In this document: positions 1 to 64,000 of the stretch, piece by piece | Numbering within the stretch: position 1 is the stretch's first letter | Layout of the letters: each line of letters starts with the position of its first letter | Source: Botryllus schlosseri | Lineage: Eukaryota | DNA: 64,000 bases | Reading direction: 5' to 3' | Assembly (NCBI GenBank): GCA_051294905.1 | Contig: CM119372.1 | Location: 27,220,001 to 27,284,000, forward strand | Notes under the pieces: model-generated | Told to the model about the DNA's origin: nothing | Seen by the model: the letters and a program-made list of their open reading frames with translations, nothing else | The model's database searches: none | Translations under genes and position numbers: made by a program

Positions 1-395
1 TATAAGTGATTCTATTAAAGTTTATATGAGGCTAGGTGCTGCTAAAAAATCACAAACTTGATTATTTCGGAATATAGAATAGATGACCAACTTCTTTCGT
101 CAAGCACCATAGGACCCATCATTCATACTGAAACTGTATACATCCTACAGTAAAATGGATGCGATTAACGATGAAGAATTTTATTCTTAAAATATTACAT
201 GAGATAAAACATGCGAACATCCATTATCTTGATAATGCCATTGCTATAGATGTCAGTCCGATTCCAACAAACACGAGTCCCTTCCAAACTTTATTGTAGT
301 CGAAAGCGGCATTATCAAAAAATCCTACAAAGCCATCCTGTAACAAAAATAGAAGATAATTTATAAATCCTAAGCGAAGCATGTAAATCACCTAC

Positions 396-869
396 CCATC
401 CTCCATTTCGCACTATCCACTTTAGTCTTCTGCTAGCAATGTAATTCCCAATTGTCTGTATGATAGCTTCTATATGCTCCCCGTGATGTTCATCCTCGTT
501 TTTGCGAGCAAGAATGCTACCGAGCACAAAAAGGCAGACAATCCTCCCCCAATTTTCTTTGGTATCTTTGAAAATTTCATCAGCTAGCATCAGGAACAGC
601 CGCTCATCGGGTAAATATTCTTTATATTTTTCATTGACTTCAACATCACTATAGCGGAGACGTTTGGAAACTGCGTTTAGGACTGTTCGATGTCGCTCGA
701 GCATTTCATCTCCAACTTGACGTAAGGTTCTCTCTGCTTTCGTATTTACCTTAACGCATGACCCGTCGAGTTCGTACATGATAAAATTCCTGGTCAAGGA
801 ATATGTTTCGGATATAATTTCATCCTTTTCTTCAGTGATCGAAGGTGCTGATACTCGTGATGATTCCAT
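396..869 (-). CDS. First coding exon of an anti-apoptotic Bcl-2 family protein, Mcl-1-like (BH3, BH1, BH2); the remaining exon(s) are not identified and probably lie left of the window
   Basis: ATG at 869 (MESSRV...). Motifs: BH3 TLRQVGDEMLERH, BH1 EIFKDTKENWGRIVCLF, BH2 WIVRNGGW. BH2 is followed immediately by the donor GTAGGT at 395, the intron position conserved after BH2 GW in Bcl-2 genes. The ORF extension to 315 is intron read-through. Confidence 0.9.
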
Positions 870-1974
870 GGCTTGAGGAGAATAGCGAGTCAAAGCTTAT
901 TTCGAGATCTAAGCTACTTTGGAAATGAGGATCCTAGGATTTGCTTAAGTTTCATCTATATCGTACAATGCGTTTTCGCGTTCCAGAATGACTTATGTCA
1001 ATGAAAAATAGCAAAAATTATCTTTCAATCCTTGATCATGGTTTTGTTTTTGAAAGATGTCGCGATGTCGGTATAATATTTTCTAAAACTTAAACTAGGA
1101 CGAAATCATGAATTTGTAGGACTTATGATTAACATATATTGTGCGCAGACAACTTTCTTACAAGAACTATGATATTCCTGTACTTGCGCGAATTACAAAT
1201 GCGGTATTGTAAATTAGTATATAGCCTACTACACAAAATCCGGAGTCTGAAAGTTTTTATTACAGTTGAGAAAAAGTACTCGATACGCTATATTTGAATC
1301 TAAAAATATTGCTTGGGGCTGTCTAGGTGCTTGGTAAGAACGCAGTAAAGGCATTGAACAGCATCAGTTGCGGGATTACTCGCATCAATTACTAGGTACA
1401 TAATAACGCAAGTTAACACAAGTTGGTTCGATCCTGAGCTTACGTGTACCAATTACTATAGCTACATAATACAACAACTTAACACTTGTAAAACACGATA
1501 TTTGGTCCCGGAGAACTGACGATATAGTTTCGAAGTCTCACTTCGTGGTATTACACTCATTTATCAGCAGTAAATTTCTAGTAAAGTACAATAAGTGATG
1601 ATGTCCGAGCGGCTAAACAAGTAAGTATCGACTTCTTCCGAGTACTCAAGTACGTTTTTTACCTACATGCAGCAAATATTCTCAAGTGTTTATGATATTG
1701 TACTGCTTCAAATCCATTATAGTTTCAGAATTAAGCAGAAAATACCTGGAATACTGACGTTTTACTTAGTCGGAAATAGGTACTTAGTAGGTAAATACGT
1801 ACTGGATGTGGGGTTGGAAGCCTAGACTAATAAGAGGAGCGTGATTGAAAATAGATGGAGGATCACTGGATTAAAGTTTACTGAATACCCCGCAATGTAA
1901 AATTAGTATATACTATACAAAATCCGAAGTATAGGTATGTGCTACGCTCCCGCAAAACAGATTCACGCAAATGT

Positions 1975-2187
1975 CGGTATAGAACTGCGTTAGTTTTAAA
2001 GTTGTTTAATCATGAAATGCGTAACAAAATTTAATATGGTACATTGTCATAATGTCTTACAACTGCGTACCGAGTTTCAAGGTGGGGGAGTCGATTATTA
2101 ACATGGTAATTCCGTTTTAAAGTTGTCTATGTATACGTACGTGCTGCGTTACGGAAAACAGATTAGGCCAAAAGTCGGTATAGAACT
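1975..2187. repeat. ~200-bp tandem repeat unit; the next unit is split by the LINE and resumes at 7594
   Basis: TCGGTATAGAACTGCGT...CATGAAAT...ACAACTGCGTACC.AGTTTCA.GGTGGGG at 1975-2088 recurs, diverged, at 7594-7708. Unit starts at 1975 and 2175 are 200 bp apart. Confidence 0.75.
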
Positions 2188-2313
2188 TATTATTATTATT
2201 ATATTTAAAAGCGATTTTAGTGACGCTTATAACAACTATGGTCTTTTGCGTCACGACGTAACGGTTGCTAATCGAATCGATATTGCGATAAGTAAATACA
2301 GTCAACTAAACAT

Positions 2314-5300
2314 TTAGTATTGTCTTTTTGTCTTCGCAAGGAATTCCCACAGCAAAGGTAATATATAATCACTTGTTATTACATTTTCCATGGTGAAGGG
2401 TACTCTCAGGTCCATTACGGCAGCTCTAAACTGGCATCTTTCATTAATGTACTTTGCACACTCCATAATAACGTGCTCTGCAGTTTCTTCTACATGGCAT
2501 GTGGTACAATCAGGGGTATCGGAGCATCCAATTTTGTTAAGATGGGAGTTGAGACGACAGTGTCCGGTGCGTAATCTGAAAATGGTCGTTTCGGCACGGC
2601 GTGGCGTGGTAAAAGTAGGTAGTTTTGTGTATATGTCAGGGCAGAACTGTTTGAAATGTGCTCCAGAGGCGGTTTCAATGAAACGTTGGTTCCAGTCTTG
2701 CCTACAGCGACCTAAAATCAATGAGTTGGCCTCGCTAGAAGTAAGATCTACACTTTGGTCAGCTAAGTCATGGGCCGCAGCCTCTTTCGCAAGTCGGTCA
2801 GCGACTTCGTTCCCTTCAATACCACAGTGTCCTGGAATCCATACGAAAGAAATATCTCTATGGCTTTCATGTAAGAGATGGTGAGTTAGTTCTAATATTT
2901 GATTGGTAATATAGTTATTTTCACCAAGATGGTTTTTCAACGACAGCAATGCACTCAAAGAGTCACTCAGAATAGCAACTCGTTCGATGGAATTTTCTGA
3001 AATCCATATCAGTGCATCGAATATTGCTTTCAGCTCAATCGAGAAGATTGATAGGAGTTTCGAACATACTTTTGATGTTCTTATATTGCGATCGGGGATG
3101 TAGAAGGAGTACCCAGCACCGTTGATGTTTTTAGATCCATCGGTGTAAACTAGCATTCTGTTTGGGTATTGCTCAAAAATATAATCTCTGAATATAGCAT
3201 CGACAAGGTGACTTGGTGGATCGCGTCCGAGGGCTGTTTGTAATGATGTATCAATCATAGCGCATTTCAATAACCAAGGGCATATGGTTAGAGGGTGGTC
3301 ACCTCTGACTTGCAAATCATCCAATATTTGAAGTCGGGATAAGAGATTGAAAGTCACAAATCGGTCCGAGAGTAGATTGTACATTTCCTCCCATGAACCC
3401 TCCAATAAACTGCGTGCTGGGTTTGATTGTTGTGTTCTGATCTTGGAACGGTACTTGAGACAAAGATATTGGTGCCTTAGAAAAAAGGGCATGTCGTTAC
3501 ACGAGGCCTCTAATACGCATATAGGGGTGCTGGACATGGCACCGCAAGAAAGTCTCAGAGCTTGATTGCGGATTGATATTATTTTCGTGAGGTGTGATTT
3601 CGGTGCGAAGAAGTACGCTTCCATGCCATACTCTATGATGGATCTTATCAGGCTCCTATACAGGGTTAATAGCGTTCGAGTGGATGCACCCCAAGATGTG
3701 CCGGATACCATTCTGAGTAAATTCATGCGCTTTGCGCATTTGGATGCAACGTTAGATGTGTGTATCTTATAGTTGAGTCTTTTGTCAAAAGTGACACCTA
3801 AATATTTGAAGGATTCCACATACCTCAGTTGATGACTTCCAAGTTTGAGTACAGGTTGTGCATAATTTCGCTTTTTCGTGAAAACCATTGCTACGGATTT
3901 CTCGACCGATACCATAAAACCCCACTTTACACACCATCGATGGATCTGATCAAGGGATGACTGAATGTTTTGAGCAAGTTGGTCAACAGCAAGACCGGCC
4001 TCCCAAATGGCACAATCGTCCGCATAGAGCCCCATGTCTGACTCGATAACTGTTGGAAGGTCATTTATCATAATGCTGAATAACAAAGGGCTAAGCACAC
4101 TCCCCTGCGGAATACCATTTTCGGTGAGGAAAATGTCGGATAACGTTGTCCCGATTCGAACTTGAAAAGTACGGTCGTGTATGAAATTGTTGATCCAAGA
4201 TAGACAAGGCCCCGAAATACCCATTTCCCGTAATTTATGGATGACAGCAGCCCTCCACACCATGTCATATGCTCTCTCGATGTCTAAGAAGACAGCCAAG
4301 ACCGATCTTCCATTATGGATAGCTTTGTAAGTGGCATCGTGTAATCGGAGAACATGATCCAGGGCCCGCCGTCCCCGACGAAAGCCACTTTGAGCTGAGT
4401 GGAGTAAGCCGTGCTTTTCTAGATACCAAGATAGTCGCTTCATAATCATCGTCTCCATCACTTTACAGAGGTGGCTGGTTAAGGCTATAGGACGATATGA
4501 CTGTGGGTCTGATCGGTCCTTGTTTCCTTTGGGAATTGGAATAACAATCGAGTGCTTCCAGCTGCGAGGGACAGTCCCATTGCACCATGAGTTATTTATC
4601 ACCGAAAGCATACTGAGTAGGGCATCTGGCGGGAAGTTTTTGAACATGGAGTAGCAAAGAGTGTCATGTCCCGGGGACGTGTCTTTTTTCGACTTCAGTG
4701 CTTTCTCAAGCTCTGCAATCGTGAAAGGATTGTTCAGAAGAGTATCGTTCCTATGGTGTTCGACTTCTATGAGGAGTGAAGCTCTCAAGTCCAACCTATG
4801 ACGGTAATTCAAAGAGCTGCTACAACGTTGGAATGTCTTCGCTAGTATTTGTGCTTTTCCTCTTTCATCAGTAATATAATTGCTCCCAACTTTCAAAGAT
4901 GCCACCGAACTATTAGAAAGATTGCCCGAAATAGAACGGACGACACTCCACACTTTCTGGAGATTTCCCCTGGTGCCAAGTGTTTCACAAAAGGATCTCC
5001 ATGATTCACGTTTCGCTGTTAGTATCACTCGTCTGCACTGTGCACGACTACGTTTAAATTCAGCAATGTATTGCGCATCAAACGTTTGCCTCATTTTCAA
5101 AAACGCTGCCTTCTTCTTTCTCACAGCCCTGGCACAATCGTCGTTCCACCATGGTACTGATGAGCGACTGTGACTTCTCTTGATTGGAATGGACAGGCTG
5201 GCCGCACATAATACATCACTAGTGAATTTGTCGACCATGGCGTCAATGTTGTTCCCTAAATTTGGCACCTCGGACAGATCAAGGATCTGGCGAAAGCTCG

Positions 5301-6027
5301 CCCAATCTGCCTTCGAGAGGGCCCAAGTGAGCGGACGTTTGTTAGAGCGGGGTAGTTTAGCCAATAAAGATGTCAGTATGACAAAATGATCACTGCCTAA
5401 TAGGGAGTTTGTCACGTTGGTAGAGCACGAGTGTGCGATATCTGCCGACGCCAGTGACAAGTCGATGAGTGAGGCCCTGCTCACTGCGTTGTATGCAGTA
5501 TTGATGCGAGTTGGACTCGTTGCGTTCAGGGTTACCAATCCATGCCGATTTATCGAATCATACAACAAGTGACCTCTGCGATTCGAGTTTCCAGCACTCC
5601 ATGACCAGTGATGGGCATTGAAATCACCTAATATCAAAGACCTGTTGGACAGGTCACCCAAGAAGTCTAAGTCACCATCAACAACTCGGTACTCGGGAGA
5701 GCAGTATATGTTACAGATCCGCAAACCGTTCACTTCGATGCACAGCGTATCTATACCATCACCGGGTGACTGAATATCGAGTATTCGATAAGACAATTGC
5801 TTATTGATTAAAATGGCTAGCCCACCACTGCGAAGTGTTTTATCTTTTCTTTCCATGATGTACCCTTTAATCTTTGGAACATATTTATCAATAAGATGTG
5901 TCTCTTGAATTAACATAATATCAGGAGGCGTAGGGAGTTGTTCTATAAAGTTCTTCAGTTCAGGTAACTTCCTGTATATTCCTCTGCAGTTCCATTGCAG
6001 TATAAGGACACCAGCGTTCTTATACAT
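2314..6027 (-). CDS. LINE ORF2 polyprotein: APE endonuclease, reverse transcriptase, RNase H, C-terminal CCHC (1237 aa)
   Basis: APE: QWNCRG, QET, GDFNAH, GSDH. RT: YRPIALTS, QSGFR, FLDIERAYD, GIPQGSVLSP, YADD, KYLG. RNase H: YTDGSK, SDSLSAL, WIPGHCGIEGNEVADRLAK. Zinc knuckle: CTTCHVEETAEHVIMEC. Confidence 0.97.
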   Translation of the reverse strand: MYKNAGVLILQWNCRGIYRKLPELKNFIEQLPTPPDIMLIQETHLIDKYVPKIKGYIMERKDKTLRSGGLAILINKQLSYRILDIQSPGDGIDTLCIEVNGLRICNIYCSPEYRVVDGDLDFLGDLSNRSLILGDFNAHHWSWSAGNSNRRGHLLYDSINRHGLVTLNATSPTRINTAYNAVSRASLIDLSLASADIAHSCSTNVTNSLLGSDHFVILTSLLAKLPRSNKRPLTWALSKADWASFRQILDLSEVPNLGNNIDAMVDKFTSDVLCAASLSIPIKRSHSRSSVPWWNDDCARAVRKKKAAFLKMRQTFDAQYIAEFKRSRAQCRRVILTAKRESWRSFCETLGTRGNLQKVWSVVRSISGNLSNSSVASLKVGSNYITDERGKAQILAKTFQRCSSSLNYRHRLDLRASLLIEVEHHRNDTLLNNPFTIAELEKALKSKKDTSPGHDTLCYSMFKNFPPDALLSMLSVINNSWCNGTVPRSWKHSIVIPIPKGNKDRSDPQSYRPIALTSHLCKVMETMIMKRLSWYLEKHGLLHSAQSGFRRGRRALDHVLRLHDATYKAIHNGRSVLAVFLDIERAYDMVWRAAVIHKLREMGISGPCLSWINNFIHDRTFQVRIGTTLSDIFLTENGIPQGSVLSPLLFSIMINDLPTVIESDMGLYADDCAIWEAGLAVDQLAQNIQSSLDQIHRWCVKWGFMVSVEKSVAMVFTKKRNYAQPVLKLGSHQLRYVESFKYLGVTFDKRLNYKIHTSNVASKCAKRMNLLRMVSGTSWGASTRTLLTLYRSLIRSIIEYGMEAYFFAPKSHLTKIISIRNQALRLSCGAMSSTPICVLEASCNDMPFFLRHQYLCLKYRSKIRTQQSNPARSLLEGSWEEMYNLLSDRFVTFNLLSRLQILDDLQVRGDHPLTICPWLLKCAMIDTSLQTALGRDPPSHLVDAIFRDYIFEQYPNRMLVYTDGSKNINGAGYSFYIPDRNIRTSKVCSKLLSIFSIELKAIFDALIWISENSIERVAILSDSLSALLSLKNHLGENNYITNQILELTHHLLHESHRDISFVWIPGHCGIEGNEVADRLAKEAAAHDLADQSVDLTSSEANSLILGRCRQDWNQRFIETASGAHFKQFCPDIYTKLPTFTTPRRAETTIFRLRTGHCRLNSHLNKIGCSDTPDCTTCHVEETAEHVIMECAKYINERCQFRAAVMDLRVPFTMENVITSDYILPLLWEFLAKTKRQY

Positions 6028-7399
6028 TTTGTGGAACTGCGCTCAAAAGGCTTTTCAGTGATTCAGGGTCGAAAGAAACGCTTAGCCACTTCTGAGCCGC
6101 GGAGGTAATCAATGACGGAAGATCGATATCATCGCTTGAACGACAAGTTTTAGCTGTGAGGTTCACAATTTCGCATATGAATGCGAAGAATAGTAACGGA
6201 TGTGTAGAAGACATGATAGATAGAATTGACGAGTCGTGATCTGATTCGGACGGGGTACTGGCGGTCTCGGTGGCCTCGTTTACATGAGAAGAGGTCTCCA
6301 AAAAGGATAAGTTCGCATCATTTGGAAGGGGTTGTCGCGGTGGACTGATTTTCGCCGAAGTTGACTTAGCAGAGGCGTTCTGACGTTGGTGTACAGCCTG
6401 CCGTCTATGTACAGCCTGACTATAAGTTTTACCGCTGGGAGTTGGCGACAATTGTGTATGTGAAGACGTTTCTGGTGCTTTTGATTTAGCATCGACATGC
6501 GATACTTTGGATTTAGCATCGACATACGATAGACTCTCTCGTTCTCGAATTATTTGTATTTTGGCTTCCCTTTTATACACTGGGCACCCACCGTATGCTG
6601 CGCTATGGGGCATTTTACAATTGACACACCTCTTTTCCTGATCGCACTGATGATGTTCATGCTCATGACTCCCACATTTGGAGCACGTTTTTCTTCCGCC
6701 GCAATTTGCCTTCGTGTGACCAAATCGATTGCATCGGTGGCACCTCAATGGGGGAGGATTATAGGGATTGGTCTTGAATCGAAGATATCCAATATACAAC
6801 TCATCTGGAGGTGTTGGAACATTAAACCCGAGCAGCATTGACAAACTAGCAACATAGCCATCAGTGGACTTGCGTTTTAGACGTTTAGCAAAGCACACGT
6901 GTGATTCGCTGAGGAATTCAACAACTTCGTATTCTGACATGTCAGCTGGCACACCTCGGATAACGGCCCTAGACGCATGCTGATGCAGTTTACTCTCATC
7001 GTAACATCCCGTATTAATTGGAATTGACACTACTCCGTCCGTAAACATATCTAGAGATAGGAGCTTATCGGCCTGCATGCGATTGTGGCAGGTGACGAGT
7101 AAGTCTCCCGACGGGAAGACACGAATCCCTTCATAATTACCAATCACTGCGTGTAAGCACTTGTTCACTGTGGTAGGATGATAGTGTTTCATCTTCCTAT
7201 CTTTACCCTTAACAACTATTTTCAAATTTTCGGTGCGAGCTGGATCGGCTGAGCGGCCAGAATAGTCTGCATCAGACTTATTATTCATTGCTTTCAATGG
7301 CGGACTATCACAATCAGACTCGCTTTGTGAACCCCTTTTACTGCGTTTTGACGTGACAACAGTAAATTCCATGTCATCGTTACCAACATCCGCTGCCAT
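6020..7399 (-). CDS. LINE ORF1, gag-like nucleic-acid-binding protein with three zinc knuckles
   Basis: First ATG at 7399. Knuckles: CHRCNRFGHTKANC, CSKCGSHEHEHHQC, CVNCKMPHSAAYGGC. The stop overlaps the ORF2 start by 8 nt (ATGTATAA). Confidence 0.93.
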   Translation of the reverse strand: MAADVGNDDMEFTVVTSKRSKRGSQSESDCDSPPLKAMNNKSDADYSGRSADPARTENLKIVVKGKDRKMKHYHPTTVNKCLHAVIGNYEGIRVFPSGDLLVTCHNRMQADKLLSLDMFTDGVVSIPINTGCYDESKLHQHASRAVIRGVPADMSEYEVVEFLSESHVCFAKRLKRKSTDGYVASLSMLLGFNVPTPPDELYIGYLRFKTNPYNPPPLRCHRCNRFGHTKANCGGRKTCSKCGSHEHEHHQCDQEKRCVNCKMPHSAAYGGCPVYKREAKIQIIRERESLSYVDAKSKVSHVDAKSKAPETSSHTQLSPTPSGKTYSQAVHRRQAVHQRQNASAKSTSAKISPPRQPLPNDANLSFLETSSHVNEATETASTPSESDHDSSILSIMSSTHPLLFFAFICEIVNLTAKTCRSSDDIDLPSLITSAAQKWLSVSFDPESLKSLLSAVPQNV

Positions 7400-7760
7400 C
7401 AGGCGGGATGGTGGCTTATACAGCAATTAACTTCTCACTGCACGTAATCCTATCCGAGTACCGCTAGAGTATTACTACAAGTAAGCCTTTACACCAGAAG
7501 ACCAAAACCTCGCAACAAGCTCTCGACGCTGATTGCAGGATGAGCTGCTCAATCTAGACACGTCCGCACACCTCGGCGGTCAGACGCGAATGATCGGTAT
7601 AGAACTGCGTTGGTTTTAAAGGTGTTACATCATGAAATGTCTGACGAAATTTGGTATGGTGTATTTTCATATTGTCCTACAACTGCGTACCAAGTTTCAC
7701 GGTGGGGATTAGCGTGATAAAAGGTAGTTTTTCGCTCTTTTTTTTTTTTATTTTTTCTTA

Positions 7761-8633
7761 AAATTAGTATTCATTTTACAAAAACGTCGTGTATAGGTAA
7801 AGTACTTGTACATTTCGTAGTGCTGAAGTATAAGTTTTTAAACTATTAACTAGCCAAAATTTTCAGAATATCAACTTTTGCGTGAAGTCTGTCTTGCATT
7901 TAGTTGTCGGCTCTGAAAGCAAGCAAAGTTTGTGGTATTTGCACAACATCGAAATTTGTACACTTCACGCTTATCTTATATCGAAAACATAAGTTAGTTA
8001 ACAATATTTCGAAACATGGGTATGAATAATTTTTAAAAACCTAAATATGCCGCATCCAAACTTAAGTCTGTCTTGCATTTAGTTGCCAGCTCTGAAAGCA
8101 AGCAAAGTTTGCGGTATTTGCGCAACATCGAAAATCGATAAAGTAGTCTAAAACCTAGTCACTTTTTACGTGGAGAGAGTACATAGCGAAGTACTTGTAC
8201 ATTTTGGAGTACTCAAGTATAGATTTGGCCTGCTTGCGCTATACTTAATGAATCATTCCTGTGTCATAAACACTTGAGTAGTTGGTGCGTGTAGACAAAA
8301 ACCTACTTGAGTACATAATTTTTTATTTTTCATTGAAATTAGTATTCATTTTACAAAACGTCGTGTAAAGGTAAAGTACTTGTACATTTCGGACTACTCA
8401 AGTATAGGTGGAAGTACTTTTACATTTTGGAGTACTCAAGTATAGATTTGGCCTGCTTGCGCTATAATTCATGAATCATTCCTGTGTCATAAACACTTGA
8501 GTAGTTGGTGCGTGTAGACAAAAACCTACTTGAGTACATATTTTTTTATTTTTCATTGAAATTAGTATTCATTTTACAAAAACGTCGTGTAAAGGTAAAG
8601 TACTTGTACATTTCGGAGTACTCAAGTATAGGT
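7761..8633. repeat. Complex local tandem duplications, including a near-perfect 223-bp duplication (8188-8410 / 8411-8633)
   Basis: GAAGTACTT.TACATTTTGGAGTACTCAAGTATAGATTTGGCC... at 8188 and 8411. AAATTAGTATTCATTTTACAAAA at ~7761, ~8336 and ~8559. AAGTCTGTCTTGCATTTAGTTG...GAAAGCAAGCAAAGTTTG at ~7885 and ~8064. Confidence 0.85.
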
Positions 8634-9910
8634 TTTGCCAGCTTATTATATGCTCAGTATATTATATGTCAAGAAAGAATCGAGCGAAAGCGCTGTTTCA
8701 CACCGTCTTGCGTCGGTCACGATTAGTTTTACTTTTCAACTAACTTGTTGTCTGTCGTTATATTCATTAGACTCGCTTTCATGCGGCTAATTTGTCCCTA
8801 TCATTATAACGTCGGGGATCGCGTACCTGCCGCGAAGGTGTTCGTTTAATTATAGCAATCGTTACAACGCGTGGGTTCGCGTACAGGTATCGAAAGTGTT
8901 TATATAATTAAAGCCCTGCGAATCGCACGCCTGCGGCTATAGTTCGTTCGATTATTTTCGCCTGGGGATTCGCGTATATGCTGCTAAGCTGTTACGACTT
9001 TAGAAAATTCTACAAGACTATTCGGAACGCGCACATGCGAGTGATTTGTTTCCGTAGCTACGAACTGGAGAATCGCTTGCCTGCGTCTAATAAAAATAAG
9101 TCGTAAAATGTGGAGGCTGCAGAGACCGTAACTTGTATACATAAAATCAAGTTTAAAAATATGGACGGATGAGTTATCTCTGACCAATAGAGTAATATAA
9201 CCGCCTATAGTTTAGTGGGGTATTGCTATAATGTATATCCAAACAATCGTTGCAGACTCTGAATGTTACCTAGGTCCTTATCGCAAAAAATCATGCATCA
9301 GAAGCGTAGAGATTCATATTATCAAGTCGCAGCGCTCAAAATCGCATATTATATTAAGTAATTAGTGATGATGTGTAGAATTTTGATATTAATAATATTA
9401 TCCGGAGAATATAGCCTTGCATATACATCATAGTTTTCGCATTTATGTATAATCTGAATAGGAATTTAAATACATAGTCCTAAATACACATAATAGAAAA
9501 TCTGACTAATATTATCAAGACGCATTTCACTAATACAAATATACATTGGATGTGGCAATGCCCGCGGCTGATGACGTAGCAGATGATGTGGCAATGGGCG
9601 GATGATGTGGCAATGTAGGCGTGGCAATTAAGGCGACGTGGCCTTCTGGGATTGGCCGGCAACAAAATTGCTTTATCCTACTACTCACGTCGTCCAACAT
9701 ACGAAGAGTGAAAAGATAAAGAACTAATCCTTATTAAGAAGCCTCGAAATCAGCTATCTTTCGTGAACGATTTCGATGTATACAACGGAGTTATCCATAG
9801 TATGCTATGGTTGAATAATTTGAGGACGTTCGGCATTTTTTATTTGTATGAATGTGGATGTGTTATTCCATTCGAATCGTTAAAGTTCACGAGAATAATG
9901 ATTCTTGCAG

Positions 9911-10036
9911 ACCACATGCAACGCCGCACTACAGGCGAGCAATCATGGCAGTAGGGATCACCTGGCTAATCTCAATTTTCGTGGGACTGATACCGCTGAT
10001 ACCTTCTTTAGAAGATTACTTTCTGCAGGATATATC
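9911..10036 (+). CDS. LGR/GRL101-like rhodopsin-class GPCR, exon encoding the end of ICL2 and TM4
   Basis: Acceptor TTGCAG (9910), donor GTAAGT (10037). Encodes PHATPHYRRAIMAVGITWLISIFVGLIPLIPSLEDYFLQDI. Phase 2/2, compatible with the next exon. Confidence 0.85.
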
Positions 10037-10515
10037 GTAAGTAATTTCCATATCGAAACACATCAGTGTTGACAAACAATCTCAAATTAACAACGCAATT
10101 TATATGGTGTTATTCCAAGATTAAACTTTAGGTTGGGTCTATTCACATCACGAGGATTTCGGAAATAAACTGTATAAGACCAAAGTAATCCGACATCTCA
10201 CGCGCGAGAAGTGTAGGCCTAAAATCCGTAATGTTCCCAAAGAAGAGCAAATTTACAATTACTTTGGTTTATTAATATCTGCTATTCTTGGTCATTTTTC
10301 TGAAATTCCAATATGGTTTTAGTAATGATGAGCCGTGAATTCTGACTTCATGTGGTAAAATACATAAGTAAACGATGTGGGATTATTGTCAACATAGTGT
10401 TTGAGAGCTGTATATTCCGTCAAATCGATTACATTACACGTCGAAAGAGTGGAAAATTTAGTTGAACTATGAATGTTTGGGCAACTGGTAAGCCAGGTCA
10501 CGTGAGCTGGTAAGG

Positions 10516-12083
10516 CAGTGGTTCCCAACCGGGGAGGAATTCCCCCCTTGGGGGGAATTTTGCAATTTTTAGGGAGGAATTCCATATTGAAACTGTAACG
10601 GATTTCCCAAATTGTTCATGTCCGAACAGTCATGTAGTCAACCAGTTATATCCGAACTTATGCTCCTTATGGCTGTTTTTTTGCTGAAAGTATGTTCAAA
10701 TGCTATTTAAAATCTCTTTTTCACGTAAAAATCCCCCCTTGTTTTTTTTAACTAGTTCAGATGTGCTGCAGTTCGCAAGCCGATTTTGTAGGCCAGCGAC
10801 GGCCTCTCAATCAAATATATCATAAGCGAGCAAATGTCGTGTCGAATCTATCACAATAAGGCCTCTAGTGAAAGTATTTATCTTATATATTTTCAAGTCA
10901 ACATTTTTAGACAGTGACAAAATATTCCAGCGTCATCGATTCAAGTCAAAGAGATCAGTAGGCTTCCTTCATTTTTGGTGAACAGCTACCCGATCAAACA
11001 TAACACATGTTAAACTTGGTGCAATGTTGCTGAAACGGAATGGGTGCCCTAAATTTTAATCCGGCAGGAAATCTGATCGCGTGTATGTTATATATCAGGG
11101 CTGCGACCAAAGTCACGAGGCTCCGAGTCACAAGTCAATCTGACTTTCATAGTTGACTCGAGTCAAGTCGAGTCATTTTCAATTCATCATTGAGTCAAGT
11201 CCGAGTCCAAGTCACCGAGCAGAGGTTCGAGTCGGAGTCATGGTATTATGACTCGAGTCCGAGTCCAAGTCATTGTGTTGACTGTTCAGTTTCCAGTTGA
11301 AGTCTTTGTAAACCCACTTTTTATAACTCTGTTTGGTGATATTGAATGATTTGGATTTATGTCACACTAATTTTCCTCACTTTGAGCAGTTTCTTGTCGC
11401 ATTTTCAAGTACCGGGACCAATAGACGAAATTCCAATAGGGTGGTCACTTTACTGTTCTTCGAAATTACACTGAAATGTCGGTCTTGGCCGTCTTATAGT
11501 CTCGAGTCATATGGCTTGGTTCGAGTTATGCACAATGACTCGAGTCCAAGTCGAGTCAATACACAAATTATCTCGAGTCGAGTCGAGTCGTTTCCATATT
11601 TTGAGAAAATGGCTCGAGTCAAGTCGAGTCATCAGAAAATGGTGACTCGAGCCGGACTCGAGTCTGATCAATTCTGCTATATATGAAAGTACCAATATCA
11701 TTGGCCAAATGCATACGCAAGCTTGAGTAAGAAATGACGAGACCAGTAAATTTATGCATACTGATTTTTCACAGCAGTTATATTAGCGTTTGGTGCATGG
11801 TAAGCCGAAACACACAAATGGAAGTGTAGGGGTCTGTTCTGTCAAGCCTTCCAGAATTTGTTTGATTGGGACCAAGACCATTGTTTTTGGAGGTCTACAA
11901 AGTGTTGTTACAGCACTGCTAGGAACAAACAGTCGGTACCGGCCGTCTTATTCTTCAGTCAACAGGTGTTTGCGCGGTAAAAATGACGTTTTTTTATCAT
12001 CGGGCAGATTTTTCCCAAGGGGGGAATTTTGGCTGAAATTTCGGCCAAGGGAGGCACGAGATGAAAAAGGTTGGGAACCACTG
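10516..12083. mobile_element. Non-autonomous hAT (Buster/Charlie-type) element in a GPCR intron
   Basis: TIRs CAGTGGTTCCCAACC...GGTTGGGAACCACTG; perfect 8-bp TSD TGGTAAGG. Confidence 0.9.
11096..11676. mobile_element. GACTCGAGTC-rich hAT-type MITE nested in the 10516-12083 element, with a deletion near its right end
   Basis: Starts CAGGGCTGCGACC and is collinear with the copies at 42656 and 59618. Flanks TTATATAT/CTATATAT match at 7 of 8 positions. Confidence 0.8.
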
Positions 12084-12730
12084 TGGTAAGGGATCCTAAA
12101 ATCATACTGCAATATCCCTGTATTAATTGGTTGTGGTTGATGAGACTCGCAGAATATAGATTTGGACGGCAGTGACGGCAATGATGACTAAAAGTAACGT
12201 TACAGCGGGTCTTCCGGGAGGCAATTTGCGATAATGACCTTTTTTCAGTCAACACAACAGTATTCCAGTAATAATTTTAAAATTGCCGGCTTTCTCGTCC
12301 AAATTGATAAGTTATGTGTTTCGTAAAAAGTGTCCTCCTTTGCAGATCTCAAAATATGGTAACCGTATAGAACGAATCACTACGCTAGTTGCCATTCAGG
12401 CTATTCGAAGTGCTATAGGGTGCCACGAAGTATTTGTCCCTTTAAGAAGGTGCCGCGAGGTCGAAAAGGTTGAGAACCACTGGGGTAGTGTGTGTGGTCA
12501 CTGGTCACCCCATTTTGACAATAATTAGAGCTAATCAGCAACTTTCAAGTTCATATTCGTTATCTGCCACCCTGAATTAGCCATGATTAACCACATTCGT
12601 GTCAGATGCAAATTGGCTGTTGAACAGTGTTATCATTCAAGCTTGGTTATGGTTTACCGGATTTGTTCACAGATATAGATAATAGTGCATCGTCATATCA
12701 GCGTAACAGAACTAGAAATCACGTTTGTAG

Positions 12731-12841
12731 ATTCAACAATATTGCCATTTTCAAGACAAAGGTGAATCAAACGCAAAAGGAGTACTTGATAAACTGGCTC
12801 GGTCTGATGAACGATAGCGACATACAGGAACTGCACTTCAG
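12731..12841 (+). CDS. GPCR exon encoding the first part of a long extracellular loop 2
   Basis: Acceptor TTTGTAG (12730), donor GT at 12842. Encodes FNNIAIFKTKVNQTQKEYLINWLGLMNDSDIQELHF and joins both neighbours in frame. Confidence 0.65.
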
Positions 12842-12907
12842 GTAAAAAATCCGCAATATTCCACAAAATATGAATGGAAATCAAACTGCCAAAACCAACC
12901 TTCGCAG

Positions 12908-13123
12908 CGGCACAGGATGGGGCAAATTGAGAAGACTTGTTGCTCAAATTAATCCGAACATAAGGGCCGTCCACGAATTCGGATACTACTCGAGTCATAC
13001 CGTTTGCCTACCAGCGCTATTCCCGGACCGACAATACAGATCGTGGTCGTACTCCCTTCTTCTGTTGCTGATTAATTTCGGGGCATTTATTTGTATGCTC
13101 GTGTGCTACATCATATTGTACAG
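12908..13123 (+). CDS. GPCR exon encoding the rest of ECL2 and TM5
   Basis: Acceptor TTCGCAG (12907), donor GTATGA (13124). Encodes GTGWGKL...FGYYSSHTVCLPALF...WSYSLLLLLINFGAFICMLVCYIILY; the VCLP and NF..F...CY motifs are typical of LGR/RXFP/GRL101 receptors. Confidence 0.9.
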
Positions 13124-13757
13124 GTATGATTTAAAATATTAGGTGACATGTTGCATTAACGTGATGTCATCATTTGTCCAAAATCGGGGCGTTACAATTG
13201 GGGTCGAGATATATACCGTGCAGTTTCGACTATAGAGCAGGGTTTGTTAATCCTGAGTCCAAGAAACCATTGGGGTTTTCGGGCTAGTTTTAAGGGGTCC
13301 ACAAAAGGCCAACGTTGAAACTACAATTGTAAAACTACATTTAGCTATTGGACATCAGTCCTTGTGTTTGACTTGCGTCCTCATTCGTCTCGTTTTTAGT
13401 GCTCACTGCGGGTTACAAGCAAAAATAATGAGCTTTGTTTAGTCACCAGGAATCTTAGACAATAAATAGACCAGTATACAATTTTAGGGCACAATGATTA
13501 GGACTGGATAGACATTGAATACCATTTTTAATCATAAGCTTTCCAAATTCAGCGGTTAGAGGGAATATAGGCCTAATATACAAAATTTACTCAAAGATCG
13601 TCCTTTGATTTGATATTACCACACCGGAAGCAATTCGATTCCTGTTGTCTCATTCATTCTGCGAATTGGTTGCAATTGGTGAATCGTTGCATGCAGCTGG
13701 CAAGTGTCCAGTTCACCTATTTCTCAGAGACAGAACTTTCCTTTTGTACATTTGCAG

Positions 13758-13912
13758 AAAGGCGTACAGCAAGAAAATCCTAGCCTCGTTGGCTACGCGC
13801 AAACACAGAGATGAACAAGGCACTGCCATGCAACGCAAGCTTACCAGGATTCTTGTATCGGATTTTATGTGCTGGATGCCAATCTGCATAATGGGATTTT
13901 TGAAATTGGCAG
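13758..13912 (+). CDS. GPCR exon encoding ICL3 and TM6
   Basis: Acceptor TTTGCAG (13757), donor GTATAC (13913). Encodes KAYSKK...AMQRKLTRILVSDFMCWMPICIMGFLKLA, with the LGR-type DFxCWxP motif. Confidence 0.92.
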
Positions 13913-14111
13913 GTATACATGTTTGGGAGAATGGGATGATATGATAATCAAGAATAAATGCTAGCAAAATCGGATGCAGGTGATATGTTGCATGTTCAAT
14001 TCGTATATCAAACGAAACGGTATAAAGCCTGGCCGTTAACATAACATTGACCCCATATATCAGTCTACGCCTACGCACACATAGTGTCATAGTAGCCTAT
14101 ATGTTTCTAAC

Positions 14112-14270
14112 AAGATAGCGTAATGGCAGGGAGTCCACCTTGGTGCTTGGTAGGTCGTGGCTTCAACCCACCACCGGGTCAAAGACAACACTTGATCGTA
14201 AAACTCACATCGGCGATGCTCTGCGAGTCGGGATTGCGCGGAGAAGGAATAGGTGGTGCTGACTCGATAA
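14112..14270 (+). mobile_element. Degenerate tRNA-derived SINE fragment in a GPCR intron
   Basis: A-box-like AGATAGCGTAATGG and B-box-like GGCTTCAACCC, followed by CCGGGTCAAAGAC; resembles the SINE at 21881. Confidence 0.5.
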
Positions 14271-14377
14271 CCCTTCTGTTCCGCCGCATCTCCAAGCACA
14301 TCGATAGTGCACATATGGAAATGAACTATCATCCTACTATACGACATTTCGTTTCATATTCTTCCATTTCATTTCAG

Positions 14378-14685
14378 GAGTAGACATCCCGACTGACGCG
14401 TATCTTCCATCGGGACTTCTGATTCTTCCAATAAACAGCGCTCTTAATCCATTCCTGTACTCAGATCTTCCTGACGTCATTTCAAATCGAGGACAAACGA
14501 TTGTGATCTGGCTTACGCAATCATTTCGTAGATTGAGTAGTGTGAGAGGTCTGCCGATGAAAGCGTATATCTATGAACAATGTACTAATTATTTTGCGTT
14601 AACAGAGTCGACAATAGCAAATTTACCTCGAGAGCAAACGGTAGAAATGGCTGTAAGCGGATCAAAAAGACACCATATTGGGTGA
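14378..14685 (+). CDS. GPCR last coding exon encoding TM7 and the C-terminal tail
   Basis: Acceptor ATTTCAG (14377). Encodes GVDIPTDAYLPSGLLILPINSALNPFLYS..., with the LGR-type LPINSALNPxLY motif. Open to TGA at 14683-14685. Confidence 0.92.
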
Positions 14686-14936
14686 TTGAACAATCTCGGG
14701 ACTATGGTGGAATTTCATCCTGCATTCGAGCCATACAGTGGAAGCACCCAGCTGCATTCAATATGTATAATAAATTTAGTTGAAGTTACATCTAAACGTC
14801 CACCCCAGCTGGACAACTGATACTCTCTTTGTAAAGTGGGTCACACCCCGTAACCCGATGTATGGTTATCTGAAATCCGATTATTCTAAAACAAAGTGTT
14901 GGTTGACCAGAAGATGTTAATTGATATATAGCTAGA

Positions 14937-15685
14937 TAGGGTTGCCATATTTTCGTGATGCAAATTCCCGACACTCTTTAGCGCCCCTAGCGGGTTTTAG
15001 GTGATGTGACGGCACACGGGCAATGCTTTGCCTATCGAGTATCGATTGTATACAGGAGTGGATTTTTTTATCGGAGGTCGTGAATTAACTATAGACCATT
15101 GGACCATCTCGAATTTGAGTTTTGGTGATTGCTAGGATAGGTATTGTCATTTGGTCTACAATAGACTTCTTCACATGTTGGATGAAGTTGTCTGGCCCAC
15201 CGGCCGTGTGTTTGAGAGCCTTGCTATGCTATCAGTCGGTGAAGATATCTGACTATGTGTTGTAGCCAGGGCCGAAACAACAGTTTCAAGCCAACTAACG
15301 CCCCCCCCCCACCAAAAAAAAAACAGTGGTCGGGGCCCACCGGCCACCATAGGGTGATCGATGAAACTTCTGGTGGGCTTACTAGATGCATCTGGTTTAT
15401 AAGTGCATCTGGAGGTCAAATTCTGTGAATGAGTTCTGTCAATAATATTGGTTCTTCCATATATCACTATAAAATTTTTATTCTCTCTCAGCCCACGCGA
15501 TCAAATGTTCGCGGTAGAACTGCTGTTGATGATGACTTTGAAAATGCAGGGAACATAATTGTACAATAGGTACATCGCTAAACCATGTTCATGTCACACG
15601 GATAATACTATTATTGGGCCGAAATGCGGGTCCGCTCCAGCAGGTTACACATCAGGTGGTTTCCAAACTTTTATGATCGCGACTT
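14937..15685. mobile_element. Old, truncated copy of the TAGGGTTGCCA-terminal hAT-type family
   Basis: Left end TAGGGTTGCCATATTTT..TGA.GCAAATTCC.GACACTCTTTAGCGCCC is shared with 29061 and, inverted, with ~36595-36643. The interior resembles 32440-32830. Confidence 0.6.
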
Positions 15686-15700
15686 TATTACCAATTCTAT

Positions 15701-16617
15701 TACTAGGGCGATATTTTTGACCTAAAAGACGGAAGATTTTCACCTGAAAAAAATCAAAATTTTGACACTTTTTGACCTTAATAAACTTAATTTTGACCTA
15801 ATTCTGACCTCATGTATGTAAAATAGGTGTTTTCCCACCTAATGTTAGAATTATACTACTTATCTTGATTTCTGGTTGGAATTGTCTGTCCTTACGAAAT
15901 AGTTTGGGCTGAAATAACTTTTTTTGACTTAAAAACTGACAAATTTTCACATGAAAAATCTTAGTTTCAACAAAATATGGACCTATGAAGAATTCCAACA
16001 GTTACATCACGCCTTATGGTAGAAATAATTAAAATTTATTGTAGTACAACAACGAAAGATACGTTCCTACATTCTTGGGTAGAAAGTGTCTGTCATTATT
16101 AAGTAGCTTGCCAATAATGGAGAAAGAGCGTTCAATAGCAGCAGTTGTTGGCTGGCAACACTGAAGTTGTGCGTACACTGCTTTGGTGACACACCGTGAT
16201 GCTTCATTCTGACAATGTTGTCTACCTACATCACAATTTTTCATCGTACGCTTCTTGATATAAGAACTAATGCCCAAGCAGTGTTGGTTCAGTTAGGATA
16301 TTGCGGTACGTTGAGTATATACCACCATGTCAACCTATTTGTTTCATTTCACCGTTTATGAATCGCAATGAGCAGACAATGGGCCGTCTACAACGGTAGG
16401 CCTATAAAATAGGCTGCAAGCTGTAAAATGTAAAATGAAAAGTTTATCCATATCCTTTATATAGGCCATGGTTCATCCACAGTGCAAACATCTACGATAC
16501 AAACGAAAAGCAGGCGGCAAAATAGTTTTGACTTATTAAAAAAAATTTGACAATATTTTGACCTAACGCTACAAAATTTTGACTTATTTTGACATGTCAA
16601 AAAAAATCGCCCTAGTG
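15701..16617 (-). mobile_element. TIR element carrying a remnant of a hAT-like transposase C-terminus (16029-16277)
   Basis: TIRs (T/C)ACTAGGGCGAT.TTTT at both ends. The minus strand reads YAQLQCCQPTTAAIERSFSIIGKLLNNDRHF, like the hATC dimerisation motif P.TS..ERSFS. The right part recurs at ~25340-25597. Confidence 0.65.
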
Positions 16618-17285
16618 ATAGCATAAAATGATTTGAGTTGTGTCGGGTCAAACGTTACGATCAGAGAATGACTTGTGACACAGAACGCAGTGAGCTGGTA
16701 CAACCACATACGCAACAAGTTACCAAACTGTTATGGGAAATAGTAGCTCATCAAAAGGTCGTAGCTCGCGTTCCGTAGCGTATTTCGCTATCTTAGCAGG
16801 TCGGTATGACAAACATTGGCATTGTGGGCATTGTGGTACCCCCTCGTTTGTTTGCTTGATTGATTGATATTCAGGGAGTTTCGACTACATTGTCATTTTA
16901 CACCAGGCCGATACTTTGTTTTTGACACGTCGAATGTCCGCTATAGCTGCAAAAATATCACGCGACAGGTTTTACGATGTCATGATGCCTTTGTACTCTC
17001 GCAAGGTGCATATAACTAATCATTTTGACAAACTATGCCAAGTACAACAGCAAATTTACTCTAATATTTAAAAGCGATATTTTTCTTGCCAGGCGTGAAT
17101 TTACAATAGTAAATCTCATTTTCCCGATGTTTGTGCAATGCCAGTCCACGAGGTCCCGTCAAATAAGGTCTATTACCCTTACTATTCGTGCTGCGGTCCG
17201 CGGCGCCATAATTGAGTTTCAGACCCCAGCCCTACCTATCACGTTCGAACTACCTGTTGGTTGGATCAAATACGATCATCTGGAC

Positions 17286-18757
17286 CAGTGGTTCTCAACC
17301 TTTTTGGCCTCGCGGACCCCTTTTGACCGTCACGGACCCTCGCGGACCCCCTCAAGTTTTAGTTCAATTTTAGCTCTATTATGGTGCAACCTTCATCTGT
17401 CTTGTGCAAATATCAACTGTTGGCTTGTGATAAACAGCAAAATCATGATTTTTCTTGAAAATGACATCATACTATTTATGTAGAAATTGGTAGACTTTTA
17501 TTATTTTAAAGCTAATTTTGCTGTTATTTTCTTGAAGTACGTGGTCGAGTCTTGAAAATCCGCGTCTTCGTTTTGATATGAACGAGGAGTGCCGAAAACC
17601 ATTTCCGCAAAGATAGATGGAGACTAATGCAGTATTAACACATAACGCTTCCGACGATACTTTTGATGTGATCGCAACATTTATGGCACCAAAATGAAGA
17701 AACATATATTTTATGAACATATCACGTCCAGCATCCAGCGCAGGGACGGGCAACATACGGACCGCGGACCGGATTCGGCCCGCGACGCATTTAGATCGGC
17801 CCGCAGAGAGTTTCTACTGTCAAAGTGAAATCTTAATCTAATAGTATAGACAAATTTGATGCGCGAAAGAATGGAACCAAGTTTTCCGACCTGAGAAAGA
17901 CTGTCATGAAACGAGTTGTTCTGTTCGGGTTTACATATATATTCACAAGCAAACATTTTCGACCATGAACATTAACTAGACAAGGCTGCATACCAATATA
18001 ACTGGTGATATAAATTTCAGGGTTGGATCGTAATGCTTTGATAGCAACGATACACTCCTTGTTCATCAAAAAATCAGCTTTGTCGATAGGGCATCCGCAA
18101 CAAGAACGCGCCAAATCTGATAGCCGAGCTTTATGAGCGCAGGTATATCATCGTCCGATTTATGACGAGTGTCAGCCGAAAATATTCGGGTTCATTTCAA
18201 TATGAATATACTATTCAATTGTATATTGAAGTTCTGTACCTCCAAGAAGCTCTTCAAATATTGGTTTTGTATATCACAGGATAAAACGGATTTCGTGGCG
18301 AGGTTTCAATCCCTGCATTGGGACAAATTAGGGATATACTACGGAAATTTTTATTTCAAACGACTGTTCACTAATTTGATGAGACTGACAACTTCAAATC
18401 GAGAAGACATTACGCAGTCACCCTGATTGACGTTACTATCTCCATATTTTTATTTTTTCAACAAACCCCAACAAAACGTCTCTAAACAGCAATATGTTTG
18501 TATCATCAGGTTATAGGAAAATTGGCAATGAAAATGAATTTCCACACTACGATAGTTCATGTCAGACGATTATTATGATGATATGAATCATGAAGTTTCA
18601 GCAGTTGTGGTGCGAAATTGCCTCATGCTTTCTCAAATTAAAAAATACAATAAAAATTACGTTATCAACCATTTAAAAAAATTAGTGGTCTCGCGGACCC
18701 CCTGAAATTGCTTCGCGGACCCCTAGGGGTCCGCGGACCCTCGGTTGAGAACCGCTG
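17286..18757. mobile_element. Non-autonomous hAT element with captured or nested fragments
   Basis: TIRs CAGTGGTTCTCAACC...GGTTGAGAACCGCTG, subterminal CGCGGACCCC repeats, perfect TSD ATCTGGAC. Confidence 0.9.
17830..18130 (-). pseudogene. Possible heavily deleted Penelope-like retroelement fragment
   Basis: The minus strand reads PIDKADFLMNKECIVAIKALRSNPEIYIT, resembling the segment before the K.DKG motif of Penelope-like RTs. It is fused directly to SYIG, which is GIY-YIG-like. Confidence 0.35.
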
Positions 18758-20575
18758 ATCTGGACTGTTGTGAAGAAGTTCAGTGATATTTCCTCGAAAC
18801 AATTCCGCGAACTCGTTGTAAATTATCATTCCTTATTGGCAAAAGTGACGGGAACCGCTGAGTATTAATGAAATGAATCGTAAAAATACATTCGATTTGT
18901 TGTTCATGTGTCTATTTTTGTATCTGTTGGTTTGCATTGTTTTTGTAACTTTTGGAACTGACAAACAGGTTTAAAACACCACCGAATTCAAATGTATCAA
19001 TTCCATTTTTGTTTCACGGCCAGCAAAATAAATGTTACTTTTTTGATGCTGAAAATATGGAAAGCCCACTTAATATTCAGTTAAATTCTTTTCACAGCAG
19101 CATCCGAAGGGAAAAATGTAGGTTCGGTTTTTAAATAAATTACACACTGTAGTACTCGCAGACCGTAAAATTCCTTACAAACGGCGGCGGTAACGGAACT
19201 GCGGTAAGCAGTTAATTCTTGGTTAGTAACCCCATCCTCACCTCAAGATTTCACATCGACGCGATTGTAACTACATTGGAGTGCCCTCTCAAGCGTATAG
19301 AACTCTTACTATCATATCGCCCGTCTCCACAGTATGCGATTGTGCAATTGAGAGAATCCATCCTATGTCGAATAGCGTTGGAATCTAAGCAGTCTATCCG
19401 AGAAAAGTCGTGGCACGTAAAAAGCGATATCCAATTCGAATCTCCACCACTGATGTAGCTGCAATAGAAATAAAGTATCAGCAAACTTGAATAATAAGCA
19501 GCACCTGATGAAATGTGACTGAACTTGCACTATTTAGCCTACACATCACCACAGGTGGTCAAAGTATAATGATCGTCAGTACTCTATTAGAAGTAGAAGA
19601 AACTCCGTCAATTTCTATACAAGTAAAAGAAGAAAAAATCACGATTTACAAGTACGTAAAGGCCTAGTAATGCCTAAATAACTGAAACTGTCAAGTAGAA
19701 GTAGAAGTAGTCATAAATCCTCTTGAGATACCTCGAAAAATAGAAGGACTTTGTCACGGAATACCTTTACACATTATAAATTTCCTGATTCTTGCCCGAC
19801 AGATTTTATCATTTTATTAAACGACTGTGCATGGCTCGATCATTATAATGCACCACAATGCTAATTATTATAAGCATTATTATTGGTTACCTATCAGCCC
19901 CTTATGTTTCATTCAAAATTTTCACGTCAATCACAGTGTATCATGTACGTTAATGGCAGTTGTTTAAAGTACTTCCACGAAATATTTTTCTACGTCGTGT
20001 GGATCAAAGCAAAGCGAACCTTTCCAATGCCATCAAGAAGAGGAAATATTGTCTTGCGATTTGTACTTGAAGAAAGTGTGCGTTGTGGCTTGCCGACCTA
20101 GGGGCTCGGTTTAGGCCAAGTCTTGTGAATCATTTTCCTGCCCGGGCGTACATGCACTGCGGCGTAAAAGACGGTGCACTTGGCACAATGAGCATATAGA
20201 AGTTTGTTCAAATGGTAATATCATAATCAAATCAATTTCTACATGGATAACACACAGATTCACCGTTGCAAACTTACCAATTTCGTTCGACTTCTGTTTT
20301 CCATTCTGCGACATTTTCACGCCATTCCACAATGTCCTCGACCCACTCGCGACGTCCGTAATCATGCACCGCTAATGCAGTCAACCCTGAAAGTTATTGC
20401 AGCTGATAAATACCGTATCATGATATTTAACATCTGTGTTCAAAATCAGACACTCTGACAGCCAAATACATTAGTAAGAAAGAGCAAAATGATATAGTTT
20501 TGCGAGAAAGTTTATCATTTTATTGTCGGGCTAATATTATTATGTATCCGCATAACGATTTTTAACAATTTATAC

Positions 20576-21503
20576 TAGGGATGGTGTGAACCTCTGAAAG
20601 GTTCAGGTTCGTGTGAACGCGAACCTTTTTGAAAGGTTCTGTGTGAACACGAACGTGAACCTCGTGACGTCACGTGACGTCATATTGCTAATTCCAACCC
20701 TATCTTCCAATGAAGTGATAGCCTCTATATTAATGTACACGATACCTAGCGAAGACTCGGTCCACATAATGCCACAATGCTAAAGTACATATCGGCGTTT
20801 TAAACGTCGCTAAGTGTATCAACAGCGGTAATCAAAGGATATAATAATTGCGTAAAATCAATACATTCCGTCGCTTTGCCAACAATTTCGACGAGGACTT
20901 ACCAAGGAATACAAGCTTACGCCTTAACGGTCTTAGCCAGACCGGACAATGTGTTCGGTGTCTGAGTATTGCTACATTGATATGGAGCAGAGTGTACAAC
21001 GGGTTTCAATACTCGCTACCGATACCACAAACAACAACAAGCTATGCAGCAGTAGCAAGCACCTTATACGCACGGATTTGGTTTTAATGATACAGTAAAG
21101 ATATGAAGTCAAGATTGACCCCGTACGCCCGTTCGATTTTTTACATCAGAAGACGATATCAATGTCATTGATTGGTTGAATAAACATCATTCGTTGACTA
21201 CGTATATCGCTCGTGATGTTGTGTGATTGCGGGTCAAGCTCACAGCAGATAGTCACTAAATATTCACAAACGGAAAGCTCGTTAAGCGTTGATTTTTTAT
21301 GCTGCCAGCACCATGCATGGAGTGGCCCGCAGTTGAAATGCAATAAATTTGAGCCAAAGATCTTATAATGGAGTGAAAATTACAATTTACCAAAAGGTTC
21401 ACAGTGCAGAACCTACCAAGGCTGTGTTGTGAACACGAACCTCTAAATTTCCGAGGTTCACACACAGAACGCGAACGTGAACCTCACGTTCACACCATCC
21501 CTA
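20576..21503. mobile_element. hAT-type MITE with GTGAAC/GTTCAC subterminal repeats
   Basis: TIRs TAGGGATGGTGTGAAC...GTTCACACCATCCCTA; perfect TSD ATTTATAC. Further copies start at 34232 (partial) and 63336. Confidence 0.92.
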
Positions 21504-21880
21504 ATTTATACTACTGCGGAAGTTGTCAAACTGAAGCTATTATGTTTTCTGACATTGTGATATTACGTTTCCATGTTCTTGTAAATGATTTACATTGCAC
21601 AAATAAAGCAACCTTTTTGCTTGATGTAGTGGCTAACCTCAACCAACCTCACTATATCAGCAATCACGTGCGCTTTCAACAATGTGAGCCACTGACAATG
21701 TATGTTCACGCTGTTGTGCTACATTAGTATCTGTTTTTGGTTGACAACGCATGAAACACGAATCGTAATCTGACCAGCCGACATGGATATGCTTCATTAC
21801 AGTTGATAACTAAATGTTTGGTTAACGTTCAGATTTGGGAGATCTTTTGAGTATACTAGAATCATTGTTGATGTTCTTTA

Positions 21881-22150
21881 CCGAGCGAGATAGTGTAATG
21901 TTTATGCGTCCGACTTCTCGAGCGGTACGTCGTGGGTTCGATCCCCGGCCGGGTCATACCAAAGACTCGAAAATTGCTATCCGCAGCTATCCTGCTAGGC
22001 GCTCAGCAATCACGGATAGCATGGAGGAGAAAAAAAAACGGGGGTGCAGACTAGATGACCTCATGGGGCCGTATCGCAACTCCGTCGTCAAAGCATCTCG
22101 ATGGTGCAGGCGAACAAGAATACCATAACTCTCTCTCTCTCTCTCTCTCT
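21881..22150 (+). mobile_element. tRNA-derived SINE with a Meta/RUDI-like central domain and a (CT)n tail
   Basis: A box TAGTGTAATGT, B box GGTTCGATCCC, then CCGGGTCATACCAAAGACT..AAATTG.TA..CGCAGCT.TCCTGCTAGGCGCTCAGCA; ends in a CT microsatellite. Confidence 0.75.
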
Positions 22151-23047
22151 ATTCAATGAGCTTCTCACAGAACCGAAGATATGAGGATTGGAAAAGCCGC
22201 TTTTTCACATCTTTAAGTGGGTAGGGAGCGATTTATTATTCCGCCCGCGAATTTCTATCCCGGCAATGACGATTCACACTTATATTTACGGTATTTTTTT
22301 TTCGGAAATCTAATTATTACTTTCAAAGCCATCCACGAAAAGTTAGGTTTATGCTTTTCAATCCATAAGTCAGTGCTAAACGGTAAATAGCTAATATAAA
22401 TATTTGTTAGGTTTATAAAATACGTTACCTGAAAATGCCCAAAATTTTTTGTTTTTCGGTATGTCATTGAACGTTTTGGTCAGGAGGGCGTCCAAAGGAC
22501 ACCGTAACCGGGTTTGACCGAGCTGTCCTACAAATTATAGAAAAATAGTGTGTGAGTACTCAAGAGTAAAATTTAATTATTAGATACTGCGTTTCCACCG
22601 TATATTTATAGCCATTCCTTAGGGAACATTTGTCAGATGGGTTACTCACCGTTTAAAACATGGGTTCTTAAAGTATGGGTCGTGGAGGGTATAAATTTGG
22701 ATCACCCGTGCCAGAGTATTTTCTGAATTTCCTCTAATAAAAAATTTCTTCGCACCTCTAGCGATACGGGTAACCTTACACTAATTAGTTTGATGTCACG
22801 AAAGTATGTGTCTTACATTGGTTTCGCTGAAAAGCTCTAGCTTTCGCAGGTAACACTCGGGCGGGCTAGAAGGATAGAAAGGGAGGGATCGTTGTTGCCG
22901 CACCCAAGATTTTTCAATGCGCATATCTGTCTTCGCAACTGTCAGAGAAGGGTATATTTTTAGTAGTGTTAAATGCCGTCAGTGACCGTTGGAATGCTTT
23001 GGTCTAGGGATGTTTTCCAAACTGTGTGCGCGACTGTTAGTCACAAG

Positions 23048-24815
23048 CAGAGGTGGTCAAAGTAGTCAAGAAAGCTACTCAAGTAGAAGTAGAAGTAGCG
23101 ACGGAAAAATCTACTCAAGTACGAGTAGAAGTACTTCTTCCATAAGCTCCCTAAAACTACTTGAAGTATAAGTAGAATTGACTGACTTTTAAAGTACTCA
23201 AGTAAGTAAGTAGTTGTGAAAACGATCCTCATTCGTTCACAGGGATTGTAAAAAGGTGCAAATTGAGCTATGCGAATGGTGACGAGCTTGATTCATATTG
23301 ATGCATACCAGCAGGTATCCAATTTTCGATAGCATAAGCATTCGTCCACATCATGGGAAGAAAATGATAGGATTGATATGGAAATGCGATACTTATCCTC
23401 TGTATTCTCGAACAGCACGTTTTAGAAAATAGCATGGTATGGCGCCATCCCCCATATTATAAGGTCCGGAAAAGTTGTATAGGATACGGCGAAAGCACTT
23501 TGCACGATTAGTAAACGTTAATAAAAATATGGTGGACCGTAAAAATGCGACATTGTGTAGCTTTATTTCCGGAAATTTAAAGCATTACTACACTTGCTTT
23601 TATACTTCAACATGTTATCCAGACTAAAGAACTGATTTTAATTATAACTCAAAGTAGGCTATATGATACTGGGAATTGAAAATGAAACATAAATACTACT
23701 TCTAAAAGCGGAACACGTTTTTCATGCCTTTAGTCCAGAAATTTTCAAAGGTGGTATGCTAAAACAGCTCTAAAACTAAGAAAAATGTCAGAGTCTACTT
23801 TGCTAGGCTAGGACGCGCCATGGACATGCTAGATTACGATATGACAAATAAATGCTAGATTGCGAAACATCAGTTTCAAACGTTTTGATGATCCATATAT
23901 ACTGTGATTAATTATTTCACATGGACAAGGACAAAGGTGGACAATGTGGGGATATCTAGATATCTAATTGAATAGTATATTCATATTGAAATGAACCCGA
24001 ATATTTTCGGCTGACACTCGTCAGGGGTAATCGTTAGCAACTAGTAGAGAAATGGAAAGAACATTGTATATCAACAATCGTATCACAAAATATGACGTCA
24101 CCAGCATGAAATTTCGTGAATGTGAGAGCGTTCAATGTACTATTTTTAGGTGGTACACGAACTCCTTTTGTTGACAGAGTTTTGGTTGGTGTATTTTGAT
24201 AAAAGTCGACTCCAAGGCACACAAATGGAATTGTGAACGGCCTCGCCCAACGATTCGAAATCGGTCGTCTCGATAATTATTCGCACAAATCGGATTATCT
24301 AACAGATGTTTGCCGATGGCAGAATTTGATGAGTGTCAGCCGAAAATATTCGGGTTCATTTCAATATGAATATACTATTCAATTGTATATTGAAGTTCTG
24401 TACCTCCAAGAAGCTCTTCAGATATCTAATTCTAGATATACCTGTGTGAACGGAACCACGCCAGCCCGCTACCTAAATTATATTCATCGATACTTCCGAG
24501 AAATCATGCTGGTAACACCGTTTCTACTGCGCGCGAAGCGCGACGAAAATTCTGGGCTTTACTTAATTTTTATGAAAATTAAATGTTGATACTCCGTGAA
24601 AACAGACCCGACATTCCTCAGGCTATCTTCCTGATTGAAAGATTGAACTACTTCTACTTGACAAACTGAAAATAGCGAAAAGTAAGTTAGTAAATCACAA
24701 AATATTACGAAGTAGAAGTAGCGAAAATCAGATCTACTTGAGTAAGTACCAGAAGTAGAGGATAACTACTTGAGTACTTCGTAAAGTAGAAGTACTTCGT
24801 TACTGACCACCTCTG
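23048..24815. mobile_element. hAT-type MITE with AGTAGAAGTA subterminal repeats
   Basis: TIRs CAGAGGTGGTCA...TGACCACCTCTG; perfect TSD GTCACAAG. A partial relative lies at ~19551-19750. Confidence 0.92.
23966..24384. mobile_element. Small element with perfect 54-bp inverted repeats, nested in the 23048-24815 MITE; superfamily unassigned
   Basis: AATTGAATAGTATATTCATATTGAAATGAACCCGAATATTTTCGGCTGACACTC at 23966-24019, with its exact reverse complement at 24331-24384. Confidence 0.8.
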
Positions 24816-25609
24816 GTCACAAGTATTCAGGGACAAACTCTTTCCGCGCCAGGACACATAAACACATAGCGTTTTGACTAACATACGGCTGCCCGAAAGA
24901 TCAGCGGCAAAAAAACCTTGGCCCTAAATGACTGACCGGGTTGGCCAAAACCTTCAATATTTATATGTCCGGTTGTTGGACGCCCAATAGCCTGCCCTTT
25001 CAATCTACATCCCTACTATACATATGGGACCCGCTGGGAAAAATAATGCTCACTGATTTGAAACCAGGTGCGTCTCACAGCAATAGCTTGTGGTCTGGTG
25101 TGTGTGATAGATTGATTCCAATATATTATTAGTAGCGACCATCTTTACAGGTGGTCACGAAATAAAAATATGCTTTACCAATAGTAATTAATCACAATCA
25201 AGATAATTCGTTAAAACCCCATGACCCGTGACATGGGGTTTACCGTCAAATTGCCTCTGGCCAAATGTAAAGTGTGACGTAGACCAATCGCAGTGAGTCG
25301 TGAGATTTCCTTGTGTCCACACCATTGTAGGACACTATATCTACCTATTTGTATCATTTGACCGTTTATGTTTCACAATGACAATGTGCCGTCTACAACG
25401 GTAGGACCATCGAGTAGGCTAGCTGTAAAATGTCAACGGATTAGTTCACCGACAGTGAAACATTTACGATACAAACAAAATGCAGGTTGCAAAAACATTT
25501 TGACTTCGTGAACAATTTCGACAATATTTTGACCAAACGCTACAATTTTGACAAAATTTTGACTTATCTCATGTCAAAAAAAAAACTCGCCCATGTGTTA
25601 AATATTGCA

Positions 25610-25790
25610 ACTCGCAATGGGGTGAATTCTGTTGCATCATCCGCAAAGTATAGGTGACGTATCATATGTTTTCCAGGTACTACCTAAAGAAATTATTGGA
25701 CCAGAGGTTACGCGTTATTATTGCATTCGCCATGAACTATTATTTGTGGAAATGGATTTTAAGCACTCGTTCATAGCCAATCGACTACGC
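25610..25790 (+). pseudogene. Degenerate fragment of a hAT (GTF2IRD2/Buster-like) transposase
   Basis: Reads SIGDVSYVFQVLPKEIIGPEVTRYYCIRHELL, like the hAT DG...G...CxxH region. A hAT right end AAAAGGCTGAGAACCACTG lies nearby at ~26060-26078. Confidence 0.4.
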
Positions 25791-27190
25791 GGATATTCAA
25801 GACACGACCGCGGATTTCAAGAAATGCAGTGGTGAATTCGCTGTGAAATAAGCAAAGTCTTCCCAATTTCTACATAAATAGTATGGTGTTTATCTCAAGA
25901 AAAGTAATTTTGTTGACGTTTATCATTAGCTTACTGTTGATGTTTGCACAGGGCTGATGACGGTTGCACGATATTTGAGCTAAATTTCAACTCACAACTT
26001 GGGAAGGAAGGAGGGGTCCGCGAGGGTCCGTGACAGTTCAAAGGGGGTCCGCGAAGACGAAAAGGCTGAGAACCACTGTACTAGTCATGGAGGTCACGTC
26101 GAGAAGCCGGGTCAAGCAAGTGCAGATAAAAAAATCGTGCCAGCAATTTCGCAACGGCTTAAGCAGCGGAGACGCGAAGCCGCGCAACCGGATAAATTTA
26201 TTCATGCAACTAGCGTGCAGTGCGGTAGCTGGAGCTTTCTTTTAGCTGCAGTTCCATTACAGTGCCTTTCTGAAGAAAATGGGTGTGGTCGAAAATTGTT
26301 TCCCATTTTGATCTTTAATTTCAGATCACATTATATTTAGAGTGCAGTGCCTCTGGTGCTTTTCTGCTGTTTCTTGTACACCAGATAATTTCGAATTGAC
26401 CATCCAGTCGATCAATTAGGTTATTCATGTGTCTAATGCCAATTCAATAACATGTTGAATAGTAAAGGAAATACGCTTTTCTTCAACTACGATGGCTGCA
26501 CCACATCGGGAATACTTTTTGACACATATGTTTTGACATAGTTTGAGTATTTATGTGTGATGCATCGCTCATACTTTATTTTGGCATTCGAGGGTATATA
26601 TGACTTGACGCTTGAGGTGCAAATCTATATGCGACATAAAATATCATGCCGTTGCGGGAAAAATCACAAGGCGTACTTCATGGTTTTGCAAATAAACCTG
26701 TGATAGTCTTACAATGGGGCATTTCCACTTCATTTTGAACACCAGGGGCGATAAAGATAACTCGACCCAAAATTGTTTTGTGGCTATATGCTTTACTATG
26801 GGACTGGACTAAACATGGCCCTAATTTCGTCTCTTGAAGTACAACGGGGACGGTGAAAGTATCCATATCAATATAAATCATCCATATGGATATCAAACAG
26901 CGGTTAGCGACGAAAATGATGCTGTTTCTTGGCGTCTTGTTCTCGTGATGGAAGTGCTGAAATTATGCTCTATCCTTATCTCCAACTGTAATGGTTTCTA
27001 TTCTCCATTTAGCGGCCAAAAGTACACCAGATTGGGCTGGATTCACCACAAACCCTTTCTAGATATATTATGACCTTGGCGGCCAAATAGCTGTCTTGTT
27101 GAAAGACTTCATGTCATTTCAATACCTTCCTATCCTTTAATCTCACCACTATCTGTTGGTGCTTTTAAATGATAAAATACTGATAAAACC

Positions 27191-27352
27191 AACTAGATCT
27201 CATCCTCTCTGATGATTGACAATTAAAGGATGCACCAGTTGTATTGTTGCAGTTATAATACTAACTAACAACTAGATCTCATCCTCTCTGATCATTGACA
27301 ATTAAACGATGTAGCCTACCAGTTGTATTAATTGTTACAGTTATATTACTAA
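27191..27352. repeat. ~80-bp tandem duplication
   Basis: AACTAGATCTCATCCTCTCTGAT.ATTGACAATTAAA.GATG...CCAGTTGTATT...CAGTTATA.TACTAA occurs twice. Confidence 0.85.
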
Positions 27353-29196
27353 ATAAATTGGAACGGTCATAGTCTATGGAGCAAAGGTTCTCGAATAAAT
27401 TGTATGGTAAGCAGATAAAACTTGGGATTATAAAATTCTAAGCAACATATTATTCATGGTCATATTATTACTCGGTTACACAATAATTCTCAACTTGAAG
27501 GAATGTCAACCCGGAACCCGCTATTTGAGAAACCAATGTATATGACTGCTCTAAGCCTAAGACATAAAGCAAAATACTAAGGTGGAAACCCAATTGATAC
27601 AAATAGCATCACCATATCAAAGAATATTCAACGAGAATGTTATTGTGAAACTTGCAGATTGTAAAACACAAAAATGAGCTCACGGGCATTGGTCATTCTT
27701 GCTCATCTAGTTTGTAGTTGAAATTCATGAAGGTTTTAGCAAAGTTCGTTGCGCTAGCAACATAACATGTATAGAATACATATATTAAGAGTCCGGGTAT
27801 TGAGCAACCGACAATAGTCGTCAGATTATATTTTCATCTGAACAAGACACACACAATATACAATACAATGCAATGAACAGATAGGAGGATGCCGAACGAC
27901 CAGTTGCGGTCTTTGGCATCCACCTCGGCCTGGTACCCCATGTCACAGTTCTTTTTTTTATGTTAGTCTCTTCTCCGAAGCTCTTTCCATTCTTGTGAGT
28001 TGACTCTTTCATCGGGTCTCCTGTTTTGTTGATGTCATATGTGATCGTTTGCTTTACTGTCTTACAAGTTTGCATAATTTCCAAATTTTTCGGTTTAAAG
28101 TACAAAAATGACGCCATGCTTCAATATCCGACAGTGCTGATGATATCATGAACACAAATAGAGAGCTCATGATCCAGACCAGAAACAGGGGTTGTTTTCG
28201 CCAATAAGTTGCTCATGACAGGTTTACTTGCATAGAATAATTAAGCGAAGAAGCAAAGTTATGTGTGAAGTTGCCGCAAGTCCCACTCTGGCCTGGATCA
28301 TAATCATCCCTGGCTTTACTCAGGTTCACTGATACTTGCCTAGGTTTAATGTCCAACAGCTGTTCTTCAATCCATAGGCAACGCACCAGAATGTCAAAGA
28401 AGAAGTTGAAGTGACTGTACTTGAAAAAAGTACCGGTACAATATTTCATGGATTTACCATTGGAATGGTGGTTGCTTTTCACAAAGTATGCTTCTTAGTT
28501 CTTACGATAACGGGTGAATCCCTATAGATTCAGCTAGCCCTTTTCCAAATTGTTGAATTGTCATAACAAGATGCCGTGACTGATGACTCTACGGCAGTGG
28601 TTCCCAACGTGGGCGATATCGCCCCCCAGGGGGCGATTTGGCGGTCTGAGGGGGGGGGGGGCGAAAATAACGAAGGGGGTGATAGGGGGGGCAAAACGGA
28701 CGAAGGGGGCGATAGAGGGCGAAAACAACGAAGGGAGCGATAGGGGGCGAAGGCGCGTTAAAACGGCTATATTGGAGTCGGGACCGTAACTACCGCACCC
28801 CACATCGCCCAATTGGGGGTGGGGGGGGGGCCGAAATCGAAGGAAGCCCAAAATTATTTCGTGAATTAACATGAATGATAGAGTAATTCTTTTGAACTTT
28901 TTCAAAAAATTTTCGCGCAGTACTCATATGAAGTTATAGGTCATGTAACATGCGACTCCGAGAAGTGTGCCAGAACGATGAGCAGCGAGAAGACCTTGGC
29001 CGAAAAGGAATGCCCTTGTACTGACCGAAAACTTCGATATATAAACATATATGCTTAATTTAGGGTTGCCATATTTTTGTGAAGCAAATTCCGGACACTC
29101 TTTAGCGCCCACTAGCGGATTTTAAAATGAGGTGCAACACATTGACCGTCAATATGACGTCACACTAGCAAAGCATTATCCTTCGACTGTATACAC

Positions 29197-32100
29197 CAGT
29201 GGTTCTTAACCTTTTTTCCTCCAGCGCCCCCTTTCAAAGATTATCGTGCTCCAGCGCCCCCCAACCCCATATTGTAAGGAAGGTAATAAAGACAATGAGT
29301 AAGAGGGAGGGCCGTAACAGCACTTCGTCAACCCCCTAAAAACGATTGCCTTTCGCACCCATAGCGTGATAAATAAAACTTCTGAGGGCTTGGCCCCCAA
29401 AAACCCCGTAGCGTGATTTCGATGGTCAGCAAAGTTTGTGTGGCCTGGTTGCCCTATGTGCCAAAATTTTCTATAATGCATGAATGAATAGGTGGTAATT
29501 ACATATATACAAGGCCGTAACAGCACTTCGTCAGCCCCCCCCCCAAAACCTTCATCTTGGGCCCCCCATAGGCTGATAAACCTAACATCTGGGGGGCTTC
29601 GCCCCCCAGACCTCCCTCAGCCAGTGCGCCGTTTCCCGCTACTTATCCTCTACATTGGCTGTCCATTCTGTGTGTCAGTTTTTCTCGCCTGAACGCGCGA
29701 AGCGCAAGAAATTTTTATAATTCGATGACTGAATCGGTCAATATGATCAGGAATTGCATATATATTGCTGTTAGTTTTTACCCTATTTCTGCTGACGTAA
29801 TCGGATTTACCGGTAGAGCTGAGTGAGGAGTGTTTGAAAAGGTAGGAACCCTCAATAATAATTAAACATCGCCGGGTGTATACCCGTTGCCAAGAACGAA
29901 ACAACACTTCGTCACGCCCCCATCCCCCCCAAAATACCTTGAGTCCTGGGCTTCCATAAGGTGATAAACCCGCCCCCATCACGTTGTTCGCTTTTTCAAC
30001 GAAATTATAGGGGTACCGTTTCGAGAGCCAGCGAGCCAGGTGCGCAAATTTTTGATAAGTCATGATAAATCGGTCAATAAGGTCGGTAATTGCATATATA
30101 TTGTTATGAATTTATTGTCCTATCTACTCATATTTACCTGGATAGCTAAGTGAGGTGTCTTCGAAACTGTTGAGTCCGTAAATAATAATTAAACATATTC
30201 GGGTGGGTGGACCCGTTGGTATGACTTCGTTACATGATGTTATTTCGAGACCTCCTGTCTATCAAAAAATATAGAATCGGCCAAACGTACTAAACTAAAA
30301 GCTCACACGATTTCAAATTGGTATTTCTTCGCTGCCATATAATTTTTCCCTGCGGGATGGTATTTGTCTTGTGAGATTCAGATTGCCAAGACAGAAACAT
30401 TCGGCGCCAATCAATTAAACCTATGTGTATTTTGTATGCCTATATTTAACGAAGTTTTCGGTCATTATAAGGGCAGTCCCTTTCGGCCAAGGTTTTCTCG
30501 CCGGCGATCGTTCTGGCACACTTCTTGGAGTCGCATATTACATGGCCTAAAACTTTATGTCTTGGTGCGTCGTGGCGCGGCAATAGCCAACGCCGATATG
30601 CCCATTTCTATAAATGTTGCGTATTTTTTCTTCGGGGAAGAGTACCCAATAATCAAGATATTTGGCAACCCGAAATCGCGTCCCGCGCGAAAAATTTTTG
30701 ATAAAGTTCCACAAATTTCCAAAAAATACTCTATAATTTATGCTAATTCACGAAATAATTTTGGGCCTCCTTCGAGCTCGCCCCCCCCCCCAATTGGGGG
30801 GTTTGGGGTGCGGCAGTTACGGCCCTGCATATACATGTCGCTCTAAACTTTTAATCCTCTCAGCCCACGTAATCAGATTTACCAGTAGCGCTGAGTGAGC
30901 TGTTGTATTGGAAAATAAAAGGCACGTAATTGCTAATTAAACATATTCGGGCGTGCCCGTAGGTACAATTAATTCGTTACCAGGGCCGTAACAGCACTTC
31001 ATCAGCCCCCCTACCAAAAAACGTTGGTCTTGGGCCCCCCATAGGGTGATAAACCAAACTTCTGGGTTGCTTCGCTCCAAGACCCCCCTCGGCTATCCGC
31101 TATTTGCTGATACTGGTCATCTACATTGGGTGTCGATCTACTGAGCCAGCTATTCTCGCCTAGACGCGCGAAACGCGAAAAATTTCACTAATTATTGATT
31201 GAATTGGTCAATATGATCGGGAATCGCATATATATTGATATCGATTTTTATCCTCTCTCTGCTCACGTAAACAGATTTACCGTTAGAGCTGAGTGATGTG
31301 TGATTGAAAAGGTAGGACTCCTTCAGTAATAATTATGCATCTTCGGGCGTATACCCGTTGTCAGGAACGAAACGACACTTCGTAGGGCCCCCCGAAAAAA
31401 CTTGGGTCTTGGGCTCCCATAGGGTGATAAACCGACCGCCCCCCATCACGTTGTTCGCTTTTGCCACGAAATCAGCTGTATTGTTTAGCGAGCCAGTGCG
31501 AAGCGCGAAAATGTTCGATAATTCATGATAAAATCGGTCAATAAGATCGGGAATTGCATATATAGTGCTATCAATTTCTTGTCCTCTCTGCTCACGTTAC
31601 CAGATTTACCGGTAGAGCTGAGTGAGGTGCAATGTTCCCTCTAAGCTGCGCACGTGCGCAGTGCTGACACGGTCTCTGTGCACAGAAAATCTACGTTGCG
31701 CATAACAAATCCGAAGTTATGACCTTTCTTTAGTCGTTACGCACTGCTGTCCAAGGGTCTGCGCAGTGAGTTGGTGATTGTGCGCAGACTCGTCAAAACG
31801 TAGAGGGAACATTGTTAGGTGTCTTGGAAACTGTAGGGGCCGTAACTAATAATTAAACCTATTCGGGCGGGTGGACCCGTTGGTATGACTTCGTTGCATG
31901 ATGTTATTTCGTGACCTCCTGTCTGCTATATCAAAAAATATAGAATCGCCCAACAGGGATATCGCCCAACAGGGATATCTAGTTCTATATATCCCTGTCG
32001 CCCAATCGTATTAAACTAAAAGACTAACACGATTTCAAATTGGTATTTCTTCACTGGCATATAATTTTTCTCAGCCAGATGGAATTCATCTTCTGAGGTT

Positions 32101-32396
32101 CAGATTGCCAAGACAGGAACATTCGGTGCCAGTCATTTAGGCGCATATGGACAATTAAACGTATATGTCTTTTGTAGGCTGTATATAACGAAGTTTTTGG
32201 TGTTAATTCGCTCTAAATACTCATTAAGGATATGTCCTACTACTGCATCATCTGCTGCGAAGCCATTTTTTCCAGCGTCCCCCCATATCGCCCCCCTGAG
32301 CCCAGCGCCCCCCATATCGCCCCCTGAGCGTTTACGCCCCCTTCAAAATCGCCAGCGCCCCTTGGGGGGCGCTGGAGGCAAGGTTAAGAACCATGG
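29197..32396. mobile_element. hAT non-autonomous element (family C, 3.2 kb) with internal tandem modules
   Basis: Ends CAGTGGTTCTTAACC...GGTTAAGAACCATGG; perfect TSD GTATACAC. A shorter, inverted sister copy lies at 55843-57718. Confidence 0.9.
31630..31814. mobile_element. 185-bp MITE inside family C; also present, inverted, at ~56424-56609
   Basis: TIRs CAATGTTCCCTCTA...TAGAGGGAACATTG interrupt the module sequence GAGCTGAGTGAGGTG|TCTTGG, with a duplicated T(G/T)AGGTG. Confidence 0.8.
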
Positions 32397-35300
32397 GTAT
32401 ACACTATGTATACAGGAATGAAGTGGAACATAGGTCATGAAATGGGCCATCTGTAATGTGAGCTCTGGTGATTGCTACTCGCTAGGGTTTGCAATAGATT
32501 TATCCACGGGCCGGATGAAATCATCTGGCCTGTCAGGATTGTGTTTTACAGCACTGCTATACAGTTAGGTCGGCGCGGCTATCTGTTTATGTGCTTTAAT
32601 CAAGTTCGAGACAACATTTTTTTCCCCCAACTTTCGCCCAAAAAGCACTGATCTTGGGCCCACCATAGGATAGTCGATGTACCTTGTTGGGCACTTCCTA
32701 TATGCATTAGGCTGTTAAATTTTATGTATGAATTCTGTCAACAATATTGATTCTTCGATATATTAGGCTCCTATAAAATGCACCAGCAGGTTGCACATCC
32801 GGTGATTTCCAACCTTTTTTGCTCGCGACCTCATTTCCCACTTGAAAATGTTCCGTGGCAAAGCTCAAAACTTGATAAGCTGATTACTAAAAAAATTCCA
32901 TATTGACCGATTCAAGCATGAATTACATAAATTTGTCGCTCTTCGCGCGATTAGAACTAACGGTACATGAAATAGGGTATAGCTGATATGTAGCGACAAA
33001 AAGCCCACTGGCTGAGGGGGCTCTGGGGTTTGGTTTATCGCCCTATTGGGCGAAAGAACAACATTTTTTTCGGGGTGGGGGGTGGGGTGGGGTCTGACGA
33101 AGTGCTGTTTGTCGGTTCCCAATATTTGGGGGGCGATGAACGGTGTGGAGCTTCAAAAGGGGGCGATGAGTCGAAAAAGGTTGGGAACCACTGCTCTACG
33201 GTCTATTCTTGTGCAACAGCTTCCGCTTTTACTTTTGGCATAGACATCTCTTCTGCAACATCTTTCATTGAAAACAGATGACACTGCCTCTCTCTGATAT
33301 TGATATTGATACTTTCACTATCCTCGTCGTACTTCAAGAGACGAAATTAGGTCCATGTTTAGTTCAGTCCCATAGTAAAGCATAAAGCAACAAAACAGTT
33401 TTGGGTCGAGTTATCTTTATCGCCCCTAGTGTTCAAAATGAAGTGGAAATGTCCCATTATAGTTATCATATTGGCATATTGACTGTTTTAAATAACCTGA
33501 AAGTCCGGGAAAATGTCGTGCCAAGAACCTTTAATCACTGTTGCGTTTGGGTGGTTCAGCAAAGACGATGCCACAGTTCGATAATTGAACAAGCTTTCGG
33601 CGGTGTTTGCGCAGGAGTGTTGAATAGTGAAGATTGGAGTACGCTGATTCCAATAATTACCGTTGGATTTCAATTGTCGACGCCTGGGATCCCCAATCGG
33701 CCTCATTTGACGATCTAATCATTGATCGGCTGAAGACTGCCAAACAAGGTTTGATGTTTTTCCGAGGCCCCGGATTTTAGAGGCAGCGTTAGCTTTTGAT
33801 CTTCGAATACCATTCGAAATGATACACTTGAACCGGTATATCAGATATATTTGTACCATTTCTTTTTCCGGTATAGATGACAAAGTCTGTCTAACGAAAA
33901 ATCCGATAATACGGGTATGTCGCAGCATACGAATGCCGCAATATACTGCTGTCGCACATTCAATACCGTCATTATTTAGCCTAAATAATGAGCAGTTGGT
34001 CACATTTGTCCTGTTTAATCCGAGATAGTCCCGTGTTTACGGGATTAGGGTTGAAGCAAGTGCGGTACCAATGCACCACGGACCACCGACTGAAGACCGC
34101 GCAGTCGATCGTGTGAACACAATGAATTCATCATTTCGTGTCAAAATATGTCATTTTGACCAATAACAATTTGAAGTCCCATTCTTGTACCACTACCCGA
34201 TCTTGTGACGAGACGCCACTGGTATATCAAATAGGGATGGTGTGAAACTCTGAAAGTTTCAGGTTCGTGTGAATGCGAACCTTTTTGAAAGGTTCTGTGT
34301 GAACGCGAAAGGGAACCTCATGTCGTCACCGCCTCACTTGCCTCCCCAGACCCCACATCACTGGATTGATGTACCTTAAGCTGGCAAATTGGATGGGTGG
34401 ATAAATCGAATGATAAATCAAACGAGCTCAGGTATACTAACGACGCATCATTGTGGACTTTATTGATAACATCAGCAAATGTGCATTCGTTATTTTGCAA
34501 GTAAGAAGCGATATCCTTGATATCTGTTAAGATGACAAACTGAATCAGGGATACCCAACCTGCGGCCCACCAGGTCGCTAGTAATTTTTAATCCAAGTAG
34601 TATTTTGAACTTATATTCTTGGCCTTTAAAATGTATCAGTCATCATCTCTCCGTCCATGCACCTTTTTAATTCTCGTGCGTGATTTATGACGAAATGAAG
34701 CTTCTTGCGCGATAATGCCTCCAGATACTGGTTGAATGAGGATATATATAGAGTGCTGGATGTCAGTTACGACATTTGTTTTGCTGTGTTGGTTGACAGT
34801 TGTTATTTTTTAAATGTATCTTTTTGCTGCGACTTTTGTTAATATTAAGTGCAATAAAAACTTGAACTATTACCTATAGGCTCAATATGATTCGTTTCTT
34901 GGCAAATTTTGCGATTTTAAATATTCTTCCAAGTTCAACATTGAAAAAGCAAATTAATATTTTTGGATGTAGGCTATTCGTTGAGAAGATGGATTATAAT
35001 TTTGTTACCTCCGTCTATCGTAAGGCTGTATTCAGTAGCGATAAATTCCATCGGATTCATTTTGTCGTAAAATCAATTTGACAAGAACGTTGGTACACCG
35101 GACCCCAATTGTCACCCTATGGAGCACCGAAGACCATCGTTTTTGGTGGGGAGGAGATGACGAAGTGCTGTTTCGGTACTGCCGCTATGTACCGGGAATG
35201 TCCATTATTAATCAACAATGTTTGATATTATCCATCAACGGACAGCTCAACAGTCGGCAAAAGAACCTGAAATCGTGGTTCACGTTGTGCTGTGGGAGTT

Positions 35301-35679
35301 AGGGGAGATGTGGTACCGATGGATCAAAAATTGGAAAATGATCTCTGGCCCCAAAATGTTCAGCCAATAACAGCAGATCTTTTGCTGGCTCAACACTTTG
35401 ATACAAGCTCTACCTATCGCGCACATATACATAAATATCCGTCTTTTCGAAAAATATTCATGAACGTTAAAAATTTGTTGCTCGAACGTATCATCGGTCC
35501 CCACCCGTTGGGTCCAAAGGCACAAGACTCGGGAACTTATAAGACATACTCTCAAAAACTCAAATGATACAACTTCTCTTGCTGTGTAATATAATCTAAG
35601 CCACAGCAAGCCAAAGAAGAATGTTTGGTCGCAACTATCAAAAAATGAAAATAATAATAGCTGAAATGTTGCCATAGAA

Positions 35680-36643
35680 TAGGGTTGCCACACGTCTGGA
35701 ATTTCCCGGACATGTCCGGAAATTCACTGTTCAAACTAGCGTCCGGGAGCAATTTCTAAAATATGCCAAGTGTCCGGAATTTTGAAGACTTGACGTAGGC
35801 TCCTAATTTTTGTGTAAATCAGCATAAAAACAATATTTTTTGGGAATATTTATGCTGATGCATGATATTTTTCTTCGCGCTGCGCGCGATTTACATTCAC
35901 ATTTATGGATTTTAATTTGAAGACTATCACCCTCGCAAAATCTGCAATAAATATAAATTACAACAACCTTCATTTACTGGAATAAGCCTAATTGCAATCG
36001 CAATTATAGGAGAACGGTACATTCCTAGAGATCGTTAAGGCCGTTTAAATGCTTTATTCAAAGATAGTGGTTCCAAGCGCGCGAGGGGGGGTTGGGGGGT
36101 CGTTTGCCTTATATTGTTGATGTTGAACGTAATCAGCTTCCAAAATAGCCCGTGAGTAAGTCTGGGCAAAGGTGCTGACTTCTATTAGTAATCAGCTCGT
36201 CAAATTATGATCTGAGCCACGGATCATATTCAAATTTGAGATGGAGTCGCGACCATAAATGGTTGGAAACCACTGGATATGGGGTGTTTTTAAAGCTCCG
36301 TGGTGCGCACCGGCATAAGGCTGATAAAGGTTCTTATCGGTAGGACATGAACATGACTTAACGATGTGCAATTACGCTCCCTGTATTTTCGAACTCATCA
36401 TCATCCACCAGCTTCATCGATAGTGTGGCTCAAAATCATTGTTTATTAGGGCGGGAGGGGGCTGAAAACATGTGCTTTCGGTACCGGTTACACAACTCAC
36501 AGCCACATACTTCTGAACCGGATCGTGGCCACCTCTGGTCTATGAGCAAAGCTTTGCTAGTGTGACGTCATAACTTCTTTTGGAATCCACCAGTGTGCGC
36601 TAAAGAGTGTCCGGAATTTGGGTTGCTGAAAATGGTAACCGTA
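35680..36643. mobile_element. hAT-type MITE (TAGGGTTGCCA family, TCCGG subterminal motifs)
   Basis: TIRs TAGGGTTGCCA...TGGTAACCGTA; perfect TSD CCATAGAA. Confidence 0.88.
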
Positions 36644-36824
36644 CCATAGAATCACGTTTCGATTTAGGCTCGAACTTATAAATTTGCGGGTACATACATA
36701 TTGCAAGTAAATCAACATTGTGAATTCCAAATACCGCGTTATAGCGATAAAACATCACAGGCAATTATTACATAAAGAGTTTCCGTGTGCAACCATGTTT
36801 CAGTTGTTGCTTGATTACTTAGTG

Positions 36825-37800
36825 CAGTGTTTCTTAACCTTATCACCAGGGGGCGTTTTGGATTTTCAAGGGGGTGGAAACGCTCAAGGGGCGATATGGG
36901 GAGCGCTGGTTTCAGGGGGTGGTATGGGGGGGGGGGGGGCGCTGCAGAAAAATGGCATCACCGTAGAGGGTGCAGTAGGTACATAGTATACCAGCAGTTC
37001 TACATATCCGTGAGTTCTCATTGCAAATTAGCATTCGACAAAATCTGTCAAATCTCGAAATTTTTCGTCGTGCTTCGCGCGAAATTTATGCCGTCCATTT
37101 TCCTTGTATGCAGTGATTTATTATAATTCATATAAAATGAATGCACGTACTTTTTTTTATCGCCAATTACCCGTTTAAATACAACCATCACGCTACCTAG
37201 GGTTATTCCCGCAGAATGTTTCGAACTAGGTATTTTATCCCGCAACGAACATCGTGTCAAAGTCGAATAAAGAGGCATTGTACCACTTTTAAGAGCCAGA
37301 GTGAGAGCCCTTTGTACATTAAAGATGCTCTGAAGCTTTTTGGTCTAAATGATTAACTAAATATATTTGTATTTGAGAGCCACAAAACTTAAATCTTCAG
37401 AATATTTCTTCATCGTATCATGAAGGATGATGCTGTTTAGTGTTGTGACCCGCAACCTCACATGAACGTTATAGAATATGGATTTATTTGTTTTAAATAC
37501 AATAATGTTAAATTTAATTGACCAGATGGTATGAGCCCGTACCCGATGGTTGTTATGACAAACTTGATTTGATCCCGCATATAGCACATACAATTATCAT
37601 AGCGTTGATTTTGTCGAGTGGTCCTCCCTTGGGCGCGATTCAAGCTATTTCCAATAGTGAAGTTCCAACACGAAAAGACCGACTGGACTTCGAACTCCTA
37701 CCCCTTGTTTTTACTACTGTCCTTAAAATATGGGGGTGGGCGCTAGATCCAGGCAATTTTCGAATGTGGGCGATGCAGGAAAAAAGGTTAAGAACCACTG
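36825..37800. mobile_element. Older hAT non-autonomous element
   Basis: Ends CAGTGTTTCTTAACCTT...AAGGTTAAGAACCACTG; flanks ACTTAGTG/AGTTATTG match at 6 of 8 positions. Confidence 0.7.
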
Positions 37801-40298
37801 AGTTATTGCAACTATTATGCTTGATTTGGCTTTTGTATCATTGGTCCTCACCCTATGAATTTTATAAATGAGTCGAAAAGAGAAATTCCACTAAATGAAG
37901 GTATTGAATAAAAGAATATGTGCCATTGTACGCTGCGTCTGATGTTACAAGTCATCAGATGCCGGCCATCCTAAAATAGATTTTATGTAGATGCTAGCGT
38001 CGTAATCGAACACTATCATGTATTGATGGATCGAAAGTGACCAGAGTAGGCATATGTACTAATTACTATCAAATTTATAATGCACTTCAAACATGTATAA
38101 ATAGGACGCATTGCACAGCACTATAGCATTCGGTATTAGAAACTACAAAGGACACTGGCGTCTGTGTTCAACTAAATCATGACATACTGTCATTAACTAC
38201 ATGGAAATCTATTCAGACAAGTTACAATAATAATAATAATTACACTTACTTAACCCGATATATGCTGTTACGTAACCCGGAGCATCACAGCAAACAGCAG
38301 AAACATTCCGGATCGATTGATTGTTATTTAACCGTAAATGATTGACAGGCCACGCAGTTACCGTTCTATCCCATTCATATTTCCATGATCCCTACACTTC
38401 GCATTAAAGAGGATTGCTGGTTTGTTGGTGTTGAAGGTTACAAAAAAAATGTATGCGTCGATCGAAATTTATTTTACACCCTTCGAAACAGAAAACATCT
38501 GTCAAAGACCCCATAACTGGCGCACGTCGAAGTTTTTTTTGTGTGAGGAAAGATTTTGCCAACATGCAATTGTAGACAAATTCATGGAGTGTAATCATGG
38601 AATTTCCACGGAGAATTTTTCAAGTATTTTTGGTCAAAGTGATCCATCGGTACCATATCTGCCATACACAAAGTATTTAGGCGTCTATTGCTGCAAACTG
38701 AGATGGGGATGGCTTTTCTAGTGAAACTGCGTTAAGCGTGGAATATTTCCAGCGCTTCGACCTCGGAGAAACAATATCCGTTAATTGTCGGAGATATTAT
38801 CCCAAATTCAACGAGTCAAAATTATTCCTTTTTGATAGTGACGTAAATATTATCAAGGGTGGATGACAATGTTCGGATTCTGTAATAACCTCCTGTATCA
38901 ACGAAATTCGGCGAGACTTCTTCCCATTCTCAAGCTTGCGCGGGCATGCTATCGATCCATTCGCATGTCTGATGCTGACGTGGAAGCATACAGAAAAGAC
39001 CTTGGAGAACTGTTCAATGACATGACAGTTCCATTTCTGGGTATATTTAATTGGAAATTTCTGACTGGATAATAAAATAAATTCATTCTATGAAATTTGC
39101 GACCGTCGAGTTGTTGAAAAGCTTAATACAGTGTAGAGCAATTTTGAGATAAGTCAATGTTCAGTATTTCGCATCAATCGTTCCGGATACAGAAATGAAT
39201 CTGAGCGAAACACCTTACCCGAGATCCGTAGTATTGGAGTAAAGTTTTTCCTCTATGTATTTCCCAACTCGTATTTCCGATAGATCGCAGCTCATATTTC
39301 ATAAAGCATATAGTTTCAGTGACGTGTCAAAGATTATGATTCCAAACGGATACCTACTGCGGGACGTGGGTATTTGAGATTGTTTTCAGCAAAACTGATC
39401 ACCAATATCATGTGGACGATGAATATACACCAGCCTCATGCTGTTAGTGTTATTGTCTAACTGTTAGTTGTTGGATAACTGTTTGTTCATTTGCATTCAT
39501 CATAATCAGAACATGCATTCGGTTCAATGATATAGCCTCCGTATTATGACTGCTGAATAGAACGCGATGTCGCGGGTTCCAATAATTTAATATCGTATGG
39601 GTCGACGATCACTAATACAAGTCGTCAGAAGGTTCATGCTGCATTTAATTACGATCAACATATTTCAACATGTTTAAAAGCAGCGTCTTAGATCACATTT
39701 TTTGAATGAAACCCTACCGATGAAGCTACAAAGATTGTCTTGCGGATTCCGTGGCTTCTAATAGGGGAATCAAACACTTGGTGCGTTCCAAAGACGCAAT
39801 ATATTTCGAATATAAACCCGTTTGCAGCGTGGGCTACTTCACGACTGAAGCTAGTGGGGAGGGAGTTACATACTAAGATTTGGTAAGTGTACCCATCAGG
39901 TATTGCCTGAAAAAAGTCAGTGAAACTTAATTCCTAACACCAGCTATACTTTGTTCAACAAACTGGATTGACACGTTTGAGTCTCCAGCCATTTCTCTAG
40001 TTCAAGAAGTTTGGATCTGTGAAGGGTATCATTACCTTTCGTCTTATACTTCCTCTTGCGTAGAAGAAGTGGAGACATCTGGCCGTGAAAAAGGTGGGCT
40101 TTATTTTTCACGACATTCTGCATAATGTGTCATGTGTTCTCTGTATCGTGTGGTCAATAAATCTTTTGTTTCATCCTACTCGCCACCTATCAAAGCGGAG
40201 CGGCAGAAAGTTTCGAGACCAAGTTTTATTTAACTCGATTATAACTGCGTTGCAATATTTACAATCAATGAATTTTATTACCGGGAAATAAATCAGCT

Positions 40299-40514
40299 CT
40301 ATGCACCGTATCCATCTTGGGATTCTAGCGGCTGGCTAATTCCTTGCAAATGCACAACTCCTCCAAAGTCACAGCTTGACGAGGATGGAATAGCATCGTA
40401 GTAAGCTTGGAACACAGGGCCAGCGCCCACACGTAGACGGAGCTGATCGCAGGAGTTGGGGTCGGTGGAGCAGCAGGATGTAACGTCGGACGCAGAGTTG
40501 CATTCCTCCTGAAC
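40299..40514 (-). CDS. Terminal coding exon of a minus-strand gene; Cys-rich, resembling the C-terminal half of an X8 (CBM43) domain
   Basis: Acceptor TGTCCCAG (40515), phase 0. Encodes VQEECNSASDVTSCCSTDPNSCDQLRLRVGAGPVFQAYYDAIPSSSSCDFGGVVHLQGISQPLESQDGYGA*. GC content is higher than the flanks, and there is a minus-strand AATAAA at 40279-40274. Confidence 0.55.
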   Translation of the reverse strand, partial: VQEECNSASDVTSCCSTDPNSCDQLRLRVGAGPVFQAYYDAIPSSSSCDFGGVVHLQGISQPLESQDGYGA

Positions 40515-41454
40515 CTGGGACATGAACGACTGAATGAGATAATGCGGTAATGAGAATAAGATCAATGAATATATAAATATTGTGCAAACAAAATAGGATA
40601 ACGTCTCAATGAGCCTAGAGTAGAAGTCGACCGCGCATGAAGTGGTATTTACAGTATTCATCAGAAAGAGTGTTGGCCCGAGGTAAATTACCACAGATTT
40701 GAAACAATCTAAATACCTACAAAGTCACGATCACAGCGTCTAATGGCAGTGTAGTATTGTTTAATATGGCTCATAATATTTACCATTTCATATGCTGGTA
40801 AATACATTATCCAAAATTTATTATCCACTTGCTACTTCTAGCTCTACGAATTTCGCAACATTTCGAGTGGGCAAAATATTGTTTTACATTCCAATATCGT
40901 ACAGCAGACCTGGGCAAAATGCGGCTCGCGGACCAAATGCGGCCCCGAAGCTATTCTGTGCGGCCCGCGAAAGGTTGCTTGGAATTCAAAACATAAAACC
41001 TTATTTTTGAATGACTAAAACCATGGGCTGTATCAAATGAACAGGAAATTCGTTTACTTTGAAGCATGTTCATTAATATACCACGATTACGCTGCCCACG
41101 TACCTGGCATGCGTAATCCAGCTTCAAAATAGAGGCAATGCGGCAAAGTATGAGTAGCAATTGAAGTCACTAGAAATAACTCGTTCTGTATAGCTTAGTT
41201 CAGACCTTCCTCGTTGACATTGTCACGTTACGCATTATACGGTATTAGTTTCAATTTGTGACGTTATATGTTTCCACATCTCTAATTCGTAAAACCAGTC
41301 AATCAGTAGTCGCGAATACTATATGACTCACCAATCACCATATATATCATAAATAAAGGATTAACGAGCATGTCAAAAAAAAAGGCGAAAACTGAAATTC
41401 AAAGAAGGTATATAATTTAGAGCACTAAATATTCGCATAAGTCACGGGGTAAAC

Positions 41455-42642
41455 CAGTGGTTCCCAACGTGGGCGATATAGCCCCCCAGGGGGCGATTTG
41501 GCGGTCTAGGGGGGCGAAAATGACGAAGGGGGCGATAGGGGGGCGAAAACGAAAGAAGGGGGCGATAAGGGGCGAAAACAACGAAGGGGGCGATAGGGGG
41601 GCGTTGGCACGTTAAAACGGCTATATTGGAGTCGGGACCGTAACTACCGCACCCCAAATCCCCCAATTGGGAGTGGAGGGCCCGAAATCGAAGGAAGCCC
41701 AATTTATTTCGTGAATTAACATGAATGATCGAGTAATTTTTTAGAAATTCATGCGACTTTTTCAAAAGTTTTCGCGCTGCGCGCGATTTAATATTGTCAT
41801 GTATCTTGATGTTGGGGTCCCCATCACCCAACAAAAATACGCATGATTTATGGAAATGGGAGACTTCGGCGTCGGCCATTACTGCGCCACGACGCACCAA
41901 GACATATGAAGTTAGAGGCCATGAAACATGCGACTCCGAGAAGTGTGCCAGAACGATCATCAGCGTGAAGACCTAGTCCGAAAGGAATGCCCTTGTGCTG
42001 ACCGAAAACTTCGATATATATACAATATATGTTTAACTGTCCATTGGCGCCTCAATGGCTGGCGTCGAATGTTCCTGTCCTGGCGACCTTAACCCTACAG
42101 GACAAATGCCATACCGCAAGGAAAAAATTATTTGACAGTAAAGAAATACCAATATGAAATCATGTGCGTCTTTTAGTTTGGTACGTTTTGACGATTTCCA
42201 TATCTTCTGACATAGCAGATATCGGAGGTCACGAAATATTATCATGTAAAGAAGTCAATATAAAAACGATTCCGTCGAAGATGTTTAATTATTATTTAGG
42301 GGTCATACCTTTTCCAACATATCATACCGACCATATTGACCGATTCCAACATGAATTATATAAATTTGTCGCGCTTCGCGCGTTTAGGCGAAATACGGTG
42401 ACTCAACAAACAATACATGAAATAGGGTGGGCCTATAGCTGATATGTAGCGACAAAAAGCCCACTGGCTAAGGGGGATCTGGGGTTTGGTTTATCACCAT
42501 ATGGGGCCAAAGATCAACGTTTTTTTTCGGGGGGGGGGGGGGGTGACGAAGTGCTGTTTTTCGGTTCCCGATATTTTGGGGGCGATGATCGGTGTGGAGC
42601 TTCAAAAGGGGGCGATGAGTCGAAAAAGATTGGGAACCACTG
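41455..42642. mobile_element. hAT non-autonomous element, family A (uninterrupted copy)
   Basis: TIRs CAGTGGTTCCCAA...TTGGGAACCACTG, GGGGCGA subterminal repeats, perfect TSD GGGTAAAC. Confidence 0.92.
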
Positions 42643-42655
42643 GGGTAAACCCATC

Positions 42656-43239
42656 CAGGGTTGTAACCAAGTCAGAAGGCTCCAAGTCACAAGTCAATCT
42701 CACTTTTATAGTTATGACTCTAGTCAAGTCGAGTCATTCCAATTCACCACCGAGTCAAGTCCGAGTCCAAGTCAGCGAGCAGAGGGTCGAGTCCGAGTCA
42801 TGGAATTATGACTCGAGTCCGAGTCCAAGTCATTGTGTAGACTGCTCAGTTTCCACTTAAAGTCTTGGTAAACCCACTTTTTATAACTCTGTTTGGTGAT
42901 ATCGAATGTTTCGCATTTATAATATACCATTTTCCTCACTTTTAGCAGTTTCTGGTCGCATATTCAAGTACGAGTACCAACAGACGAAATCTCAATAGTG
43001 TGTTGGCTTCGGAATTACAATGAAATGTTGGTCTTGGCCTTCTCAGTCTCGAGTCAATGACTTGGTTCGAGTCATGAGCAATGACTCGAGTCCAAGTCGA
43101 GTCAATACACAGATTGACTCGAGTCGAGTCGAGTCATTTCCGTATTTTGAAAAATTGACTCGAGTCAAGTCGAGTCATCAGAAAATAGTGACTCGAGTCG
43201 GACTCGAGTCGATTCATGACTCGAGTCATTACAACCCTG
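42656..43239. mobile_element. GACTCGAGTC-rich hAT-type MITE, complete
   Basis: TIRs CAGGGTTGTAA...TTACAACCCTG; perfect TSD AACCCATC. Confidence 0.92.
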
Positions 43240-43456
43240 AACCCATCCTTTCAGTTTTTGCTGATCATGTCGCCGAGATTAAGGATTTTAATGAAAGTCG
43301 GTCTTAAGACAAAAGTACGAAACACTGGGTCAAGGTAGGGTGAAGTTCGGAGAAACTGCAAGCTTCGCTCAACATTAAGGCCATTTATCCTACACATTGC
43401 TTGGAAGGCAGCGATCAAGAAAATAAGCTTTGTACTATTGCATACACATTCCAGTG

Positions 43457-43736
43457 CAGTGGTTCTCAAACTAGGAGACGTGAAAGCATCAGAAGGGTGG
43501 CGCGAAGCCAAAGTTCACTGATATAACCCCAGCTAGTTGTTGCTCTGTGTATTGTCCAACTTTGATATTTCACAATTCTCTCATCAACAGCCATAATCTC
43601 CATGCAATCAAACTATTTGTTGGGCTTGCTAGCATTCCGGTTGCACTTTTTAATAGTTTGTGATATCATGATAAGTGGGCGCGAAATTGTTCACTATCAT
43701 AGAAGGAGTCAAGCCTAAAAAGTATAAGAACCACAG
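43457..43736. mobile_element. Short degenerate hAT MITE
   Basis: Ends CAGTGGTTCTCAAACT...AGTATAAGAACCACAG; no clear TSD. Confidence 0.55.
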
Positions 43737-44836
43737 TTTTAGATTCTTAATAGAAGAGCGTGGATAGGGGAACGAGGGCTAAAATGTATCATATTTAACA
43801 TAATATAACTTCCTCATTACCTAATATCAACACATTCACTGAGCAGCATTTATTACCAATGTAATTTAAAAATAAAATTAAAACACGCTGGAGAATATAG
43901 CTAAATTTTATCACTCGGCCCGCCAACGTATATATTTTTTTCATTTGGCCCACGGAGGAAAATAATTGCCCACCCCTGCCGTATAGGAGTGCCCTAAGAA
44001 CGCAAATGGTTTTGCACATGAACGGGTAAGCTGAGCTCAGATGCTAATTGATTGGTTGGTACTAGTAGTGTCTATCGGCAAATGACAACTGATATAACAG
44101 ATAGGCGCAAAGAAGAACGGAAGTCCAGTGAGTATGAAGCATCAAATTTTCATTCCGTGGAAGTATAGGGACAAAAGAAGTTTATTTCTTACTAACCTAG
44201 GAGTCGTACACCCCATGGGGTCGTTTGCCCATTTCCTAGGGTCGCGAAGGAAATAAAATACCACTGATTACTACAAGAATGACAATTACTCGGGGGCTAT
44301 CGGCGGCTCATTTCTGAAAATTTTAGACAAGGTATCAGATCAGTCGAAGCGTCATTTTGATGTGAGCCAAATGTAACGTAAGAATGGTGTCTGGCCATTA
44401 CTATGACGACTAAACGATCGGTGCATCGAAACCAATGGGAAAACTACGAGCGAGTCGGCAGCGCTATGTGTTAATAGTGTGCATTACGGTTATCCAAAAT
44501 TTGGAAAATCTTAAAAATACTCCGTGACTTGACTGTGTCTCATTCTATAGGTCATTAATAAAAAACAACAATGAACCTGAAAGAAGTATACAGGAAAGCC
44601 GTAAAGATTTGGGGCAAAGCGTTTGAAAGTAGCTGCTCAAGAATGGTCGCGCCACCGACCATAGAGCGGCGAGAAGACTAGTAATCAAATAACCACGGCT
44701 CTTGATTTGCTAATCGGCTATGCTTCAAGGATCACGGCAGCAGCAGCTTGCTGATTAGGTGTTCAAGGAGTCAGTCTGCTACCGGCGGGGATTCTGAATG
44801 CGCATTGCTGGTAGGTGGGCAGATGAGGATTTAAGA

Positions 44837-45647
44837 TTAATTCAGGAAATGTTGATGTATCGATTTGTCGGTGTTGTGAATATTCAACGAAAATCGGGGC
44901 TCATTATTGTTCATGGTTCGCATATTTGACAGTGAATATATCGCTTTTGTGCTGTTCATTGTATCGATAGCATCGACGGTATAGTTGATCGAATAACCAT
45001 GTAGTAAGACGAATACACGAGTGTTTGCGCGTTGGATCTCCAAGTCTTCCGTTGAACAAAGCCGATTTTATTGATCTTTCGTTGCAAGATTGGAGATCGT
45101 CAAAATTAATTTGTAATATAATAAGGTGTACCAAATCGCTGGTATCAAAATAAACGGCTATGATAATGTTATCGATGGATCAAAACCTGCATTATTTCTC
45201 AATATTTGTACACCGACATATTGCATGTAATGTCATACGCCTTATTCGCGCAAATACTTGGTATGGCTAAAAAAACGCGAATAAATTGATATGTGTGAAG
45301 GTATATGCATTGGTACTTTTCATGGAAGCAAACACGGGTTATGAATGAACATATTTATTTTGAATATTGATCGTTAGTTCTGGTTTACCGATTCAGAGTG
45401 AATATATTTACAAAAACTTTCTCATATTGGTTATCCGATTTTGAATGATTTCGAGTGATATGCATTGATCAATAACGAATAACACATCATATCCGTGTAC
45501 CTATCATCTGTATAGTGCTACCAAGAATACTCACAAGCATACAACCGCGAATTAATAGCACGGTGGTGAGCATGAATTCATCCATTTTCGAAGATCGTTA
45601 CCGTTACCCAAGTATCAACCAGGTAACAAAATTGTTACTTCAGACAT
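44837..45647 (-). pseudogene. Possible decayed stand-alone PIF1-like (SF1B) helicase
   Basis: ATG at 45647. In different frames but in PIF1 order: MSEVTILLPG*YLGNG (degenerate Walker A), SILGSTIQ (motif Ib G.TIH-like, ~45520), YDVLFVIDQ (Walker B-like, ~45480), RLCST...NTRV..LLHG...Y..DAID (~45060-44970). Confidence 0.3.
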
Positions 45648-46102
45648 ATTGACGCTGGAAAATAAATTCAAAGCACGAATCCGAACACGAACATAATCCA
45701 CGTATCGAAACCTGTATTACTAGCCATATTTCTAAAACATTATGTCGGTGTACAACATCACATTGTTATTGCATGCTGGTAACCGTAAAGTCATGGAGGT
45801 TGCTAATTTCGACATATTGACTCTGTGGTCGGCTAAAGCACGAACGGGGACACACACACATGTGTGATTATCTCTTACACACACCGGGACACACAGTATT
45901 CGTCGATTTCCAAAGCGTACATTTCGATAGACAAGAGTCTATTGTTATTTCATGTGGTTAACCGACGATATAGATGCGATGCTACCGACGTGGGTATACT
46001 ATGAAACCGGTTGTCGTGTATATTTTCGTTACTGCTAGTTGTAATCAATTACAAACTGTCGCTAACACAACAAATACCGAATTGATAGGTGTGGTTGTCA
46101 GA

Positions 46103-46640
46103 TTTCAAAACGAAAATGGTATTTTTACTCAGGTAAGCATCACATCTCCAAGTGAAAACGGTATTGTTACTCAGGGAAATGATAGTTTTCCAAACGAAAA
46201 TGGTTTATTACTCAGGGGAAAAATATATTTCCAGACGAAAATGGATTGTTACCCTAGGTAACGACAGATTTCCAAACGAAAATGGTTTGTTACCCAGGAA
46301 TAAGAAAGATTTTCAAGTGAAAACGGTATTGTTACCCAAGGATAAGATATATTTTTAAGTGAAAATGGTTTGTTACACAGGGACAAAATATATTTCTAAA
46401 CGGAAAGGGTTTGTTACTCAGGGAAAAAAATATATATTTCGAAACGAAAATGGTTTTGTTACTCTAGGAAACGATAGACCTACAAGTGAAAATGTATTGT
46501 TACTCTGGGTAAACGATAGATCTCCAAAAGACAATGGTATTTTTACTCAGGTAAGGGCGGACCTCCAAGGGTAAATGGTAATTTTACGCAGGTAATTGTC
46601 AGTTGTCCAAACGAAAATGATATTTTTACTTGGGTAGGTA
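46103..46640. repeat. Minisatellite, ~13 degenerate copies of a 41-42-bp unit
   Basis: Approximate consensus TTTCCAAACGAAAATGGTTTGTTACTCAGG followed by ~11 variable nt, repeated head to tail. Confidence 0.9.
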
Positions 46641-47229
46641 CCGTGTGTTCAACGCTGGTAGTGTGATTGGTCTTGTTAAACGTAGTTGTCGAGTTGTACA
46701 ATATACTTGTAAGTATACAATTACGAAGGGGAGGAAAATGAAAATGTTATTACCACTGCAGGAAGGTTGTGATATGTTGATTTGATTTGTCGGGTCAGTA
46801 ACCCTATCATTCGCATATGACAAGCAAAATCATTACCGCGTGAATACATGTAACTGACTCGCTCGGTCTCAACCAATGCAAAATAGATGGTTCGTTTTAA
46901 AACCGATACCGCGTGTTAGTCGATGCGATTTCTACCTCCGCGCATTCAGTCATGTCGAGTCCATTTTAATACGGGTCCACAGGTACGAAACACACACTAA
47001 CACCGTAAACAGAAGACGATGATTTTGATACACATTAATAAACAGATTTTCTCAACTACCTGTTCAACTAAATCGGAATTGTTGTAGAAAGTAAATAATT
47101 TTTTTGAGTTGTGTGTTTGATGAAAGTGATTGGTTACAAGTAGTAGAAGTGTGGTGGGAAAAGAAAATTTATTTTTTCTGTGTGTGACAGTTTGGGGTAA
47201 AATGAGAATAGATTCGTGGTTTTAATTGA

Positions 47230-50200
47230 ATTGCCCTGTTTTAATGTACACTTCGATATGGAGACTTGACGCTGAACAACAATTCGATTCACAAAACATA
47301 TCCATTGCAAAATTTGCCACTGGTGTGCAAAGAGTTAGGAACATTTTTAATACAGTTCCATCTACTGGTTTGTGCAAAGAGTTAGGAACATTTTTAATAC
47401 AGTTCCATCTACTGGTTGATTTGTTGTGAGGTCAGTCATGTGATGACTCGGTACTTTTCGTTAGCAAAGTAGATAGATTTTTGTGAAAGATTTGAGGACG
47501 GTAACTACAAAACATATGCACTCTGTTGTTGGAGTAGCTGATTTATTGCTATGACATTGACGGAACCCTCGGGAAGTGACTATGCTTTTCTTTCACGAAA
47601 GTTTACGTGGCTCCGCTGTAATAAATTTGTGTTAACTAAACTCGGATGGATACCGCAATTGTGTTGGACTTACATAGGGTATTCACATACTGTACACATA
47701 CAAACTTTAGTGTAAACACTCTGATGTTTCTGTAATTACTAGTTCTGTGTTGTAATATTTGATTATTAAGATACATGAACATCCATTCAGACAATAAAGT
47801 ATTTGCGATATCGAAACAGTTTGAAAGCGTCAACAATCATTGCGCATGTTCGTAGCATGGGAATATCGAATATTTTCGTGTGTCTGAATATCTTTCATAT
47901 ACATTTAGTGTGAAATGAGTGGCGTGGAAAAATAATCAGTATCCTACAAAAGTGAAACTTGTTGTGTTCGATTGCATATTTTTTATCATTGTTCATTGTG
48001 GTTTTGCAAGACGGGTGAGTTTACATCTAAATGTATTAAGCGTAGTACCTCAATTTGACTCATTTGAAAATCGACAACGTGAAAACAATACCGGTCACTA
48101 GAGTAACAGTATCAATATGAGTGGTATATTATTTTTTCGCGATATGCAACCAGCCTTCTAAGCTAAACTTTTCAAAAACTCATCATGTCATACAAAAGAT
48201 GGTTGTTACGAATTCGAAACTATAGTACTTCGATTATCACGACGAATGAAATTAAGAACAACGTAGTATTTCGAAGTGGTATGTTCACCAATCACTAAAT
48301 GATGAAGATATCAAATTACGCATGCAACTCTGGCAGTTTAACGATACAGTTACAAGTTGGATGTAATCTTGATTTACAGGTGACCGCTTAATGTTGTAAT
48401 GCTCAACCACGCCAGTGTGTTTATTGCAAAGTATTTGACGCAAACAATATATTGATGAACGCTAACCCATCGGAATCGCAATCCAAGATAGTGAAATTGT
48501 TTTCTGCTACACCAATATAATTTGTAATAGTTTACTTATGTGTATACCACAATACAATATTTCATTTGTGTTAAATGTTTGACGTCATTCGATAACTGGA
48601 TTACTACGGCGTTATGTGACTGATCGAGGTGCGAGAATTGTAATGATGCGATGAAGCTGTGTACAACCAACTATTCTGTAGCTGTGAAACGGCGGTATGG
48701 AAACGCGCGAATAATCCTAGCTGAAAATCGGTGATATTCAGGTTACGTATGAATCAACAGATCGCAAGGACTGAACAAGTTTCCAATAAACTATTTATCG
48801 CACATATGACTTTTGGAAATCGATATATATTCTAAAATGCTTGCTGACCCCGTAAGACACAACATAAAATTCATATCAAGCAAGGTCTTTTCACGCTTTG
48901 AGTTTTGTGATGACATTTCACCCTATAGAAATGAACTTGTATCAATACTATAACACCCATCGTATTTACTATTTTCGGTGCTGGTTGCATTCTGATTTCC
49001 TTGGCGACATGCGTTCTACAAATAATTCCAGTATGCCGAGTTAGGATGCGTTTGATAAACATCATACAAATTCTGTAATGCATATAGAGGTGAGCAATGG
49101 ATTAATCCCGAATCAGGAATATTTCATAACGAATCTGGTTTTCAACGCGGGGTCTTGATTAATGTAAAAGATTGCTAAACATCCAGACAGCTAAAATTGA
49201 ATTCGAACGCTCGTTTACTTTTAGATTAACAACTTATTTGAGTTTAATAAACCCCGGCCGTACTTGAATACGTCGATCGTTAATGCGTTAGGTAGATTTA
49301 TACGTCGAGATGGTAATAATGTAGTTTCTAACATGTATATTGTACAACTCTTCCGTAACTTCGTTACAACGCATTCGTAATGAATTCGTACACATTTTTT
49401 AAAAACCACAAGTAAAGGATGAATGATTTGTTTTATTCAAATAAAAAGAAATACTTTTGTTTCGCTGTCTAGAAATGTAATTTGTATGAATGACATAGAC
49501 AACAATGAATCTATTTCTACAATCTGGAATGCTGCTTTTACCAGACAGTCTGTCGACTTGTAGTCTAATGTTCACAGACGTGTTAATCAAGATGAACGGT
49601 TTATACAATCGCAGCGGTGTTTTTTGTTATACGACTGTTATCATCAAACAAATATGTGGTTTGTGTCAAGTCTTACGATTAGGCATTATATTTCGTGGTT
49701 GGAATAAAACGAAAGTTTGTTGTTATGAGTTCAATAATATTCTCTATCGATAAATGCGAATAATACGACAGCTTGATGCAGTTTTGTGGCTAAGTCAAGT
49801 CAGTGATCATGTTTGCGTTGATTTCGAGAATGAGCATGACGGGTTAGCTGATAATTTAGTTAATGTGGTAATAACTATGTCGTAAAGAGTTGCTGACATT
49901 CAAATATCTTTTACGGTGTAATAGACGGATTCACTTGTGGTAATTTAATTCTCAGTCTCTGATCGGACGAGTATTCAAATCTCGTATACTCGAAATATAA
50001 TATGTTCATGTCAAGTCGTATATGCACCGATTAGTAAATTTAGTAACCTTTGTCTTACAGAATAGTAACGAGCTTTACAGTTGAATAAAACAATCGGTCA
50101 TATGCGTACAGTCAGGATGAATTATTCAAGTTTGCAAGTTGTAGTGATATAATCAAGTAAGTCAAAATCAAATTTATGACTTGTGAATGTTGTTTGTGAA

Positions 50201-50700
50201 TAAGTCCTTTGAGTGTGGTAAGATATTGAAACGTCAGGATGTACTAGCGCTTTCATTTCCCTAAACTCAGTTGCAACAAAAAATAATTATAGACCAATGA
50301 TAAGTTGTAAGTTTTAACGTTCTGTTTCAAATCATTGTGTGAATAATCCGACAAACACGCCATCAACATTCCTAATATTATTGATATAAGACATTACCAT
50401 GTTCACAGACTTTAAATAATATTATCCTGATGTCAAGGCGGAAATTAATATATTCGGATACAATTCAGCTTCACTTGTAGCGCGAGTGAGATTTCGAGTT
50501 GGTAAATTAACACATTGATTGAATATTATCATGATTCTTATGATGCAACCAAGGTCAATCTTATTCTAGAAGCGTGAAAACATATAGCGGATGTGTGGAA
50601 AATCGAAAACGGAGGTGAAAGTTGGTCAAGTCAAGTAATATTCAGTTGCAAAAAGATCAAACTCCTAAAAAGATTAGAGTTATACCGACAATTGACAATT
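47230..50700 (-). pseudogene. Decayed protein-primed family B DNA polymerase (pPolB); boundaries approximate
   Basis: Across stops and frameshifts, in the expected order: FDFD (~50170, ExoI-like); HDH*L...SSC (~49810, endonuclease VII-like); ITFLDS (~49470); K...YE...KL...LETTLLP (~49400-49310); FYINQD (~49160, ExoIII-like); FGINP (~49105); YGVSKHFRIY (~48850); SYAINSL (~48800, D.NSLY-like motif A); LL*DTDYF (~47940, YxDTDS-like motif C). Motif B is not clearly recognisable. Confidence 0.55.
47324..47417. repeat. Perfect 47-bp tandem duplication
   Basis: TGTGCAAAGAGTTAGGAACATTTTTAATACAGTTCCATCTACTGGTT occurs twice. Confidence 0.95.
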
Positions 50701-51665
50701 TGTTGGTATTCAAGTCGTCGCCGTTGTGGTTCTGTTATTCGTTACCCTTGTGAGCGATCGTAGGATTTTACAATTATTTCACACCTATTTGAGTATGCGG
50801 TAACCTCACAAAGGATTAGGGTTAGGACGGAAATAAGTGGCAATTTGTTGCTATTCAAGTTACCGACACTGGCGGTTCTGTTATTCGTTACTTATTAAAT
50901 CATACCAGCGAAATCAAGTTCTGTGACGCACTGATTACTAAAATTTCACCGCGTGAGCGATGACACCAAGCCGTGAAAGATGACTATGTCTGAGGTGTTA
51001 TCTTGTGGGCGATCGTAGGATTTTACAAATATTTCACACCTTTTTGAAGTGTTAGTATGTGACCGCGGCTATGTTGGTATTCGAGTCGCCGTCTACGCCG
51101 GCTCTGTGGTAAACTAATTACCAAAATATTACCTTGCACGTGATTCCTAGATTTAGCAAACTATTTCACATCCTTTTTTGCTAAAAGTACGACATGCCGC
51201 CCGCAGTCTATACCCGAAAGTACGAATCACCGCCGCGGCCATAAGAATAACGATATATTGAAGTCACAATCACCGTAAACGTTGGGATTACCTCAAATTG
51301 GCCATATATAATAATTTGGGATATACACATTAACAAAGGACCAATCACGTGATCAATATACCTGATACATATTCAACACCATGCGAGAGATGCCTATACC
51401 CACAAGTACAACAAGTTTCCTAGGCACCGTGTGAGAGATGCCTATACCTGGAATCGTCACCGTGCGAGAGATGCCTTTACCTGAAAGTACGACCCACCAA
51501 CACGAGTTTTCGAGGCACCGTGTGAGCGATCCCTATACCGAAAAGGGATGGGCCCATGGTGCGAGAGGGCCCATAAGACACACTGGCACCGTGCGAGCGG
51601 AAGGGGGGTCAAAAGGGTCACCGCGCCAACACGAGTTTCGAGGCACCGTGTGAGCGGGCCCATAA
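50697..51665. repeat. Subterminal repeat arrays next to the putative Polinton end
   Basis: TTGTTGGTATTCAAGT...GGTTCTGTTATTCGTTAC and CTTGTG.GCGATCGTAGGATTTTACAA.TATTTCACACC each occur 2-3 times in 50697-51175. CACCGTG(C/T)GAG(A/C)G occurs about 7 times and CCAACACGAGTTT(T)CGAGGCACCGTGTGAGCG twice in 51377-51660. Confidence 0.85.
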
Positions 51666-52728
51666 GCCGCAATGGCGCGTCACGACCGCATTCCGATTAC
51701 TTATGTAGCCTATAGGTCGCATTCCAGTGTATAGTCGGAATGAACTACCTGGAGGCCAAATCACCACGTTAAACTGCCCATGTTTATTTCCGGTGAACTC
51801 TGGACTAATCTATTCACTAATATTGGCTTCTATGCGGACCGAAATCGTGAGTAGTCATGTTACGAATAGCCACAGGGATTCGTTTTTGAGTCACGCGATG
51901 TGCAAAATTTTTTCATATTCTTGAGTGAATTTCGTAATTAATATTAGTATAGTTTCTCATGCTGCTATCAAATATCTATCCTTTCTTAGCCCATGTGATC
52001 AAATTCACCGGAAGTTATTAATGCTGTGCTGCATCTTGCGGTGCGCCAATTGTTATTAGTTTCCTTTGTTGCTTGCTGTTATTTCTTGACAACCCCTAAG
52101 AATTGTCGATATGGTGGAGATATATTAGATTCACCCAAACGTAGGCCTATCAAAAACAAATTTCCTTCGCGATGAGGAGACCATGACTTCAAATTAGTAT
52201 TTCTTTTCGGGGCGCATAATTTTCCTCTACTGTTCGCATCTGTACTGTGGGGCTCAGATTACAAAGGACAACAATATTAAAATCAAAAATCAACTCGCAT
52301 TGGACCGCACGTTGCGCGAAGAAAATTTTAGGAATAATTCAAACCTCTCCCTAATTAGGAAGTCAATTCATGAATTCAATTTTCATATTGACGGTCCCCA
52401 GCACATCCTAATTGAAATAAGTGTCGACGGCCGCATAATTTTCCTTTTACTGCCGGAGACTGGCCACCCCTGTACTAAAGAGTCGATATTGGCGTTAGTA
52501 AGACACGCTACCTGCTGGACAACTATGACCTCGTGAAGCTTGATCTTTTAGGGAGCCTAAAGTCGTTTTCTAAGCGTCTTAGTCTTGGCGGTTGTGGACC
52601 ATTGCACGTCAAGGCAATATGTTCAATTGCTCATTCACAGCAGCAAATTATCCCTCGATGGAATGATATCACCAACGCCGAAGGCGTGTCAGCTAGTGAT
52701 GCTAGGCACAGGAGAATAGCTTACTCTG

Positions 52729-52730
<2 letters not shown>

Positions 52731-52789
<59 letters not shown>

Positions 52790-52793
52790 CCAA
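52731..52793 (+). repeat. (CAA)n microsatellite, probably a retroposon 3' tail
   Basis: About 20 CAA units; the SINE at 55007-55306 ends in a similar CAA tail. Confidence 0.85.
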
Positions 52794-53086
52794 CATATTT
52801 GAACTGAAATCAATTTCAGCATTTCAAAATGCTTTACTAAGCGTTCTTCCAAAATTTCAAATCAGTTCGCGGGCCGTGTGTTGGTGACCCCTGGTATGGT
52901 ATGGTGTTGAATTGCTAATTTCACTATGGTACTAAAAATACGTTTTACTGAAGATAGCAGGGGTTGCTGTTTATAAAAGAGGTGTTTTAAAACACTCATA
53001 TATGCCAAAGATGTTTTAACATTCCAAGATAACACCGTTTTGTAGTTTGTTCAATTGTGTAAATAATGTCGAATAAACATGTAGTA

Positions 53087-54426
53087 CAGTGGTCGGGAAC
53101 CTTTTTCGCCCGAAGAGCCATATTGACCCTATATTTTCCAATTCAACTGCTAAAGATCCATACATGTCAATAAACTCTTACGTCACAATTGAAAAATCGT
53201 GACGTCATGATAGCACAAATTCGAAATTACTACATGAGATTTGTCATTTGCACCGTATTTTCATGTTGGTTGCCTTATTTGAGTAATGAGTATGCGAAAC
53301 TTGAGTTACGTAGATATTTGGCAAGTTATATATTTTAAATTGTATTGCACTGAGAGGGATATAATATTTTTCGAAGCTTAAGACAAATAACATTTAGATT
53401 TCCGACAGACTTAGACAGCAGTAAAAGAATTAATCTACTTTTTGCACGCTTTTTACAGTTAGTGCGTCTTTTGGTGGTGTTGCATGGTATTCCTGATGGC
53501 TTTGTAGTTTGGTTGTTGATAATTGTTGAGACTAAGCTTCATACAAAATTTGAGACTTTCGTCAGTGATACGAGATTGTAGGATCCTCTTGATGCTATTC
53601 CTAAATGTGAGGCCATATGATGACATACGTAGCTGGATCCAAACATGGTCACATCCCCGGTCTACTAGATTTTGAACATTTTTACTACCAAAATGACGCA
53701 ACCTGCCAAATTATTGTTTAAAAATAAAGCGTGAAAGGAGAGGTGAGGCACAGCCGGGCCATAACTTACCTGTGATAGGACAATGAATCCTAAATATCAT
53801 AGAATTTATAATAACTGATATTATTCGAATGTAATTGTCGCACAGATTCCGATTCTACTTTTCAATTCCTAAAATATTAGGCGGTAACATAACGTTGAGC
53901 CACACGCTTACATTTTAACAGCGACTACAAAGCTACCTTATCAATCAAGAACGTGGCTAGCTATGGCGTTGTTTGTCATTTGAATTTGAAATTGTGAACT
54001 TCTCTTCCACGGCAGTTCGTTTCTGGTCGTAGATCAGGAAGACGATGTGTATTTGAAAACTGCATTGTGATACATGCGCCGCAATGTCTTCTCGTTAGTC
54101 AATCAACGTATCGTGCAATCCAAGATTTCGTGGTGGGTATATCGAATTCGGGAATGATACTATGGTCGACGGCGTGACAGCAACTTGAATTTAGGAGTTT
54201 TGAAAAAGGGTTCTTAGCCCCTAATCCTGAATACGCCACTGTATTAACCTCTCAAATACATGTTTATACTGCCACAAAAATAATTATACAGGTAGCGATG
54301 AAGATTTAATAACAAGTTGCTGCAATATTGACAAACTAGGCACAAAAATAAAAATTTCGCAAAGAGCCATATCTTATGCCCAAAAGAGCCATATATGGCT
54401 CGCGAGCCATCGGTTCCCGACCACTG
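53087..54426 (-). mobile_element. Deletion derivative of a hAT (SPIN/GTF2IRD2-type) transposon retaining the transposase C-terminus (~53459-53660)
   Basis: TIRs CAGTGGTCGGGAACC...GGTTCCCGACCACTG; perfect TSD ATGTAGTA. The minus strand reads VTMFGSSYVC and, after a frameshift, SRITDESLKFCMKL...QHHQKTH*. Confidence 0.88.
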
Positions 54427-55006
54427 ATGTAGTATGAGCCTTCCTACGGCATGTACTATAAACATAGTCGACGTAAATGGAATGGAATGGTTGGAAGCCG
54501 CGACATGCCCGTCGGCTCAAGGTTATACCCCGTATAATCACATACACTGGAACGGAATGGATGTTCTGATGATGATGACCGCCAATCGTAAAAGTGCTGC
54601 ATGACGATGTAGTCCTGGTCGAAGATATTCCCTGATCTGTGTAAGACAGGCGTCAGAAACCCTTTAATTCAGAGGAGGCATATTCGCCACACATTCAATT
54701 GTTTTTCTTGAGAATCCCTATAACAATGCCCATCCACTGTGATGTCACAGTAAAAGATTCGTGACGTCATCGCTAAAAACAGAGCGAAGCAAAAAAATAT
54801 TAAATATTTATTTCTACACGTGCTATTTAAAAAAATGTTACCTTGCATACCACTGAAGCTGAGTCTGTACCTCTTCATCGTTGCATTCCGCGTTACGCAT
54901 TAGAACGTATAGTTCTCAATATATATATAATTGGTTCTATCACATCCACGGTTTGTTACGGAATCGACGAATCATCAAATTAGCCTAATGACGAGACTTA
55001 ATGTAT

Positions 55007-55306
55007 GTTGTTGTTGTTGTTGTTGCTGCTGTTGCTGTTGTTAGTAGTATTCATGGTGTTTTTCGACTGCAATGGTCATTTACGCAAGACCGATATTCTT
55101 TATTTTGATTCCGTATCTGTCGACTTGTAACACGACCCACTTGTAGTCTTTCTAAGACACAGCTAACTCGGATTGGGCAGCGAGGAGGCGCCTATAGATA
55201 AACCTCCAACACTTGGACAGAAATTCTGGAATCAACCTTGGTCGGACTCGAACCCGCAACCGATTGGTGTTGTGACTGTGGAAACTACCACTACGCTATC
55301 TCGCTC
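55007..55306 (-). mobile_element. tRNA-derived SINE with a (CAA/CAG)n tail
   Basis: The minus strand reads GAGCGAGATAGCGTAGTGG (A box) ... GGGTTCGAGTCC (B box). The head GAGCGAGATAG is shared with the 21881 SINE. The tail lies at 55007-55042. Confidence 0.7.
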
Positions 55307-55434
55307 AATATCTGTATCTGAATATAGGATGGATTGAAAAATGTAAAATTTTGAATTTCAAAACGGAGACTTGATATGTGGTCCCTAATATAAGAAAAAA
55401 ATATTTTCTATGATAATTTTGGGCTCGTGCGCCC

Positions 55435-58400
55435 TAGGGTTGTCCATAATTTGGAAAATCTTGAAATTTATGCATATCCCTGTCTCATTCTATAGATTAT
55501 AGATTAAAAAAACGCCAATGAACCTGCAATAAGCTCACAGGAAAGTCGTTAACATTTGTCTAAATGCGTTTGAAAGTAGCTGCCGTACAGTGGGCGTGTC
55601 AGCGACCATAGAACGGCAAGCAGACTAGTAATCACGAAATCACGTCTCTTGATTGGTTAATCAGTTATGCTTGAATGATCCCGACCCCAGTGGCTTGCTG
55701 ATTATGTGCTTCTACTAGTACAAGATAATCGCTAATGGCAAGGATTCAGTAAGCGCATTGTACGTTGGGGATATAATAATAAAACGAGAAACCTGGTAAT
55801 TGAATGTTTTAGTGTTAAAACTAGATAACGATATGTTTAGAGCAGTGGCTCTCAACCTTGCCTCCAGCGCCCCCCAAGGGGCGCTGGCGATTTTGAAGGT
55901 TACGGAAAGGCTCAGGGGGCGATATGGAGGCGCTGGGCTCAGGGGGGCGGTATGGGGGGCGCTGGAGAAAAATGGCTTCGCAGTAGATGATGTGGTGGTA
56001 GGACATATCCTTAATGAGTATTCAGAGAAAATTAACACCGAAAACTTCGTTATATATAGCCTACAAAAGACATATAGGTTCAATTGTCCATGGGCGCCTA
56101 AATGACTGGCACCGAATGTTCCTGTCTTGGCAATCTGAACCTCAGAAGAAGAATTCCATCTGGCAGGGAAAAATTATATGCCAGTGAACAAATACCAATT
56201 TGAAATCGTGTGCGTCTTTTAGTTTAGTACGATTGGGTGACAGGGATATCTAAAACTAGATATTCCTGTTTGGCGATATCCCTGTTGGGCGATTCTATAT
56301 TTTTTGATATAGCAGACAGGCGGTCACGAAATAACATCATGCAACGAAGTCATACCAACGGGTTCGCCCGCCCGAATATGTTTCATTTTTATTTACGGAC
56401 CCTACAGTTTCCAAGACACCTCACAATGTTCGCTCTGCGTTTTGACGAGTCCGTGCACACTCAACAACTCACTGCGCAAGACCCTTGGACAACAGTGCGT
56501 AACGACTAAAAAAAGGTCATAACTTCGGATCTGTTGTGCGCAACGTAGATTTTCTGGGCGCAGGGACCGTGTCAGCACTGCGCACATGCGCAGCTTAGAG
56601 TGAACATTGAACCTCATTCAGCTCTACCGGTAAATCTGGTAACGTGAGCAGAGAGAACAAGAAATTGATAGCAATATAAATGCAATTCCTGATCTTACTG
56701 ACCGATTTTGTCATGAATTATCGAAAGTTTTCGCGCTTCGCACTGGCTCGCTAAACAGTACAGCTGATTTCGTGGCAAAAGCGAACAACGTGATGGGGGC
56801 GGTCGGTTTATCACCCTATGGGAGCCCAAGACCCAAATTTTTTTCGGGGGGCCTGTCGAAGTGCCGTTTCGTTACTGCCAGCGGGTATACGCCAGAAGAT
56901 GTATAATTATTATTGAGGGGTCCTACCTTTTAAATCACGCATCGCTCAGCTCTACCGGTAAATCTGTTTACGTGGGCAGAGAGAGGATAAAAATTGATAT
57001 CAATATACATGCAATTCCCGATCATATTGACCAATTCAATCATTAATTATTGAAATTTTTCGCGCTTCGCGCGTCTAGGCGAGAATAGCTGGCTCAGTAA
57101 ATGGACACCCAATTTAGATGACTAGTATCAGCAAATAGCGGAGAGCCGAAGGGGGGTCTGGGGGCGAGGCCCCCCGGAAGGTTGGTTTATCACCCGAAGG
57201 GGGGCCCAAGATCAACGTTTTTTTTGGGGGGGGGGCTGACGAAGTGCTGTTACGGCCCTGGTAACGAATTAATTGTACCTACGGGCACGCCCGAATATGT
57301 TTAATTATTAATTACTTGCCCTTTATTTTGCCATACAACAGCTTACTCAGCGCTGCTGGTAAATCTGAGTACGTGGGCTGAGAGGATAAAAAGTTTATAG
57401 CGACTTATATATGTAAATACCACCTATTCATTCATGCATTATAGAAAATTTTGGTACCTAGGGCGACCAGGCCACACAAACTTTGCTGACCATCGAAATC
57501 ACGCTACGGGGTTCTTGGGGGCGGAGCCCTCAGAAGTTTGGTTTATCACGCTATGGGTGCGCAAGGCAATCGTTTTTAGGGGGGTTGACGAAGTGCTATT
57601 ACGGCCATTCCTCTTACTCTTTGTCTTTATTACATTCCTTACAATATGAGGTTGGGGGGCGCTGGAGCACGATAATTTTTGACAGGGGGCGCTGGAGAAA
57701 AAAGGTTAAGAACCACTGGTTTAGAGCAGCAATAGCCTCTTGCCGGCATGACAGAGGTGAAACAGCGAATGATTGTGAAGTTATAGAACTAAGTATAGTT
57801 CCGAGAAATACCTATCTGATATGCTTGAGATTACGCCAAGTGGTACTGCTTTTCGGGGTGCAGGTAAGGTATATTAGTCATCGCCAAACTGGTGCAGCAC
57901 CCCATGTCAGATGGATTCTGGACACAATCCTGTATGGTCAGAAGATATGTGGGCCGACCAGGTAGCTTACATTGGAACTCTGAAGAAGTGTAACTACCAC
58001 ACCGCTTCATTACATTCTTTTTATGTCCATGTCTGGTTTGATTCAAGCAGTTTGATCCAAGAATCATTAGCGACATGCCTAGCAATGCAAGCAAGCTGTC
58101 TTTATGCTGGTCCTACCAGCATAGTCTATGCTTATCCTTAGACCTCTTTCCGCGCCATCAATGAGGACGTTGACAGCACTTGTGGGCATATTTAATATGC
58201 TGCAAGAATATGTCAAGTGCCAAGCATAAATGACTGATTCATCAAGCCCTTACAGCATTCAAGACTTCAATTATATACCACGACAAGAGCCTAATAAGAT
58301 CAAACAAAGTATAGTGTCAATGTCAAGCTTAATCAAGGATCAGGATAATCAAGGATAATCCCCGAATTATCAAAGAAAAACTCAAATAATTCAACTTCTA

Positions 58401-58635
58401 CGGGTTGGAATTGAGTCAGATTTGTTTAACATCGTCTTTGAAGACAGCGCAACAATTTCATGGGGTCGACAGAAAAATTTGGAACAATTTTTTTTTGCAT
58501 TTTTAAGTAAACTCAAAATTTTCAAACTCTACGAAATCAGCGATTATTGGTTAGAATGAATCCAAATTTGGTGTGTGTCGTTTTTCAAGGCAACCTAACG
58601 ATTTAATCACGGAGCCCGCAAGATTCGGGAAAAAA
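55435..58635 (+). mobile_element. Old DNA transposon (family D) with a decayed transposase (~57730-58260), interrupted by a family C copy
   Basis: Ends TAGGGTTGTC / AACAGCCCTA. The left ~280 bp recur at ~44485-44770 and, inverted, at ~58750-58985. The plus strand reads PRNTYL.CL...GAAPHVRWILDTILYGQK...FYVHVW, resembling the PRDDY/GAxHxARW motifs of invertebrate DDE/D transposases (tentatively Sola2-like). Confidence 0.45.
55843..57718. mobile_element. hAT non-autonomous element family C (1.88 kb), inverted relative to 29197-32396
   Basis: TIRs CAGTGGCTCTCAACC...GGTTAAGAACCACTG; perfect TSD GTTTAGAG. Confidence 0.92.
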
Positions 58636-59617
58636 TGTTTTTTTTAACAGCCCTACTGGGCATGTTCTGAATTAATCTCAAATCATTACCTGTTGACCAA
58701 CATACGACGCGCTTACAAATACATCGCCGTTAGCAGTCTCCTTGACCAGCTGATCAGCAAGCCGCCACCTTCGTGATCATTGAAGCATAGTAGATTAGGC
58801 AATCAAACGCCGTGATTTCGTGATTACTAGTCTGCTTGCCGCTTGCTGTTCTATGGTCGCTGACACGCCCACTCTACGGCAGCTACTTTCAAACGCATTT
58901 AGACAAATGTTAACGACTTTCCTGTGAGCTTATTGCAGGTTCATTGACGTTTTTTTTTATCGATAATCTATAGAAGGAGACAGGGATCAACCATATAAAT
59001 CACAGATATAAGGTATCTTGTTTGTTAACCAGCGAAAGTAGTGATCTGAATTTTTGATAGATTGCCTGCTCGTGCTCGTAGGCCTACTTATACTTTACCA
59101 GGTAGATCTAGGCACGCTCCTTGAAGATTTGGACCTTGCAGCACCCTCTAAAACTTGAGATAACGACTTGCAATTTTGCCACAGGAGAACACCTCCTAAA
59201 ACACCAACTATTTTGTTGGCAGTCAGTTAATTTCCATAGTTGCACGTGGTCGCTCTCTGTTTACAATTAAAGGTTCTCGAGTTAACCAAGAAACAGCTGC
59301 AATGCTCGATCCTCTGCCGCCAGAAAACAACTCTACACTCTGGAAATATTTCCTTTGTTTTGGTTTTCGGTTACTTTATAGCAGAATTTGTCTTGATTAT
59401 ACCGCAACGGGGCTTTGTTATATGCAATTCGCGACGTTGTGTACTTGTCCTCATACTACCTCACAACGACAAATTTATTTCTCTATTTTGAGTTTGGTAT
59501 AAACCGCAATTAACGGCGTTCGCTCCTGACGAGAGTTGGTCGAAAAACTCCGAGTGGAATATGAATATATTATATATTGAAAATCTCTAATTCTCAAGCT
59601 AATTCTGTCACAGAAAG

Positions 59618-60187
59618 CAGGGTTGTAACCAAGTAACAAGGCTCCGAGTCACAAGTCAATCTCACTTTCATAGTTTTGACTCGAGTCAAGTCGAGTCATT
59701 TTCAATTCACCACCGAGTCAATTCCGAGTCCAAGTCATCGAGTAGACGGTCGAGTCCGAGTCCGAGTCATTTTGTTGACTGCTTGGTTCCCATTAAAAAT
59801 CTTGTTAAATCCACTTTATATACTCTGTTTGGTGATATCGACTGGTTTGGATTTGTAATATACTAATTTTCCTCACTTTTAGAAGTTGTTGGTCGCATTT
59901 TCAAGTACCAGGACAAATAGATAAACTCCAAATAGTATGATTACTTTACTATTCTTCGAAATTACAATGAAATGTCGGTCTTCGACGTCTGACTCTCGAG
60001 TCATATGACTTGGTTCGAGTCATGCGCAATGACTCGAGTCCAAGTCGATTCAATAAACAGATTGAATCGAGTCGAGTCGAGTCATTTCCGTAATTTTAGA
60101 AAATGACTCGAGTCAAGTCCAGTCATCAGCAAATCGTGACTCGAGTCGGACTAGAGTCGAGTCATGACTCGAGTCATTACAACCCTG
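59618..60187. mobile_element. GACTCGAGTC-rich hAT-type MITE, complete
   Basis: TIRs CAGGGTTGTAA...TTACAACCCTG; flanks ACAGAAAG/TCAAAAAG match at 6 of 8 positions. Confidence 0.88.
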
Positions 60188-60779
60188 TCAAAAAGTGATT
60201 GACTGTTATAGGAAGTAATGCTAACCAGTTCTCGTAGGCCACATTATATTCATCCGACAGCGATGTTGGTGTTTCACCCTAGGCACCATTACTAATATAA
60301 GTCGATGACATATATCACAGAGGCGAAAACGTCAATGCGAAACCACTGTATGTAAGGTACATAGATCAGATAATAGTTACACGAGGAATACAATTCCAGT
60401 ATATTTGCTCGCAACGCTGTAAACCTTTTTCGGTGTCAGGGCCAAATTTATAATTTCAGAGTACGGTCGGGGCCGCACGAATACCAGGGCAATGAAACGG
60501 GCCCCAAATAGTCATCAAAATATGAAAATTGGCATTGTTCCGATCAATCGCTTGACGCCATTGGCCATTGTTATGGTCATTGTGTTGCTGCGCTCCGATT
60601 GTTCAGAACAATCGACCTTTGGTGGCTATTTCAGAGTAGTTTGCCCTGGCGATATTTCAATTTGTATTTTTGGAATCAGTGCAACACTAGCTTTCGATAA
60701 AGATAAATTATGCGGACGCTTCGGTCGTGAGCTATAGGACTACCAATTATGCTGCTTTCGGGGCGATTTAGTAAGTAAG

Positions 60780-61428
60780 GTTTTTTCGCCTGGACGCGTG
60801 AAGCGCGAAAATTTTCTGTAATTCATGATTGAATCGGTCAATATGATCGGGAATTACATATCTATTGCCATCAATTTTTATCCTCTCTCTGCTCACGTAA
60901 TCAGTTTTACAGGTAGAGCCGAGGGAGATGTATTTGAAAAGGTAGGGCCCCTCAATAATAATTAAACATATTTGTGCATATACCCGTTGGCAGGAACGAA
61001 ACAGCACTTCGTCAGCCCCCCCCCAAAAATAGTAAACTTGGGTCGTCGGCACCCATAGGGTGATAAGCCTACCCGTATCACCTTGTTCGCTATTGCCACG
61101 AAACTAGTTGTACTGTTAAGTGAGCCAGCGCGAAGCGCGAAAATTACATATATATTGCTATCAATTTCTTGACCTCGCTGCTCACGTAATCAGATTTACC
61201 GGTAGAGCTGAGTGAGGTGTCTTGGAAACTGTAGGGCCCATTAGTATGATTCCGTAACATGTTATCTCGTGCCCTCCTGTCGGCTATATCAAAAAAATAT
61301 AGAATAGCCCAAACGTAGGCTTCTAAACTAAGAGACGCACACGATTTCAAACTGGTATTTCTTCACTGGAATATAATTTTTCCCTACGGGATGGTATTTG
61401 TCTCGTGAGGTTCAGATTGCCAAGACAG
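60780..61428. mobile_element. Terminus-less fragment of the internal module shared by families A and C
   Basis: Collinear with ~31135-32115: ...CAGATTTACCGGTAGAGCTGAGTGAGGTGTCTTGGAAAC...TTCAGATTGCCAAGACAG. It lacks the 185-bp MITE insertion. Confidence 0.75.
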
Positions 61429-63335
61429 TATTTTGTATATCTAACAAAGTTCAATACACCACAAAATTGCGACACAATGAAATGATAGGACGGTGCCGAA
61501 ACGACTTGAAGTAGTCTTTGAAATCAGGCACCCACCTTGGCATAGACGATGTAAAGAGAACGCATTGCACACTGAATGAAAAGTAAAAAGAAGATAATTT
61601 AAAAAGCAAGCGACAAAATGAGGTGACATGTCAGGGAAGGCGACAAAATGAGGTGACATGTCACGGAAGGCGACATAACAATGTAAAAATAAAAAAGGAA
61701 CGTTAGGCAAAGTCAACTGTACTGGTGGTCATAACAATGAGACGAGAGAACATCCAATCATACAATACACAGCATAGGAGTTGAACACACAATTAGGGGT
61801 TAGCCGGATATATTATTGGGAGATCTTAAGATTATATAGAAATACATTTTGCCGTCATAAATAAGGATTGGTCATCTGACTCCAATACAGACGAATGGAA
61901 TGCAGATGGACATTTGTCAATCACAGTGAACATATCGTCAATGTTATGACTGGCCCAGACCGGATAGTTCATTAGATGTTGGCCGATTAATGAAATGAGT
62001 GTTTGTGACCTGGTTCTAGGAACAAGAGTCGCCCACTTCTCTGCAGCAACGAACAAGCCGAGAACGATCCATCGGTTGATTGATTGAGCTAATGGATTTG
62101 GGAACATACTGTTTCACCCGATGTATAACAGGCAGATGCAAAATTAATGGTGATCACATGCGAAGCTAAAAATATGCAGCACGTACCAGTAATACTAAAT
62201 TGCTGTCAATTTTTGGTATACTCTACAGTCGGGCTACCATATTTTCGTGGCCGGAAATCTTCAGCACAGGGGTCACCAACCATTTCGAAATCAGATGCTA
62301 CATCTAGGGTACAGATTAATGCGAATGGCTACCACTTATTCTCGCCGTTTGCCCATGTGTGACTGACTTTTTAAACTTTGACATTTTTGACCGGATAGAG
62401 ACCGGATTCATACATGCTGATAACGTCGGATCCGGATCGTCGTTTTCTGTTACCGCCGGATGATTAGGGAGTAGTGTGCAGGATTTAGCTAGATCCATGT
62501 GGATATTGGCAGAGTTATTTTATTTTTGGCCGGAGCCGGATTGAAGCCGGATTCGATTTGAAAAAAACAGGATTGAGTGAGACTTGGAAATTTGGCGATC
62601 TTCCCGCACTATAGATGATCACTCTTATGGCCACACGAGAGCTCATATTATCCGCGACAATATAAAGTCCTAAATGCACATAACAATAGAATATCTGGCG
62701 AATATAGTCTTGCATAGACATCCGGCAACATGCCTTGCCAAGCAGATGAAGCAATTGATGCTAACGATCTCATGAGCTCTTCATTCGTTGAAGTCTCTAA
62801 TTACAACGATTCATAAATACCATCGTCAATGTAGCGGAAATTAGGATACGGAGCTTTATGAAATTTGAGTCTTTGGAATTATGCATGTGACATATGAACG
62901 TAATTGAATTAATCTGCTCATTACTCACTAAAAGTTGGCAATCCGTGTCTACCAGGATGTCAGTGCCATGTCGCCGATGAAAATTAGAGCTCCAATAACT
63001 AGAAACCCATGCGATGAAATGCAGAGAATACGACTGCAAGCCCCTTAGATATATTGAAGGTGTATATTTACAATTTTGGAGTGTGATGGGCTTTTAATAA
63101 GGTGGTTAGAGGTAAGTGTACGGCTGCTTTCGTTCCAAGTGTATTCATTACTCAAAATAATCATTAATCGCCTACGCCCTATTCATTGTTTAACCCGAAT
63201 GAGCCGTTCCAATGTCCCTCACATATGTGTCACTGAATTATTTAAATTTAATTACATATATTTGGCTACGAGTCGTCACTAAGGCTACACCCAACGATTC
63301 GAGTAATATAATGTCCTTCGAGTATATATTGTCAT

Positions 63336-64000
63336 TAGGGATGGTGTGAACGTGAGGTTCACGTTCGCGTTTTGTGTGTGAACCTCGGAAATTTAGATGT
63401 TCGCGTTCACAAAAGAACCTTAGTAGGTTCCAGAGATGAGCATGGATTAGGATTTGAAAAAACAGGATTTGTGAAATTTTGTCGGATTTGGATTGGATTA
63501 GGATTAGAGATTTTTTCTGAACGGATTAGGATTTGGATTGGATTTACCGATTTTCTGGGAGATTGATATGGCGTGCGGCGAATGGCGACAAACTTTATTC
63601 AGATCAGTTATTAATTTATTTCTGGTACATTACGCTATGGTACATTCGGTGCTAATGAGCATGAGAGGTGCAGCCCTATGCCAAGTTATCTTAATTCAAG
63701 AGAATTGTTGGTTGTGAAAGAAAAGTTTCCAATTCCTTCTCTGGATTAGGATTCGGATTGGGACTTGAAGCTTCGGATTTGGATTGGATTAGCACATAGA
63801 AATTCCAAATCCGCTCATCTCTGGTAGGTTCTGCACTGTGAAGCTTTTTCATTTATTACAATTTTCACGTCATTATAACATCTTTGGTTGAAATTCTTAG
63901 CCTGGCGCTGACAGCACAACAATAAATTCGACATTAAACGAGCCTTGCCAATTTCAAATATTTTACGTGCTTCGTTACACATGTTTGCCCGAAATATTCA
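63336..64000. mobile_element. GTGAAC-family MITE (inverted relative to 20576-21503) running off the window end
   Basis: Starts TAGGGATGGTGTGAACGTGAGGTTCACGTTCGCG, the reverse complement of the right end of 20576-21503. Confidence 0.8.
63431..63823. mobile_element. GGATT-rich hAT-type MITE nested in the GTGAAC MITE
   Basis: TIRs CAGAGATGAGC...GCTCATCTCTG; perfect TSD GTAGGTTC. Confidence 0.92.

Follow-up and report, generated by a model that had tools for sequence, protein, structure and literature searches.

A terminal coding exon on the minus strand of a 64,000-nucleotide stretch of Botryllus schlosseri DNA (contig CM119372.1, hereafter the window) is homologous to the last exon of the tunicate GH16 glucanase genes, whose products end in two cysteine-rich modules predicted to be X8/CBM43-like. 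Here it is proposed, with a probability of roughly 0.6, that this copy does not work and is a headless duplicate, or remnant, of a sister gene that is expressed. The locus matters less than the module that it partly encodes, the copy itself being probably a leftover.

Terminal exon and its glucanase family

The exon has 71 codons followed by TAG, with no stop, frameshift or acceptor damage, and is directly preceded by a pyrimidine-rich tract ending in ...tcccag (Table 1). The initial annotation had described a terminal spliced exon, and its acceptor, 71 codons, stop and two AATAAA signals were all verified on the minus strand, with the cysteine-containing motif that it pointed out present in the translation. 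Although both AATAAA signals exist, the poly(A) of the related, expressed transcripts follows the second and not the first, at 40211, 14 bases past that signal (9 reads, run X18). The exon corresponds to residues 31-101 of the second module (module 2), of which the first 30 residues are missing, and carries five of the eight core cysteines of the module. Its codons 54 and 65 are Val and Ser, where most homologs keep tail cysteines. A joint loss of one disulfide through these two changes is possible, and the expressed version may share the loss of both cysteines, as none of the read differences listed falls on these two codons.

Table 1. Features of the exon and its flanks in the window (positions are those of the window)
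Feature	Position	Strand	Basis
3' UTR-like stretch, AATAAA at 40279-40274 and 40230-40225	40211..40298	-	sequence and RNA reads
Terminal coding exon (tunicate GH16 glucanase), covering the last two-thirds of X8-like module 2 and the C-terminal tail	40299..40514	-	sequence, phmmer, alignments
Splice acceptor, AG at 40516-40515, and pyrimidine-rich tract	40515..40560	-	phase-0 intron position conserved in the related gene L001, and RNA reads
Intron-like flank, unique within the window, without RNA depth and without trace of a penultimate exon	40561..40904	-	sequence and RNA reads
Repeat nest upstream of the exon (context only, not part of the gene)	40905..43978		sequence

A phmmer search with the exon peptide against 1.84 billion proteins returned seven matches, three of which are tunicate-type proteins with E-values (2.8e-26, 6.6e-19 and 4.0e-10) that place the similarity beyond chance. 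The remaining four (P0005-P0008) were discarded as long repetitive proteins in which 20-43 residues matched; three of them were scanned and contain fibronectin-type or other unrelated repeats. The top match is a 456-aa GH16 protein of Styela clava (XP_039256442), which has the C-terminal DGYGA in common with the exon, and a search with the tail of this protein added Clavelina, Ciona and the protein P0011. When aligned to the last 71 residues of the homologs, the exon is identical to P0011 at 50/71 positions, to XP_039256442 at 44/71, to Clavelina at 41/70 and to Ciona at 32/69. The homologs have a hydrophobic N-terminus, followed by the GH16 domain and the two cysteine-rich modules, and the EXDXXE motif (EIDICE or EIDIME) is intact in all seven that were checked.

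The gene structure is also conserved. In L001, the last exon starts at the same valine in phase 0 (YAD/GT...AG/V), after an intron of 622 bases, and RNA reads splice an upstream exon ending in GPDNVYAD to the start of the exon (VYAD/V); the whole Ciona gene spans 3.7 kb. The homology over the whole exon and the conserved phase-0 intron position back the earlier proposal of the last exon of a glucanase gene. The catalytic partner is GH16, not GH17 or GH72.

Both XP_039256442 and the Clavelina protein XP_076823108 appear in the GH16 tree published by Tamura, Oda-Ishii and Satou in 2026 (PMC13390645), who assign the family to GH16_3, likely acquired horizontally from an unclear donor, and give expression of the Ciona gene in the stomach only. 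A foreign origin, one of the ideas first attached to this exon, agrees with that paper for the catalytic part; the module itself may have been either transferred or anciently retained. A role in the body polysaccharide matrix, also suggested at first, found no support, and a function in the tunic matrix was dropped because the stomach is the only site of expression given for the Ciona gene.

Transcripts and status of the window copy

Four RNA runs from four studies, all from other individuals, were compared with the window over 39400-41440, with 3-13% of each raw run read. The reads cover 40300-40508, continue by splicing into the upstream exon and end in the poly(A) given above; therefore, a minus-strand mRNA of this type exists. 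Spliced, polyadenylated transcripts about 97% identical to the window copy occur in the four studies. Splice junctions had been proposed as a test of the exon; these transcripts are joined at its acceptor position, but none of them has the window letters at 40365, 40418 and 40436. The window letter was seen in 0/186, 0/148 and 0/128 raw reads at these positions, respectively, and the X1 contig sides with the reads at all three; the change at 40418 places Pro in the window against Ser in the RNA. The transcripts also differ from the window at 40509-10. In run X20, loose ends at 40360 and 40495 reveal the expression of another, more distant paralog of the glucanase, which retains the GGVCYL cysteine that the window exon is without.

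Coding differences between transcripts and window amount to at least five sites (at most 8 of 215), against at least 9 of 88 bases plus a 3-base insertion in the UTR, the coding divergence being the lower (Fisher p 0.006 to 0.05). At least two amino-acid differences were found, compared with about eight expected for an exon without function ever since the split (P 0.011; worst case 0.17). The lower number of coding than UTR changes and of amino-acid changes indicates that the exon was constrained for most of its history, and from these sequence comparisons it would be either an exon constrained until recently or a diverged allele of a working gene. Neutral decay of the coding sequence, a mark of pseudogenes, was not seen, and the intact frame together with a pN/pS of about 0.2 (5 sites, p 0.09) implies a recent loss at most.

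The upstream exons were initially reported as not identified. None was found here either, and they are truly absent from the window rather than merely hard to see. Five full-length homologs used as tblastn queries against the window recovered this exon only, as did an HMM search through its 3,488 ORFs of at least 12 residues. There are no GH16 catalytic exons and no first module (module 1) on the same strand within the window, including the 23.5 kb upstream of the exon, and the tail of the upstream exon known from RNA is not in the window. A penultimate exon severed precisely at the transposon boundary (40904) was considered and dropped, having no match above shuffled controls. Without upstream exons in the window, this copy is probably not the working gene.

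The alternative that this is the working last exon of the expressed gene, in a diverged allele whose remaining exons are located over 23.5 kb further upstream, beyond an intron swollen by transposons or a mis-join of the assembly, is considered less likely. The intact frame, acceptor and poly(A) signals, the signature of purifying selection and the near identity to spliced mRNA all agree with a working exon. The RNA samples also differ among themselves (at 40398 and in 3 of 30 UTR letters), so that the species is polymorphic, and in the upstream 23.5 kb, which is repeat-rich, no other gene was detected that would stand in the way of a long intron. Of the 153 non-repeat ORFs with at least 58 residues beyond 7.5 kb, 150 were compared with Pfam and gave two faint matches under the cut-off, a scan that small exons of other genes could escape. 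However, the same intron is much shorter in L001 and the window is free of N or gap. Furthermore, in one mixed population the chance of any one allele being set apart from all the rest would be 0.10 for five alleles and 0.03 for nine, unless populations are structured; fixed differences between window and RNA could also come from a diverged population. That the exon has been taken over to end another transcript, or provides a distant glucanase gene with an alternative last exon in an unsampled tissue or stage, is highly improbable, since no read has the window letters or joins the exon to other window sequence in the 2 kb compared and the part-module has an odd core-cysteine count and is not predicted to fold alone, even though its acceptor and poly(A) signals are intact and only a small part of each raw run was read.

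Under the preferred reading, that of a headless duplicate or remnant, this copy would be derived fairly recently from a functional gene and would have lost, or never received, its 5' part; its translation would yield only a part-domain that is predicted not to fold. The intact genes, in turn, would encode a secreted stomach endo-beta-1,3-glucanase, an activity described for GH16_3 in PMC6827312. By analogy with plant CBM43, for which beta-1,3-glucan binding is reported in PMC9099982, the two presumably disulfide-bonded tail modules may anchor this enzyme on the beta-1,3-glucan of food algae or fungal walls.

The repeat nest next to the intron-like flank consists of an outer element with ends alike at 10/13 positions and a possible target duplication (6/8), presumably an old hAT-type non-autonomous element, and a younger inner element (41455-42642) with perfect 13-base terminal repeats and an 8-base target duplication. 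Next to the inner element there is a TGACTCGAG-rich repeat (42656-43239), with copies at 11096 and 59618. The window also contains a Bcl-2 family coding stretch at 318-896 (-) (Pfam Bcl-2, E 9.9e-22) and an intact-looking LINE retrotransposon at 2317-7426 (-), in which a 468-aa frame with CCHC-like knuckles comes before a 1,242-aa one containing endonuclease, reverse transcriptase and RNase H. Two stretches at 13609-13941 and 14308-14682 (+), without a Pfam match at E 0.01, resemble the final transmembrane helices of a receptor of the LGR/GRL101 type. A degenerate tandem repeat of roughly 84 bases is found at 46099-46630 and a long CAA microsatellite at 52729-52797.

The tail module and X8/CBM43

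The exon peptide alone matches no Pfam family. This includes the X8 profile (PF07983), against which the initial annotation had proposed to check the 71-aa peptide. There is also no word-based homolog among longer proteins, no Atlas cluster and no PDB sequence for the peptide alone, and a model of the exon product (pLDDT 53, pTM 0.27; best structural Z 2.8), in which the first 30 module residues are missing, gives no usable fold or fold match. The lack of any match for the exon in the Pfam, PDB and fold searches is explained by its content, the last two-thirds of module 2 and no more, and for the same reason the whole module of the homologs is the fair test of X8 membership.

In the homologs, Pfam X8 and no other family matches the four full modules present among seven homolog rows (4/4), with a best E of 7.5e-4 and 20.5 bits. 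This falls below the curated cut-off of 25.7 bits, which is why annotation misses the tunicate module; the alignment spans positions 2-74 of 76, with both domain ends included. A search with a profile of the module, in which 8,000 candidates were scored, gave 107 proteins, 98 with PF07983 and nine of tunicate type, and the named PF07983 proteins among these matches are from land plants; the same profile had no match among PDB sequences. The module 2 of P0011 was modelled with AlphaFold2 (pLDDT 84). With this model, Foldseek ranks Gel4 (E 0.059) and then Ole e 9 first, with no match at E 0.001, and VIA-align over 48,161 chains places Gel4 first (Z 7.0, rmsd 7.0, 76 aligned), followed by Ole e 9 (Z 5.2, rmsd 3.4, 71 aligned) and Gas2 (Z 5.1, rmsd 6.8, 76 aligned), the latter two in ties with unrelated helical chains. 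Such weak scores are normal between X8 branches, since a plant X8 used as query reaches the fungal Gel4 at E 0.074 only. A plant X8 profile scores the exon at 25.3 bits, against at most 14.6 in 2,000 shuffles, and hhalign gives a probability of 98.5, both being partly circular, as the plant set was chosen with the tunicate profile, and neither is relied on here. The Atlas features of the whole module include X8 at 0.76, which is a lead only.

The scores are modest and the methods agree, and the whole tail module is predicted from the homologs to be X8/CBM43-like, although not a Pfam member. The X8/CBM43 claim made for the exon is therefore retained for the whole module, by Pfam, profile and structure searches, and not for the 71-aa peptide alone. 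The opposite view, in which the module is a tunicate invention resembling X8 only through a short motif and a common helical arrangement, seems quite improbable. It would fit the score under the Pfam cut-off, the lack of a PDB sequence match for the module profile and Z values under 8, common for helical models, as well as the eight core cysteines of the tunicate modules, compared with five in 95/98 of the (trimmed) plant segments. Nevertheless, X8 is ranked first by the sequence profile, the protein search and two structure searches, the match reaches both domain ends, and weak scores are usual between X8 branches. The eight core cysteines may recall the four disulfides of fungal CBM43 given in PMC5753161, a likeness that is taken as a lead only.

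A tree of 18 tunicate-type and 25 of the 98 plant segments separates the plant X8 from the tunicate modules by a branch of 2.29 changes per column (100/100), with the module 1 sequences as one group; it names no donor because fungal, algal and amoebozoan X8 are absent from it. Among 41 metagenome loci, plant-type X8 accounts for 38 and one tunicate-type gene for three. A single-pattern scan of prokaryote genomes, in itself weak evidence of absence, passed one of 27 pattern matches, which was rejected as lying inside a methyltransferase. GH16-plus-X8 proteins beyond the tunicate-type sequences were not found in the searches made here. In the partial protein P0021 (208 aa), the end of a GH16 domain leads into just one X8-like module, which has a long branch and falls with module 1 in the tree, and this protein could inform the origin of the GH16-X8 fusion. 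The related locus L002 has a 59-base tandem duplication at 5220-5340, inside the penultimate exon, when compared with L001 and L003, which is either an allele or an assembly error.

X8/CBM43 has been described from plant GH17 and fungal GH72 proteins. No report of an animal X8/CBM43, a tunicate CBM43 or GH16-CBM43 in metazoa was found in the literature searched, which was mostly outside subscription journals; the CBM43 literature matched with tunicates or with GH16 and metazoa concerns fungi or seagrasses only, and the accessible text of PMC4033164 holds no such report. The architecture of GH16 with tandem X8-like modules looks undescribed. It is tentatively suggested, as a possibility, that the tunicate modules are the first X8/CBM43 domains of any animal to work in glucan binding, and that the stomach enzyme combines two foreign parts, each gained on its own: a microbial-type GH16_3 domain for catalysis and an X8 module of eukaryotic, possibly fungal, type, which was doubled after the fusion. 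A divergent animal X8-like branch fused to GH16 widens the range of the family, and the X8-like modules account for the unannotated back 40% of the published tunicate transfer candidate, for which they provide a second marker for donor tracing. The way in which filter feeders hold on to algal or fungal beta-1,3-glucan and digest it could also be tested directly in this system.

Comparison with known systems

Like unprocessed partial pseudogenes, that is, duplicated fragments keeping their intron flank, the locus consists of a single exon that keeps its acceptor, its intron flank and a UTR, has no 5' exons and lies beside a transposon nest, and the transcripts stem from a near-identical version. 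Unlike them, the exon has no inactivating change and shows signs of recent constraint, and the parent copy is not seen directly.

Compared with the tunicate endo-beta(1,3)-glucanases of GH16 subfamily 3 (Ciona KY21.Chr9.350, Chr9.347 and Chr7.133; Styela clava XP_039256442; Clavelina XP_076823108), the exon is homologous to the last exon, is 46-62% identical and has the intron position and C-terminal end alike. Paralogs of this glucanase are present in Ciona and seemingly here too, whereas the present locus is the last exon only. The main text of PMC13390645 treats the GH16 domain alone, without X8, CBM or carbohydrate-binding, and its supplement file has no mention of CBM43, X8 domain or PF07983.

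With X8/CBM43 (PF07983; C-terminal domain of olive Ole e 9, 2jon; Aspergillus Gel4, 8pe1/8pe2; yeast Gas2, 2w61), the tunicate module shares a predicted form, a small domain of helices that strands from the N- and C-terminus close. It differs from these in its eight core cysteines, which include a CC pair, in its score under the Pfam cut-off, and in being joined in tandem to GH16, rather than to GH17 or GH72, in an animal. Common to both are the C.VK start, the WAC/YAC motif and the F..YY...CDFGG end and, as in the X8/CBM43 proteins, the tunicate module is appended to a beta-1,3-glucan-active enzyme.

Follow-up and report, generated by a model that had tools for sequence, protein, structure and literature searches.

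The stretch from 44,852 to 51,701 of the analysed window (64 kb of Botryllus schlosseri DNA) is a distinct and real unit derived from a mobile element, and it belongs to a high-copy dispersed repeat with many diverged copies in the genome. It is best read, tentatively, as what remains, with one end and no genes, of a large non-autonomous, high-copy element with Maverick/Polinton-type ends. The polymerase gene that the preliminary description had placed in it is indistinguishable from chance, and the block is therefore to be regarded as ordinary repeat DNA. The features are listed in Table 1.

Table 1. Features of the block and its borders (window positions).
Feature	Position	Strand	Remarks
Flanking repeat, unrelated to the block	44,477-44,851		Block ends against it; copies at 55,427-55,760 and 58,661-58,982
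Whole unit	44,852-51,701	minus	Non-coding, from a high-copy dispersed element; apparently with one end only
Low-copy innermost module	45,005-46,006		Summed depth 7-29 in run X8
41-bp tandem array	46,100-46,630		~12.7 units, 73% matches; length differs among genomic copies
Exact 47-bp tandem duplication	47,324-47,417		Recent, or an assembly artefact
Polymerase-like motif track of the preliminary description	47,943-50,172	minus	Indistinguishable from chance
Low-copy internal module	48,512-49,513		Run X8 summed depth 8-36 (high-copy bins: 194-1,681)
Second tier of degenerate sub-repeats	50,668-51,177	minus	Self-similar pairs; joint 51,129>50,935
GC-rich subterminal sub-repeat cluster	51,358-51,676	minus	Unit number varies among genomic copies
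Inverted repeat (11 bp) and direct repeat (8 bp) straddling the candidate end	51,689-51,742		Arms 51,689-51,699 and 51,732-51,742
AGTAAT, candidate terminus	51,696-51,701	minus	Agrees with the Maverick end motif (AGT)2 in five of six letters

The block is 6.85 kb long. The start proposed earlier, 44,837, lies 15 bases inside the flanking repeat; the right end is approximate and falls between ~51,660 and ~51,910. The interval 44,852-55,426 is the longest in the window to lack dispersed within-window repeats, and in a more sensitive search of the window flank-type repeats resumed at ~51,910; no second copy of the block was found elsewhere in the 64 kb. The earlier observation of about 7 kb free of MITEs holds in the sense that no dispersed within-window repeat is present, but at the genome level the block is itself a high-copy repeat, as judged by reads. 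Its CpG content (observed/expected 1.30, compared with 1.02 outside the block) and three depth ratios set it apart. The block contains no ORF longer than 95 codons, stop-codon depletion is absent from it, and it shows no clear three-base periodicity.

Most of the block is highly repeated in the genome according to the reads. The ratio of depth in run X2 to that in run X1 had a median of 1.16 in 13 inside bins versus 3.26 in 15 flank bins, with slightly overlapping ranges (0.55-2.35 inside, 2.1-4.6 outside); the X2/X1 and X8/X1 contrasts both gave a Mann-Whitney p of ~1e-5, although they were noticed post hoc and computed on neighbouring bins. Across 46.0-48.5 and 49.5-51.5 kb the summed depth in run X8 was 194-1,681, a sum that does not represent a copy number, and several single contigs listed for these bins had a depth of 2-3 in the same run. 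In all three contig runs the depth was far above that of a single contig and was accompanied by many variant letters and array-length joints. The view of the block as one old insertion overlooks this: most of it has very many genomic relatives. In the RNA run, 6% of which was read, the depth in the block was at most ~5 reads per direction, a level that shows neither expression nor silence.

The depth differs ~100-fold between modules, and among the contig pieces listed none spans more than ~600 bases. Such an alternation would also suit a mosaic, in which several unrelated repeats lie within older low-copy DNA and do not form a single element. This origin is improbable, however: the low X2/X1 ratio and the raised CpG are common to high- and low-copy bins, which is what a single family whose modules vary would show.

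The GC-rich subterminal arrays of the preliminary description were confirmed at the right end, where a 13-mer matched five times in 51,423-51,654 versus 0.01 expected, the pattern having been derived from the repeat itself. Go-back and skip joints in run X2 (51,539>51,425, 51,547>51,497, 51,648>51,384 and 51,450-51,501) mark this cluster as variable. In the second tier, a 46-bp pair at 50,747 and 51,002 is 93% alike, and 50,668-50,745 matches 50,810-50,891 at 76%. The 41-bp array also has joints, at 46,181>46,485, 46,342>46,309 and 46,554>46,357. Foldback, Mutator-like, CACTA/CMC and Helitron/Helentron-like transposons commonly carry subterminal repeats and internal minisatellite arrays, and a large non-autonomous derivative of one of these groups, moved by a transposase or a Rep/helicase supplied in trans, would share the high copy level and could account for a weak plus-strand hairpin at 51,720-51,742, just beyond 51,701. 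Helitrons and Helentrons are recognised by a Rep/helicase, or by TC...hairpin-CTRR ends at an A/T site. Assignment to any of these groups nevertheless appears rather unlikely, as the Pfam search of the six frames of the block at E up to 10 returned no family, hence no transposase or helicase domain, the hairpin folds no better than shuffles, and neither a CACTA-type end nor a Helitron end at an A/T site was seen by eye.

As the preliminary description had it, AGTAAT begins the minus strand at 51,701, and this AGT-type start lies near the point where the sub-repeats stop. A vertebrate Maverick survey gives the end motifs as (AGT)2 or (AG)3 (PMC8097293). Hexamers starting with AG and within one mismatch of these motifs are present in 26.5% of 60-nt stretches of the same strand, and AGTAAT is weak evidence for a Maverick end. 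In the bin holding the candidate end (51,518-52,018) the depth ratio, 3.5, resembles that of the flanks and the X1 depth is 13-fold below that of the preceding bin, and 51,701 is absent among the loose ends listed in the read data. For the terminal 352 bases, too, folding was at the level of shuffles (z -0.54). Neither the last 400 bases nor the whole block has an inverted match in the window that could serve as the partner of a terminal inverted repeat, which is compatible with truncation. No 6-bp target-site duplication was found in the window either, as the 6-mer flanking 51,701 precedes no AG start to the left.

Compared with Mavericks as portrayed in that survey (PMC8097293), the block is alike in its AGT-type start and in the sub-repeats near one end; it differs in the lack of a detectable polymerase, integrase, ATPase, protease or capsid gene, in an end motif of five letters out of six, and in having no second terminal inverted repeat and no 6-bp duplication. 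The survey states that most vertebrate copies are degraded and far outnumber intact ones, 2,166 of them being without discernible terminal inverted repeats. With non-autonomous DNA transposons in general, as defined in PMC6431247, the block shares many copies and cis-acting ends without enzymes, while it is unusually long and is built of modules of very different abundance.

A polymerase was the central claim of the preliminary description, which listed nine motifs in the order expected of pPolB. The order is as described, and six of the nine lie in one frame. Six are literally present: FDFD (50,172), FLDS (49,475), Y...D (49,166), FGINP (49,112), G.S..F..Y (48,851) and DTD (47,943). The other three are not: HDH at 49,811 is followed by a stop and the Cys is absent at its place, K..YE..KL..T.LP matches near 49,400 only with looser spacing, and only INSL of Y.INSL is found (48,798). 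Y...D is commonplace, with seven occurrences in 47-51 kb and 83 on the strand. Nor does the chain of motifs rise above chance. With the group-1-type profile, 21, 6 and 59 of 300 shuffles did as well, the best collinear-chain result (6 of 300) being one of nine tests; for unbiased block chains, 36, 48 and 150 of 150 shuffles matched the block.

Sequence and profile searches gave the same picture. The polymerase sets comprised two from viral contigs, 120 relatives for each of three seeds, 48 ORFs from metagenome loci and 120 mostly phage-sized polymerase ORFs; tblastn and hmmsearch with these sets found nothing collinear in the block. The minus frame carrying six of the nine motifs (48,102-51,701) had no phmmer match among 1.84 billion proteins. 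In local frameshift-aware alignment, the minus-strand scores of four Polinton polymerase profiles were 37-49, values that shuffles also gave, versus at least 128 for 35 of 36 scores at natural control loci; several of these controls belong to the training set, and they have decayed less than the proposed fossil would have, so that they do not fix a detection limit. All 360 single polymerases tried in this way averaged 42.8, against 43.8 on the shuffle. Whole-core alignment in six settings gave z values of 2.35, -0.72, 0.9, 0.16, -0.62 and 0.13; it was reached by 6, 3, 3 and 31 of 200 shuffles with one profile and by 56 of 100 with the fourth. The former alignment starts at ~49,507 and bypasses both the sites and the register of the proposed motifs. 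The two marginal results, the motif chain and the whole-core alignment, do not hold up once the multiplicity of tests is taken into account.

Other element genes were equally elusive. Integrase, packaging ATPase, protease and capsid were not detected by Pfam in six frames, by PHROGs (only three chance-level matches, E 0.11-0.26) or by comparison with ORFs from 244 polymerase-bearing loci, where 592 non-redundant ORFs of 789 scored like shuffles against the block. Pfam found no family in 30.0-44.8 kb, Rfam none in the whole window, and scans of viral contigs for the motifs and for the sub-repeats yielded nothing. A literature search, too limited to show that no such paper exists, found nothing treating Polinton, endonuclease VII and pPolB jointly.

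A genuine pPolB gene running inward from the right end, too decayed to be detected or derived from an unsampled polymerase clade, could still explain why the motifs stand in the right order with six in one frame, why the region's best motif-A-like 8-mer lies near 48,830, and why FLDS, FGINP and G.S..F..Y all fall inside the low-copy internal module, which other copies may have deleted. The inward direction would also fit the vertebrate Mavericks, whose polymerase module is likewise directed towards the centre (PMC8097293). We nevertheless assign little probability to such a gene, given the shuffle-level outcome of the sequence, profile, frameshift-aware and coding-signature tests alike; no residual ORF signature accompanies the motifs. 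A decayed pPolB carrying an endonuclease VII insert is not supported, no collinear match having been obtained at the sensitivity used.

What stands of the proposed Polinton arm is the mobile-element unit, the sub-repeats at its right end, the lack of a partner end in the window and a plausible link to Mavericks; the polymerase is unsupported. The reading as a non-autonomous, Maverick-ended remnant is favoured by the distinct CpG and depth ratios of the unit, its high copy level, outer-end sub-repeat arrays that vary between copies, the lack of ORFs above 95 codons and the AGT-type start. Against it stand the missing inverted partner and 6-bp duplication, the ~100-fold depth differences between modules, the inverted repeat that straddles the candidate end and the flank-like depth in the end bin. 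Such an element would have retained only a cis-acting end, consisting of the end motif and the subterminal repeats, while intact Mavericks at other genomic sites would have provided the polymerase and integrase to copy and insert it; the present copy would have lost its other end after insertion and would now be inert.

A variant of this origin, in which an old arm of a giant palindromic Maverick satellite survives as the block and keeps its parent's decayed polymerase in a module mostly deleted from younger copies, is highly improbable. No long inverted repeat in the window involves the block, so that a mirror-image arm is missing there, and a search of the literature by title, too narrow to show that none has been published, found no description of palindromic non-autonomous Mavericks.

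As a caution, ordered short motifs picked by eye in AT-rich DNA failed here to beat shuffles. As it stands, the block is of little significance, since truncated copies of large repeats are common. If, however, the low-copy module at 48.5-49.5 kb were the parental polymerase, a gene-less high-copy family would be tied to a gene-bearing Maverick ancestor; and the palindromic variant, if true, would supply a missing link, in that gene-less palindromes would have arisen when an intact Maverick underwent fold-back at its polymerase end.

The segment at 44,852–51,701 is discrete, non-coding and one-ended; its terminal arrays vary, and it has many relatives elsewhere in the genome. In a self-comparison of the window, the stretch 44,852–55,426 was found to be without a dispersed copy inside the window, and a more sensitive repeat search showed flank-type repeats resuming from about 51,910. 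The segment has a GC content of 37% and a CpG observed/expected ratio of 1.30, compared with 1.02 in the rest of the window, and contains no ORF longer than 95 codons. The subterminal arrays mentioned in the preliminary description are indeed present, as two tiers of sub-repeats at the right end.

Genomic copies were visible through read and contig depth only, for which four of the 24 listed runs were aligned, at 80% likeness, to positions 42,500–57,500. Summed depth does not equal copy number and is taken here only as a sign that copies are numerous and that modules differ about 100-fold. For run X8 it was 194–1,681 over 46.0–48.5 and 49.5–51.5 kb and just 7–36 over 45.0–46.0 and 48.5–49.5 kb; several listed contigs of this run had a depth of 2–3. 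The same pattern of high and low modules was seen in runs X1 and X2, and the segment is a high-copy repeat whose modules lie about 100-fold apart in depth. Both arrays contain backward and skipping joints, which show that unit numbers vary among copies. The median X2/X1 depth ratio was 1.16 in 13 inside bins versus 3.26 in 15 flank bins (two edge bins excluded), a contrast spotted post hoc among adjacent, non-independent bins, and the X8/X1 ratio behaved alike. The distinct unit proposed earlier is borne out by the lack of an in-window copy, the raised CpG and the X2/X1 contrast, which agrees well with the proposed boundaries; that the segment is a patchwork seems improbable. Relative to the flanking repeats, its depth is approximately three times higher in X1 than in X2, which may reflect a sample copy-number difference or a technical effect.

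The window contains a LINE and a Bcl-2-family frame among many dispersed repeats, which marks the DNA as eukaryotic. The longer ORF of the LINE encodes endonuclease, reverse transcriptase and RNase H domains. The Bcl-2-family frame could represent a single host-gene exon, with a splice site possibly located after its GGW motif. Two inverted copies of a composite repeat, 86–94% alike in pieces and ∼24–28 kb apart, flank the segment on either side and look like members of the common repeat family of the window.

Features of the segment and its surroundings (window coordinates)
Feature	Position	Strand	Details
Bcl-2-family frame	315–869	minus	uninterrupted, 184 aa; PF00452, E 1e-21; weak BALF1 match
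LINE, apparently intact	2,314–7,426	minus	468-codon ORF with Cys/His-rich stretch, then 1,242-codon ORF
Local tandem duplication	8,188–8,633		223 bp, 97%
Composite repeat	29,213–32,404 and 55,835–57,703		inverted copies
41-bp array	46,100–46,630		∼12.7 units
Exact tandem duplication	47,324–47,417		47 bp, 100%; inside the segment
Longer degenerate sub-repeats	50,668–51,177		second tier at right end
13-mer sub-repeat	51,423–51,654		five copies; 0.01 expected

Nine degenerate motifs of a protein-primed polymerase (pPolB) had been described over ∼3.5 kb of the minus strand. Six are literally present, the order holds, six share one frame and several spacings resemble those of real polymerases; the other three are matched only loosely. 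A true polymerase fossil, older than the tools can see or of an unsampled clade, has a low probability. Four profiles were built from retrieved polymerases of authentic Polinton type, which represent three sequence types. A motif typical of protein-primed polymerases was seen in L122–L124, contigs of a viral collection (339–733 kb). Neither tblastn nor hmmsearch with the polymerase sets and profiles yielded a collinear match in the segment. Local alignment that allowed for frameshifts gave scores of 37–49 for the minus strand, against shuffle means of 41–46 and maxima of 50–63; unaltered natural loci, in which decay has gone less far than in the proposed fossil, scored at least 128 in 35 of 36 profile–locus pairs, including cross-group ones. 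When each of the 360 retrieved polymerases was aligned by its last 900 residues, the mean score was 42.8 for the real strand versus 43.8 for a shuffle, and 592 non-redundant ORFs of polymerase-bearing loci, including integrase- and capsid-like neighbours, performed no better than shuffles. The frame with six motifs had no match among 1.84 billion proteins, a search in which one-frame homology unbroken for 300 codons would usually be expected to appear. Reading through 47,200–50,800 took at fewest 39 stops and frame changes, versus 39.2 in shuffles.

For 16 blocks picked by information content, the real chain score was reached by 36, 48 and 150 of 150 shuffles. Blocks at the previously described sites gave, in nine tests, 113, 106, 164; 20, 23, 38; and 21, 6, 59 of 300 shuffles, the best result (6/300) being one of nine at sites picked after the sequence was seen. 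A whole-core alignment reached z 2.35 in one of six settings; it starts near 49,507, outside the register of the motifs, and on repetition was equalled by 6, 3, 3 and 31 of 200 shuffles. Since the profile, single-sequence, frameshift-aware, collinearity and stop-count tests all stayed at or near shuffle level, the fossil pPolB is unsupported. That the low-copy module at 48.5–49.5 kb, the site of the best motifs, represents polymerase sequence of the parent element that younger copies have lost is very unlikely.

Vertebrate Mavericks are described in PMC8097293 as having termini (AGT)2 or (AG)3 and 6-bp duplications. The AGTAAT with which the minus strand begins at the proposed end, 51,701, matches the Maverick end motif in five of six letters, but equally good hexamers occur in 26.5% of 60-nt stretches. 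Within the window, neither an inverted partner nor a matching target duplication was found for this end. In addition, an 11-bp inverted repeat spans 51,701, the depth bin containing it is flank-like, and the position is absent from the few loose ends shown by the contig-depth data. The segment ends between about 51,660 and 51,910.

The segment differs from a Polinton in all the gene, TIR and duplication features tested and hence is not classed as one; it appears to work like a non-autonomous derivative, a kind of element defined in PMC6431247 as supplying only ends. Because of the AGT-type start and the terminal sub-repeats we lean, tentatively, to a Maverick as the helper of such an element, and regard derivation from another transposon superfamily as rather unlikely. 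The segment is a truncated high-copy repeat of an already known kind, and would represent the now inert remains of a non-autonomous element that supplied ends only.
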